The position numbers and the translations under genes were made by a program. Shown here in pieces: positions 1 through 64,000 of a stretch of DNA of 64,000 nucleotides. The notes under the pieces are model-generated. The model was not told the DNA's origin. It ran no database searches and saw only the letters and a program-made list of their open reading frames with translations. The first letter of the stretch is position 1. Each line of letters starts with the position of its first letter. The stretch comes from Eledone cirrhosa (taxonomy: Eukaryota), in assembly GCA_964016885.1 (NCBI GenBank), contig OZ024740.1:241614001-241678000 (forward strand), in the 5' to 3' direction.

Positions 1-2364
1 AAACACTGAACTATTTAATGGTGTGTTACAATTGAACTGAAATTGGCCGAATTGATAAAAAGCTGACTTGATGGTCAAATAGTTGTTGAATCATGCGGAT
101 AATATCATATGGCCGCCAGTAAGTAAAAAAGCTACTACAGTCGTCATTCGCAATCGAGTATGACTTGATAGAATGTACAATGTTTTCGCTAAAGGTGTTA
201 GCTGCCTGTACACCCATGCGCAGGCACAGATACCCGCTCGACACTCACTCCCTCTTTTGAACAGGGGGAACATCCAGAATGTGACAGTTAGAAGGCTGCA
301 ACAGTACTGGGTTGGTACTTTCTTTATTGAGCCCCAAAAGATGACATCTGTGGGATGACAATGGACCTCTGCGGGATTTGACCTGAGAACGCAGAACAAC
401 TATGCAACAATCCATGTCTCTGCCACGTCAACTTGTCTTATATCACTTGTATTGCCTAGTATCCAATATATCAAGTTCGGCTATTTCTCTGTGTATAACT
501 GTAGCTATGTATTACGTGTAAGTATATTTCATCGTTGTAAGAATTCGGTACACTGATTTTCTGGTTTGCCACACTGTGTTCACGTGTTTTCATTTGTTTA
601 AGGAGGGTGTGCAGAATCACTGAAATCTGTAGGATCGACACGAATTCAAAATTGCTGTGGCACCTTCAACAGTGTAAGGACATTAATATTAGCACTGAAT
701 CATCGCCGAAGATTGAGGTACTAGATTTACTTGTGCCATGTTGATGGCAATAATTCTATTTAGCATTGGTACACGGTCAGTAATTTGGGAGATGGTGAAA
801 TTCGATTATATCAACCTCAGTCCTTGACTGGTACTATATTTCATCGAACTCGGTAGGATGAAAGGCAAAGTAGATCTCTACGAGATTTGAACACAGAAGC
901 CTTTGTCCCATGCTCTAATGATTTTTCCAAACAATCTCCCTTTAATTGTTTTTAATTTTGGCACAAGGCCAACAATTTGGGCGAAGGTAAAAGTGAAATA
1001 TATCGACCCCAGTACTTGTCTCGGAAGGATGAAAAGCAAAGTTGATCTCGGCCAGATTTGAATTCAGAACAATATTAATAGAATTTTGGTTTGAAAGGAA
1101 TTATGGCAATATTAAAAGTGAGATTTGTCAACCTTCTTAATATACCAAGTCAAAGTTTACAATACGTATTTCCAACATAAATACAAACCGACATATTTGA
1201 GGGGAAGGGATCTAGTTGATTATACTGACACCTGTACTTCCCTCGTACTTAATTGTTGACACCAGAAGAATTAATAGTAAAACCGACCTCAGCGAGTTTG
1301 ATCTTGCAGTATAAAAAATGAAATTAAATATCTCAGTTAGACTGTGGAGTTCTCTATCGATTCTGCCAATAAAGCCAATCCCAACTTGTAATGACAAAAC
1401 AATGTAGACCATATCTTAATATTTTCGCAACAGTCATCTTGCTTACATTCTTCCAGTTCAGTGATTTTTACTACACAAAAAGTAATAACAACAATAATAA
1501 AAAAAGAAAACAAAACAAAAGAAAAAAAGAATAGGAAAATATAGTGGAAAAAGAGAAAAAAAAAGAAAAAAAAAGAACGGGAAGGGGAGGGAGTGACAAG
1601 GACTCTAGTGTGTATTTGACCTTTTAATAGGCTGGTTTCGGACCGACGTGGAAGCAATGCAAAACGCATCCAGTTTCCATTAATGGACAAGCACTTGGAA
1701 TTAGAATCAAGCCAGTTATTCAAGTGTTTGCAATTTACACCTTATTTAAAGAATGCTGTTTTGAAATATTTACCTTATATTATTGCATAGATTATGTTGC
1801 TCTTTCTGTCAAATATGGCACATATATGAAGAATTTATATATTTATTTCATTTTTACATTAACATTGTTGTTTCCCTTTTGAAATATAGTCAGAAGTGTA
1901 ATCTGGTATGATCATATGTAATCTAATAACATAATTTAATTTATTAGCTATTGAGTTTGGGCTGTAGAAAGAGTCGTAAACAGAGGGTTTCGTTGAACGT
2001 GACATCCCCATAAAGAAAAAGACGGATAAAAGGCCTATTATAATAGATATATTCAACCAGAGCTGACCTGCGTTTAAACAAGAACACTAACTCAGTTAAG
2101 AATTATTTCTTTATTGACTACAAGGTCCGTAATGGTTACTGATTTAGACACAAGACCATCAATCTTGCGGGATGGGAAAGTCGATTAAATAGACCGCAGT
2201 GCATTACTGGTACTTTATTTTATCGATCATGTATGGATGAAAAGCAAAGCTAACCTCGGCCAGATTTGAAATCAGAACGCAGAGGTCCGTAACTCTACAC
2301 CGCAAAGCATGGTGTCCAATGCTCTACCAATACTGCCAATCCATCGCCCTCGTAACTTAGTTAA

Positions 2365-3065
2365 TAATTGTTTCTACTTTTGGCACAAGGCCAGCAATTA
2401 TCCCACTGCATTACTGGTACTTTATTTTATCGACCCCGTAAGGATGAAAGGCAAAGCTACCCTAGGCCAGATTTGAAATCAGAACGCAAACAGCCGTAAC
2501 TCTATGCCGCAAAGCATGTTGTTCGATCCTCTACCGATACTGCCAATCCACCGCGTAACTTAGTTAATAATAAAAGTGTATTTAGCTTTTATTACTCATT
2601 CAAGCAAGAAGCTATTGAATAACGAACTATTTCCATGTATGCTTGGTATCTTGAAGATAAATACATATTGGAGGGTTCACAGATAGACTTCTTTCCTTCA
2701 TTGATACTTCTACGGTTAAATAGATCTAAACAATGGATAATAGACTATAAATATTTGTGGAGAGTATTTTTACTGCATAATAATTGTTTCTACGTTAGGC
2801 ACAAGGCCAGCAATTACCCAGTGCATTACTGGTACTTTATTTTATCGACCCCGTAAGGATGAAAGGCAAAGTTAACCTCGGCGGGATTTGAACTCAGAAC
2901 GGCAAGGGCCGTAACTCTATACGTCAAAGCATGGCGTCCGACTGCATAATTACTGCATAATAATTGTTTCTACTTTTGGCACAAGGCCAGCAATTACCCA
3001 GTACATTACTTGTACTTTATTTCATCGAACCCCGTAAGGATGAAAGGCAAAGTTAACCTCGGTGG
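2365..3065 (-). mobile_element. Cluster of three tRNA-derived SINE copies (major young family, Deu/Nin-like core)
   Basis: Sense strand has B-box GAGTTCAAATCC, core GCCTTTCATCCTTACGGGGTCGATAAAATAAAGTACCAGT and tail AGAAACAATTATTA; TSDs CGTAACTTAGTTAATAAT and ACTGCATAAT. Other copies at about 5875-6060, 19654-19755, 23320-23413, 35718-35787, 43190-43350 and 46088-46262. Confidence 0.85.
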
Positions 3066-3544
3066 CTCTACGGAGGGCAGACTAATGGTATTTGATGAGG
3101 AAGAGAGAAACTGAAGGTAATGGAGAGTTAATTGCTAATACCACAAGCGTTTAAAAACCACCTTCGGTTGTTAGTTTGCAGGTCTAGAAAGGTTGCTTCT
3201 CATATGGATATGACACTGTAGAGCAGGGGTCCCAAACATGCGGCCCACGACCTTTTTTCTGGCCCGCGACAGAAAAAAGGATAATTTGAAACAGAAAATG
3301 TGTCCCCTTAAATTTTGTACTAATTCACACATCCCACATAATTATCATGTGTGTAGTTATTTTGATGAATATCTATCTATCTATCTAATGACTTATTATG
3401 TTGATACAAGACCACACAAAATGTGTAAAAGACGGAATATTGAAGTGTCGAGGGAATTGACTTCAACATATTACTCATTTTATTAAGCTCAACCCAAAAG
3501 ATATACATTTCACTATAATATAAGGCATTTTGTTTCAGGAGTTT

Positions 3545-3900
3545 ACATATGCTAACAATCTCTCCGTTCCACGTGGGTAGGCCCTTCCTCTGGGATGCTA
3601 CATCTTGTCACACTTTCTCTGGTAGCAGCCTGGTGCGTTCGGTTACAAGCCCAGGCTCTGCTGCCCGCCACGCTGAGGAGGGTAAAATGTCCAAGTGTCG
3701 ACCGCTCTCATAGTTTTGTTGTAGAGTCTGTAACAGTGGAGGCTTCTGACGTTCTTGCCCGGACCACATCCTTGTTCACTGCTATCGGAGTGAAGTTGGC
3801 TATCCGAAGGTGTGAGTCCCGCGACTTGGTGTAGCTATTCTAGCACGTCTCCCTCACCGTCTTCTGGGACAATGTTTTCTCCATCCTGTCAGCAGGGACC
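3545..3900 (+). mobile_element. Degenerate 3' fragment of a CRE-like non-LTR retrotransposon (RLE endonuclease region)
   Basis: Frameshifted translation WDAT..TF..SSL..S...PGSAARHAEEGK..K / VEASDVL...IG.KLA...E.R...HVSLTVFWDNVFSIL resembles the CRE C-terminus (WDAT...AE..K..KY...ET.G...QR.S.A..RGNA). Confidence 0.6.
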
Positions 3901-4882
3901 AAGAGGCGGAGGCTAAGTTAGTTGGAAGTGGAAGATATTATTTCGGACATCACACATATACACACATACTCTACCCTTCCACAGTCCAACGAGTTAATTA
4001 ACTGCAAAACTGTAACAACAGTCGAGTGCTATAATATAGTCTAACATTGATACAGGACAAAACGTTCTTAGAGGGAGGAATACAATTGATATATTAATAA
4101 TATAAGGCAGCAAATTCACAGAATCCTTAGAGCGACTGGCAAAATGCTCTGTGGTATTTATTGTGGCTCTTGATATACATTCTGAGTTCAAATCCTGCTA
4201 AGTTCCTTTCATCTTTCAGGAGTCGATTAAATATAGAACTGATTCAGAATGGTGGTTTGGCGGAATTGTTCAAATGTTAGATAACATTTTTCGCAGTATT
4301 TGTTCCGGATCTTTAGGCTCTGTCTGGCCAGGCATTTGTAGAATACTTCTCTGTAAGTAGACGACAACATGGTGTCATGTATGTAGAAATAACAGCCGAA
4401 GGAAACTACCTTCATACTCTTCCATGAAAACGCCATAACAAAAATAGAATGGAATATATTGAAACTATAACATTAAATTATTATATAACATTAAATTATT
4501 ATATTGTCTTTATTTTTTAATTTGAGAGTCTTACAAAATTTATTGATTTATTACATGTGTGTGTGGTGATATATCCGACAACAATATAAACACTAATATA
4601 TGGAAGATGGGATGGTCACTTCTGGAACTTTCTCAAACTTACATGGAAACTAACTTTTCATCGAAAGTCCAATTGCGGTATTTTCGATAGAATATGCCTT
4701 TACAACGATCAATTCGTGATTATTGTTAAATGATCAATGCCTACCAGATTTGAAAAAGGGGAACACATTGAATAATGTAGCTCTTGATACAATATCTGAA
4801 ATAAATATCACTGCTGGAATGCTTTTGATTATAAGTGTACACATACGAGCATAGTTGACTGAGGGTTACATAACAATAGCTA

Positions 4883-4910
4883 AGCAGCAGCAGCAGCAAC
4901 AGCAACAGCA

Positions 4911-4949
<39 letters not shown>
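4883..4949 (+). repeat. Compound (CAG/CAA)n-(CTA)n microsatellite
   Basis: Visible directly. Confidence 0.95.
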
Positions 4950-4950
<1 letters not shown>

Positions 4951-5030
4951 AACAGGTGAAATATATTAAGACGTTACAGTTAAATTAGAAAATTAGAAAC
5001 AACAGATGTATTCGACAAAATATACATTAC

Positions 5031-5125
5031 CCGACATGCTAGGTTTGAATCATGGAAATTTCTTCGTGGATATGTGACATACTTATAACATTGGTTAATA
5101 AATGTTTTCCATCCTGATGGACAGT
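5031..5125 (-). CDS. C-type lectin domain N-terminal exon (DCPSGWKTFINQCYKYVTYPRRNFHDSNLACR), invertebrate contactin-like
   Basis: Polypyrimidine tract plus tttacag|, donor CGG|gtaatg; CPxGW...CY...AC pattern of long-form CTLDs. Contactin identity is inferred from the signal peptide followed directly by a CTLD, as in Drosophila Contactin. Confidence 0.8.
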
Positions 5126-6419
5126 CTGTAAACAAACAAAAGAAAGTTCATGTCATTAGTTTGTCGTTTCTGTTAGCATTGTTCTTTCGCTCCAGCTCAG
5201 GCTTGATCAAGTTAATCTATGATCAAATACATAATTTGGGTAGTAAACTAAATATGGATGATATACTCTACCCGTCATTCCACTACCAAGCCTCTGGGTG
5301 CTTTAAACGAAGCCCAATCTGTTGGAAGCATTCAGACCAAAGGTTTTTACTGAAGATATTTTCCTCCTTCCATCCCACCTGTCTTGGAGGTCTTGGAAAT
5401 TATTATGAGCGGTAAACTTTTCCCTCAGATTTCATGCGCATATGGATTCGTAACTGGTGATAGAATCATGGGTATTTTAAATCTGGTGACGCCAATCCGC
5501 TCTACAGCCGATTTCTTCTAGAGAGGATAATAGAAAGGAAGTCAAATCCATTTAACTAGACCTTACGGAAAACCTAGTCATTTATTCAAGTAGAATATAT
5601 AGGACTACATCATTAAATGTGTCATTCCTTTTTGATATGTTAGAAGGATTCGGCTGCTGTTTCTAACAGGTCAGACGACTGCGTATAGGATCCCTCGTAT
5701 TTTGAGAATGTACTTTCTTATAGTTCTTTCAGGCTCTCCTATCTAAGAGAGTATCTTCTGTGAGTTACTCCGAGGAAGACGTGTAGTGCCATATAGTTAT
5801 CGATTGAATGGGTTGTGGTGGCTTAACTCGAGGTCAGCTCTGTGACCATCACGTCTTTTCTAGTCATATTATATGGATTGGCAGTATCGGTAGAGGGTCG
5901 GACGCCATGCTTTGAAGCATAGAGTTACCTCCCTGTATGATCTGAGTTCAAATCCCGCCGAGGTTAACTTTGCCTTTCATCCTAACGGGGTCGATAAAAT
6001 AAAGTACCAGTAATACACTGGGATAATTGCTGGCCTTGTGCCAGAAGTAGAAACAATTATATCTAGGAATATATCATTTAATGTGTCAGTTATTTCTATA
6101 TGACGATAGGGTGTGATTTGAAGGAAATTTAGGTTGCTATTTCTAGCAGGTTGAACAACAGTGTGCGTATTCTTTTATTAGCATACGTGGGTTTGAGCTG
6201 GTCTGAGCAGGGTTGTGTATAGTTTACAAGTTAATCAAAATAAACCATTGTAATGCAGAAGAGGTGGCAGAGAAGAATAGGGTTTGTTGAGTGTTGACTG
6301 GCTGTTTAGCTGATTGTTGTTGTTATTGTTGTTACTTCGTCGAATTGAGTAGACCCATGATTAAATCGTTTGTGCATTTAAAATTAATTGCTCCAAGCTA
6401 TAGATATATATGCACCGGT

Positions 6420-6730
6420 TGTTCATCATCACCCGGCGGCCTCAGTCGAAATCGACTGAACAATTGATCTCTACGTGGGTCTGTCGTTCATTGCCGCTGC
6501 CAAATCCTGGATTTCAATACCAGAATCTCTGGACATGACATCGGAATAGGAGAGCTTGTGCCCCCCCCCCCCCCTGTTATTAATAACTGCTTGTGGTTTC
6601 CAAAACACTAATCGGGACACAGCCTCATAGGTAGCATGATGGCAGTGGCCAGAAAATCTTACTCTCCTTTTACGTACAACGACAGATATACGTGGGATGT
6701 CGGCATATATCTCTCTCAAAGTCGGATGTC
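6420..6730 (-). mobile_element. 3' fragment of an RTE/RTE-X-like LINE
   Basis: RKRRVRFSGHC...LVFWKP...GG.KLSY.D...RDSG.....L..AMNDR thumb/C-terminal motif followed by a short GAT-repeat tail. Confidence 0.7.
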
Positions 6731-7489
6731 GCCAGCTTATGTTCTGAAAATCGTCGAAGCAGGCGAGTGTAGGTGCCATCAAGGCGCTTTTGTTGTTTGG
6801 ATGAAAGCGATCATGTTTCACCTCCATTGCATTCATAGTTAATATGCTTCATAATCCATTGGACTGTCGAAGAACTATTGACAATTTTATCTTAAAGCAT
6901 CTAGAGTTATTGTTATGTAACCCTCAGTCAACTATGCTCGTTTGTGTACACTTATAATCAAAAGTATTCAAGCAGTGATATTTATTTCAGATATTGTATC
7001 AAGAGCTACATTATTTAATGTGTTCCCCTTTTTCAAATCTGTAAGAGGGTAGGCATTGATCCTTTAACAATAATCTCGAATTGATCGTTGTGAAGGCATA
7101 TTCTATCGAAAATACCACAATTAGACTTTCGATGAAAAGTTAGTTTCCATGTAAGAAATAAAACACAATTCTAGTACGCTTGGTTTATTGATACTACCTG
7201 TCCATTTTGAATTGTATATTTCATAACTTCATTGTGTAAATGTCATATCGTTAATTCATATTAAATGAGAACATGATTTAATAAAAATAGTTTTATTTTA
7301 TATGCAACTATTACTGAACACAATATTTTATCTTTTATTCTTTGAATTCTTTAACTTCTAAGTTTACTTTTAAAATGTGTAAACCAGAATGTCGGGAGGT
7401 ACATTTCCAATGGAAAGAATGTCAGCGGAAACCGGGGGAGGGAGGCGGAGGATATCCACATATCCAAATATTGGAACTGGTCAATGAAC

Positions 7490-8460
7490 TATTCATGTTG
7501 ACTTGGGTGTGAAGTATACTCTTCCAGTGAAACTGTCGAACCTTAAGCCATGTTGTTCTTCAACAAGGGCCCATCGCTTTCCTTGTTGTTCTATACATAG
7601 TACAGCAATGAGATAATGCTGACATAGCTTGAAACAGACTGCAAGCTTTGTATCCGTTGTCAGTTGTGCTTGCAGTGCAGCTGTGATGTAACATAGACAA
7701 TAATTTTCCAAGTAAAAACCAAACTTTTGAATCAATAGGAAAGGCAAAAATGCCACACAAAACCTCATTGCTGCTGGTGTATTTCCTCTACATATTTGAT
7801 GTGTGCATTAAGTGTCTTGATAAGAATGGGGAGCAGAGGACTATCTTTCTGTTGTCTTTTTCATGCTGTCCACTAAAAGTTTGGATACCTACACCTTCTG
7901 GATATCTTCATCATTATGAGGGATAGCCAACCTCAGTCATTTGAGTCTTCTTGACCAAAATGTTATAAGCTGTCATTCGACCTGTTAGAAACAGAAACCT
8001 AATTTCCCTCAAATCATTCTATTGTCGTAAATAGAGATATATACTTTAAATAATGTAGTCTATATATTTTACTTGAATCGCGTGTTATGTTTTCCATGTA
8101 AGGTGAATTTCTGTTGAGGAGACAAGATGGACTATTAACTATTCAGATTTAAACAATATTGAAATACTTTTTACCCCTTTGATATGATAGAATCAGTTTG
8201 ACGAGAGCAAATCTCATTTGTTAACCAGATCAAGGCGTGGACATGTAGCAATCTAGTATTTTGCAAATGTATGGTATAAATATGACATTTGACTGATTCA
8301 AAAATTTGACACTTAGTAATTAAATTCATCATCTTTCTCAGTTTTATTTGGAAAACTATAATTGAGATCACGATGTGAATGTACGGAAAGATATCTTCTT
8401 TAAATTATTTTTCTCTGGATTTGAATGTGAAAGTAATCAAATGTTTTGGTCATCCTAACT
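7490..8460 (-). mobile_element. Degenerate Helitron Rep-domain remnant
   Basis: Minus-strand pieces LITFTF (motif 1, FITFTCN), YTIHLQNTRLLHVHALIW (motif 2, YTIEWQKRGLPHAHILIW), DNR.IV..SP, SSNE..C.IF.FPI and GRVY occur in the expected order, with frameshifts. Confidence 0.75.
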
Positions 8461-8987
8461 GGTGTTATCAAGAGGGAGAAAGTGAGAGTGAGAGAGTGAG
8501 ATAGAGAGATAGAGAGAGTGAAAGAAATAAAGAGATAGAAATGATGCTCATACTGTCACAAAGCAATTATAAGTTAAATGAAATGGTTTGCTCAGTTTAC
8601 AGACCAAGAACAGGTCTTACAATTCTTCAATTATTATTAGTAGCGACATTTCTAAAGGAAATACATAACTTTCTAGAGTAAATGTGAATCTACCACGAAA
8701 CTTGTTGAAGCTTGCCTCCCGCACCTCTCTCTCTCTCTCTCTCTCTCATTCACTCACCCTCTTTCTCTATTTATCTCCCTCTCTGTCTCTCTCACGGTAA
8801 TTGAATTTTCCGTATAGTCACATCATTTCAAGAAAAATTTCTTCATAGGTAATTTGATATGGAACACTTTCAATCTTAGAACAGCGGAACCAGAGCAAAC
8901 CTGGAGCTAAACAACAGAAGCAACAAAACAACGTCAAAATAACTAGATACTCTATAAACTAAAAAGCTATAAAAAGTTGGAACTTAC

Positions 8988-9060
8988 CGAATATGTGGAC
9001 GCCAATCGAAGGTGCCATAAGTAAAATATAATATATAATAAACGTTAAAGAAATCGTCAT
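8988..9060 (-). CDS. Signal-peptide exon (MTISLTFIIYYILLMAPSIGVHIF) of a secreted or cell-surface C-type lectin protein, possibly contactin
   Basis: Acceptor ttacttccag| at 9080, 19 nt of UTR, ATG at 9060, hydrophobic core, donor G|gtaagt. The phase-1 end joins the 5125 exon to give GAC (Asp). Confidence 0.8.
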
Positions 9061-9149
9061 GAGGCTGTGTTGAATGAAACTGGAAGTAAAATAATTGTGT
9101 GGAAGACATTAATAAATAACAATATCTTAGTACATACGTACATATATAC

Positions 9150-9660
9150 ACGATGACTGCCCCCTCGTTATCGAGTATGGCCATTGCACATTATACCATT
9201 ATTAATAATTATTAATTAATTCTATCGTGCAATGCCTGTGCATGAAGATATTTTTTAAAGTGAGGAAAGACTGTGCACTGAGCCAATCCCACTCTCTGAG
9301 CGGCAGTAGCAATAACCCAAAAAGAAGAAAAGATCAACATCATCGGTAACTACTGAGCCACAAGTTTTATATCGGTGTTATCCCAGTTTCCTGAGTTGCC
9401 TTCTCCTAGAAGAATGCCCTGACAAAGGCTAGGGGTCCTTCACTCCCAGTGATTTAACCGCGCGGTACATGTGTATATACATATTTACACACTTTCGGAT
9501 GCCCTTTGTCAGGTTTTGTTTTTTGTCCTACAGGGTGTCCAAAATCACCCTCCTCACCAAGTAAACTTGGTGGGGTTGCCGGTTTAGTCGCCAGCGACAC
9601 GACCATTCGACAGGTTGTACTGGGTTACATGTTACCAGTAGCACTCAAGAGTGACCCGAC
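9150..9660 (-). mobile_element. Bipartite non-autonomous RTE derivative, type 1 (RTE 5' UTR fused to RTE 3' tail)
   Basis: No ORF; ends in ATGGCCATACTCGATAACGAGGGGGCAG, the tail of the RTE LINE at 34220-34260. Related copies at 30875-31350 (+), 34270-34545 (+) and 42600-42795 (-). Confidence 0.75.
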
Positions 9661-9732
9661 ATTACATACTTACATACATACATACATACATACACACATA
9701 CATACATACACATACATACATACATACATACA

Positions 9733-9764
<32 letters not shown>

Positions 9765-9765
9765 C

Positions 9766-10376
9766 ATGGTGGCTACCAACACGTTTTTGAGTACGGCCAC
9801 TACTTTATATCCATGTAGGAGAACTCCTACCGATGCGCTGAACGAGTGTGACTTTTTAGTCTAGCCAGCGACTTGAAAACTCTGGTACAAACACTACACT
9901 TGTGACAATTATTGACACATAGTGCTGGGCCCATGGTACCATGTAACGACAAGTGCAGAGAGATCTCCAGATATAAAGCAATGCTTGTGCCGTGAAGCTT
10001 TTATAGTGAGCAAAGGCACTGCACAAAGCCAGTCCCACTCTCTTAACCAAGATGATATTTACCAAAAGGAAGAACAAGTCAACATCATTGGATACCATCA
10101 GGGTTGCAGGTGTTATATCAGAGTTTTCCTTCTCCTAGAATTCTGCCTTGACAAAGGCTAAGGGGTAATCTCTCCCGGTGATTTTGGATGGCCATTGACT
10201 CTTAAGAGCTCCTTTGCCCTTTGACAGGTTTTGTTTTTAGTCCTGCAGGATGTCCAAAGTCACCCTCCTCACCAAGAAACCTTGGTGGGGTTGCCAGTTT
10301 AGTCGCCAACGACCCTACCATGAGGCAGGTTGTACTGGGACACATGTTACCAGTAGCACCAACTGGTGACCTGACA
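9766..10376 (-). mobile_element. Bipartite non-autonomous RTE derivative, type 2
   Basis: 5' part homologous to the type 1 leader; tail GGCCGTACTCAAAAACGTGTTGGTAGCCACCAT followed by TATG repeats. Parts recur on + at 31842-32010 and 32022-32212. Confidence 0.7.
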
Positions 10377-10414
10377 TAAATACATACATACATGCATACA
10401 TACAGTCATCAGTC

Positions 10415-13400
10415 AGTCAGTCAACGCGATCAGTCGCATACTTTGGTGTGGGAGACTATTTATTAAATTTAAGATGAATACTATCTCCGACAGTAATGCC
10501 ACATCTACAGCCAGGTTGAATAACTGGTTATTCTTCTAACTATCCCTTCTTAAGACACCTTTTATTCGAATTCGTAGAGATATCCGACTAAATACATAAT
10601 TCATTTTACAAGGATTTGCTACAAACAGCATGGCTGAACGCAACATCAACAAAAGAATTAAGGAAGTATCGAAGACAAATAACAGAGTAGGTAATCAAAC
10701 TTTATTCAGTTGTAGCTACAGAAGAAACCGAAATTATAAATCGCATTTCTCTTGGAGTTGCAAACTTAATAATGATTTATTTAATTGTTATAAAATGTTA
10801 AAAAAATCCCTCCATGAATAGAATGAAGCTACACTGGGACAAAATGCACCCAGAGCTAAATTATTTCACAGCGAAACAATTACGCCAACAAGCGACGTTT
10901 GTTGAACGTAAAAATAAGATAAATATTATTAATTGTAAGTCCCCCACAACGAACATGGAATCAACAACACGTGCTACAGATCGCCATGCTACTAGACTTC
11001 CTAGCAGCCAGGTCGAACAGCGTCTTGAAACAACTATGCCTGTAAGAAACTTGACACCACCTGTACCATCTAAGTCTACCTCGAATGCTGGGGAAAACAC
11101 TATCGATAATAATAATAATCGAAGAAATAATAATAATAATCGAATAAATGTGACACCACGTATACCATCCGAGTCTACCTCGACTGTTGTGGAAAATACT
11201 ATCGATTATTGTTTCTACGTTAGGCACAAGGCCAGCAATACCCTGTGCATTACTGGTACTTTATTTTATCGACCCCGTAAGGATGAAAGGCAAAGTTAAC
11301 CTCGGCGGGATTTGAACTCAGAATGGCAAGGGCCGTAACTCTATACGTCAAAGCATAGCGTCCGACCCTCTCCCAATACTGCCAATCCACCGCCCTATCG
11401 ATAATGATAATCAAAAGTATAAACTATTGAAAATTTCCCTCAACGAAATCTTCCAGAGAGAAATTAACTCATGTATAAATATATCTCTTGCTGAACGTGT
11501 TAAAATGACAATGGTGAATAAAAAACCAAATAATGAAATACTACGTGTTATTGACGAAATAGGGGATGAATATTTACGACGGATAAAAACCCCAACATTT
11601 TGGCAAATCAACGCCTATTTATATGCCTTAGCAACGACAGTGAAACATTATCTTTATGATAGCAGAGATATTAACAAAACAGAACACCACCAAAAATACC
11701 ATCATATATAACTAAAATAGAAAAAAAGATTGCTGACCTACGAAAAAACATAGGACATGTGACAATGCTCCTTACATACAAACAAACAAACCTCACTCCT
11801 CATCAACAAAGAGTAAAAAATAAAATAGAGACGATGTTTGGTAACAGTAGAATCAGAACTATCCAATATAAACTGATCACCCTCAAACAAGAATTGAGAT
11901 CTGTTAGCGAAAAACGCCGATACCTGAAGAAGGTGGATGAGAGAAAAATGCTTAATAAAAGATTCAGACGAAACCAAACATCAGTCTATGGAGATATGAA
12001 GCGCAAAATAATAAGTCTCGCTGAGGCCCCATCCCAGAAAGACATAGATCCCTTTTGGAGAAAAATATGGGGTGAAAAGAAGAATTTCAACCAAGAAGCA
12101 GTGTGGCTAAGAGAAATCCGAAAGAACTATTGCTCCTACACTACAACAAAAACATACGAAATAAGTGAGGGTACCCTTGAGACTGTGATAGGAAAACTCC
12201 AAGATAAGAAAACACCAGGAAGAGACATGATTGTCGGCTACTGGTACAAAAAACTAATATTCTATCGGAGGTATCTTACTGACCTCTACCAACAAGTTCT
12301 TAAGGGAGATACACTTATACCAAAATGGTTGACATTAGCACAAACGTTACTGGTCCCCAAGAACAAAGATACCCACTTGGCAAAAAACTACCGACCCATT
12401 GCATGCCAGAACCTGATGTATAAGATGTATACAGCCTGCCTGAACATATTACTCCAAGATCACTGTGAAAATAATAACATCATCACAGATGAACAAGAAG
12501 CTGAAAAGAAAAGGGTTTGGGGATGTGCTGAACAACTCCTAATCAACAAAACGGAGGTGCGACAACTTAGGAGGAATATGACTACAGTCTAGCTGGACTA
12601 CAGAAAAGCTTTAGATTCTGTTCCCCACTCTTGGATGATAGAGGCCCTCCAATCTGCTAAAGTCCCAGACATTATTGTCAGAGCCATAGAGAGGCTGTCT
12701 TCTTCTTGGGCTACTATCCTAAGGTTAAAGACAGGGAGAGAGGACTCTATTTTCAGTGATAAAATAAAATATTGCAGGGGTATATTTCAGGGAGACGGTC
12801 TCTCTGTGATATTATTCAGCGGGGAAAAAGAACAACCCAATCTAGCAACATTGTCATCAATGGCCTCACTGTTTCACTGATATCTGATGAGGAATGCTAC
12901 AGATACCTGGGGATAGATGAGAACATATCCTATAATGGTGTCTGTAATAAAGAACGCGTAACCAGGGAATACTACACCCGATTAAGAAAGATCTGGTCAC
13001 CAGCATGTCATCAGCAGCCGTCCAAAGATGTCATCGCGGTATTATCTACCTATGAGGCATGATGTAGTGTCCAAAACACTGTACAATGCAGTTCGTAAAA
13101 AAGATAGCCCCGATAATAAACATATTAAAAGCTACAGCAATGTGGAAGACATCCACGTACAAAATATGAAAGAGTACTGGTGGAATGTTCCAGTAAAACC
13201 CCCATTAAAATGCAGGCATAACAGACCAGATATTATGATATGGGACAGGGATAAGAAAGCATGCACGGTAGAGGAAATTAGCTGCCCAGAAGATGTCAAT
13301 ATAATATCAAAGATTAGTGAAAGGGAGAATATTTATGCGGAACTGATGAGAAATCTGCAGATACTCTACCCTGATTACACCTTCAGATTTATGCCTGTGA

Positions 13401-13787
13401 TTATTGGGGCACTGGGGTATGTTAGTAACTGCCTCAATACAAATCTTGAGAAAATGGGCTTCACAGGAACAGAAAGAACACAACTAGTTAGGAAATTACA
13501 AGTACAATCCATTAATGGAACAGTAAAAATATGTGAAACATTCCAAAAATGTTGCATCTAATAACTGCATATACACATGTACATATACAAAGCATATACA
13601 CATGCACACATACAAATCAAAACATACAAATCCATACATACAATAACATCCATATCTACACATGCATGCATACATAATCTAACTAGTTGATGTTGTGTAA
13701 ATTCCAATGAGAGAGTATTGAGTCTATGTTAGAAACAGACTCTCTCTCTATTGGTAAAACATTTGTGAAATTATAAAACCAGAAGAA
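10415..13787 (+). mobile_element. R4/Dong-clade non-LTR retrotransposon, family A copy 1 (degenerate, internally deleted)
   Basis: RT motifs NYRPIACQNLMYK and RGIFQGD; RLE domain RHD...RPDIMIWD...EISCP...IIGALG; stops and frameshifts; flanked by (CATA)n. Confidence 0.9.
11208..11396 (-). mobile_element. Full-length tRNA-derived SINE inserted into R4 copy 1
   Basis: TSD TATCGAT(T/A)AT; the site is empty in R4 copy 2 (about 15372). Confidence 0.9.
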
Positions 13788-13802
13788 CATACATACATAC
13801 AT

Positions 13803-14221
13803 ATGAAACTGATGAGGAATCTGCAGATACTCCACCCTGATTACACCTTCAGTATTATGCCTGTGATTATTGGGGCACTGGGATATATTAGTAACTACCA
13901 CAATACAAATCTTGAGAAGCTGGGCTCCACAGAAACAAAGGGAATATGGCTAGTTAGTAATTTACAAGTACAATCCATCAGTAAATGGAACAATAAAAAT
14001 ATGTAAAACATTCCAAACATGTACAGATACAAAGCATATACACATGAACACATACAACTCAAAACAAACACATCCACGCATACAATAACATCCATACCTA
14101 CACATATATGCATGCAGGCATGCAGACATATCTACCTATTTGATGTTGATTTTTGTGTGTATGTTAGAAACCGACCCTCTCTCTATTGGCAAACATTTGT
14201 GAAATTATAAAACCAGAAGAA
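13803..14221 (+). mobile_element. 5'-truncated 3' end of R4 family A
   Basis: LMRNLQILHPDY...IIGALG plus the same 3' UTR ending AAAACCAGAAGAA then (CATA)n. Confidence 0.9.
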
Positions 14222-14621
14222 CATACATACATACATACATACATACATACATACATACATGATGGCTGCCCCCTCGTTATCGAGTATGGCCATTGCTCGA
14301 GGAGAAAGAAAAAAAAAAAAAATAATAATAAATAAAAAAATAAAAATATATATATATATATACATATACATACACATATACACACACACACATACATTAA
14401 TATCAATAATAATAATAATAATCATAACAACAATAATAATAACGACAACAACAATAATAATATACATATACATATATATATACACACACGCACACACATA
14501 AGCATATCTACACAGACACACACACACACACACGATAGCAACTAACAGCGCTGCGATCGAATGTGGCTTTTTAGCCCAGCCAATGATCTAAAATGTCTTG
14601 CACATACATACATACATTGAC

Positions 14622-17600
14622 AGTCAGTCAACGCGATCTGTCGCATATTTTGGTGTGGGAGACTATTCATTAAATTTAAGATGAATACTATCTCCGACAG
14701 TAATGCCACAACTACCACTCATGTTGAATAACTGGTTATTCTTCGAACTATATCGATTGAAGACACTTTTATTCGAATTCATAGATATATCCTACTAAAT
14801 ACATAATAAATCTTACAAGGATTTGCTACAAACAGCATGGCTGAACACAACAACATCAACAACATTAAGGAAGTACCGAAGAAAAACAACGAAAAAGGTA
14901 AAGAAAATTTATTCAGTTGTAGCTACAGAAGAAACCGAAATTATAAATCGCATTTCTCTTGGAGTTGCGAACTTGATGATTTAATTAATTGTTATAAAAT
15001 GTAAAAAAAAAAAAAAATCCCTCTGTTGGCTATATGAACAGACTGAAGCTACACCCAGAGCTAAATCACTTCACAGCGAAACAATTACGCCAACAAGCGA
15101 CGTTTGTTGGACGTAAAAATAAGATATTTTTACTAATTTATTAATTGTAAGTCCCCCACAACAAACATGAAATCAACAGCACGTGCTACAGGTCGCTATG
15201 CTACTAGACTTTCTAGCAGCCAGGTCGAACAGTGCCTTGAAACAACTATGCCTGTAAGAAATTTGACACCACGTATACCATCTGAGAGTACCTCGACTGT
15301 TGTGGAAAACACTATCGATAATAATAATAATAATCTAAGAAATTTGACACCACGTGTGTTGTGGAAAATATTATCGATAATGATAATAATCAAAAGTATA
15401 AACAATTGAAAATTTCCCTCAACGAAATCTTCCAGAGAGAACTTGAACATGTATAAACATTTGTCTTGCTGAACGTATTAAAACAACAATATTTAATAAA
15501 AAAAAAACAAATAATGAAATAATACGTGTTATTGACGAAATAGGGGATGAATATTTACGACGGATAAAACCCCAATATTTTGGCAAATCAATGCCTGTTC
15601 ATATGCCCTAGCAACGACAGTGAAGTATTATCTTGGTGATAGCAGAGATATTAACAAGAACAAAACACCACCAAAAATACCATCATATATAACTAAAATA
15701 GAAAAAAAAGAGTGCTGACCTACGAAAAACCATAGGATATGTGACAATGCTCCTTACATCAAACAAACACAAAAAACTTCACTCCTCACCAACAAAGAGT
15801 GAAAAATAAAATAGAAACTATGTTTGGTAACAGTAGAACCAGAACTCTTCAATATAAGCTGATCACCCTCAAACAAGAATTGAGAGCTGTCAGCGAAAAA
15901 CGCCGATACCTGAAGATGGTGGATGAAAGAAAAGTGCTTAATAAAAAAATTCAGACGAAACCAAACATCAGTCTATAGACATATGGAGGGCAAAATATTA
16001 AGTGTCACTGAGACCCCATCCCAGAAAGAGATAGATTCCTTTTGGAGAAAAATATGGGGTGAAAAGAAGAATTTCAAGCGAGATGCAGTGTGGCTAAAAG
16101 AAATCCAAAAGAACTATTGCTCCCACACTACAATAAAAACATACGAAATAAGTGAGGATACCCTTGAGAATGTGATAGGAAATCTCCAAGAAGAAACATG
16201 ATTGTCGGGCTACTGGTTCAAAAAACTGATTTTTCTGTCGGAGGTAACTTACCGACCTCTACCAACAAGTTGTCAATGGAGATACACTTATACCAGAATG
16301 GTTGACATTAGCACAAACAATACTGGACCCCAAGAACAAAGACACGCAGTGGTAAAAAAACTACCGACCCATTGCATGCCAAACCTGATGTATAAGATGT
16401 ATACAGCCTGCCTGAACCTATTCCTCCAAGATCACTATGAAAATAATATCACAGATGAACAAGCAGCTTGAAAGAAAGGGGTTTGGGGGTTTGCTGAAAA
16501 ACTCTTAATCAACAAAACTGCGATGTCGGAGGTGCGACAACTTAGGAGGAATATAGCTACAGTCTGGCTGGACTGCTTCTGATTCTGTTCCCCACTCTTG
16601 GATGATAGAGGCGCACCGACTTGCTAAAGTCCCAGACATTATTATCAGAGCCATAGAGGAGTTATCTTTTTCTTGGGCTACTATCCGAAAGTTAAAGACA
16701 GAAAAGGAGGACTCTATTTCCACTGATAAAATAGCATATCATAGAGGTATATTTCAAGGAGACAGTCTCTCTGTGCTACTATTTATCATGATATTAACCC
16801 CTTGTCCTTTCTGATCAAGAAATGTGAAGGATACATCATTGGCTCACAGGAGGACTGAAATATATACCTAACCCATAATTTCTTTGTGGATGACCTGAAA
16901 CTCTATGCCAAGAACATGGATGGGATGAAGAAAAATCTTGACCTTGTTAACTGTTTCACCGATATCTAATGAGGACTGCTACAGATACCTGGGGATAGAT
17001 GAGAAAATATCCTATAAGGAACGCGTAACCAGGGAATATTACACCCGATTAAGATAAATATGGTCATCGGAACTCTCTGCGCACAGTAAAACAGTGGCTC
17101 ACAATGTGTTTGCTGTGCCTGTCCTAACACCAACGTTTGGAATACTCAATTGGACGATAGATGAAATCCGAGCAGTTGATGTTGGAATTCGAAAAATATT
17201 AAACAACGACGGAAACTTCCACATCCACAGTGACATAGACCGCCTTTACTTGAAACGTAAGCAGGGAGGTAGAGGCCTAACTTCAGTCCAGACAGCATTT
17301 GAATGTCGCATCATATCTCTCCGACAATACGAACCTCGAAGCGTAGGAGCCCGTTTCTCGAGCATGTCTATCTGCATGAAACAGATAAGATCATGATAGT
17401 TGGGAAGGAATTCCTCGAAAGATATTTCCTGTGTGATAATCAAAAACACACACCGAGGGAAGTTGCTCAGCAGTATCGCAGTGAACCCATGGATGAAAAA
17501 CTCCATGCTTATCATGGATATGTTTCCAGGAAGCTCCAGAATGAGAGTAATATAGATAAAGAAAGTAGTCTATCTTGGACTAACAACCGCTATATTGGCT

Positions 17601-18531
17601 CCCACTGTGAATGATCCGCTTTTGTAACCCACGAACAGGAAATCAACACAAAATACCTGATTCACAAAAGAGATAGGGATGCAGGCCAAACAGATATATG
17701 TGAAAGCAAGTGCAGACTCTGCAGATTTAACATCGAAGATGTCACCAATGTTATAAGCAGCTGTCCAAAGATGTCATCGTGGTACTATCTACATATGAGG
17801 CATCATGTAGTGGTCAAAACACTGTAGATTGTAATACGTAGAAAAGATAGCCCCGATAATAAACACATTAAAAGCTACAGTAATGTGGAAGATATACATA
17901 TGAAAGAGTATTGTTGGAATGTTCCAGTAAAAATCCCAATCAAATGCAGGCATAACAGACCAGATATAAGGATATGGGATAGGGAAAAGAAGGTATGCAC
18001 AGTAGTGGAAGTTAGCTGCCCAGCAGATGCCAATATAATTTCAAAGATTAGCGAAAAGGAGAATATTTATGCAGAACTGATGAGAAATCTGCAGATACTC
18101 CACCCTGATTACACCTTCAGATTTATGCCTGTGATTATAGGGGCACTGGGATATGTTAGTAACTACCTCAATACAAATTTTGAGAAGCTGGGCTTCAGAG
18201 GAACAGAAAGAACACAACTAGTTGGGAAATTACAAGTACAATCCATTAATGGAACAGTAAAAATATGTAAAACATTCCAAAATTGTTGCATCTAATACTG
18301 CATATACAATGTTGCATCTAATACTGCAGATACAAAGCATATACATATGCACACATACAACTCAAAGCATACACATCCACACATACAATAACATCCATAC
18401 CTGCACACACATGCATGCATGCATATCTAACTAGTTGATGTGTAAATTCCAATGGGAGAGTCTTGTAACTATATTAGAAACCGACTCTTTCTCTATTGGC
18501 AAACATTTGTGAAATTATAAAACCAGAAGAA
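14622..18531 (+). mobile_element. R4/Dong-clade family A copy 2 (near full length, degenerate)
   Basis: Same 5' end AGTCAGTCAACGCGATC; RT with FFVDD; decayed CCHC-type finger (CRLC...SC); RLE RPD..E motif; 3' end AAAACCAGAAGAA then (CATA)n. Confidence 0.92.
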
Positions 18532-18565
18532 CATACATACATACATACATACATATATGCATACA

Positions 18566-19110
18566 TTGTCATCGGAACATTCTGCGCACGATAAAATAGT
18601 GGTTCACAATGTGTTTGTTCTGCCTGTCCTAATATCAACGTTTGGAATACTGGAGTGGGCGATAGACAAAATCAGAGCAAAAGACGTTAAAACTCGAAAA
18701 ATCCTAAACAATACCGCAAACTTCCACCTCAACAGTGACATAGACCGCCTCTACTTGAAACGTAAACAGAGAGGCAGAGTGCTAACATCAGTCCAGACAA
18801 CATTTGAATGTCGCACCATATCCCTCCATCTACTGAGCAAGCCTGTCTACATGAAACAGATAAGATCATGAGAGTTGGAAATTGCCCAACAGTACTGCAG
18901 TGAATCCATGGATAAAGAACTGCATGCTTATCAGCAAATGATCATGCATGGATATGTTGGCAGGAAGCTCCAGAGTGAGAGTAATATAGAGAAGGAAAGT
19001 CTTGGTATCTTGGACCAACAACCGCTATATTGGCTCCCATTCTGAAGGATACGCTTTTGTAACCCAAGAACAGGAAATCAACACAAAATACCTGATTCAC
19101 AAAATACAGG
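18566..19110 (+). mobile_element. Internal fragment of R4 family A
   Basis: Homologous to 17065-17665 (HNVF..PVL..TFGIL.W, DIDRLYLKRK). Confidence 0.85.
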
Positions 19111-19147
19111 CAAAACACCTAGATGTGACAACTCCCACCAAGGCAAT

Positions 19148-19336
19148 AATTGTTTCTACTTTAGGCACAAGGCCAGCAATTACCCAGTGCATTACTGGTA
19201 CTTTATTTTATCGACCCCGTAAGGATGAAAGGCAAAGTCAACCTCGGAGGGATTTGAACTCAGATCGTAAAGGGACGTAACTATGCTGGAAAGCATGGCA
19301 TCCGACCCTCTACCGATACTGCCAATCCACCGCCCT
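19148..19336 (-). mobile_element. Full-length tRNA-derived SINE (major family)
   Basis: Consensus-like copy with TSD AGGCAATAAT. Confidence 0.9.
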
Positions 19337-19364
19337 AGGCAATAATAACCTACGTACATACACA

Positions 19365-19620
19365 TAGCGGCACTCCGTCGGTTACGACAATGCACGTTCC
19401 AGTTGATACGATCAACGGTGCAGCCTGCTGATGAAATTAACGTGGACGTGGCTGAGCATTCCACAAAAACGCGTACCCTTAACGTAGTTCTCAGGGAGAA
19501 TCAGCGTGACACATAATGTGACAAGGCAGATCCTTCGAATTACAAATACAATTCATTTTTGCCAGCTGAGTGATATGGAGAAACGTGAAAATAAAGTGTC
19601 TTATTCAAGGACACAGCGCA
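19365..19620 (-). mobile_element. SINE with a CORE-like domain (second family, head missing)
   Basis: Minus strand GTGTCCTTGAATAAGACACTTTATTTTCACG...CACTCAGCTGGCAAAAATGA is shared with the SINE at 21515. Confidence 0.6.
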
Positions 19621-19849
19621 CTCACACACACACACACATATATATATATATAATAATTGTTTCTACTTTTGGCACAAGGCCAGCAAATTACCCAGTGCAT
19701 TAGTGGTACTTTATTTTATCGACCCCGTAAGGATGAAAGGCAAAGTTAACCTCAGCTCTGTCTAGCTCTACAACTCGATACTGACGTGAACCTAAACATC
19801 GGGTGCTCACCCGGGTGAACCTACAGTAACTCCGCGTTACACTCCCTGG

Positions 19850-19905
<56 letters not shown>

Positions 19906-19988
19906 ATAATAATAAATTTGAAGACTAAAATCCAAAGAGGGCTCGATAAGGATAAATATATATCAAATATATAAGAACCGTAGAGCAA

Positions 19989-20117
19989 ATATTTATTAAA
20001 ATAACAGATTAAAGTTTAAGCAAAGAATCACTGCTTTCAGCCTTAACGGGATCTTCAGAAGATCCCGTTAAGGGTGAAAGCAGCGATTCTTTGCTTAAAC
20101 TTTAATCTGTTATTTTA

Positions 20118-20125
<8 letters not shown>
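19989..20125. repeat. Near-perfect palindrome (68-bp arms) next to (TA)n, Penelope-like
   Basis: Centre at 20057, two mismatches; the minus strand reads CTGAAGA-TCCCGTTAAGGCT-GAAAG. Confidence 0.85.
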
Positions 20126-20154
<29 letters not shown>

Positions 20155-20202
20155 GGAAGTTTAGTAAAATCGAAGCTTCGGCTGTAGATATATATATATA
20201 TA

Positions 20203-20450
20203 TTAGGTAGTAACATGTGCTTATGACATTTTTGACTAAATAGAATTCGTCTGTTAGTAGGGATTTTAAAATATCCTCTGAATGGAAAAAAGGATAAGTA
20301 ATGACGTACACGGCAAACCAAAGATGTGGGTTCGTGTCCCATGTACGTCAATACTCATCCTTTTTTTCCATTCAGAGGGTCTTTTAAAATCCCAACTAAC
20401 AGACTAACTCTATTTAGTCAAATATGGCGTAAGCACACGTTACTACCTAA
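20203..20450. mobile_element. MITE-like element with about 105-bp imperfect inverted arms
   Basis: TTAGGTAGTAAC...GTTACTACCTAA with paired arms and a roughly 30-bp spacer. Confidence 0.6.
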
Positions 20451-20502
20451 TCTTCAAATTCACTAGCCGTTTATAAACAAAGCCTGCTTTGTGTTTGTGT
20501 CT

Positions 20503-20575
<73 letters not shown>

Positions 20576-21445
20576 ACCGTATATAGAGAAAAATACACAA
20601 AGAGGTATGTGTTCAATCATGGGGGATAGAATACCACCAGAGTGAAACAAATTTTCAACGAAAGGAAAGGATAAATTAAAACAATAAATTAAAATGTACA
20701 AACCATCCGATAATAACTATAACACCTGGACATGCTCTATAGCATGTTTCACCACAAATAAAGTGTAGACTCATACCGTGAAAGGTGGACCAACGATATG
20801 ATCCACACTTCTAAGAATATATTACATAACCAATATACGCAATTGGTGGAAAGAGAAGACACGCGCGCTATATAGCCCATGGTGGTGTGAATGGACCAAT
20901 AATAGCTATATATAGTTAATAAATTATTTTTTTTTATTGTTTCGATGTATGTGAGTGTGTACGTATGTGTGTGTATTGGTGGCTGTGTATTATCTGTAGA
21001 GGGAAGCTTTTGTGTGTGTATGTGTATATGTTCGGGCATGTATGTGTGACCATCTGTGTGTATGTGACTTGTATCTATTGTCTTTACGGATGTCTGTGTC
21101 TAATGTATCGTGTATGTGTGTGTGTCGGAAGATTGTGTCTATGTGTGTATGTTTGTACCCACGTGAGTCTTGTGGTTGTAATTGGTCAGTAGCGGAAAAA
21201 TATTATGTACGTGTATATGTGACGGTTGATGTGTGTGTGTGTTGGAGTGTTGGTGTATTCACGACTAATAGTGCGTTAAAAATAATATATAACATAAATA
21301 ACTTATATGATTAAAGTACACAAATTTAATGAAAGGTATGAGCTTTTTGTTGACGAGTAATCTCCTTTATACTAGGCCTAATTTGAGATAAAAAAAAAAC
21401 TCTCATCTCTGCATCAACAAAAATATATATATATATATGTGTGTG

Positions 21446-21507
<62 letters not shown>

Positions 21508-21514
21508 ATCACAC

Positions 21515-21785
21515 GTGGAGGTACGTGGCCTAGTGGTAAGGGTGTTGGACTTACGATCTTAGCGTCGTGGGTTCGATTCCTGGGTTGCGTGTTGTGTTCT
21601 TGTGCAAAACACTTCATTTCACGTTGATCCAGTATACTCAGCTGAAAATGAGTACCAGCAATAGCTGGGGGTTTAACCCTGCGATGGACTGGCGTCCTGT
21701 CCAGTGGGGAGTCTTGTACTCTCAGACGTTTCACGCCATGAAACCCGGATAAGCACCGGCCAAATGAGCCTTCTGACTTAAGACA
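21515..21785 (+). mobile_element. tRNA-derived SINE with CORE-like and V-domain-like segments
   Basis: A-box TGGCCTAGTGG, B-box GGTTCGATTCC, CORE-like GTGTTCTTGTGCAAAACACTT, then CCTGCGATGGACTGGCGTCCTGTCCAG. Confidence 0.75.
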
Positions 21786-21879
21786 GATTTTAGACTTAGA
21801 TATAATCACATACTATTGGAGTAATGTGGTAGTTGTTTTAACTTTTCTTATCATAAATATGTAATTATGGATTGATGAT

Positions 21880-22105
21880 CAGCTAGAGATCTCTACATCC
21901 TAGATCGACTTGTTGGAAACACCAGCCAAATTGCCATCTAGTCATGTGCATTAGTTTTAAAAATATGAGGGGACATTCGTATCCGACCTAATGTACTCCT
22001 AGATACATTAAACTCAACGGCGATACTTTCTTAACGGTGCAATGATCACGGATGGAATGTTTTTTGCATAATGAGATCTGACCTGGGGCTAAACAACAAC
22101 AACAT
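21880..22105 (+). mobile_element. Old dispersed repeat (SINE-like) ending GACCTGGGGCTAAACAACAAC
   Basis: Diverged homologues at about 26990-27152, 44540-44740, 50640-50825 and 5160-5270. Confidence 0.55.
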
Positions 22106-22402
22106 ATACCTTGACGCAGTTACATTTTAGCATTGTAGTCACCCTCATATTCTGATTAATTAGAGAGTAACGAAAGTAAATATTAATGCTGATAAGAATA
22201 TTAATGAAGACGATAGAAATTATGATTAGTGTTGTCGGTAGTGGTACCTGTGATCATCGTTGTCGCCGTCGTCATCGTGAGGATGATATGAATATTTTGA
22301 CGAAATATTAATGCTGTTACTGCTCTGTTTATTGCTCTGCTCTAAAAATTCAGACAAAAGTACGTTCCACTAAACAAGGTATAGTGTATTATTTCGGTGT
22401 AG

Positions 22403-22592
22403 GGGCGGTGGATTGGCAGTATCGGTAGAGGGTCGGACGCCATGCTTTCCAGCATAGTTACGTGCCTTTACGATCTGAGTTCAAATCCCGCCGAGGTTGA
22501 CTTTGCCTTTCATCCTTACGGGGTCGATAAAATAAAGTACCAGTAATGCACTGGGTAATTTGCTGGCCTTGTGCCTAAAGTAGAAACAATTA
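22403..22592 (+). mobile_element. Full-length tRNA-derived SINE (major family)
   Basis: GGGCGGTGGATTGGCAG...GAGTTCAAATCC...AGAAACAATTATT; TSD ATTATTTCGGTGT. Confidence 0.9.
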
Positions 22593-23415
22593 TTTCGGTG
22601 TCTCGTTATCTTAGTTTTAGGAGAAAAAAAAATCAACGAGTATAAAACAAAAACAAAAAATAACCACAATCATTAGTCACAATCATTAACGAGAAAGATT
22701 TTACAAAATAAATAAAAAATAAAAAAAAATCTTTTAAAAAGATACTTGAAATTTAAAACTTAAAAAAAAATCGATTGTATATCATACAAATGTAGAGACT
22801 GTGATATTTGCTTACCAGTATTTTTATCTTTAAGAGAATTATCAGGAATTTCTAAAGCTTCTTGCCTTAACACTGCTGAAACTAAGCTTGTGAATTTGAA
22901 ACAATCAAGATATTATGTCTTTTTGCAGCACCTTTATCACGTGACTTAACAGTCCCTGACATTCACATTCAGTTAAATGTCAGTTTCGTGCGTCGTTTAA
23001 AAAGCTATATTTATCTTCTCGAGTAAGTCAGGTAAAAGTTTCGTTACTTTTGTTTAACCACGAAAGTCAAGGGTCGGTGTTATAGAAGAAGATAGATGCT
23101 TCTTTTAATGTTGGACCGTGATTGCAGCATTTTAAAATAATTTGTGACAGATTAATGATTTGCACTTTTCATGTGACTCCTTTAAAAGTATAACCTGAAT
23201 AAAATCCTTGAAAAATCCTACGTCAACCTCAACTGAGTAATTCTTTCAAAATAGTGTTCAGACAAAGCAATTTCATTGATTTACTAATGATATAAAATGC
23301 CTTCTTCAGTTGATTATCTTGACTTTGCCTTTCATCCTTACGGGGTCGATAAAATAAAGTACCAGTAATGCACTGGGTATTTGCTGGCCTTGTGCCTAAA
23401 GTAGAAACAATTATA

Positions 23416-23446
<31 letters not shown>

Positions 23447-24308
23447 TTGTTTTATGAAAACAAAACTTCATTGTAGTTTTATGTTCTCATCTTAACTTGT
23501 TTCCATTTTGGAAAAGAGATCTTGTATATAAATTCCGGCACACTTAAAGTTCTTGCGCAATGATTTCCTATTTATATGAGGATTGAAAATAATAGATTTT
23601 AACATTGCCGCAAGTCCCTAAGTATTTCTTTTTAAACATTGAGGAAGGGAGCGTATGTGACAGAGTAGTTACAGTGACGGATTAAAAGTTTTAGGCTATT
23701 TGTTCCAGTATTTGCGTTCAAATCCCGTCAGGATCACCCTTCACGTGTCGATAAAATAAAACCTCAGTCAACTAGTGGAACTTATATAATTGAAATTTCC
23801 CTGACCCGAAAATGCTGGCCATGTACCTAAATTAGAAACCATTATCCTTGTTGTTATTGATATATGACCTAAAGTTGTTTTTGAATTTTCTGGAGCAATA
23901 ACCTCCATTAATTACTGGCAATAAAGTCTTTTAATTTGTTAACTACAATTTTGTTAACTACAGTTTGATCTTTCACTGTAAAAATAGTTGCTTTTTTTTC
24001 TGCCACAATATAAAATCAATGCTTATGAGTGGTGTCAATAGTCTCAAATTACCCCCCCCCCCACCCTACAAAAAAACTGTGAGATGTAAATGATTCAGGC
24101 GCTCTACCGACATAAAATACGACAGTTAGGTGTTAATATTTTTAGTTGTTCATAAGCCTGCTCAATCATGCTTATCCAACATTGTTGTAACTAATTTTAG
24201 AGTTGTTAGTATAGGATTAAAGTTCTTTTCCGCTGTAAGAAATATGGGTTTAACTTAAACATAAGACCACATATTTGGAGTGAACGAGCAGTTCATAAGA
24301 CCGATCCT

Positions 24309-24485
24309 AGACCTGTCAACTCTCCCCGCCTGACGGGGAGATCTTTCACCCATTTTGGGGTGGGTGAAAGATGTCTTCTCTTGTGAAAACGGGTATAGCT
24401 TTCATTATGTAAAATCTCCCCATTTTGCCTCATTTCTTTTTTCCGTGGTACTCCCAGTTTGGGTTTTTAGAGGTTGGCAGATTTG
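24309..24485. mobile_element. hAT-like MITE (about 175 bp); second copy at about 57185-57361
   Basis: Termini TAGACCTGTCAAC...GTTGGCAGATTTG; the internal TGTGAAAA.GGGTATAGCTTTCATTATGTAAAATCT is shared by both copies. Confidence 0.6.
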
Positions 24486-26239
24486 CCGATCCCAATACTT
24501 GGCATATAAATATTTTATCGACCCTCTTAAGGTTGAAAAAGAACGCCATCCCCTATGAGATCTGAACTTAAAACGTAAAGCGATGATAGAATTAAACACG
24601 TTAAACCCTTTTATTAGACATCCAATCACTTCTTCCAAACCCCCACCCTTCTATATAAGAAATATTGTTTTCTGATTTAGGCACAGGGCCAACAATTTTG
24701 GGAAAGGGGAAAGTCGATTAAATCGACCCTTGTGCATTATTGGTACTTTATTTAATCAACCCCGTAAGGACGAACGGTAAAGTTAGCCTCGGTCAAATTT
24801 GAACTCACATCTTAAAAGGTCATAAAGCATGTTGTCCGACGCTCCACGCATACTGCCTTCTATAAAGAAATATTGATTGTGATTTAGAGTTTGTTCTTCA
24901 CATTAAGTTAGAATAAAAAATTGAATTTTGAAACGACATCGAACTTATGTAATAAAAAATTATGCTGGATTATTCCTAATGTTGTCATCAAAAGAAATAG
25001 CCACAGTAAAATTAAATACGATAATTAGAAAAAATATTAGTTGTTTGGTACTTTGTTGTTTAGCCGAACAAACAAGATAGGCAACTTATTATTTATTGTT
25101 TCACATGAGACGGTGGCTGTTGCTCTACTGACCCAACGACGCCATTAAAATGTAACTGAACCCAATTAATGCTTCGAATTCCATAACGTTCGTAGTTCTT
25201 TTTCACGAATGCTAATTAATTAAAAAATCATATGCCTTATAAATATGTTTATATGATACATACTTGTAAAAATGCCATCCAAAGCTGAAAAATCCTTGTT
25301 AAACCCAAATCAAAACTAATCAACAACGGGGAAAGAAGCAAAATATGTGCATTCGATCCGGCATACAATAATAATGGTTTCTAATTTAGACACGAAACCA
25401 GCAATGAAAGGGGGTTGAATAATTTGAATCAGGGACTTGACTGGGATTTCATATTCTAGATCCGGAAAATGAAAGGCAAAATCAACCTTGGCAGGATTTG
25501 AACTCGAAATATAAAGGACCTTTACTAAATTATTGTCAACAAGAGCTTGGCTAAGCAAGTTTCTCAAACCTACGTTCATCCCGTTCTTCCCATATATCTA
25601 ACACAAACATCAGCTTCTAGAACATTCTAATTGAAAACTTATCTCTATCTTCAATACAAGATGAGTTGGCAATTGTAATGGAGGTCACTCCTCTTCCATG
25701 TTCTAACTAATAGAAAAATGGATATTCGGTTTGTTAAATGACACATAAATGAGTAATGCTTTGAACCTTTTGTTTTCTGGGTTTAGGTTTGCCTGTAGAC
25801 TTATAATAGACAGTTATGGGGAATAAATGGCAGAGTAGTTAAAACACAAGATAGAATGCCCTGCGTGTTAGTCCTGACTTTCTGCGCTTTGATTTTAAAT
25901 CATGTAGTGTTCAGCTTTGCCTTTCATCTAAGCGGAGTCGATAAATAGATTACCAGCATGTGGTGGTTGTGGGGAATTCTTCCTGAGAATAAAATCAATC
26001 TATAATTACACATTAACATAATTTCATCTGTACCAGAAATGCAGCTGGCTTGGTTTATTCTAGTAAAAATGTATTAGCGATCCACAATTTGTAATCTGCA
26101 CAGAGAACATGTTGTTGCCTTCTATTGTAATTGCATTGTACGGTGGTGTCACAATAAGCGCCAAAGTACGATTCCCATGGTGTTCTACGTGGAAAACTCG
26201 TCCATTAAATCCACCCATAATCGTCATATTTTCTCTTCC

Positions 26240-26720
26240 TGTTACAGAGCCTTTGTCAAAACTGAAACAAGTGTAAGAGTTGAAGTACCGAGGGAGTGTA
26301 TTCACGGGAGAAGAAAGACACAACAGAAAGATTGAGATGAATATGCAGAAAGCCAATATCATCAGCTACCAGACTGCCCCACTCCTCACACCATAGCATG
26401 AACACTAAAACTAAGCTGATCAACGCAATCTTCATTGCCACATTCACATACCAATGCCAAACCTTGACCCTGACTAGACCTCGAGAGTACAACGTTACGA
26501 CCTTCGATAAACTCAACAATATAATCGAGATAGAATCAGGGGATAGTGGAGACATATCTAATTGAAGGTCACAAAACAACAAAGAGTACGGTGGCTCGAA
26601 CCTGTCACCAGAATGCTACTCTACCAATCAGTCCATCATGTGTATAACAAATATATCTGGCTACAAAATCCGAGGTTGACCTAGATAAAAGTGGATTGAG
26701 GTGTCAAAGAAACCTCGATG
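26240..26720 (+). mobile_element. Highly degenerate RTE/RTE-X-like LINE fragment
   Basis: LKQV.ELKY.GSVF...IE..MQKA and KLINAIFIATFTYQCQTLT resemble the post-RT thumb region. Confidence 0.55.
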
Positions 26721-27329
26721 TCACATGACACCAGTCTGCAGAACGACATATTCAATGAGATAAATGGTAAGAAAAAATAAATCGTAAAAATGAAATATGG
26801 TAAAAAATGGAAAACTCTGGAGTTGATTCTCTCTCTCCTTTCTTCCCTCTCATTCTGAAACGGTTAGTTTGCGCCGTAAAAAGTGTTGAAGAACCGCCTA
26901 TTGCAGAAATGGAGAAGGGTTTATTAAAAGGCTACAACTTGAGAAGATGTCGTTAAGAGTAATTAAACGAAATAAAGAGGTTTCAACATGTTCGCTTGAC
27001 CTGCTAAAAGTAGCCACCAAATCTCCGTTAAATGACATCATCAGAATAAGGAAACATTTGACTGTATAAACGTTGATATATAAAAAGTCATGGCTAGATT
27101 GATTGTGATAAGTCTGTTCGATCAGATTTTGCTGGGGATTAAACAACAACAATGGCAACAAAATAAAGAATTAAAACCCCAACATCAATTGCGTTTCAGT
27201 TACGGCCATGTTCTTTAAAAAACGGTAAGCGTAATTTGGTTGCTATTTATATAGTAGATCACGTGACCACTTAAATCTCCCCCCCCCCCCCCATTGGCTT
27301 GGTTAGCTATAATGACATATTTACCGTGG

Positions 27330-30300
27330 AGAATGTCTACTGGAACATTCCACCAGTACTCTTTCATATTATGTATATGTGGATGTCTTCCACATTGTTG
27401 TAGCGTTTAATGTGTTTATTATCGGGGCTATCTTTTCTACGGATTGCATTGAACAGTGTTTTGGCCACTACATCATGCCTCATAGGTAGATAGTACCGGG
27501 ATGACATCTTTGGACAGGTGGGTGACATCTACGATGTGAATTGTGCAGAGTTTGCACTTGTTATCACATCTATCTGTATGCCTGCATCCCTATCTCTTTT
27601 GTGAATCAGGTATTTCGTGTTGATTTCCTGTTCTTGGATTGCAAAAGCCTATCCTTCAAATTAGGAGACAATATAGCGGTTGTGGGTCCAAGATAGACTA
27701 CTTTTCTTATCTATATTACTCTCACTCTGGAGCTTCCTCGTAACATATCCATGCATGATTATTTGCTGATAAGCATGCAATTTTTGATCCATGGATTCAC
27801 TGCGATAGTGCTGAGCGACTTCCCTGGGTGTGAGATTTTGATTATCACACAGGGAATATCTTTCGAGGAGTTCCTTCCCAACTCTCATATTATTATCAGA
27901 TAGACTTGCTCTAGAAACGGGCTCCTACGCTTCGAGGTTCGTAGATGTTGTCGGAGGGATATGATACGACATTCAAATGCCGTCTGGACTGATGTTAGGC
28001 CTCTGCCTCCCTGCTTACGTTTCAATTAGAGGCGATCTATGTCACTGTTGATGTGGAAGTTTCCGGTGTTGTTTAGTATTTTTCAAGTTCTAACATCAAC
28101 TGCTCGGATTTCGTCTATCGTCCAATTGAGTAGTCCAAACGTTGGTGTTAGGTCAGGCACAGCAAATACATTGTGAGCCACTGTTTTGTTTTGCGCAGAG
28201 AGTTCCGATGACCATATCTTTCTTAATTGGGTGTAGTATACCCTGGTTACGCGTTCCTTATTACAGATACCATTATGTTCTTATCCCCATGTATCTGTAG
28301 CAGTCCTCATCAGATATCGGTGAAACAGTTAGGCCATTGATGACAATGTTGCTAGATTGGGTTGTTGTTTTTCCCCGTTTTACAGTCATATATGAGCATT
28401 TATCTTGGCCAAACCCCATTCGTATATCCTTTGAGAATGTTGTAACCAGGTCAAGATTTTTCTTCATCCCATCCATGTTCTTGGCATAGAGTTTCAGATC
28501 ATCCACAAAGAAATTATGGGTTAGGTTCGTATTTCTGTACTCCTGTGAGCCAATGATGTATCCTTCACATTTCTTCATCAGAAAGGACAAGGGGTTTAAT
28601 GACAGGATAAATAATATCACAGAGAGAGACTGTCTCCCTGAAATATACCCCTGCGCTATTTTATTTTATCAGTGAAAATAGAGTCCCCCCCCCCCCTCTC
28701 TGTCTTTAAGTTTATGATAGTAGCCTAAGAAGAAGACAGCTTCTCAATGGCTCTGATAATAATGTCTGGGATTTAGCAAGTTGGAGGGCCTCTATCATCC
28801 ATGAGTAGGGAACAGAATCGAAAGCTTTCCTGTAGTCCAGCCAGATTGTAGCCATATTCCTCCCAAGTTGCCGCACCTCCAACATCGCAGTTTTGTTGAT
28901 TAAGAGTTGTTCAACACATCCCCAAACCCCTTTCCTTCCAGCTGCTTGTTCATCTGTGATGATGTTATTATTTTCAAAGTGATTTTGGAGGAATAGGTTC
29001 AGGCAGGCTGTATACATCTTATACATCAGGTTCTGGCATGCAATGGGTCGGTAGTTTTTTGCCAAGTGGGTGTCTTTGTTCTTGGGGACCAGTAATGTTT
29101 GTGCTAATGTAAACCATTCTGGTATAAGTGTATCTCCCCTAAGAACTTGTTGGTAGAGGTCGGTAAGATACATTCGATAGAATATCAGTTTTTTGTACCA
29201 GTAGCCGACAATCATGTCTCCTCCTGGTGTTTTCTTATCTAGAAGTTTTCCTATCACATTTTCCAGGTTATCCTCACTTATTTCGGATGTTTTTGTTGTT
29301 GTGTAGGAGCAATAGTTCTTTTAGATTTCTTTTAGTCACACTGCATCTTGGTTGTAATTCTTCTTTTCACCCCATATTTTTCTCCAAAAGGAATCTATGT
29401 CTCAGTGACACTTATTATTTTGCTCTTCATATCTCTATAGACTGATATTTGGTTTCGTCTGAATCTTTTATTAAGCACTTTTCTTTCATCCACCTTCTTC
29501 AGGTATCGGCGTTTTTTGCTGACAACTTTCAATTCTTGTTTGACGGTGATCAGCTTATATTGAAGAGTTCTGGTTCTACTGTTACCAAACATCGTCTCTA
29601 TTTTATTTTTCACTCTTTGTTGGTGAGGAGTGAAGTTTTTTGTGTGTTTGTTTGCATGTAAGGAGCATTGTCACATATCCTATGGTTTGTTGTAGGTCAG
29701 CAATCATTTTTTGTATTTTAGTTATATATGATGGTATTTTTGGTGGTGTTTTGTTCTTGTTAATATCTCTGCTATCACCAAGATAATGCTTCACTGTCGT
29801 TGCTAGGGCATATAAACAGGCGTTGATTTGCCAAAATTTTAGGGCTTTTATCCGTCGTAAATATTCATCCCCTATTTCGTCAATAACACGTAATATTTCA
29901 TTATTTGTTGTTTTTTTTTTTATTAAATATTGTTGTTTTAATACGCTCAGCAAGACAAATGTTTATACATGTTCAAGTTCTCTCTGGAAGATTTCGTTGA
30001 GGGAAATGTTCAATTGTTTATACTTTTGATTATTATCATTATCGATAGTATTTTCCACAACTGTCGAGGTAGACTCGGATGGTACACCTGGTGTGAAATT
30101 TCTTCGATTATTATTATTGTTTCTTCGATGATTATTATTATATACGATAGTGTTTTCTCCAGCATTCGAGGTAGACTTAGATGGTACACGTGTGTTAAAT
30201 TTCTTATAGGCAGAGTTGTTTCAAGGCACTGTTCGACTTGACTACTAGGAAGTCTAGTTGCATCGCGACCTGTAGCAGGTGTTGTTGAATCCATGTTTGT

Positions 30301-30843
30301 TGTGGGTGACTTACAATTAATAATATTTATCTTATTTTTACGTTCAACAAACGTCTTCTTCTTGAATTGTTTCGCTGTGACGTGATTTAGCTCTGGGTGT
30401 ATTTCGTCGCAGTGTAGCTTCATTCTATTCATATAGCCAATGGAGGGATTGTTTTTTGCCATTTAATAACAATTAAATAAATCATTATTAAGTTCGCAAC
30501 TCCAAGAGAAATGCGATTTATAATTTCGGTTTCTTCTGTAGCTACAACAGAATAAAGTTTGTTTACCTTACTTGTTTTTCTTTGGTATTCTACTAATGTT
30601 GTTGTTGTTGATGTTGTGTTCAGCCATGCTGTTTGTATCAAATCCTTGTAAAATGAATTATGTATTTAGTCGGATATCTCTATGAATTCGAATAAAAGGT
30701 GTATTCAGTGGATATAGTTAGAAGAGTAACCAGTTATTCAACATGACTGGTAGTTGTGGCATTACTGTCGGAGATAGTATTCATCTTAAATTTAATGAAT
30801 AGTCTCCCACATCAAAATATGTGAGTGATCGCGTTGACTGACT
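27330..30843 (-). mobile_element. R4/Dong-clade family A copy 3 (3' end missing)
   Basis: ORF pieces WLDYRKAFDSVP and HNFFVDDLKLY; 5' end AGTCAGTCAACGCGATC preceded by (CATA)n on its sense strand. Confidence 0.92.
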
Positions 30844-30874
30844 ATGTACGTATGTATATATGTATGTATGTATG

Positions 30875-31350
30875 TTGATTTTGGACACCCCGCAGGACTA
30901 AAAACAAAGCCTGACAAAGGGACGAAGAACTCATAAGAGTCAATTGCAATCCCAAAATGTGTAAATATGTATATACATGTATGCATGTGTATGTATATGT
31001 GCGGGGACATAGAAATAATTGGGCAGGATACCCGATCACGCGGTTAAACCACTGGGAGTGAAGGACCTCTAGCCTTTGCCAGGGCATTCTTCTAGGAGCA
31101 GGCAACCCTGGCATCTGGGATAACTCCGACATAAAACCTGCGGCTGAGTAGTTACCGATGATGGTGATCTTTTCTTCTTTTCTGGTTATAGCTACTGTCG
31201 CTCAGAGAGTAGGATTGGCTCAGTGCACAGTCTTTCCTCAGAAAAAAATCTTCACACACATGTATTGCACGATAGTATTAATTGATAATTATTAATAATA
31301 TTATATCGTGCAATGGCCATATCTGATAACGAGGGGGGGGGGGCCATCAT
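30875..31350 (+). mobile_element. Bipartite RTE derivative, type 1 (5' truncated)
   Basis: Reverse-complement homologue of 9150-9660, flanked by (TATG)n. Confidence 0.75.
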
Positions 31351-32211
31351 GTATGTATGTATGTATGTATGTATGTATGTATGTATGTATGTATGTATGT
31401 ATGTATGTATGTATGTATGTATTCTCTTTCTCTTAATTTCGAGTATATTTTTTTGACCGGCCACCTTCCTGGTGGCAAGGTTGTAAAAGAAAAGAAATTG
31501 TCATCCCTTGAATCGCAAGAATGTTTTGCAAATTTTGAAGGTGCCAGCTATCGCAGCCATTTGTAGACTATGAATTAGGGAGCTGCGCTTTTTGTCCGCA
31601 AATCCAAGTTCTGTCATACTTTGGTCCAAGCGGGTTGGTATATAACCCGTAGCACCAATAATGATGGGTATGAAGCTAAAGGTGTATCTTGGATACTGGA
31701 TTTGTATGTATGTATGTATGTATGTATGTATGTATGTATGTATGTATGTATGTATGTATGTTATATCTCTTACTCTTAATTTCGAGGATGTATGTATGTA
31801 TGTATGTATGTATGTATGTATGTATGTATGTATGTATGTATGGGCCCAGCACTATGTGTCAATAATTGTCACAAGTGTAGTGTTTGTACCAGAGTTTTCA
31901 AGTCGCTGGCTGGACTGAAAAGTCACACTCGTTCAGCACATCGGTAGGAGTTCTCCTACATGGATATAAAGTAGTGGCCGTACTCGAAAACGAGTTGGCA
32001 GCCACCATGTATGTATGTATGTCAAAGGGCAAAGGAGCTCTTAAGAGTCAATGACCATCCAAAATCACCGGGAGAGATGACCCCCTTAGCCTTTGTCAAG
32101 GCAGAATTCTAGGAGAAGGAAGACTCTGATATAACACCTGCAACCCTGATGGTATACAATGATGTTGGATTGTTCTTTTTGGTAAATATCATCTTGGTTA
32201 AGAGAGTGGGA

Positions 32212-32490
32212 CACACTGCACATCCTGTCTGTCACGCAACCTGACTAGGACGTAGTCCCCAAAATGCCATTCCTTAGATGCAGGATGTATCCATGTGGTC
32301 TTAAGTTTGTTCTTTTGTTGGAACATGGTGTTGGTAACACACAGATCCAGCTCCTCATACATCTGCAGCAGGAGCATACCATTGTTGTTACACTTTCCCA
32401 CCCCATGCCTTCCGATTACATTCCATGTGTTAAAATCCCTACCCACTAAAGTCACCAAGCACGATGACTTTGTCTGCCTGAGTGATATTT
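32212..32490 (-). mobile_element. RTE apurinic endonuclease fragment, inverted relative to the adjacent RT
   Basis: IGRHGVGKCNNNGMLLL..L.VTNTMFQQKNKLKTTW.HP.SK.WH..DYVLVR is typical RTE/BovB APE sequence. Confidence 0.85.
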
Positions 32491-34041
32491 CTTAAAACAC
32501 CTGATAAGTTCCTTGCTTTAGTTAGGTCTTTCCATGAAGACTTGGGTTAATGTCGGAGGTAACATGTCGGAGCCGATCTCGGTAAAAAATGGAGTGAAAC
32601 AGGGGGATATTCCAGCACCGACCCTGTTTGCCATATACTTTGCAATGGTTTTCTATATTGCATTCAGAAATTGCGAGCATGGTGTTTACATCCGATATCG
32701 AACCTCAGGCAGCATATTTAACATCAGGCGCTTTGCTGCGAAGACAAAAGTATTTACATCAATCATAAGAGACCTCTTGTATGCAGATAATTGCGATCTT
32801 GTAGCGCACACAGAGAGTGATATGATGCACATTTTGAATACATTTTCCGATGCTTGCACTGCCCTAGGATTGACTGTCAGTCTCAAGAAAACCGTAGTCA
32901 TGTACCAACCTGCCCCTGGTAAGCAGTACAGTGAACCAAATATCTATGTTTATGGTAAACAACTTAGAGTGGTTGATCAGTTTGTCTACCTGGAAAGCAC
33001 TGTCAATCGATACAGCAACCTTGATAGTGAAATCCCACTCAGGATTAGGAAAGCAAGTGATGCTTTCGGAAAGCTAGAAAGGCGACTCTGGGGTCGGCGA
33101 GACATATGCAAGAAGACAAAGGTAAAGGTGTACAAGGCATGTGTGCTCTCTTGTCTTCTTTATGCCTGCGAGACCTGGGTCACATATCGACACCACCTTA
33201 AGCAATTGGAGCGTTTCCATCAGATGTGTCTCAGACGGATCCATGGCGTTCACTGGAGAGTCACATCAGTGATGTCGAGATTTTGGAAGGCTCTATGTGT
33301 GACAGTATAGAAGCTCTTGTGGTTAAGCAACGACTCCGTTGGAGTGGTCACCTTGCCAGGATGAAGGATTCTAGAATACCAAAATAACTCTTTTATGGAG
33401 AGTTAGTTAAAGGAAAACGACCGCCACATAAACCAAATAAGAGGTTTTAAGGATTCCTTGAAAGCCTCTTTGAAAGACGCTAACATCTCTGCCGATACAT
33501 GGGAAAAAGTTGCTGCTGATCGTAATAAATGGAGAAAGACTGTATATGAGGGAAAAGTTGCCTTTGAGGCATCTCGAATCGCATACGAGAAAGTAAAGCG
33601 GGATGTGAGGAAGGGCATTGCTGTTGCACTTCCAGACAGCGAAGGTCCTCCTATGGTGTTGACATGCAGCGTCTGTGCGAGACTCTGCCTAAGCAAAGCT
33701 GGACTCGAAAGTCATCTTCGCAGTCATAAAGTAAGACCAGTGATTGACTACCAGGCTGCTGTTGGAGATGCTACTTATCAAGCTTGCCAAGCATGTGGTA
33801 GAGAATGTAAATCAGCAGGAGGGCTCAAACGACATGCAAAAGTACATGAACTCCAACCACAGCCGCCTATTCCAAGTGAATGTCTTGGTTGCCGACTCTG
33901 TGCAAGACATTTTAGATCATTGGCTGGACTAAAAAGCCACATTCGATTACAGCGCTGTTAATTGCTATCATGTGTGTGTGTATAGATATGTTTATGTGTG
34001 TGCGTGCGTGTGTGTATAGATATGTTTATGTGTGTGCGTGC

Positions 34042-34086
<45 letters not shown>

Positions 34087-34260
34087 TATATATTATTATT
34101 ATGTTGTTGTTGTCGTTATTATTATTGTTCTTATTATTGTCCCCTACATGTCGGCCCTTGTGGCTAATAAATGAAATCATTATTGTCATTATTATGTACG
34201 TTCTTTTTTTTTCTCTCGTGTAATGGCCATACTCGATAACGAGGGGGCAGCCATCATCAT
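32490..34260 (+). mobile_element. RTE (BovB-like) LINE, 3' half: RT plus three C-terminal C2H2-type fingers; pseudogenised
   Basis: GVKQG..PAPTLF; LLYADN (catalytic YADD mutated); frameshifts; CxxC...HxxxH repeats; 3' tail GCCATACTCGATAACGAGGGGGCAGCCATCATCAT then (GTAT)n. Confidence 0.9.
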
Positions 34261-34624
34261 GTATGTATGTCAGGGCATTCTTCTAGGAGACGGCAACTCA
34301 TGAAACTGGGATAACTCCGATATAAAACCTGCGGCTCAGTAGTTACCGATGATGTTGATCTTTTTTTCTTTTCAGATTATAGCTACTGTCGCTCAGAGAG
34401 TGGGATTGGCTCAGTGCACAGTCTTTCCTCACTTTAAAAAATATCTTCAAGCACAGGCATTGCACGATAGAATTAATTAATAATTATTAATAATGGTATA
34501 TCGTGCAATGGCCATACTCGATAACGAGGGGGAAGCCGTCATCATGTATGTATGCACGTATGTGCGAACGTACGATCGTACATACATATGTATGTATGTA
34601 TGTAAGTATGTATGTATGTATGCA

Positions 34625-34990
34625 TGTCTCTAACAAGAACTAAGGGTCTCTCTTGATGGGGTAACCGTGAGCTCGGTTTAGTGCATGAGCGCGCGGTTAG
34701 CCCAACGGGAGTGAGAGACCTCTAGTTCGTGTTAGGACATCATTCTGGGAGAAGAGTAGAGAAATTCTGATGAAAACCTGCGACTCGGTGGAAGCTAATG
34801 ATGTGGACTTGTTCTTCGTTTTGTATACCTGTCACCGTTGTTCAGGGAGGGTGCTTGGTCCACTGGAAGGTCTTTCTGTCCTTGAAAAGGCTTCAAGTAC
34901 AGGCGTCGCTTAATCTAAACGACTGTCATGTATGTAGCGTGAGCATAGTCTTTTCTTTATTCTTTCGCTTCAAGATATGCAGAAAGGAAT
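34625..34990 (+). mobile_element. RTE-type 5' UTR, third subfamily
   Basis: Shares GCGCGGTTA...GGGAGTGA.....CCTCTAG...ATTCT.GGAGAAG...AAAACCTGCG with types 1 and 2; preceded by (TATG)n. Confidence 0.6.
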
Positions 34991-35074
34991 CTAAGTCCTT
35001 GGCAGGGATAACAGGCTATGTTCGTGCCACCCATGTATGATAAGGGATGGCAATTCTTGAAAGTGAGATATAGC

Positions 35075-35339
<265 letters not shown>

Positions 35340-37400
35340 AACGTATACGAAATTTAATTTCAAGTGATAAAATATACCGTTAAACTTGGTTGAATAGTTG
35401 AGTTACCTCCCTCACAACACCAAGGGAGGCAACTACAGCGTTCTTGCAAGAGTGTCATAGTAAACAGTTTAAAGCGTTTTTGTGGTGGTAGTTTAGCCTA
35501 ATATCAACCGTGATTAAAGAGGTCTGCTATTAAAAACCTGCTGGTCGTGACCATCTCAATTGTTCAACATATTCTTCGTTAGTTGAAGGAAGGTTTCTGT
35601 TTTGCGACTACATAGAGCAGGCCTGTCTAAACTATTTACATCGCCACCACTGTTTTATATAAGAAATTTGTGACAAAGGCCCATATACTCAACTCGTTAG
35701 GTAAAATAATTTTGTTGTCGATAAAATAAAGTACCAGTAATGTACTGGGTATTTGCTGGCCTTGTGCCAAAAGTAGAAACAATTATTTTAACATGATATT
35801 TTTAGACGTTTTGTTTTTCAAATTTTAATGTACAATCGCAAAATTTTATTTTTTGTAGGAAAATTGCAATAAACGGCAAATAATAACCCTAAAGCAGAAA
35901 TATAAAATTAAAAAAAAACAATTTCATTCGCGTCACCCACTATGGGTAGGCTTGTCGTAGTTAAAATTCTTCAAATTGGTAGGCATTAGTGAGGTCCTTA
36001 TCAATTATTTGGTTTTGTTGTTTGAGATGCGTATGATAAAAAGTAATTATTCTAGTTGAATCCACAAACCAGACATACATGCCTACATGTCCTCACATCT
36101 ACACACATACATACATACATACATGTTTATGTATAGCCATAGATAAGCCATCCCCCATTCACACGCTACCCTAAAATGTCCAGTATAGAGAAAATGAAAA
36201 TAAGCAAGAAAGAGACTTGGATTGGTTAATTCATTGAGTTCCAAAAACAATCTATGTATGTGAGTAATATTAAAAATCTGTAAGCTATACTAATTGTGTA
36301 TAAGGGCATTATCCAAATTTCAGAATTGAATCTTACTTCACATAAATAAAGCAATGCTATTATTTAAGAAATCTATATATTTGTGAATGTACATCTATTT
36401 GCCTATAGTCAGGTGATTAAAAAATTACGAAATAGACACCCACAAACCCATGTACATTATTATTAACATCTCATACCGAATGTTTTTATTTCCTTTATTT
36501 AGATCAAATCAACCCCTAGTTATTAAAAGTTGATTTCAAAATATTTATCATTCTATCATAAATCTGATATATTTCCCATATTGTTGGACATTCACTCAAT
36601 TTTGTAACTAATCACATTTCCACCCCTACTGCTTGCAATCATTTACTCTTTCCTTGGTTAATTGTTTACTTGCTACTGGCAAAAGTTTACCCCTAAATTA
36701 TATGGTGATAATGTCTTTTTCTCCAGTATGTATTCATTCATGACTCTTTAAATTATTATTATTCAACACAATTCTCCCCTGTAGTAGGTTGTTTTCCCTA
36801 TAGTATTTGTTTGTGTATGAATACTTCATGTCCGCAATAGAATGTTTCCCTAGATACACGAAAACAATATTCAGAAATATTTCTGTGATTAGTAAATATT
36901 TTACTATGTAGAATTTTTCTCCTCAGTGTAATATGACATGTCATTTCAGTTCAAGAGACTCCAACTTCCCATGTGCCTAAGCCTAATCACAATAAACATA
37001 CTAAGATAGCTGGATGAGCCATGCCTCTATTGTGAACTGTTATATCTTAGACTTTCATGTGTTGGAACCAGAGCAATATTTATGTCAAGTTTAAAGTTCC
37101 ATATCGTGAAGCATTTCTCGATATGTTTGTCTGTGAATTATTTGTCTATGTTTTATAAGAGGTAACAGGTATTGTAACTGGTTATCTATATGAATATTAT
37201 TTTTCAAATAAGTCTTTTATATCGAATTAGTGGGATTCATTTCAAGAAATTGACCAATAACCGAGTTGTCTGTTCCATAGACAAATTCGGATAACCTACT
37301 AGCATATATTATCATCCTTCTTTTTACATCTGTCACTCCGACAATTGCTAGCCGGAAAAATAGATGTTAAATGAATATATATATATATATATATATATAT

Positions 37401-37564
37401 AGGAAAATGTTCAAGACCCCGACGGCAGAGCTTGAGCCCTATCGACGGCTGTCGAAACGGTTCGAGCTCTTGAACATTTTCCTATTACCCACTATACTAC
37501 TCTAAGTATTGAGTACTCTGGTGCGTTATGGTCCACCTGGTTCCTTGCCACACTTCTTTCGTTA
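37401..37564. mobile_element. (TA)n-embedded fold-back element, copy 1
   Basis: Shared 80-bp arm ATTACCCACT...GGTTCCTT plus a hairpin with ends AGGAAAATGTTCAAGA / TCTTGAACATTTTCCT. Confidence 0.8.
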
Positions 37565-37612
37565 TACATACATATATATATATATATACAATATGTAGAA
37601 AGGGTAACACAC

Positions 37613-37669
<57 letters not shown>

Positions 37670-38116
37670 TGAGAGAGAGAGAGAGAGAGAGGGCGCGTGT
37701 GCCATCAATAAAACAGGGAAACCACGAGTGTATGGAATCTATAACCTATGGAAGGCAGGGTAGTCACACAATAATTAAAAATATAAATTAAAATGCGCAT
37801 ACGCACCTCTATAACTATATAACACACACGTACAAATCCAAAGAGATCTGTGTCGCCAAGAAATTATTGACTGAAATGGAAGCGCCTATGGTTCATCAGC
37901 GTGTGTAAGGCAAATACATTCCAGACAACTCTAAGGAAATATAAGATAACCGCCCTCAACACGCAGCAGAGATGTGACAGCGTGCATACCAGTGGTATCT
38001 GAGGGACGACCTGCTAGAAATGGCAGCCGAAGACCACTCAAAGAGATGTGCTCAACCAAACAGAGAGAGAGGAAAGACTGTTATAAGGAGCGAACTATGG
38101 TTCCGTTAATTTATCT

Positions 38117-38150
<34 letters not shown>

Positions 38151-38152
<2 letters not shown>

Positions 38153-38288
38153 CGAACGAAATATGGTAAGGAACCAGGTGGACCATAACGCACCAAAGTA
38201 CTCAATACTTAGGGTAGTAGAGTGGGTAATAGGAACGAGCTCAAGCCGTCGAAACGGTTTGAGCTCAGCCGTCGGGGTCCTACTCGTT

Positions 38289-38292
<4 letters not shown>
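38151..38292. mobile_element. (TA)n-embedded fold-back element, copy 2
   Basis: Same 80-bp arm, shortened hairpin, TA repeats on both sides. Confidence 0.8.
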
Positions 38293-38343
<51 letters not shown>

Positions 38344-38865
38344 ATGTATATATCGTTAGCAGCTAATGTTCTTAAATTATAAGTCTGAGTTTCACATTAC
38401 CTATTATATATATACAAACCAATATATATATACAAAACTATTCACGTTCACAATGAAATATGATTAGTTAACTGTAAAGTTATATTTGATTGGTGAAAAA
38501 TCATCTTTTGAATATGTATCACTTCATGTACGCAATGGTCATGTACAGCACATATGTTATTTGAGAATACTTGAATGCAATCTCTAAGTCTAAACACTGG
38601 GCAATGGAAGCCTTCAGAATCACTACGATGAAAAATCATTTGTAAGGTTGCTGTGACAACAACAACAATAACAACAATGATAACAATGATAATAAATGTT
38701 TGTATACATGTATATATATATAGAGAGATATATTTATACATATATACATATATAGATATATATATATATAGTGGTAGAACAATGGAAGGTAATATCCGTA
38801 GTGGTAGGGACCGCTAAGGTGAAACAATTGTTCTCGGTATGGTGAACTAACTGTTGTGTAACCAC

Positions 38866-38899
<34 letters not shown>

Positions 38900-38902
<3 letters not shown>

Positions 38903-39114
38903 AACGAGTAGGACCCCGACGGCTGAGCTCAAGCCGTTTCGACGGCTAATTCTGGATTAATTCTGGACTAATTTTAGTCCAGAATTAGCCGTCGAAACCG
39001 CTTGAGCTCGGCCGTCGAGGTCCTACTCGTTCCTATTACCCACTCTACTACCCTAAGTATCGAGTACTTTGGTGCGTTGTGGTCCATCTGGTTCCTTACC
39101 ACATTTCCTTCGTT
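38900..39114. mobile_element. (TA)n-embedded fold-back element, copy 3
   Basis: About 60-bp hairpin arms plus the 80-bp arm; TA repeats on both sides. Confidence 0.85.
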
Positions 39115-39294
39115 ATATATATATATATAAGAACATTTTCGCTCTACATGGCTGAATACGATAAATGTAATCTGAGTTTTTCGAATATTGATAACAACAT
39201 TTGATTCGTTTGCAATTATGCAACTCAAGAGCAAGAATGGAAGGTTCATTCCACTGACATGGCTATCGAATCGAATGTTATTATTAATAACACA

Positions 39295-39525
39295 AGGCAC
39301 AAGGCCAGCAATTACACAGTACATTACTGGTACTTTATATTATCGACCCCGTAAGGATGAAAGGCAAAGTTAACCTGGGCGGGATTTGAACTCTGTCCCT
39401 TTACGGTCTGAGTTCAAATCCCGCCGAGGTTAACTTTGCCTTTCATCCTTACGGGGTCGATAAAATAAAGTACCAGTAATGTACTGGATATTTGCTGGCC
39501 TTGTGCCAAAAGTAAAAACAATTAT
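39295..39525. repeat. Head-to-head inverted pair of truncated SINEs
   Basis: About 95-bp complementary arms separated by 16 nt. Confidence 0.85.
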
Positions 39526-39778
39526 TAATATTCGAAAAACTCAGATTAGATTTATTATATATATATATATGAAAGATAGAGAGAGAGAGAGAAAGAGGAA
39601 GAGGGGGAGAGAGGGATTAATAGGCAGTGAGAAAGACAATGAGATAGATAGGAGAGAGAGGCATATGGTTATGGATATATAAGAAAGTTGATGTATTCTA
39701 TAATAAATATTTGGAAGCAGATTTTCTCCCATGGGATAAGACATGCAGAAATGTGCCTTCTGACATGCATACCGATGT

Positions 39779-39869
<91 letters not shown>

Positions 39870-40309
39870 TATATTAGTCTTGCTAGTGTCACAGCAAAAT
39901 GTACCCAGTCCAATCTGTGAAGTTTTTGTACTGGTGAAACTGAAAGGTGGTCGTGCTCTAACATGGTTGGCGTTAGGTTGGGCATCCAGCCATAGTAACT
40001 ATGCCAAAAGCAGATCTGTATGAGCAAGTCATGGTCACCTGACATAACTTGTCCGCTAAAGTGATAATCAGTCTAACCCATACAAACATGAACAGTGGAC
40101 GTTAAATGATGATGATACACACACACACACACACGGAAATATGAAATATGCACAAAGACATGTACTCAAGCACATATATATGCAATGATATGTTGCTACA
40201 TGTGTAATATGAATAGATTTGTGATTGAAAATTTAACCATCATCTTTATTAAAATGATATTCATATATTAACTTGATATGTAAACAGAAAACTTTAACAA
40301 ACAACAGTT

Positions 40310-40354
40310 TTATATATATATATATTTTTTCTCTGACTTGTGTGTGCATATATA

Positions 40355-40410
<56 letters not shown>

Positions 40411-40440
40411 ATAACACACAAACATATATTGACCCACACA

Positions 40441-40484
<44 letters not shown>

Positions 40485-40594
40485 GATATAGCTACATATA
40501 TACATGTACACATACACATATATACAATCACCCACATGCACTCACGCACAGACACAGACACAGACAGATATATATATATATATATACATGTGTA

Positions 40595-40625
<31 letters not shown>

Positions 40626-40633
40626 TTATATAC

Positions 40634-40688
<55 letters not shown>

Positions 40689-40779
40689 CATGTATATATA
40701 TATATTCATATATATATATACATATATATATACATATATACATATATATATATATATACATATATACATATATATATAT

Positions 40780-40860
<81 letters not shown>

Positions 40861-40881
40861 CATATATACATATATATATAA

Positions 40882-40956
<75 letters not shown>

Positions 40957-40973
40957 CATATATACATATATAT

Positions 40974-41022
<49 letters not shown>

Positions 41023-41081
41023 TACATATATATATATACATATATACATATATATATACATATATACATACATATACATAT

Positions 41082-41135
<54 letters not shown>

Positions 41136-41175
41136 ACATACATGTATGCAGACATATGCATATATATATATATAT
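40310..41175. repeat. About 850-bp (TA)n/(TATACA)n low-complexity tract
   Basis: Visible directly; source of the spurious YI-repeat ORFs. Confidence 0.95.
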
Positions 41176-41260
41176 TGGTAAAAATCTGGGAGGTTATATC
41201 CGTGGTTGGTAGAGTACTTTTGGTAGAAAACCATGGTTTTCTAATTTGATGTGGAAATAA

Positions 41261-41294
<34 letters not shown>

Positions 41295-41302
41295 TATATA
41301 TC

Positions 41303-41842
41303 CAAAATTCAATAAGTCCAAGGGTTTGTTAGTATTATTATTATTTATTTTTACATCGCCATGGGCGTTTCAATGCGAATAGCGTATGAATTGTAGAGAA
41401 AAATAGATATTATCAGTAAAATTAATCCATTAGAGGTACTCTTCTAAAGACATCCTTTTTAACAACCCCTTCCGTAACCAATTAAAAGTTTTAATATATT
41501 TTAACATACTTGGGGAAAAACACCAAATTCCATATTTTTGCATCTCTAAAAATATATCCCAAGATTATACTTTTGCACTTATAAATTTATAATTCCATCC
41601 CCTTTGAATGCATATTGATTTGAGTCCTGTATTATTCTTAATAATTTGTCTTATTATATTAATTAATTTATTGTTATTTCTTATTATATTTCCTGAGTAG
41701 AGTACCTATAAGGGAGTAATTTTACTGACAATATCTGTTTATTTTCTCCACAAGTGATGGGATACTCTAACCGCATTGAAACTCCCGTAGCGATGTATAT
41801 ATGAATAATAATAATACTAATCCTTGGTCTTATTGAATTTTG
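41303..41842. mobile_element. Old MITE-like element with about 140-bp degenerate inverted arms
   Basis: CAAAATTCAATAAG...GGTACTC pairs with GAGTACC...CTTATTGAATTTTG. Confidence 0.6.
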
Positions 41843-41885
41843 AATTGTAAATGCTCTGCTATTGTAATTGCCCTTTGTTCGCTCC

Positions 41886-41948
<63 letters not shown>

Positions 41949-42003
41949 GCATACACACATACATACATACATGCATGTATGCATACATACATACATACAT
42001 ACA

Positions 42004-42034
<31 letters not shown>

Positions 42035-43438
42035 GCAAATATCTGGAAGAGAGGAGTGGATTTAGCACAATAACAGTTGTGTTGGGGTGAAATAAAGTAA
42101 AACTCATGTAAAATCATGTGTTGCTGCATATGTGTATTAAGATAAAAGATAAAAATATTTATTAGAAAAACAAAAAAATAACAAAAACACAAACAACAAC
42201 AACAAAGTGTAAAAATATGTAATGAGGTTTTGGGTTGGAAAGAAAAAATAATTATAAAGTAAAATAACTAAAAAATGTTTGTATAGAAGAATTGTAGATT
42301 TGGGTTTCATCAGCAGGACAGTGATTCGGTGCTGTTTGGGTGGGAGGTTCCATTTCGGACTGTGTAGGTACATTTTAAAGAGCTAGCTTGCATAATATAT
42401 GTAATAATAGTACAAAAAAATTTAAACTACTTCTTGCTTTTCTGGTCTACAAAATATGTTTTTCCTTTGGTTGGCTGTAAAGATTAAAAAGAGAATATGG
42501 AATATGGATAGATAAATGGATAGAATATGGATAGGTAAATAATTGAAAAGAAAACAATTGCATATATGAATACATACATTCATACATACATACATACATA
42601 ATGTCTGCCCTCTCGTTATCGAGTATGGCCATTGCACAATATAATATTACTAATAATTATCAATTAATTCTATCGTGCAATGTCTATGCGTGAAGATTTT
42701 TTTTAAGTGAGGAAGGACTGCACTGAGCCAATCCCACTCTCTGAGCGACAGTAGCTATAACCCGGAAAGAAGAAAAGATCAACATTATCGGTAATTACAC
42801 ATGCGAGCAGAAAAACCACCCTTAGGGTGGTTTTCTGCTCGCATGTGTAGTGTGTATATTGATATTATACGCAAGTATATATACATGTAGATATGATACA
42901 TCAAATAAAATCGTAATTGACAATATATAATACATAGAAATTGAACGAAGACTGCGTTACACTGTCTTATGTAATCAGTAACGTAATCCATGATACATTA
43001 AAAAAGACGATATTAAATATAAACTGCACTAGGAGAAAATTAGTATGTTTATTTAAGCGATGGCCAACCGGATGTGTTGACATTTCAGAAATTTTAAAGA
43101 TTTTAGGATCTTTAAATAAACAAAATATATTTAATCAACAGCCACGAAATTTAGTAGATAAATTATGTAATGTTCATTCATTATTTATTCGGACGTCATG
43201 CTTTGACGCATAGAGTTACGGCCCTTGCCATTCTGAGTTCAAACCCGCCGCGGTTAACTTTGCCTTTCATCCTTACAGGGTCGATAAAATAAAGTACCAG
43301 TAATTCACTGGATAATTGCTGGCCTTGTGCCAAAAGTAGAAACAATTATTTATTCAAAGTAATCCAACTTATTTTACTAATGGGATTAAAAATTATAAAC
43401 CGTACGCAGTCCCGCGCTCCTTAATTTATTATAGTTTA

Positions 43439-43541
<103 letters not shown>

Positions 43542-45403
43542 CATACGCAGTGTAATAAATCTTTATCAAATTATGTTCCCAACACTAGCTTAATAAAGAG
43601 AAAAGCAATTATTTTCCAAATCCCTCCAAATTCTTGATTATTTTGAAAATTATTTTAAAATTATAAACAGTGATTTTCATAATAATATAGTAAAAAAAGG
43701 GTTAATGTGAAAGTTATTTATATTAGCAAATCATCATAAACACTTGATTATTTTCGAAATGATTCTTTACAAAAAAGTTGAGGTAGAGAGTTGGGAATTG
43801 TAAAAAATTCAATTTCAGTGCTGGTGGTATCAATGTGGATATAATATAGAGTCAAGAGGAGTTATGGGCATCAAAATCATTGAAGACAATGACTTTGGAA
43901 GGAGGTGGGATACGATAGATATGTTAAATGAAGATATAGACGAAGAAGTGTTAGTTGTAGGTACAAGTATACCCCTTGCTGCTTCATATCCATTGTTTTA
44001 TCATATAAGGAGCGGTATAGTCCTTGAGAAATTACATACACAGTTGTATGCTCTACTTGCTGCTCATAACTCAACCATGAATCAAACAGAAACAATGTAA
44101 AAAGATATATGTTAACAGGAATATCTGACTTATTCAAAGGTAGATAACTCTTCGCATAGTAAAATATATGAGAGGTTTACAGAATTTATTGTGACTGCTT
44201 GACAATGTATGATGATATGGTCGGATTTCCTCCTTTGTAACAAGGGCTGTGTCTTTGTGAAGAAGAAGTGTGATTAACTGTACAGAATTTGCTACTGATA
44301 CCTGTCTTTTTTATGTTGGAAAGATGAAAGACATTCTCAAATTTCACTAATGAATTTAGAACTGGGAGAGACAAACACTATAAATTTACTATGGCCTATA
44401 GATATAATTGAATACTACTTTGTCACAACCAATTCCACAGTGTTGTGTTTTTACCCTACTTTTACAGACATCATAATCGTCACTGAGCAAGTAACCTAAG
44501 TGTTTACTTGGAGATATTTTTTAGAAATTTAATTTTAAAAACAGTTCTAATCTATCCCTAGTTGAGCCCTAGTATGATCAAAGCATCATACTTGTGACCA
44601 TCCCACACTTGTTTTCTTTAAGCATAGTGTATCCAGAACTATATTATCTGAAGGGTTCTTATTTTTTTTTTTTAAATAGTAGGGCGTGATTTGAGTGGCA
44701 GTTCGTTGCTACTTCGAGCAGGTTAAGTAACCACAAACAGGTTCTATGATCGGCTGACATACATTTTCAGTGAAATGATAGCTGCAGGAAGCACATTCAA
44801 CTATATAAAAACAATTGTTCCCACACTACAAAAATCTCCAAGTCTGAAAATATCATATTCATACTGGTAAAATGGATGCAGAAAATTGACATAAAACAGA
44901 ACCTCAAAAAATGGTATGGGGATATCTCTGCAGATATATGATTTTCTCCTTCATTTCTAGTAATCAAAATTATTCATATTATAATATGAGAGTGATGGAT
45001 TGGCAGAATTGATAGTGTCAGATTATATACCTTCCAGTAATTATTTCAGTTCTTTATGTTTCTATTTCATCCTTCCATGGTCAATAAAAATAAAATACCT
45101 CTCAAGTACTGAGATCAATATAATCAACTGTTCCTTGACTATTAAATTTGATGGCTTGTGTCTATGTAAGGATTTGACTTTCTCTTCCATCTCACTAGAG
45201 CTGGACAAATATATACCAGTTTTAACAGTAATAAACTAGGAGTGATTCAATTAGCTATGGTTTCTCTTCTAAAATCGTAGATTTTTACCAAGACATAAGA
45301 AATTACTAATCAACAACAGCATATGTCTATATCTAATGCTGATGAAAAAGAGATTACAACAAGCATATTGATACAGGAAATGTCATATTTACAGGACTAC
45401 GTT

Positions 45404-45590
45404 GTGGATTGGCAGTATCGGTAGAGGGTCGGACGCCATGCTTTCCAGCATAGTTACGTCCCTTTACGATCTGAGTTCAAATCCCGCCAAGGTTGACTTG
45501 GCCTTTCATCCTTACGGGGTCGATAAAATAAAGTACCAGTAAGGCACTGGGTAATTGCTGGCCTTGTGCCTAAAGTAGAAACAATTATTA
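45404..45590 (+). mobile_element. tRNA-derived SINE (major family)
   Basis: Near-consensus copy. Confidence 0.9.
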
Positions 45591-45912
45591 AATCTAATCC
45601 TAATCCCAGCTTATAGCCTAGTGCTCAAACTTATAGCAAGTCGTAGCGACCTTCTATTAGCTAGTCTCACTCACAAAGTTTGATATATATATATATCTAC
45701 ATGAAAGAAGTAGAAGAGAGAGTTAATAACATTTTTAAATATTTCTTTACTACAATACTAGTTTAGCTTATGGTTCTTATATAAAATGATGTTGGAAACA
45801 TTTCAATTTAAATAAGAAGCTTTTAAAATGGGTGGTTTTGTTTCATAGGACCAGAGCCAGTTTGGGGCAGATTGGTATCGAAATAGTTAAAGGACTTTCT
45901 ACAATTACATAC

Positions 45913-46017
45913 CGGCAATATCTTGAATGAACACGTAAGGTCTGCATCAATAATAAGTACTGCTGCTGCATTGTCAAACTCTCCACAGTAGTTTGGGGCA
46001 CTGAATAATGTTACTAA
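45913..46017 (-). CDS. PP1-family phosphatase exon ([35 protein letters not shown])
   Basis: tttttcag|TTA...CCG|gtatg; 105 nt; SAPNYC motif. A downstream terminal exon was not identified; read-through would stop at 45823. Confidence 0.93.
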
Positions 46018-46294
46018 CTGAAAAATAAAAGAGCAATACAGATTTAATGGTTTTAAAACAAATGTTAAGTAGTCATCTGCTGACATTAGCAGTATCGGTA
46101 GAGGGTTGGACGCTTTCTAGCATAGTTACGTCCCTTTACGGTCTGAGTTCAAATCCCGTCGAGGTTAATTTTGCCTTTCATCCTTACGGGGTCGATAAAA
46201 TAAAGTACCAGTAATGTACTGGGTAATTGCTGGCCGTGTGCCAAAAGTAGAAACAATTATTACTTATTAACTTTATTGTGGTTTGCGATATATA

Positions 46295-46822
46295 TGTAGC
46301 GACGTGGTTAGTCGGTCTGATCACTACTTCTGATCGGACTGTTATCGCATACGGTCTGATCGGATCTGAAGATAGCCCTTAAAAGGACTGTTGTCACATA
46401 CGGTAAGGATGAACAGACGAAAGCACAAGTTGAAAGGACGAAGCAAGGCGAGAGATGTAGTTTCGGTCAGCTATTTATTTTCATGCATGAAGCGATACGC
46501 GAGCTGACTCTGCCAAAGTCGACTTTAGCAGAGTCAACTCGCGTATCGTTGTTCCTCGCCCCTGCCACGCTTGTCACTCACACACGCCTTGTACCTCTGT
46601 ATCGTCGCTTCATATAAATAAATAGCTGACCGAAACTACATCTCTCGCCTTGCTCGTCCTTTCAACTTGTGCTTTCATCTGTTCATCCTTACCGTATGTG
46701 ACAACAGTCCTTTTAAGGGCTATCCTCAGATCCGATCAGACCGTATGCGATAACAGTCCTTTTAAGGGCTATTCTCGGATCCGATCAGAAGTAGCGATCA
46801 GACCGACTAACCACGTCGCTAC

Positions 46823-46823
<1 letters not shown>
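46295..46823. mobile_element. 529-bp TGT...ACA element with about 190-bp terminal inverted repeats in a TATA site
   Basis: tata|TGTAGCGACGTGG...CCACGTCGCTACA|tata, with a second hairpin inside. Confidence 0.8.
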
Positions 46824-46877
<54 letters not shown>

Positions 46878-47082
46878 CGGGATAACAAGTTATCGTTATA
46901 GGCTATCCACTTAGAGGTAGTTCAATTGTCAGCACTGTGAATAAAGCCCTTATTGTACAGACAACCATGTTACTCTTATTTCTTGAATTATTATATATAT
47001 ATATATATATAGGTATTAATGGTGCCAATTAATTGCGTCCGTGGGCAGTATGCCGATATGAGCACTCGATGCTCGTAAGGAG

Positions 47083-47147
47083 CAATTATAATTGATTCAG
47101 ACTCAATAATAATTGATTCAGACTCAATAATAATTGATTCAGACTCA
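47083..47147. repeat. 21-bp tandem repeat, about 3 copies (AATAATAATTGATTCAGACTC)
   Basis: Visible directly. Confidence 0.85.
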
Positions 47148-47244
47148 GGATCGATCATTAATTGATCGTTCCTCGACAATGAAACATATGTAATATGTAA
47201 TTAAATATGTATATGATGCAACACTGATTCTTTGTTCCCTTATA

Positions 47245-50200
47245 TATTATTATTATTATTATTATTTTCATTTATCTTGCTTTATGTTCATACGAGTTAT
47301 CACCAAGTCACAACCAGTGACCTCAAGAGACAACAAATTCCGCCATGTTCAAGAAAGAACATACATACTCACACATGCATCTTTAGTGTTTAGACTTGTG
47401 ATGTACTTATATTGACAGAATCTTCCTTAGTATATGGGCAGTTCCCATTAGTACTATCTTTTGTATTTCCTCTATACGCGGGTTTCCTAGGATTTTGGAT
47501 AAGTAATCATTAAACCCCTTAGGTATCATTCCTAGAGCGCCTACAACCACTGGTATTGTTTTAGTTCTCAACTTCCACATTTTCCAATCTCTATCTCCGG
47601 GTCTTTTATATTTGCTCAATTTTTCAAATGTTTTTATAGATACATTCATATCTATTGGAACGGACATATCAATTAGCAGGCATACCCTCTTTTTATAGTC
47701 CTTCAATATTATATCAGGTCTATTTGCATCTATTTTTCGGTCTATTTGGATGCTAAAGTTCCACAAAATTGAGATGTGATCTTTTTCAAGTACGGGAGGT
47801 GGTTGATGCTCCCACCAATTCTTTTGATGGGACAGGTCAAAATGCATACACATTACCCAATGTATGTATTCGGATACCATATAGCCACAGTTTCTGCTCT
47901 CTCCGACCACAGATCCTACAGATCTGTGCAGCCAATAGCATTCCTTCTGTAACTGTCTTAATGTTCCTTTTCATTAACCAGTTCCATATCTGCGGATCTC
48001 TGAATTATGTTTTCTTGAAGAAGACGCTATAAAGAACTTTTTCATCCAGGTTGTTATTCCTCTTTGTCTTTACCTTTTTCTAGGACGTCCTCTGGTCTTT
48101 TATCTTCTCCTTCTCTACCGCGTTAAACATTGGCTCGTTACTCTCAGGCACATATTTAAATAAACAGGTCTTCTCCATCTGAACACAGTCATCCATGCTG
48201 ATAAAACTTCACCCGCCTTCAGCTCTCTTTAAGTACAGTCTATTGACATCACCCTTCATATGAAACATACTGTAAGTAATCATTAATTTCATTGTCTTTG
48301 TATCCAGTTATTTATGCTCATTTACACTTCAGTTAAGAATTCCCGTACTGTACCTGATAACAGACATTGCTCGGTAATTTATTGCACATGACATCCCTTC
48401 TATTCAAATGGATTTTAGTATTTCTTTTACCCTCCTTATGTATTCAGATCGTATCACCCCTTCATCTCTTTGTCCTTGATGTTATCTGCTTCCAAAGCAC
48501 TCAGATGTATATATCCTGTTTCGGTATCGATCTCCTTTATCATATCACCCGTTGGTGTCTCGATTCCTTTGATTATCTTCAATTGGCCCCTCCTCATCAC
48601 TGAGACTCCACGCTTAATAATACAAAATTCCATATCAAAATTCGAACAGTATTAACAAGTACATCTAACTCTTCTCGTTCTCCCTGAAGAGTTTTAGTTC
48701 GTCAACGAAGAAGAGGTGGTGGTAAGCTCTCCTCTCTCCAGTTCATATCCTGCCTACACCCTTTGCAATATGCAATATCTTTGGAAGATACCTCTCTTAA
48801 TTTTCACTTCTTCCAAGGTCCCCCTCTCACCCGATGTTGACTGAGTGCAATGCAAAATATCAGAGAAGAAAACGAATTATCTATAAAAATGCCACAGTTA
48901 ATACTTATGTTGCTGGAATTTATAGTTCCATCACTGTGTGACAGTAATGAATTTCTATTCGACATAGACATGTATTTCAGGAAGTTTGATATCACTGGAA
49001 CATCCACAGTTTTCAAAATCCATGAGTGGGGAAAACTATCAAATGCTTTCTTATAGTCAATCCAAGCAGTACTCAGATTTCTGTGCTTGTTGTCAGTTTT
49101 CCAGAATCATAAGGTTAATGAGAAATTAGTATTTGAACCCGTAATATCCACGGCGACGACCCTTCTGCTCTGTAGGGAAAAGGTGACTTTCATCCATAAA
49201 TTTGTAGGGAGTTTCAGTCAAGATTGATGTGAGAATTGTGTATGATGTGGGAAGGCAAGTGATAGGACATATATACCTTGTGCAAACTAGTAAGGAGTTG
49301 TCTCAGGATTGTGCATAATTTCGTTATAACATTTTACTAACATATCATGGGTAGAGAAGATAACCAGAAGTTTGGCACTTTATCAATGCCAGGAGATTTC
49401 CATTTGTTGGCTTTCTTTAGTACCAACTCCAGTTCTTCCATAGTTATGTCTTGCCAAGTCTACCTTTCTAAATTATTATACGTTTCTTCCATCTTTTCTA
49501 TCCATTCTGCATTCACATTATGAGATTTGTCTGTACTCTATACTGTTTTAAAGAATTCTTCCTTACTTGAATTGTCTGTGCCCCAATTTCCCTGTAAAAC
49601 CTTTTTACATCTGACATAACAGCTCAATTTGCCTGTAAAACCTATTTCGCTTTTCAAGTCTTCTGATTCTTTAACTTTTCAGTTGTACTTTCTGTGTCAG
49701 GTTTTCTTTAAATTTAATTTGTATTTCTTAATCACTTTCCTTCCTTTTTTTGACTTGACAGATTTCCCAGTACTATTTCTCAATATGTCAATATTTCTCC
49801 CCTCATTTCAATTTCTTTCTCAATTTTTATCTTCCTGTGTGGTGTTTAGTGAGTGTTCTGTCCTTTTCGGTTTTTTCCTAACCCATATTTCCTTTCTATT
49901 ACCCTTGCTGCTGCATAAATACCCTAATTCAATTCTGATATATCAATGTTTGCTTTAACATCCTGATTTCCAGTCCTTGTCTGTCTTTTGTTCTGGTTGT
50001 TGCTTATCAATTTGTGCAAGGTTTCGCTTTCACCTATAAGTAATGTTGTTTTTTTTCAAGTTCATTGAGAATTTCTTGTTTTGTTTGTACTATTTGATCT
50101 TTGTGTTCATGAGTAGAACTATCCTCATCCATATTGACAACATTTCTTTCAGCTTGAACCTGCTCTGTTGCGTTTCTGATACCTTCAATTCTCTGTGAAA

Positions 50201-50450
50201 TCTCTCCTGGTGACAACATAGTCAAAACAATTTGTGGTGTTTCTTCTGTTACATATTCATTTCTATCCCTTTCTGATATTGGTATTCTCAAATTTTTTTC
50301 AACATTCTTCTTAATTTCATATAACTCTGCATCTGTTAGTCTCTTGTTTCTATAATTATCTCTTCTTATATTTGTAAGTTTGTTTTGGTCTCATTTCTGG
50401 ATTTTTTTCCCTCCATAAAGTAAGTATTTGTGTTGTACAGAGAGGGTATT
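47245..50450 (-). mobile_element. R4/Dong-clade LINE, family B (degenerate) with a (TAA)n tail
   Basis: WIDYKKAFDS, HLFFVDE, and RLE ANRPDIILKD...IDMSVP...K..KY...VVVGALG...LRKILSI; the 3' UTR ends in (AAT)n. Confidence 0.88.
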
Positions 50451-50938
50451 TGGTAAGCTGTGCTATTAGTTTGAGAGTGTGTAACATAGGATGTTAACTG
50501 TACCAAGCAGTGCTATATTTGAAGCTATAAGTCATGACATTTTCTTTAAGCTTGAAACTGTAGGCTGGTAAATAAATGTCTAAAAACATACTCACCAACT
50601 ATTTAGACAATATATAGTGATCCAATGAGACAGCCTGTGTGCTTTCATTTGTCCTGTTAGAAACAGTAGCCACATCATACTCAAATCATAACCTACTGTT
50701 TTACAAAATGAACGACATATTGGAAAATGGAATCTTAAATATATGAAAAAGGGTTGACCACAGCTTCAACGCTTTTTGAATTAAGTCTTTTCAATCAGGA
50801 TTGTCTTGTTAAATACCAACAACAAAGATGATATTGACGTAAACAGCAACCAGATATAAGGGCAAGGACAACGGTGTTGTTTTCTTCCTAATCTGTTGTC
50901 AATGCTAAGTAATAGTAACCTTAAGTGAAATGTCTTAC

Positions 50939-50977
50939 CTTCCTCTTTTCAAAGAATTGATATCCATCTTCCACAAC
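50939..50977 (-). CDS. PP1-family phosphatase 39-nt microexon (VVEDGYQFFEKRK)
   Basis: ataacag|GTT...AAG|gtaaga; exactly fills the gap between RAHQ and [10 protein letters not shown]. Confidence 0.93.
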
Positions 50978-51974
50978 CTGTTATTATAAAAGAAAATGCC
51001 GAAATTATACCATAGGTCTTATAAGCCCAACTAAGCAAAGTGACATTTGCTAATATTTTACATTCACATACACGCATGCTCTCACTACCATTTAAGGCAT
51101 AACTATAAGAAATTGAATTAAGAAGACTGTTTAACCCTCACCCGTCGATATACGACGCGAGAGTCCATTATATATGTATATATATATATATAAATATTTA
51201 TTTTAAAAAGGGAAAAGAATGACTTCACTTGTAGTTCTAAACAATTAATTTTATAATATTATGATCATACAATTAAGTTTTGTAGATTTAGTAAGTTCTT
51301 TGTTAACTTCGGTGGGGAGATTTTTAAAGATTCCTGGTTAACTTTCCTAGAGAACTTTCGTCGATGGCGATTTCTCGCATTCGTCGGTGGCGATTGTCAA
51401 ACTGAGATCAGGTTGTGTTGTGTTGTCATATATATATATATGGGTTCTATCCCACTCTTGGACTCAACTCACCTCCCCAATTTCTCTAATACCCCGTCCA
51501 TTATCACACTCCTAGATTCATATCGCTTTCTCTTGATCATTAACATCTCTTACAACTAATACATGCCGACTATATATGCTCACTCCACTTTTCCCATCAC
51601 TGCTCTGTATACACACATACGCACCCTTATATTAACATACCTTTGCTTATAGCTTCGTACTTACATGCACACACACTCTTTTACTCACATATACACACAC
51701 TTTCTTCTTAGCTTCGTACGAACTTATAATAACACACACACACACATGCTTACGCACGTGCACAAGTATGGCTCTTTTTACTAAACGTTCTTTTTCCATT
51801 TCAGGTAGACGCGCTCCATCATCCACTTTTCTAAAAAAATAAATCATACTCAAAACGCCAGCACCAATAGTTTTGCAGAGATGTCAACATGAATGGACCT
51901 GTTATTTTTATCTAAAGACATTTTTTCCAATTCCAACCCGCCCGTCCCCTCAATCTGTCTTATTTCTCATACTT

Positions 51975-52010
51975 TCTTCTGATGAAGGACTAGCGTTCGA
52001 AACGTTAAGA
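51975..52010 (+). ncRNA. Minimal type I hammerhead ribozyme motif (Penelope-type)
   Basis: TCTT-CTGATGA-A-GGAC-TAGC-GTTC-GAAA-CGTT-AAGA: stem I TCTT/AAGA, stem II GGAC/GTTC, palindromic stem III ACGT. Confidence 0.65.
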
Positions 52011-52229
52011 CGCTCTTCCTGCTATATCAAGCGTTAACCTAATATATCCCTTCCATATACTGTACCGTTTGTGTTGTTATTTCTGTTTACCTTTTACATA
52101 TACATATATAAATATCTCTCTCTCACTCTCTCTCACTCTCTCTATCTCTCTCTATCTCTCTATCTCTCTCTCTCTCTTATATATATTTATATAGATATAT
52201 ATACATATATAAATATATATACATATATA

Positions 52230-52264
<35 letters not shown>

Positions 52265-52266
<2 letters not shown>

Positions 52267-52947
52267 AAAATTAAAATTAAGGGTTGTCATGTCTGAGAGA
52301 CATGCGCCATATCCACTGTAGAATAAGCTCAAAGATTAGATCCGAGCATTACATATCAACTAGAAATAGTTTGACATATATATATATAAAATAAACATAT
52401 GAAACAATCACAGGGAATAATTTGTAAAGAATGTAAGCACACATAGCTAGGTAGGTAACTAATTAAATATAAGTATGTATACGTACATACATATATGTAT
52501 ACAGACGTACAGTCTGTGCATGTATATATATATATACATACTACTGTACGTCTGTATACATATATGTATGTACGTATACATACTTATATTTAAGTAACAG
52601 CCGTACTAAGAGTGAGAAATGATATTTCGTTTCATTTTTTCCGTTTATCGTTTTCGGTGCACCCGGCCGATTAACTCACTCGATATGCAAATTAGGCTGC
52701 TCAGCCGTTAATATGCATAAGGAAAGTATATACTTTCAGACATTCAATCATCTGGCAGGAAGGTATACGTTGCTGACGATAGCTAATAAGCTTGAAACTA
52801 GTACAGCGTTCCTTTGTCAGTGTTGAACAAATGAGCAACGATGGTTGCTAGACACTGTACGGCTTAATTCGGGATGTTTGTTTACAAACACACCGATCAT
52901 TTTAATAAATGTTCGGTAAATCCATACGTACATATATATATGTGTGC

Positions 52948-52982
<35 letters not shown>

Positions 52983-53736
52983 CTACTTTACGTCTGTATA
53001 TATATATGTATGTACGTATACATACTTATATTTAAGTAACAGCCGTACTAAGAGTGAGAAATGAAATTTCGTTTCGTTTTTTCCGTTTAACTAATTAAAG
53101 TTTAACTAGAACTTCAAATATTAACTACAACTTAAAATGATTAATCTCCTTTGTATATATTTCTTTAAGTAAATATATATATATGTCAATCTATTTCTAG
53201 TTGATATGTAATGCTCGGATCTAATCTTTGAGCTTATTCTACAGTGGATACGGCGCATGTCTCTCAGACATGACAACCCTTAATTTTAATTTTGGCTATT
53301 TATACGGCCCCTCGATTGTTGAGCTAATTCAGTTGAATAGGCTCGGCTGCTATTTTTGGCTATCGATGGTCCTATTCACGCCACTGGGATGACGTTGTGC
53401 AATGTGTGTATTTAAAATAAAATGCAACACGTGGTTCGAGTCATTCACAGATTTGCATTTGCTTTGTAAACGCAGATGGTTATCTTCTTCTCCTTTGGTG
53501 AACATCCAAGAATTTAACTGCTGTGATTTATGGATTAATAGGTGAAATATATTTCTTACTTAAAGAAATATATACAAAGGAGATTAATCATTTTAAAAGG
53601 TATCTTTGAAGTTCTAGTTAAACTTTAATTAGTTACCTACCTAGCTATGTGTGCTTACATTCTTTACAAATTATTTCCTGTGATTGTTTCATATGTTTAT
53701 TTTATATATATAAATGTCAATCTATTTCTAGTTGAT
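52265..53736. mobile_element. Rearranged (TA)n-associated element cluster with direct and inverted internal duplications (Penelope pLTR-like)
   Basis: 52265-52467 is the reverse complement of 53178-53295 plus 53625-53736; 52536-52650 is repeated at 52975-53088; palindrome at 52463-52593; contains the 52767 hammerhead. Confidence 0.6.
52767..52809 (+). ncRNA. Minimal type I hammerhead ribozyme motif (Penelope-type)
   Basis: ACGTTG-CTGACGA-TAGC-TAATAA-GCTT-GAAA-CTAGTA-CAGCGT: 6-bp stem I, palindromic ACTAGT stem III, GUA triplet; the first pair of stem II is U-U. Confidence 0.65.
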
Positions 53737-53756
53737 ATATATATATATATATATAT

Positions 53757-53954
53757 AACGAAGGAAATGTGGTAAGGAACCAGGTGGACCATAACGCACC
53801 AAAGTACTCAATACTTAGGGTAGTAGAGTGGGTAATAGGAACAAGTAAGACCCCGACGGCTGAGCTCAAGCCGTTTCGACGGCTAATTCTGTACTATTAG
53901 TACAGAATTAGCCGTCGAAACGGCTTGAGCTCAGCCGTCGGGGTTTTACTTGTT

Positions 53955-53959
<5 letters not shown>
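53757..53959. mobile_element. (TA)n-embedded fold-back element, copy 4
   Basis: 80-bp arm plus a hairpin at 53835-53959 (62-bp arms, one G-T pair). Confidence 0.85.
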
Positions 53960-53997
<38 letters not shown>

Positions 53998-54405
53998 GAA
54001 TGCGCGTTTATACACATGCACATATATCCAGAGACACTCATACAAAAACATACATACACACGCTAGTGCACATGCACACACAAATTAACTACATAAAAGA
54101 TTCTCAGACACACGTACGTGGACTTCCAACAACGACACACGAACCTCACACACAGAAGCAACAATGCACACCTATGAAATGCACTCCATCTGCACACACA
54201 GAATGAGAGCCATGGACTCTCCAGTCCCCCCCCCCCCCCAACACCCAAATATCGGACTACTCGCCTCCAATCCTCAGCCTTCTTAAAACGTTTTTCGAAA
54301 CGTCTACATCCTCTTAAGCGTGATACTAATACGACTTTGTCTTTTTGCATCTCGGTGTTTGTCTTGTCATTTCTTGAACTATATATATATAAATATATAT
54401 TGAAC

Positions 54406-54441
<36 letters not shown>

Positions 54442-54507
54442 AGTTTGTGTTTGTGTGTGTGTGTGTGTATGTGTGTGTGTGTGTATATGTGTGTGTGTTT
54501 GTGTGTA

Positions 54508-54564
<57 letters not shown>

Positions 54565-54611
54565 CTTGGTTATATCTACGAACCCATATATACATACATA
54601 TGTATGTATGT

Positions 54612-54999
54612 GCGTCAGTCTGGAAGGGTTATGCTCACAGTCTTGATGAAGACATTAGTAGTGGGACATGCGAATTCTGTCAACGTGTACTCCTCTCAAA
54701 AGCTGGTTACGTTAATCACCCGAAGTCACATGAAAGAACAGCCACCTGCAACACCATTCAACAAACACCCGGTGAAACAAAGTGTGTAGAAATAGTTCCG
54801 GACTAACAAAAGCACACGGTGGTGCATAAAGTTTCTATCCCACAAAATGATCTCACCAATGCTGTGGAAAGCACAACTCTCTTCTGTGTATGCAGATCTG
54901 CGGCTGGTCAAAACGCTCTCTACGAAGTCATGGACGCGGATGGGATGACAATGAAGAAACAATAAGAGACCGGCACTCGTCTGCGGAGACGCTGCAATC

Positions 55000-55000
<1 letters not shown>
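54612..55000 (+). mobile_element. RTE-like 3' fragment with a zinc finger
   Basis: CEFCQRVLLSKAGYVNHPKSH; preceded by TATG repeats. Confidence 0.6.
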
Positions 55001-55035
<35 letters not shown>

Positions 55036-55048
55036 TGTGTGTGCGTGT

Positions 55049-55079
<31 letters not shown>

Positions 55080-55585
55080 TGTGTGTAACATTAGCTAATA
55101 TTGTTCTCTTTCTTCACTACATAATATTTTCTGCTTCGCCTTATCATTAACACTAAGTTAACTAATGTTTTTCTTGTGGGTGATATCTCTGTATTACATA
55201 CTCTCAAAACAATTATATATTATACAGCAATCTACATAATAATTTACATGTACTAAATGATTCTATCAAAATTTCAGTAAGGATTGTATAGTTTATGTTT
55301 CAGCGATCAGCCAAAAGATTCCTGGGGTTATCTCTCGTAATTTTGAGAATATCTGAAATAATATGACATTGATCAATATGGTTTTATTTTGTCGCATAAT
55401 CATTTCTCTTTAATCATTTCTCTTTAAGTTTTCAATGAAAATGGTTGATATGCTAATAATAATTTAACTATATTTTAAAACTTATATAGCTGTATAACTT
55501 TAGTTTAAAACTGTTATAACAAAAAAAATATATATCTTTAGTTCATGGAGAAATTATGTATTCCCTATAAAATCCAAATATTTAC

Positions 55586-55699
55586 CTGATGTGCACGAAC
55601 CATTAAACTGCAATCCAGCTTTTTCAAGTATTCCCGAACAACATCTCCCCCAAAGGTGAAGGAAACTCCGCGATCATTCTCACCCCAACCAGCAATATC
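55586..55699 (-). CDS. PP1-family phosphatase exon ([38 protein letters not shown])
   Basis: ctcgaag|GAT...CAG|gtaaa; 114 nt; NDRG and RAHQ motifs. Confidence 0.95.
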
Positions 55700-56868
55700 C
55701 TTCGAGAAATAGGAGTGGAAGAGGAAGGAAGAGAAATTAGAAGAAGAAAATTAGAAGGTAGAATTTAATCATTACAAGAAACGATTTTTAACTTATTAAT
55801 GTGTGAAAATATAATTTTAAGTAACTATTACCAGCCTTTTTTTTATAACAATTTTAATTATCAACTATGTAGAGAATATGTGTCTGTTACTTCCTGGAAA
55901 TATTTTTGTTTTGGTATTGATGAAGTCTTTGCTTTATAAATCAATAATATTGAAAACCAATACCTTACATCATTTCACTTATGACATAAAATACATCGTT
56001 AGGAGGCAAGACATTCATCAGCCATTGACCCAAATTATAATTTCCTGTCATATAATCTAACGACCGTAAATACATTCCGGTTCTGGTAAAATATCTGTCA
56101 TTTGTTCATCGCAGCTCAGTATTAATGCATTTATTTTCGTTTAATTTTATTTTTGCGTGGGAAGCAATTTTTATTTCATTTCGAGGAAAGCTTATAGTTT
56201 GATATTTCAGCTGAGTTCATCACAATATAATTAGTCCCATTATATTAGAAAGGTAGCCAATCCTGACATGAAACGTGATCACTCAATAGCTATGACACAT
56301 TATCTCTATTATTGTAGCATTAATAGAATATTAAACAAATCTGTCTTCAACGGGGTACAAATCTATTGTAGGTCAACTTTGCAAGAATGATAGCTGCCCG
56401 TTTTCTGTCAAGGCAAGTTCAGACAAATAGAATTGAAATACTTTGTTCATGCATATAACTCATTAATAATAACTGAATATGTATCTACAATTAATGTGAT
56501 TCTATATACAGCTGAAGTCGTTACTGACAAAACTAAAATATGGCCACTTCGTACATGGTTATTGTTTGAAAATTTGCGTTATGATTGCTTGAAAAAATGA
56601 ACAACTATTGTTTTAAAACAATTTAGTATGGTGATTATTTGAAAAGAAGTTGTCTCGCCATTGTTTGAAAATGCGCTTCGGTATACATACAAATCTTCTT
56701 TGAAAAACTGCATACACTGATTATTTGAAATAATAATGCTTGGGTATTGTTTTAAAAATTTGTACAACTTGAAAATATCGTATGGACATAATTTATTAAT
56801 AGGAACGTGTGGAAAGTATTGAAAGTGCACATTGTCATTATAGGGAAAATATAACTGCTTCAATATAC

Positions 56869-56946
56869 CTCATCAGGATCTGACCAAAGTAGATCACAAA
56901 CTAATCCATGATCTGGAACATCAAGAGGTCTTTCTATTTCTCGGAT
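56869..56946 (-). CDS. PP1-family phosphatase exon ([26 protein letters not shown])
   Basis: tttccag|ATC...GAG|gtatat; 78 nt, phase 0 to 0; DLLWSDP motif. Confidence 0.95.
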
Positions 56947-57869
56947 CTGGAAAAGAAAATTAATTGAAATATATGGCAAACGATTTGATTTATATGATAA
57001 ATCTACTCCGTTAATTTTGAAAGCAAACCCTTTATCTAACACATTTTATTAAAACGCTTCATCACATTAATATCAAGCTATTGAATAAAATGGTGGATTC
57101 TCAGTGATATGCATTCAGTTATTTAAAGAACTGAACGCCCGACTTGTTAAATTAAAGGGCAAATGGTTATATATTTCCAGACCAGTTGGACGGGGAGATC
57201 TCCCCGTTTTGGCTCATTTCTCCCCCCATCTCCCCGTTTTTGTGAAAATGGGTATAGCTTTCATTATGTAAAATCTTCCCATTTTACCCCATTTCTCCCC
57301 ATTTTGAGGCACCTTTTTTCATGGTACTCCTCGTTTGAGCTTTTAGAGATTGGCAGCTCTGTATTTCATTGACACGTATGCTACTAACGTAATTTCAAGC
57401 TGGATCAGAGTGACACAATGTGTAACCAGGTTGAACCCTTGAGTAACATATACAATCCATCGAATGTTTCCACACAGTTTCCGTCAACTCAATTTTCCTG
57501 ACAAGGTTTGAGTTAACTCAAGGTTATGAAAAACCAAGATGTCCAAGATGTTATGTAGTCGAATCGAACATGATGGCACATCATGATTGCCAATCAAACT
57601 TCTTAACCACTCAACCATGCCTGCGTTCAATGCATACATTGTTCATGTATTGAAACACCTACACACCAAAAGGCCCAATCTTATATTTTGCGAGGAGGTG
57701 GCAATGGTCGCTGTGGATCAAGAGATAAATAACTTGTTAATTAAATTTGTGTCGTTATTTCGCATACAGTCTGGTACTATTTTATTTCAATCTTAAATAC
57801 TTTTAAGAAAGACAGAAATCCCTTCTTGTGCCATCACTACATCAGTGTTCGACGAACCATGACGTTCCA

Positions 57870-59230
57870 CGCTGTTCTATCTCGAGCGTGATGCCATACT
57901 TCTGCGGCTTTGACGATTTCTAGCACACTTCCCAGAAGTTTTTCCGCTAATGGAAGAGTCTTCCAGTATGTCATTCCTGATGTCATGTCCTAGGAACATT
58001 AGTTGTCTCCTTTTAATAGTGAGCAGTATCTCACGTTCCATCCGCAGTCTCTTCAAAACCTCCCATTATTTATTCAGTCAACGTATGAGATCCTGAGTAC
58101 TCCGTATTAGAAATACATCTAGGTAGACTCAAGGTATCTCCGTGTTTGATTCGTGAAAGTCCACGATTCGCAGCCGTGAAGAAGCTTTGACCAGAAAAAT
58201 CTCTTCAATTAACGAATTTTGATTCCGATTGAGAGGTTGCGATCGACAAAGAAGGACCGGAGTCTTGAGAATACATCTTTTGCAACAGGTATTATTCAGG
58301 TATCTGAGGTGTCCAGTGCACCCACGTAATTGAAGGATAAATCCTGTTCAATACGGGTATTGAAGTGGTACAGCTGATATGTTGGTGGTACCTCGGACTT
58401 CGATATAACCATTACTTTTGTCTTCTTGCTGTTGATACTCAATCCTAATTGATCACCGGTAACAACGATTATTAACCTTGTGACCATTGATGATAATTCC
58501 TTCCGGGTGGTCCTCGAGTTCATGAAGAATTATCTCTGAATACAGATTACAGACGTCTGACAACATTACACATCCCTGGCGTACTCCTCTCCCAATACGA
58601 ACCACAGCAAGTTGGTCATTGTAGACAGATCTTGTTATTCCCATGTCTTTGTCATCAATTCTAAGGATGTCGAGTATTTTAAAAAGCTCAAGAAGTCGAA
58701 CTATATCAAAAGCTTTTTGATAATCCATAAACACCAGATAGAGATCTTGTTGGTGTTGTAGGGCTCATTTGCTCAGCATTTTTAGGACAAAGACCACATT
58801 TCTCGTGCCTCACTCCTTCATGAAACCGAACTGTGATTGTGAGATTTCAGGAAGCAATAGCTTGAGCAATCAAGTGTATCATGCACTTTAGGAAAGGCAA
58901 TGAACATGGATTTAAGCATTTCCTTTGGGAAACTTCCTGTTCCATAAATGTCCAACATCAACCTCCAGGAGACATTGACTCACCCATCATCCAAAGCTTC
59001 TAACATTTCAGCACATACCTCATCTGATCTGCTTTTCCTGTCTTTAGAGTTTGTAAAGCACATTTAACCCCGGATTTGAGAATGGGTGGACCTGTTTCAA
59101 TATTGCCTTGGGTGGTGTCTTCCGATGTATGATCATCAGAAAATAAATCTTGAATGTACTCTTTCCAGTGAAGTGAGACATCTTAGGACTTATGAAGAAC
59201 ACGGCCATCGTTAGCTTTGATACACCTTGC
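57870..59230 (-). mobile_element. Degenerate RTE/BovB-like LINE RT region
   Basis: GPPILKS.V..AL, FMDYQKAFD, GRGVRQGC..S, INSKKTKVMV and FNYVG motifs, with frameshifts. Confidence 0.85.
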
Positions 59231-60287
59231 CGCAGGAAGAGACCGCTTACCAATACACTAATTTCAAACCCGCTACTTTATATTTAAATCCTGGTCAGGA
59301 TTACGACCGAAGGCTACGGCGAATCCAATTCTCGGCAAAGGTGGATGAGCCTTGGAAGCCAACAGTGGCGACCGTGGATGAACAACCAAGAAGAGAAATG
59401 GTGGTTCACTTTAACCCACTATTGCAGAAGGCAATGGGAAACCACTGCAATTATATTTCATTAGTTAACCATGATGTCACAAAAAGAACAACAATATAAA
59501 CGACGTGAACGGGGCTCACAAAAAATATAAACCCTTAAATATGTCCCCTAAAAGTAAAGGATATTTCTGTCTTCAGAAAAGAGACCAAATGCATATATAT
59601 ATCCTCGATTGACGCTGATTCATAACTTTCCGCAATAACGTATCTTCGAACGATCTAGAAGCGTTCTAATGTAAATGAACCTCCATCAGATTCGATGATG
59701 AGTATTCCAGTTTTTAGCTAAACAGAACTAGCTACTTATGCCAAAAAGAAAATGTGTGCCCTTAACGTAAGTTTCAGTAAGATTCAACATGAAACCGTGT
59801 GATATGACTCGCCTTCTGAATTGTAGTTAAAGTCTATTCAAAATGTGTTCGCCTCCCCAATTTCAATTCCCAAGCATTCCGATATAAATTAAGGATAAGA
59901 TAAAGAAATACAAACTTGTTTCCTCGCGCAATTGTGTAATAGGATAAAGATCCCATAACTCCTTGTGGAGTCGTAGAGGCACAGTCAAACGTCGTGTCTA
60001 CGTCACTTTTTAAACCTGTCGGAGACCAACACTCTCCAGGTCTGAACGCAGCCGGTGTTTCTCTATAGAGGAAGAATCGACCGCAGTACGGGACTGGTAC
60101 TTTTTTATCGACCTCGAAAGGATGAAAGGCAAAGTTAACACCAGCGGGATTTGAACTCAGAGCACGCAATGAGGTGGGACGAAGGTATTCTTGGCGGACT
60201 AAATACATGATGTTGAACGGTTTCGAAAGGTGAGCGTTCACTCTCACAACAAAGTAGATGTCGCTGTGCATGGCAGTGACCCACCAA

Positions 60288-60373
60288 GAAGACGAAGAAG
60301 AAGAAGAAGAAGAAGAAGAAGAAGAAGAAGAAGAAGAAGAAGAAGAAGAAGAAGAAGAAGAAGAAGAAGAAGA
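60288..60373. repeat. (GAA)n microsatellite
   Basis: Visible directly. Confidence 0.97.
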
Positions 60374-60884
60374 ATATGTATGTATCTTACTAGTCAGAGA
60401 ATCTGCGTGAAACATCAAAGGTGAGATAGAAAGACCGATGAGAGTTAATAGGAAACAATCAGTGTGGAAGGAAAACATCAAAGAGATAAGAAAAGTGTGA
60501 GTACAACTATCATTACTAAATGACTCCAATATCAGAAAAGGATAAATGAAAACAGCTGGAATAAAAGTTCAACACCAAGTATATGGATAATCGATTAAAG
60601 CTTCAGTGACCCTGAAGCAACAGGATTCAGAAAAGCATGAAATAGTAACAGTTCCGTTTTTATGGATGTTTAGAACTACTTTATTTGCTTCGTTATCTAA
60701 TGTTTAATTCCCTTAGCTTGTCGCAGGGTGTGATTTAGAGTAGATATGGTTGCAATTTATAGCAGTTCAAGCAAACAACCACGGAAATTCTAACTTATCC
60801 GAGGCACGTTTTAACTTTCTACTGTTTCCTAGATTTGAGGAAAATTTTGATTAAAAACCCACATTGAAATTTCGTCATACATAC

Positions 60885-60955
60885 CTGGTTTAAGTCAATC
60901 AAATCCGGTGATAATCCTCCATGCATACATAAAATGGTTCCTTCAATAAGGGCAG
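60885..60955 (-). CDS. PP1-family phosphatase exon (AALIEGTILCMHGGLSPDLIDLNQ)
   Basis: tttacag|CT GCC...AAC CAG|gtatg; 71 nt, phase 1 to 0, in phase with the previous exon; contains the HGG metal-binding motif. Confidence 0.95.
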
Positions 60956-61079
60956 CTGTAAATTAAAAGCAACCACAGTTAGTAAGGTACTCAATACATT
61001 AATTATCAGGAAAGCTCTGATGATTTCTTTTGAATGAAACAATTCTAGTCTCGTAGAAGGCATTACTATATTAAATTTG

Positions 61080-61156
<77 letters not shown>

Positions 61157-61157
<1 letters not shown>

Positions 61158-61186
61158 TAGCTGAATGACCCGGCGTTGCCCGGGTT
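61157..61186 (-). mobile_element. Helitron 3' terminus
   Basis: Minus strand CCCGGGCAACGCCGGG-TCATTCAG-CTAG|T: GC-rich hairpin 8 nt before CTAG, abutting (TA)n. The body probably extends to higher coordinates. Confidence 0.75.
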
Positions 61187-61858
61187 ACTGCTTATTCAGA
61201 TTAGTAAACAATAAAAATGAAGATATTTTTTTTTTCTCATAATTATTTCAAAATATCTATATTCTATAAAAAAAAAATCAAAATTGTAATGATAATAGAA
61301 TTTAGAAATGAAAATCTATCAAGGGTAAAACATATTCATTGTGTAATTGTTTGTTGGTGTCCAAATGAATAAATTATTGCTGCTTCCAACTCCTGAGTAA
61401 CGAAGATAGAGTTGTCCGTGGGAGAAACATGTAGTAGAGAGAGGAAAATTTGTAAATTGAAATAACAAAACTTAGTTTGACTGGAAACTGAAGCCTCTTA
61501 AATTCATATGGAACATTCTTTTTCAATATTTTAAAGAAAAAAAGTATCAACACCTAAAAGAAATATATATTAATCTCTATTTTTGCATGCAGTGTAAATT
61601 AACCAAATATAAGCAACTGCATTAACTGCTAATTTAACGGTATAAGAATATAAATCTAAACGAATAAGCGCACATACACTCACACAAACTCACACTTATA
61701 AAAATCACACACAGACATACATTCATACAAACACACACATAGAGTTTCCCCCAACAATAGATACACATACACTCACACAGACACCCACCTATAAAAAATA
61801 CACAGAGTTTCACCCTCAACGTTTGTTATGTCAGTCGTCACAGAAATGTATGTATACT

Positions 61859-61898
<40 letters not shown>

Positions 61899-62265
61899 GT
61901 TGTCAGTCATCACATGTGTAGATGTGTGTGTGTTTAATTCTCTGTGTATCTAATTAAATATTTACGTGAAGATTTATGTGTATGTAACTTAATAAGGCCT
62001 AACGTACGTAACGAACGCGCAAACACACACATACACAAACATGTAGAACATGTGACATCGTCGTCGTGGTGTTATAAAATGTTCGTTTATTATAGTTGAC
62101 TATAGCAGTTTATTTTAAATAAAATGTTATAATGTTTTAATCCAAAGGAAAATAAAAATGACATATTGTTAATCCTGGGGTTTAATATTATAACCTTGTA
62201 AAATTTGATTTGGTCGAGCCATTTGAGAATGCATAAGGAAAATACAGATAGACAGAGAGACAAAG

Positions 62266-62362
<97 letters not shown>

Positions 62363-62670
62363 TGTGTGTGTGTGTGTGTGCGTGCGTTTGTGTGTGTGAA
62401 GGGAAATTTGATCTCATTACTACAAGTTAACAAATTATCCTTCTTCAACATTGCAGTAATTCTATCAGTGATTTTAACACTCTTTACTGAGAGGTTTAAG
62501 TCTTTAGGCAGAAGTGACGAAACCTTGACAAAATGTATTTATCATATGATTAGGTCGACACTGTCAACGCTCTCAGCTGAAAATTCCTTGTGTGACAAGG
62601 AACTTGTCTGGAATAAGTATGAAATGCACAACTAAATAAATGGAAACGCGAATGTAATGTATATAAATTA

Positions 62671-62877
<207 letters not shown>

Positions 62878-63503
62878 TTACATGTATACGAATATGTGCA
62901 GCAAATGGGTGTGTGACTGATTGTCTCGGGACATGGCGCTTAGCCCAATGTTGGGTGCGTGGTGGGAAGAAAGTGGAATTACGAGGAAGTAGGCAGGGTG
63001 TTGATATAAAACAGGCAGCATATCTCACCTACAACAGACCCAAAAGCAGCAACAACAAAAAAGGTGTGAGAGTAGGGGCTTGAAGGACCTTTGAAATGTT
63101 TTTTTAACTTCTCAAAAATGATACTTCAAGTTTTGAAATAAAATTTGTTCATTAATTTAAATATTTTTCAAGTGACAGTAAATAACGCTACAATCTACAA
63201 TCGGAATAACGTTTAAGACATTTGTATCAATTTGAAATAAATGTTTCTTTATCTTTTTCTCAACAACGATACTTCCAGATTATCCGACTGTTTTGGCTCC
63301 TTCCTGTCACATGGCATTACAGTTGTCGAAATATATATAACAGCAATAGTATAACGAGTAAATTAAGGAAATTCTAACCTATTGACATATACTTCATTAT
63401 ATATAGGTAGGGGTGGGGGTGAAAAGTAAACTGAAAAATGACAACGAGCAATGAGGTACAATGAAGATATATATTAGTTTCACGCTTATTATAGTAAGAA
63501 AAG

Positions 63504-63539
63504 TCTTAACGTTTCGGACGCCAGTCCTTCGCCAGAAAA
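63504..63539 (-). ncRNA. Core-mutated hammerhead motif, same family as 51975
   Basis: Minus strand TTTT-CTGGCGA-A-GGAC-TGGC-GTCC-GAAA-CGTT-AAGA; CUGA is changed to CUGG. Confidence 0.55.
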
Positions 63540-63558
63540 AAAATGTGTGTGTGGTGTT

Positions 63559-63590
<32 letters not shown>

Positions 63591-63654
63591 TGTATGTATG
63601 TATGTATGTATGCATGCATGTATGTATGTATGTGTGTGCATATGTATGTATGTA

Positions 63655-64000
63655 AGCTCCGATTAAAAGATTGTGTAAAGGATTCATTTGAAAAAATTGG
63701 TTTGATGGTGGCTGACTGGGACATAGAAGCTCTTGAAAGAGAAACTAGGCGTGGAATGGTTAATAATGGGGTCCATAATAAGTAATGCCCTGGTGTATCC
63801 CTCGAAACGATCGGTGTCCCCATTGAATTGGTGTGCCCTGAGTGTGGAAAGATTTGCTTAAGCAAATCTGGTCTCTGGAGCCATAGTCGCAGCCATGTTC
63901 AGAGAGAACCAGTGAACTATGTTCTCCGCGGTATTGTGAAGGTTCACAGGCAACCGCATGCAAGACCTGAGGCCAGGGAGATCCATCGTGTTATCATTGT
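63655..64000 (+). mobile_element. RTE-like 3' fragment with a zinc finger
   Basis: RLKDCVKDS....W...ALER and CPECGKICLSKSGLWSHSRSH; directly follows (TATG)n. Confidence 0.7.

Follow-up and report, generated by a model that had tools for sequence, protein, structure and literature searches.

An R4/Dong-like retrotransposon family of Eledone cirrhosa is found in (CATA)n microsatellites in one fixed orientation

Microsatellite targeting and self-stacking are already known among retrotransposons. The Dong elements (Dong of Bombyx mori, DongAg, DongBg and ostracod Dong1/2) combine both with one open reading frame (ORF), a reverse transcriptase (RT), a C-terminal restriction-like endonuclease (RLE), an N-terminal helical segment with a conserved Trp, and no N-terminal zinc fingers. 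Their described target is (TAA)n (PMC3812793, PMC7998251), and the clade has been assigned a divergent N-terminal Myb/SANT-like domain (PMC7998251) and a 5' HDV-like self-cleaving ribozyme (PMC3774820). In Octopus vulgaris, the RepeatMasker class Dong-R4 is known to be abundant, with recent activity (PMC13282606, Table 1). Further RLE elements on microsatellites such as (TG)n are the NeSL-related Togen and microsatellite-specific HERO families (PMC4640811), and WaldoAg1/2 and WaldoFs1 of the R1 clade use an ACAY microsatellite target that includes ACAT (PMC3812793). Here we describe an element whose novelty is the (CATA)n target and the branch to which it belongs. No CATA target for R4/Dong was found in the papers searched, in agreement with the initial annotation, with key sources and the supplements of PMC13282606 and PMC4640811 lying outside the search.

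The window, the entire 64,000-nucleotide stretch that was analyzed, contains copies of family A, an R4/Dong-like LINE of the RLE type of about 4.1 kb. Its working reference holds one 1,238-codon frame with an N-terminal helical domain, RT, CCHC knuckle and PD-(D/E)xK endonuclease in this order, and with the motifs YRPI, FVDDLK, C-x2-C-x8-H-x4-C and PD...E. A natural 882-aa ORF piece is present in copy L063, and no intact ORF was found among 40 genomic copies, the longest reaching 939 aa. Neither an APE domain nor N-terminal C2H2 zinc fingers were detected in families A and B, as judged by inspection of the N-termini and by Pfam on the family A pieces of the window. The R4/Dong-like RLE identity that had been proposed is congruent with the single ORF, the RT, the CCHC knuckle and the C-terminal RLE; family A appears R4/Dong-like in architecture and, through the family B model, in structure, and its membership in the named clade is putative. 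A strict descriptor returned no HDV-like 5' ribozyme for families A and B, in a search that had no positive control and was negative also for the TAA-flanked family C, and Rfam scans yielded no ribozyme family, the matches being microsatellite artefacts (mir-297 and similar).

At the locus, a plus-strand (CATA)n tract (9663..9762) is located between two X-type elements. Element X is a 608-bp non-autonomous SINE (9765..10372, minus strand, opposite to family A) with a 3' hairpin and a C2H2 remnant, which we take to be RTE-like from its motifs and from its likeness to an RTE C-terminus in the window. An imperfect (CATA)n tract followed by extra CAGT units (10374..10404, plus) is positioned upstream of copy A1 (10415..13787, plus), which retains both termini and about 96% identity to the working reference, with a broken ORF, the loss of reference 2240-2467 and 2650-3343 from its interior and an abundant SINE-like insertion of about 185 bp (11210..11394, seen as a stretch that does not align to the reference) that has similar sequence at ~19147 and ~19655. 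The 16-bp (CATA)4 (13788..13803, plus) separates A1 from the older, 5'-truncated A2 (13804..14221, plus; reference 3686-4134, 80% identity), after which come a 39-bp (CATA)n tract (14222..14260, plus) and a spacer (14261..14601) in which the 3' end of Y, an antisense element related to X, is followed by poly(A), (AT)n, (AAT)n, (AC)n and part of a repeat. Downstream of (ACAT)4 (14602..14617, plus) lies the near full-length A3 (14622..18531, plus; 88-89% identity), with many frameshifts and stops and a zinc-knuckle and RLE remnant within 17327-18292, and 35 bp of imperfect (CATA)n (18532..18566, plus) connect it to A4 (18568..19132, plus; about 82% identity), truncated 5' at reference 2646 and 3' at reference 3309. 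On the minus strand, A5 (27338..30841; 91% identity) has an intact 5' end behind a (CATA)n tract that is sense to the element (30843..30875, minus) and an RT domain matching RVT_1 (Pfam, E 4e-8 and 5e-7); its 3' end is lost at reference 3540, where it stops at 27338. Family B pieces (31421..31790, minus), each between sense (CATA)n tracts, comprise a 5'-truncated RLE/3'UTR portion (~31421-31704) and a 3' stub of ~30 bp (~31761-31790), and a decayed, TAA-flanked Dong-like copy of family C (47265..50500, minus; 5' limit approximate) provides an internal control.

The junctions agree with the initial annotation: the 5' ends at ~10415, ~14622 and minus-strand ~30843 lie behind sense CATA tracts, the 3' motif AAAACCAGAAGAA at 13775-13787, 14209-14221 and 18519-18531 is in each case followed directly by (CATA)n, so that all three 3' ends pass into the repeat, and the truncated copies start right behind the preceding copy's tract (13804-13807 and 18568). 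The ends described as intact are so with respect to the 5' termini, but every copy in the window carries frameshifts, stops or internal deletions. Likewise, two abutting head-to-tail pairs are present rather than a single four-copy chain, with about 400 bp of other DNA between A2 and A3, and the array does not end at ~18560 as had been stated but continues through A4. In both pairs, divergence is lower in the upstream, full-length copy than in the truncated one (96% vs 80%, and 88% vs 82% identity), so that the full-length copy probably entered a tract that already lay in front of an older truncated one. As a check on the assembly of the array, 8 of 1,527 pieces for positions 13500-14800 were listed, and among these none reached across a junction with 31 bases to either side.

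Genome-wide, family A has 5,392 exact 3' termini, and CATACATA follows directly after 3,969 of them. As background, 199,400 30-mers were drawn from 20 evenly spaced 10-kb stretches of the genome, where the (CATA)2 8-mer occurs at a rate of 0.9% sense and 1.7% antisense. Compared to this, copies truncated within the ORF show sense (CATA)2 within 30 bp of the 5' end in 41/55 cases and antisense in 0/55, full-length copies in 28/30, and intact 3' ends in 81/84. A positional sample, for which contig C1 was followed up to its 51st exact terminus, gave 28/42 sense and no antisense for truncated copies (25/38 sense once at least four local duplicates were removed), 5/5 for full-length copies and 51/51 for 3' ends. 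The strand-specific association claimed for the window is therefore far beyond chance in the genome. Moreover, the 5' flanks of truncated copies are not random, and sense (CATA)n in front of randomly truncated copies argues that CATA is more than a part of the element's own termini. The 5' rate is lower than the 3' rate (67-75% vs 96-100%); truncated 5' flanks lacking the 8-mer number 14/55 and 14/42, and about 7 and 9 of these, respectively, are devoid of any CATA-like sequence by eye.

We propose that family A copies occupy (CATA)n in one orientation as a likely consequence of their own protein recognizing the repeat and nicking the (TATG)n strand for priming. Random insertion followed by retention or recombination in repeat-rich regions has been suggested to explain why Waldo-A/B of Drosophila lie near CA repeats (PMC3812793) and would be compatible with the arrays here that stem from local duplication (L320, L331). 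Such passive accumulation can however not yield zero antisense cases or 3,969 copies whose 3' register is exact to the base, nor avoidance of (TA)n, which occupies 10,206 bp vs 372 bp of (CATA)n in the 200 kb of background (27-fold) and appears in pure form in only 1/42 truncated 5' flanks of the positional sample (L330). Nor can it explain why family C, within this genome, has another repeat, and the youngest copies, those of family B, display the CATA pattern most cleanly. The strand and register data already contradict this explanation, which is largely refuted, and we grant it only a very slight probability.

It may also be considered that the CATA is made by the element, from its own termini or by RT slippage or template jumping at both junctions, with no target preference. 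The 3' UTR of family A is itself CATA-like (reference ~3900-4040), the 5' junctions bear extra letters, and no empty site was observed. At the L072 insertion, no joint skipping the element was seen among 15 of 414 joints listed (run X1 contigs, share 0.23), and one 658-bp contig matches the 3' junction without differences; a survey of paralogous empty sites for 128 copies in 1.14 Mb gave only repeat-to-repeat junctions, holding a CATA tract between the same neighbors, and no true orthologue. On the other hand, truncation points span reference 23-3842 and nevertheless have tracts in front of them (median 31 bp, 94 junctions), the 5' register is variable, often with short microhomology to the repeat, and the upstream tracts often run to the 5' end of an opposite-facing X (17/94). 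Locus-specific impurities are in addition shared by both flanks, as in L067, L199 and L200, to a greater extent than in shuffled pairs (121 vs 73.9+-16.2, 17/5000 shuffles). Taken by itself, family B shows this effect (68 vs 28.8, 0/5000), and in family A it is not significant (53 vs 43.9+-12.7, 1210/5000). The composition ranks of upstream and downstream tracts were not correlated (p 0.43-0.84). Taken together, an origin of the repeat from the element is highly improbable.

A third scenario also begins with pre-existing (CATA)n targets, the choice being made mainly by pairing of a (CAUA)n RNA tail to (TATG)n ends that a loosely specific endonuclease or host breaks supply. This pairing alone would explain both the strand polarity and the 3' register, which is fixed (GAAGAA/CATA, the slash marking the joint), and target-primed reverse transcription (TPRT) by R2 in vitro is improved by 3' homology (PMC10499050). 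The excess of CATA on the 3' side over the 5' side points in the same direction, as do shortened 3' ends that join via microhomology (AAAACCA/TACATA, CCAGAA/CATA). In several young copies (L192, L199, L100), however, a single CATA gives way to the impure pattern of the locus, and a second CATA is missing from 3/84 family A 3' flanks as well as L192 and L199, so that a fixed (CATA)2 tail is not being supplied. Conservation extends to the knuckle and RLE catalytic motifs, and target type follows the protein tree, yet protein and tail are passed on together. We regard selection mainly by the RNA as unlikely, if still worth weighing against recognition by the protein.

Family B copies were found by protein search; the DNA search was blank, probably since its words were too common. 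Family B is younger than A, with intact ORFs and ten copies that are 99.7% identical, and its flanks carry CATA in 24/28 truncated copies, 16/16 full-length copies and 45/50 3' ends, with no antisense case. Family C, in contrast, shows TAA before 10/18 truncated copies, CATA before 0/18, and TAA after 23/23 3' ends. Intact ORFs of the CATA type (B, for example L181:1232-4738) and the TAA type (C, in L201) coexist in one genome. For element X, 22,251 exact 3' motifs were counted. X was also considered as a builder of the tracts and rejected: its 3' flank is (TATG)2 in only 8/21 position-sampled ends and otherwise mostly of the (AT)n type, suggesting that X takes the local repeat.

Of 99 distances between family A neighbors, 15 are below 5 kb, vs 0.95 expected, and the close neighbors are on the same strand in 14/15 cases, vs 42/84 distant pairs. 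The suggested head-to-tail stacking of family A is thus genuine, but it is not a product of A only, with B and opposite-facing X in the same tracts and local duplication behind some arrays. The stacks are real but mixed, with A, B and the RTE-like SINE on common tracts. A fixed stacking direction was discarded: of 22 informative pairs, some of them duplicated, 8 have the younger copy upstream and 14 have it downstream.

Protein trees, without verified named R4, Dong, HERO or NeSL members, were built with FastTree (41 rows), where an incomplete RTE row on a long branch was the sole outside root, and with IQ-TREE (22 of those 41). In the IQ-TREE tree, A and B group with metagenomic relatives flanked by (CTTA)n on a branch that has 100/100 support and is distinct from the TAA elements; the closest relatives with readable ends (L221, L222 and L225) are flanked by (CTTA)n and belong to this branch, and 44% of the bootstrap trees unite A and B as a clade. 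The target type, TAA vs CATA/CTTA, requires 2 changes on the protein tree vs 4.6 when shuffled. In the RT-RLE region, A and B share 31-34% identity with TAA-flanked elements and with Bombyx protein P0119, which is not verified as Dong, and 17-20% with R2. A and B differ from Dong in target and from the TAA-flanked elements in branch. Togen and HERO represent other lineages on other repeats, set apart here by their descriptions. Waldo belongs to another clade and is APE-type, unlike family A with its one ORF and C-terminal RLE, such that an ACAT target common to both would be convergent. Waldo and R1 elements are laid out in two ORFs.

A structural model of the family B protein has R2 TPRT structures as best matches (Foldseek E 1e-31; VIA Z 29.6, rmsd 4.4, 776 aligned) over the RT-thumb-knuckle-RLE portion, and R2 (R2Bm, R2Tg) is the source of the TPRT model (PMC10499050). 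R2 differs by its N-terminal C2H2 fingers and 28S rDNA target, whereas A and B have microsatellite flanks and no such finger. The family B model displays three helices at residues 22-74 (pLDDT 76-87), with an N-terminal Trp invariant in nine aligned rows; Pfam and PDB profile searches returned no Myb match for this domain, and its single-sequence fold was poor.

By analogy with R2, the N-terminal three-helix (Myb-like) domain together with the knuckle/RLE region may read the repeat, and we infer that the CATA specificity of the A/B protein is encoded by its endonuclease. The nick would fall at 5'-TATG^TATG-3', with a 1-nt ambiguity, read-through CAUA on the RNA may aid priming, and microhomology would link the cDNA to that portion of the tract lying upstream. 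Tract would then be left on both sides of each insertion, next to which later A, B and the opposite-strand RTE-like SINE could land; repeated landing would give rise to polarized mixed stacks, and local duplication would lengthen some arrays. More broadly, we lean towards A and B representing an old, undescribed R4/Dong-like branch that extends beyond this genome, in which protein specificity moved from (TAA)n to C[A/T]TA and whose tracts X uses from the other strand. Target change in site-specific RLE retrotransposons is an open question, and R2-type proteins are under development for gene insertion, with recent reviews wanting other specificities (PMC13586686). With Dong types described on (TAA)n and a related branch using (CATA)n and probably (CTTA)n, the CATA-type B, the TAA-type C and the CTTA types elsewhere would, if this reading is true, constitute a natural panel for mapping RLE target change by domain swaps. 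In this genome, with more than 5,000 A, 4,500 B and 22,000 X copies, microsatellites are common polarized landing pads for all three, which bears on repeat annotation and marker design.

Presence of sense or antisense (CATA)2 8-mers within 30 bp of the junctions was scored for family A, the approximately 4.1-kb R4/Dong-like RLE retrotransposon. In a first sample, 69 fetched loci and the window, ORF-truncated copies (reference 23-3842) were preceded by the sense repeat in 41/55 cases and by the antisense repeat in 0/55, with all cases kept, including three matches below 75% identity and at least two false junctions. The sense repeat was likewise found upstream of 28/30 full-length and 6/10 UTR-truncated copies, and (CATA)2 at 81/84 intact and 1/10 broken 3' ends. 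Because these loci had been picked by similarity, the test was rerun on a positional sample, the first 51 exact termini along the contig of the window. Here sense (CATA)2 was detected upstream of 28/42 truncated (antisense 0/42; 25/38 without the four local duplicates), 5/5 full-length and 2/4 UTR-truncated copies, and at 51/51 3' ends. A looser CATA rule captured 30/42 truncated flanks against a background of 3.6%, while the background (CATA)2 rate over 200 kb was 0.9% sense and 1.7% antisense. About nine of the 42 are devoid of any CATA-like flank, perhaps, at a guess, through later deletion or insertion.

The association between family A and CATA is thus a real, strong pattern, and the repeat is not merely part of the element's own termini, as it adjoins truncated 5' ends, never in antisense. 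The proposal of the initial annotation, strand-specific targeting of (CATA)n, is supported with qualifications. RTE elements have been reported to generate microsatellites (in the part of PMC2887409 consulted). That the repeats are made by family A itself we consider very improbable, given the flanks of truncated copies. Passive accumulation is to us the least probable explanation: the background contains 27 times as much (TA)n as (CATA)n, and a pure (TA)n flank was seen in only 1/42 truncated positional copies.

The animal genome spans 3.0 Gb in 1,796 contigs, the window being C1:241,614,001-241,678,000. Copies were compared with a 4,134-bp working reference built from 15 full-length copies, to which full-length copies are 95-99% identical. 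A single frame of 1,238 codons in the reference encodes RT motifs, a knuckle of the form C-x2-C-x8-H-x4-C and, for the endonuclease, a PD...E motif; Pfam returned RVT_1, and the PDB sequence matches were R2 proteins only (5 of 177,635 sequences). None of 40 fetched copies has an intact ORF, the longest being 939 aa. Genome-wide there are 5,392 exact matches to the 22-nt 3' terminus, 3,969 of them directly followed by CATACATA. This 3' register is nearly fixed (...GAAGAA followed by CATA in most of 85 ends), the 5' junctions vary in register and additional letters, and truncated 5' ends frequently display short microhomology with the repeat. Truncation recurs at reference position 3503, at an internal TACATA (L024, L030, L070, L084, L313), which fits joining to the repeat by microhomology.

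A second, younger CATA-flanked RLE family, B (window 31421-31790, minus strand; full element 4,223 bp; 4,516 exact 3' motifs), shows sense CATA at 24/28 truncated and 16/16 full-length 5' flanks and at 45/50 3' ends, with no antisense case. Its 1,169-aa ORF is intact in 10/20 long-frame copies fetched, and mean pairwise identity is 99.7%; this very young family with many intact ORFs (L181-L190) is the best experimental subject. The AlphaFold model of the B protein (pLDDT 79) has R2 TPRT structures as its best structural matches. Three helices are confidently predicted at residues 22-74; a Myb match was not obtained for this region. A divergent Myb domain is described for Dong (PMC7998251, in part). 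Separately, the tract of one B copy (L191) contains approximately 16-bp 3' stubs resembling abortive priming events.

No empty allele was found among joints at one insertion, paralogous junctions and the window array, and we therefore substituted a shared-impurity test of paired flanks, using the 89 of 145 A and B copies with variants on both flanks. Variant 8-mers common to both flanks numbered 121, versus 73.9±16.2 in shuffles (17/5000). The signal stems from young B (68 vs 28.8, 0/5000), and supports that its insertion splits a pre-existing tract. For family A alone the excess was not significant (53 vs 43.9, 1210/5000), with one clear single case (L067), and only suggests the same. Composition rank correlation between paired flanks was null.

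We consider it probable that the family protein directs the insertion: its nick would fall in the (TATG)n strand, between repeat units (TATG^TATG, with 1-nt ambiguity), TPRT would then begin from the element's 3' end, and the 5' end would join by microhomology, tract remaining on both flanks. In R2Bm the target is read by Myb/zinc-finger and RLE regions, and 3' homology is helpful, though not required (both points from parts of PMC10499050); by analogy this may carry over to family A. Site selection by RNA-tail pairing is unlikely in our view.

As internal control, the TAA-flanked Dong-like family C (minus strand, window ~47265-50500; L201-L220), which includes intact ORFs of 1,216 aa, has TAA at 10/18 and CATA at 0/18 truncated 5' flanks, and TAA at 23/23 3' flanks; (GAA)n rather than TAA precedes three truncated copies (L134, L208, L219). 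Among 80 metagenomic loci, 27 with ends read, three of the five closest relatives (L221, L222, L225; 43-49% identity to B) have (CTTA)n flanks, L222 at both ends, the other two (L223, L226) have no repeat at their ends, and more distant ones are mostly (TAA)n-flanked. The closest named protein match is from Argonauta hians, which makes a cephalopod host probable. In an IQ-TREE phylogeny of the RT-RLE region (22 of 41 rows), families A and B group with the CTTA elements and the Argonauta protein in a 100/100 branch, apart from all TAA elements and a Bombyx protein, and FastTree on all 41 rows agrees on this branch. Identity between A and B is just 55%, and their identity to family C and to this Bombyx protein is 31-34%. 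Across the branch, RN-R-[DN]-Y precedes the N-terminal Trp and SSRYYLP[ML]RHD follows the knuckle; these are candidate specificity positions.

Microsatellite-targeting RLE elements are known, and the CATA use here is a variant. In the parts of the sources consulted, Dong, DongAg and DongBg target TAA, unlike the (CATA)n-flanked A and B, and Waldo ACAY (PMC3812793); Dong uses (TAA)n in most insects, molluscs and cnidarians (PMC7998251); Togen is (TG)n-specific and HERO families are microsatellite-specific (PMC4640811); 5' ribozymes are reported for Dong and R4 (PMC3774820); cephalopods carry Dong-R4, with no target named in those passages (PMC13282606, PMC8967140); and Fell 2025 screened 4,464 genomes, as partly described in PMC13586686. 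The literature searched, Repbase and Kojima and Fujiwara excluded, yielded no CATA or CTTA target for R4/Dong, and novelty in print is not established.

Re-examination of the window confirmed all previously assigned family A coordinates, and every copy is broken. A1 (10415-13787, plus; 96% identity to the reference) has two internal deletions and harbours a SINE-like insert of ~185 bp; A2 (13804-14221, plus; 80%) is 5'-truncated; A3 spans 14622-18531 (plus; 88%); A4 (18568-19132, plus; 82%) has lost both ends; and A5 (30841-27338, minus; 91%) has lost its 3' end. The tandem stacking initially proposed holds for A1-A2 and A3-A4, abutting via 16- and 35-bp CATA tracts, but not for A2 and A3, separated by ~400 bp of other sequence. 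Along C1, 15 of 99 neighbour distances between the first 100 exact A termini fall below 5 kb (0.95 expected), and 14/15 close neighbours are on the same strand versus 42/84 distant pairs. Across 94 5' junctions, the tract was preceded by the 3' end of an A copy in 10 cases, by that of a B copy in 5 and by an X-type terminus in 17. Newer copies lie on either side of older ones (8 upstream, 14 downstream). Identical truncation points within L331, L320, L309/L310 and L335/L338 mark local tandem or segmental duplications, lengthening arrays without new insertion.

X, a 608-bp RTE-like SINE in opposite orientation (22,251 exact 3' motifs), follows (TATG)2 at 7/12 and (CATA)2 at 2/12 truncated 5' ends of a positional sample, and has (TATG)2 in only 8/21 3' flanks. 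From these counts X is a looser co-tenant of the tracts, and was rejected as their builder. X and Y (window 9765-10372, 31843-32205, 34230-34545; opposite to A/B), non-autonomous RTE-like elements with a common 3' hairpin, occupy (TATG)n/(TA)n/(TG)n tracts. A fragment of an RTE ORF in L092 likewise starts at a (TATG)n repeat, which hints at an RTE lineage with a preference for repeats. An RTE with C-terminal C2H2 zinc fingers (32522-33960, plus), preceded by an APE-like piece (32210-32500, minus), looks like a 5' inversion. The abundant ~185-bp SINE-like repeat (11210-11394, ~19147-19340, ~19655-19760) occurs within A1, after A4 and again behind TAA tracts of family C copies. By eye, two imperfect inverted-repeat (MITE-like) elements at ~19990-20120 and ~20200-20460 each sit between (TA)n.
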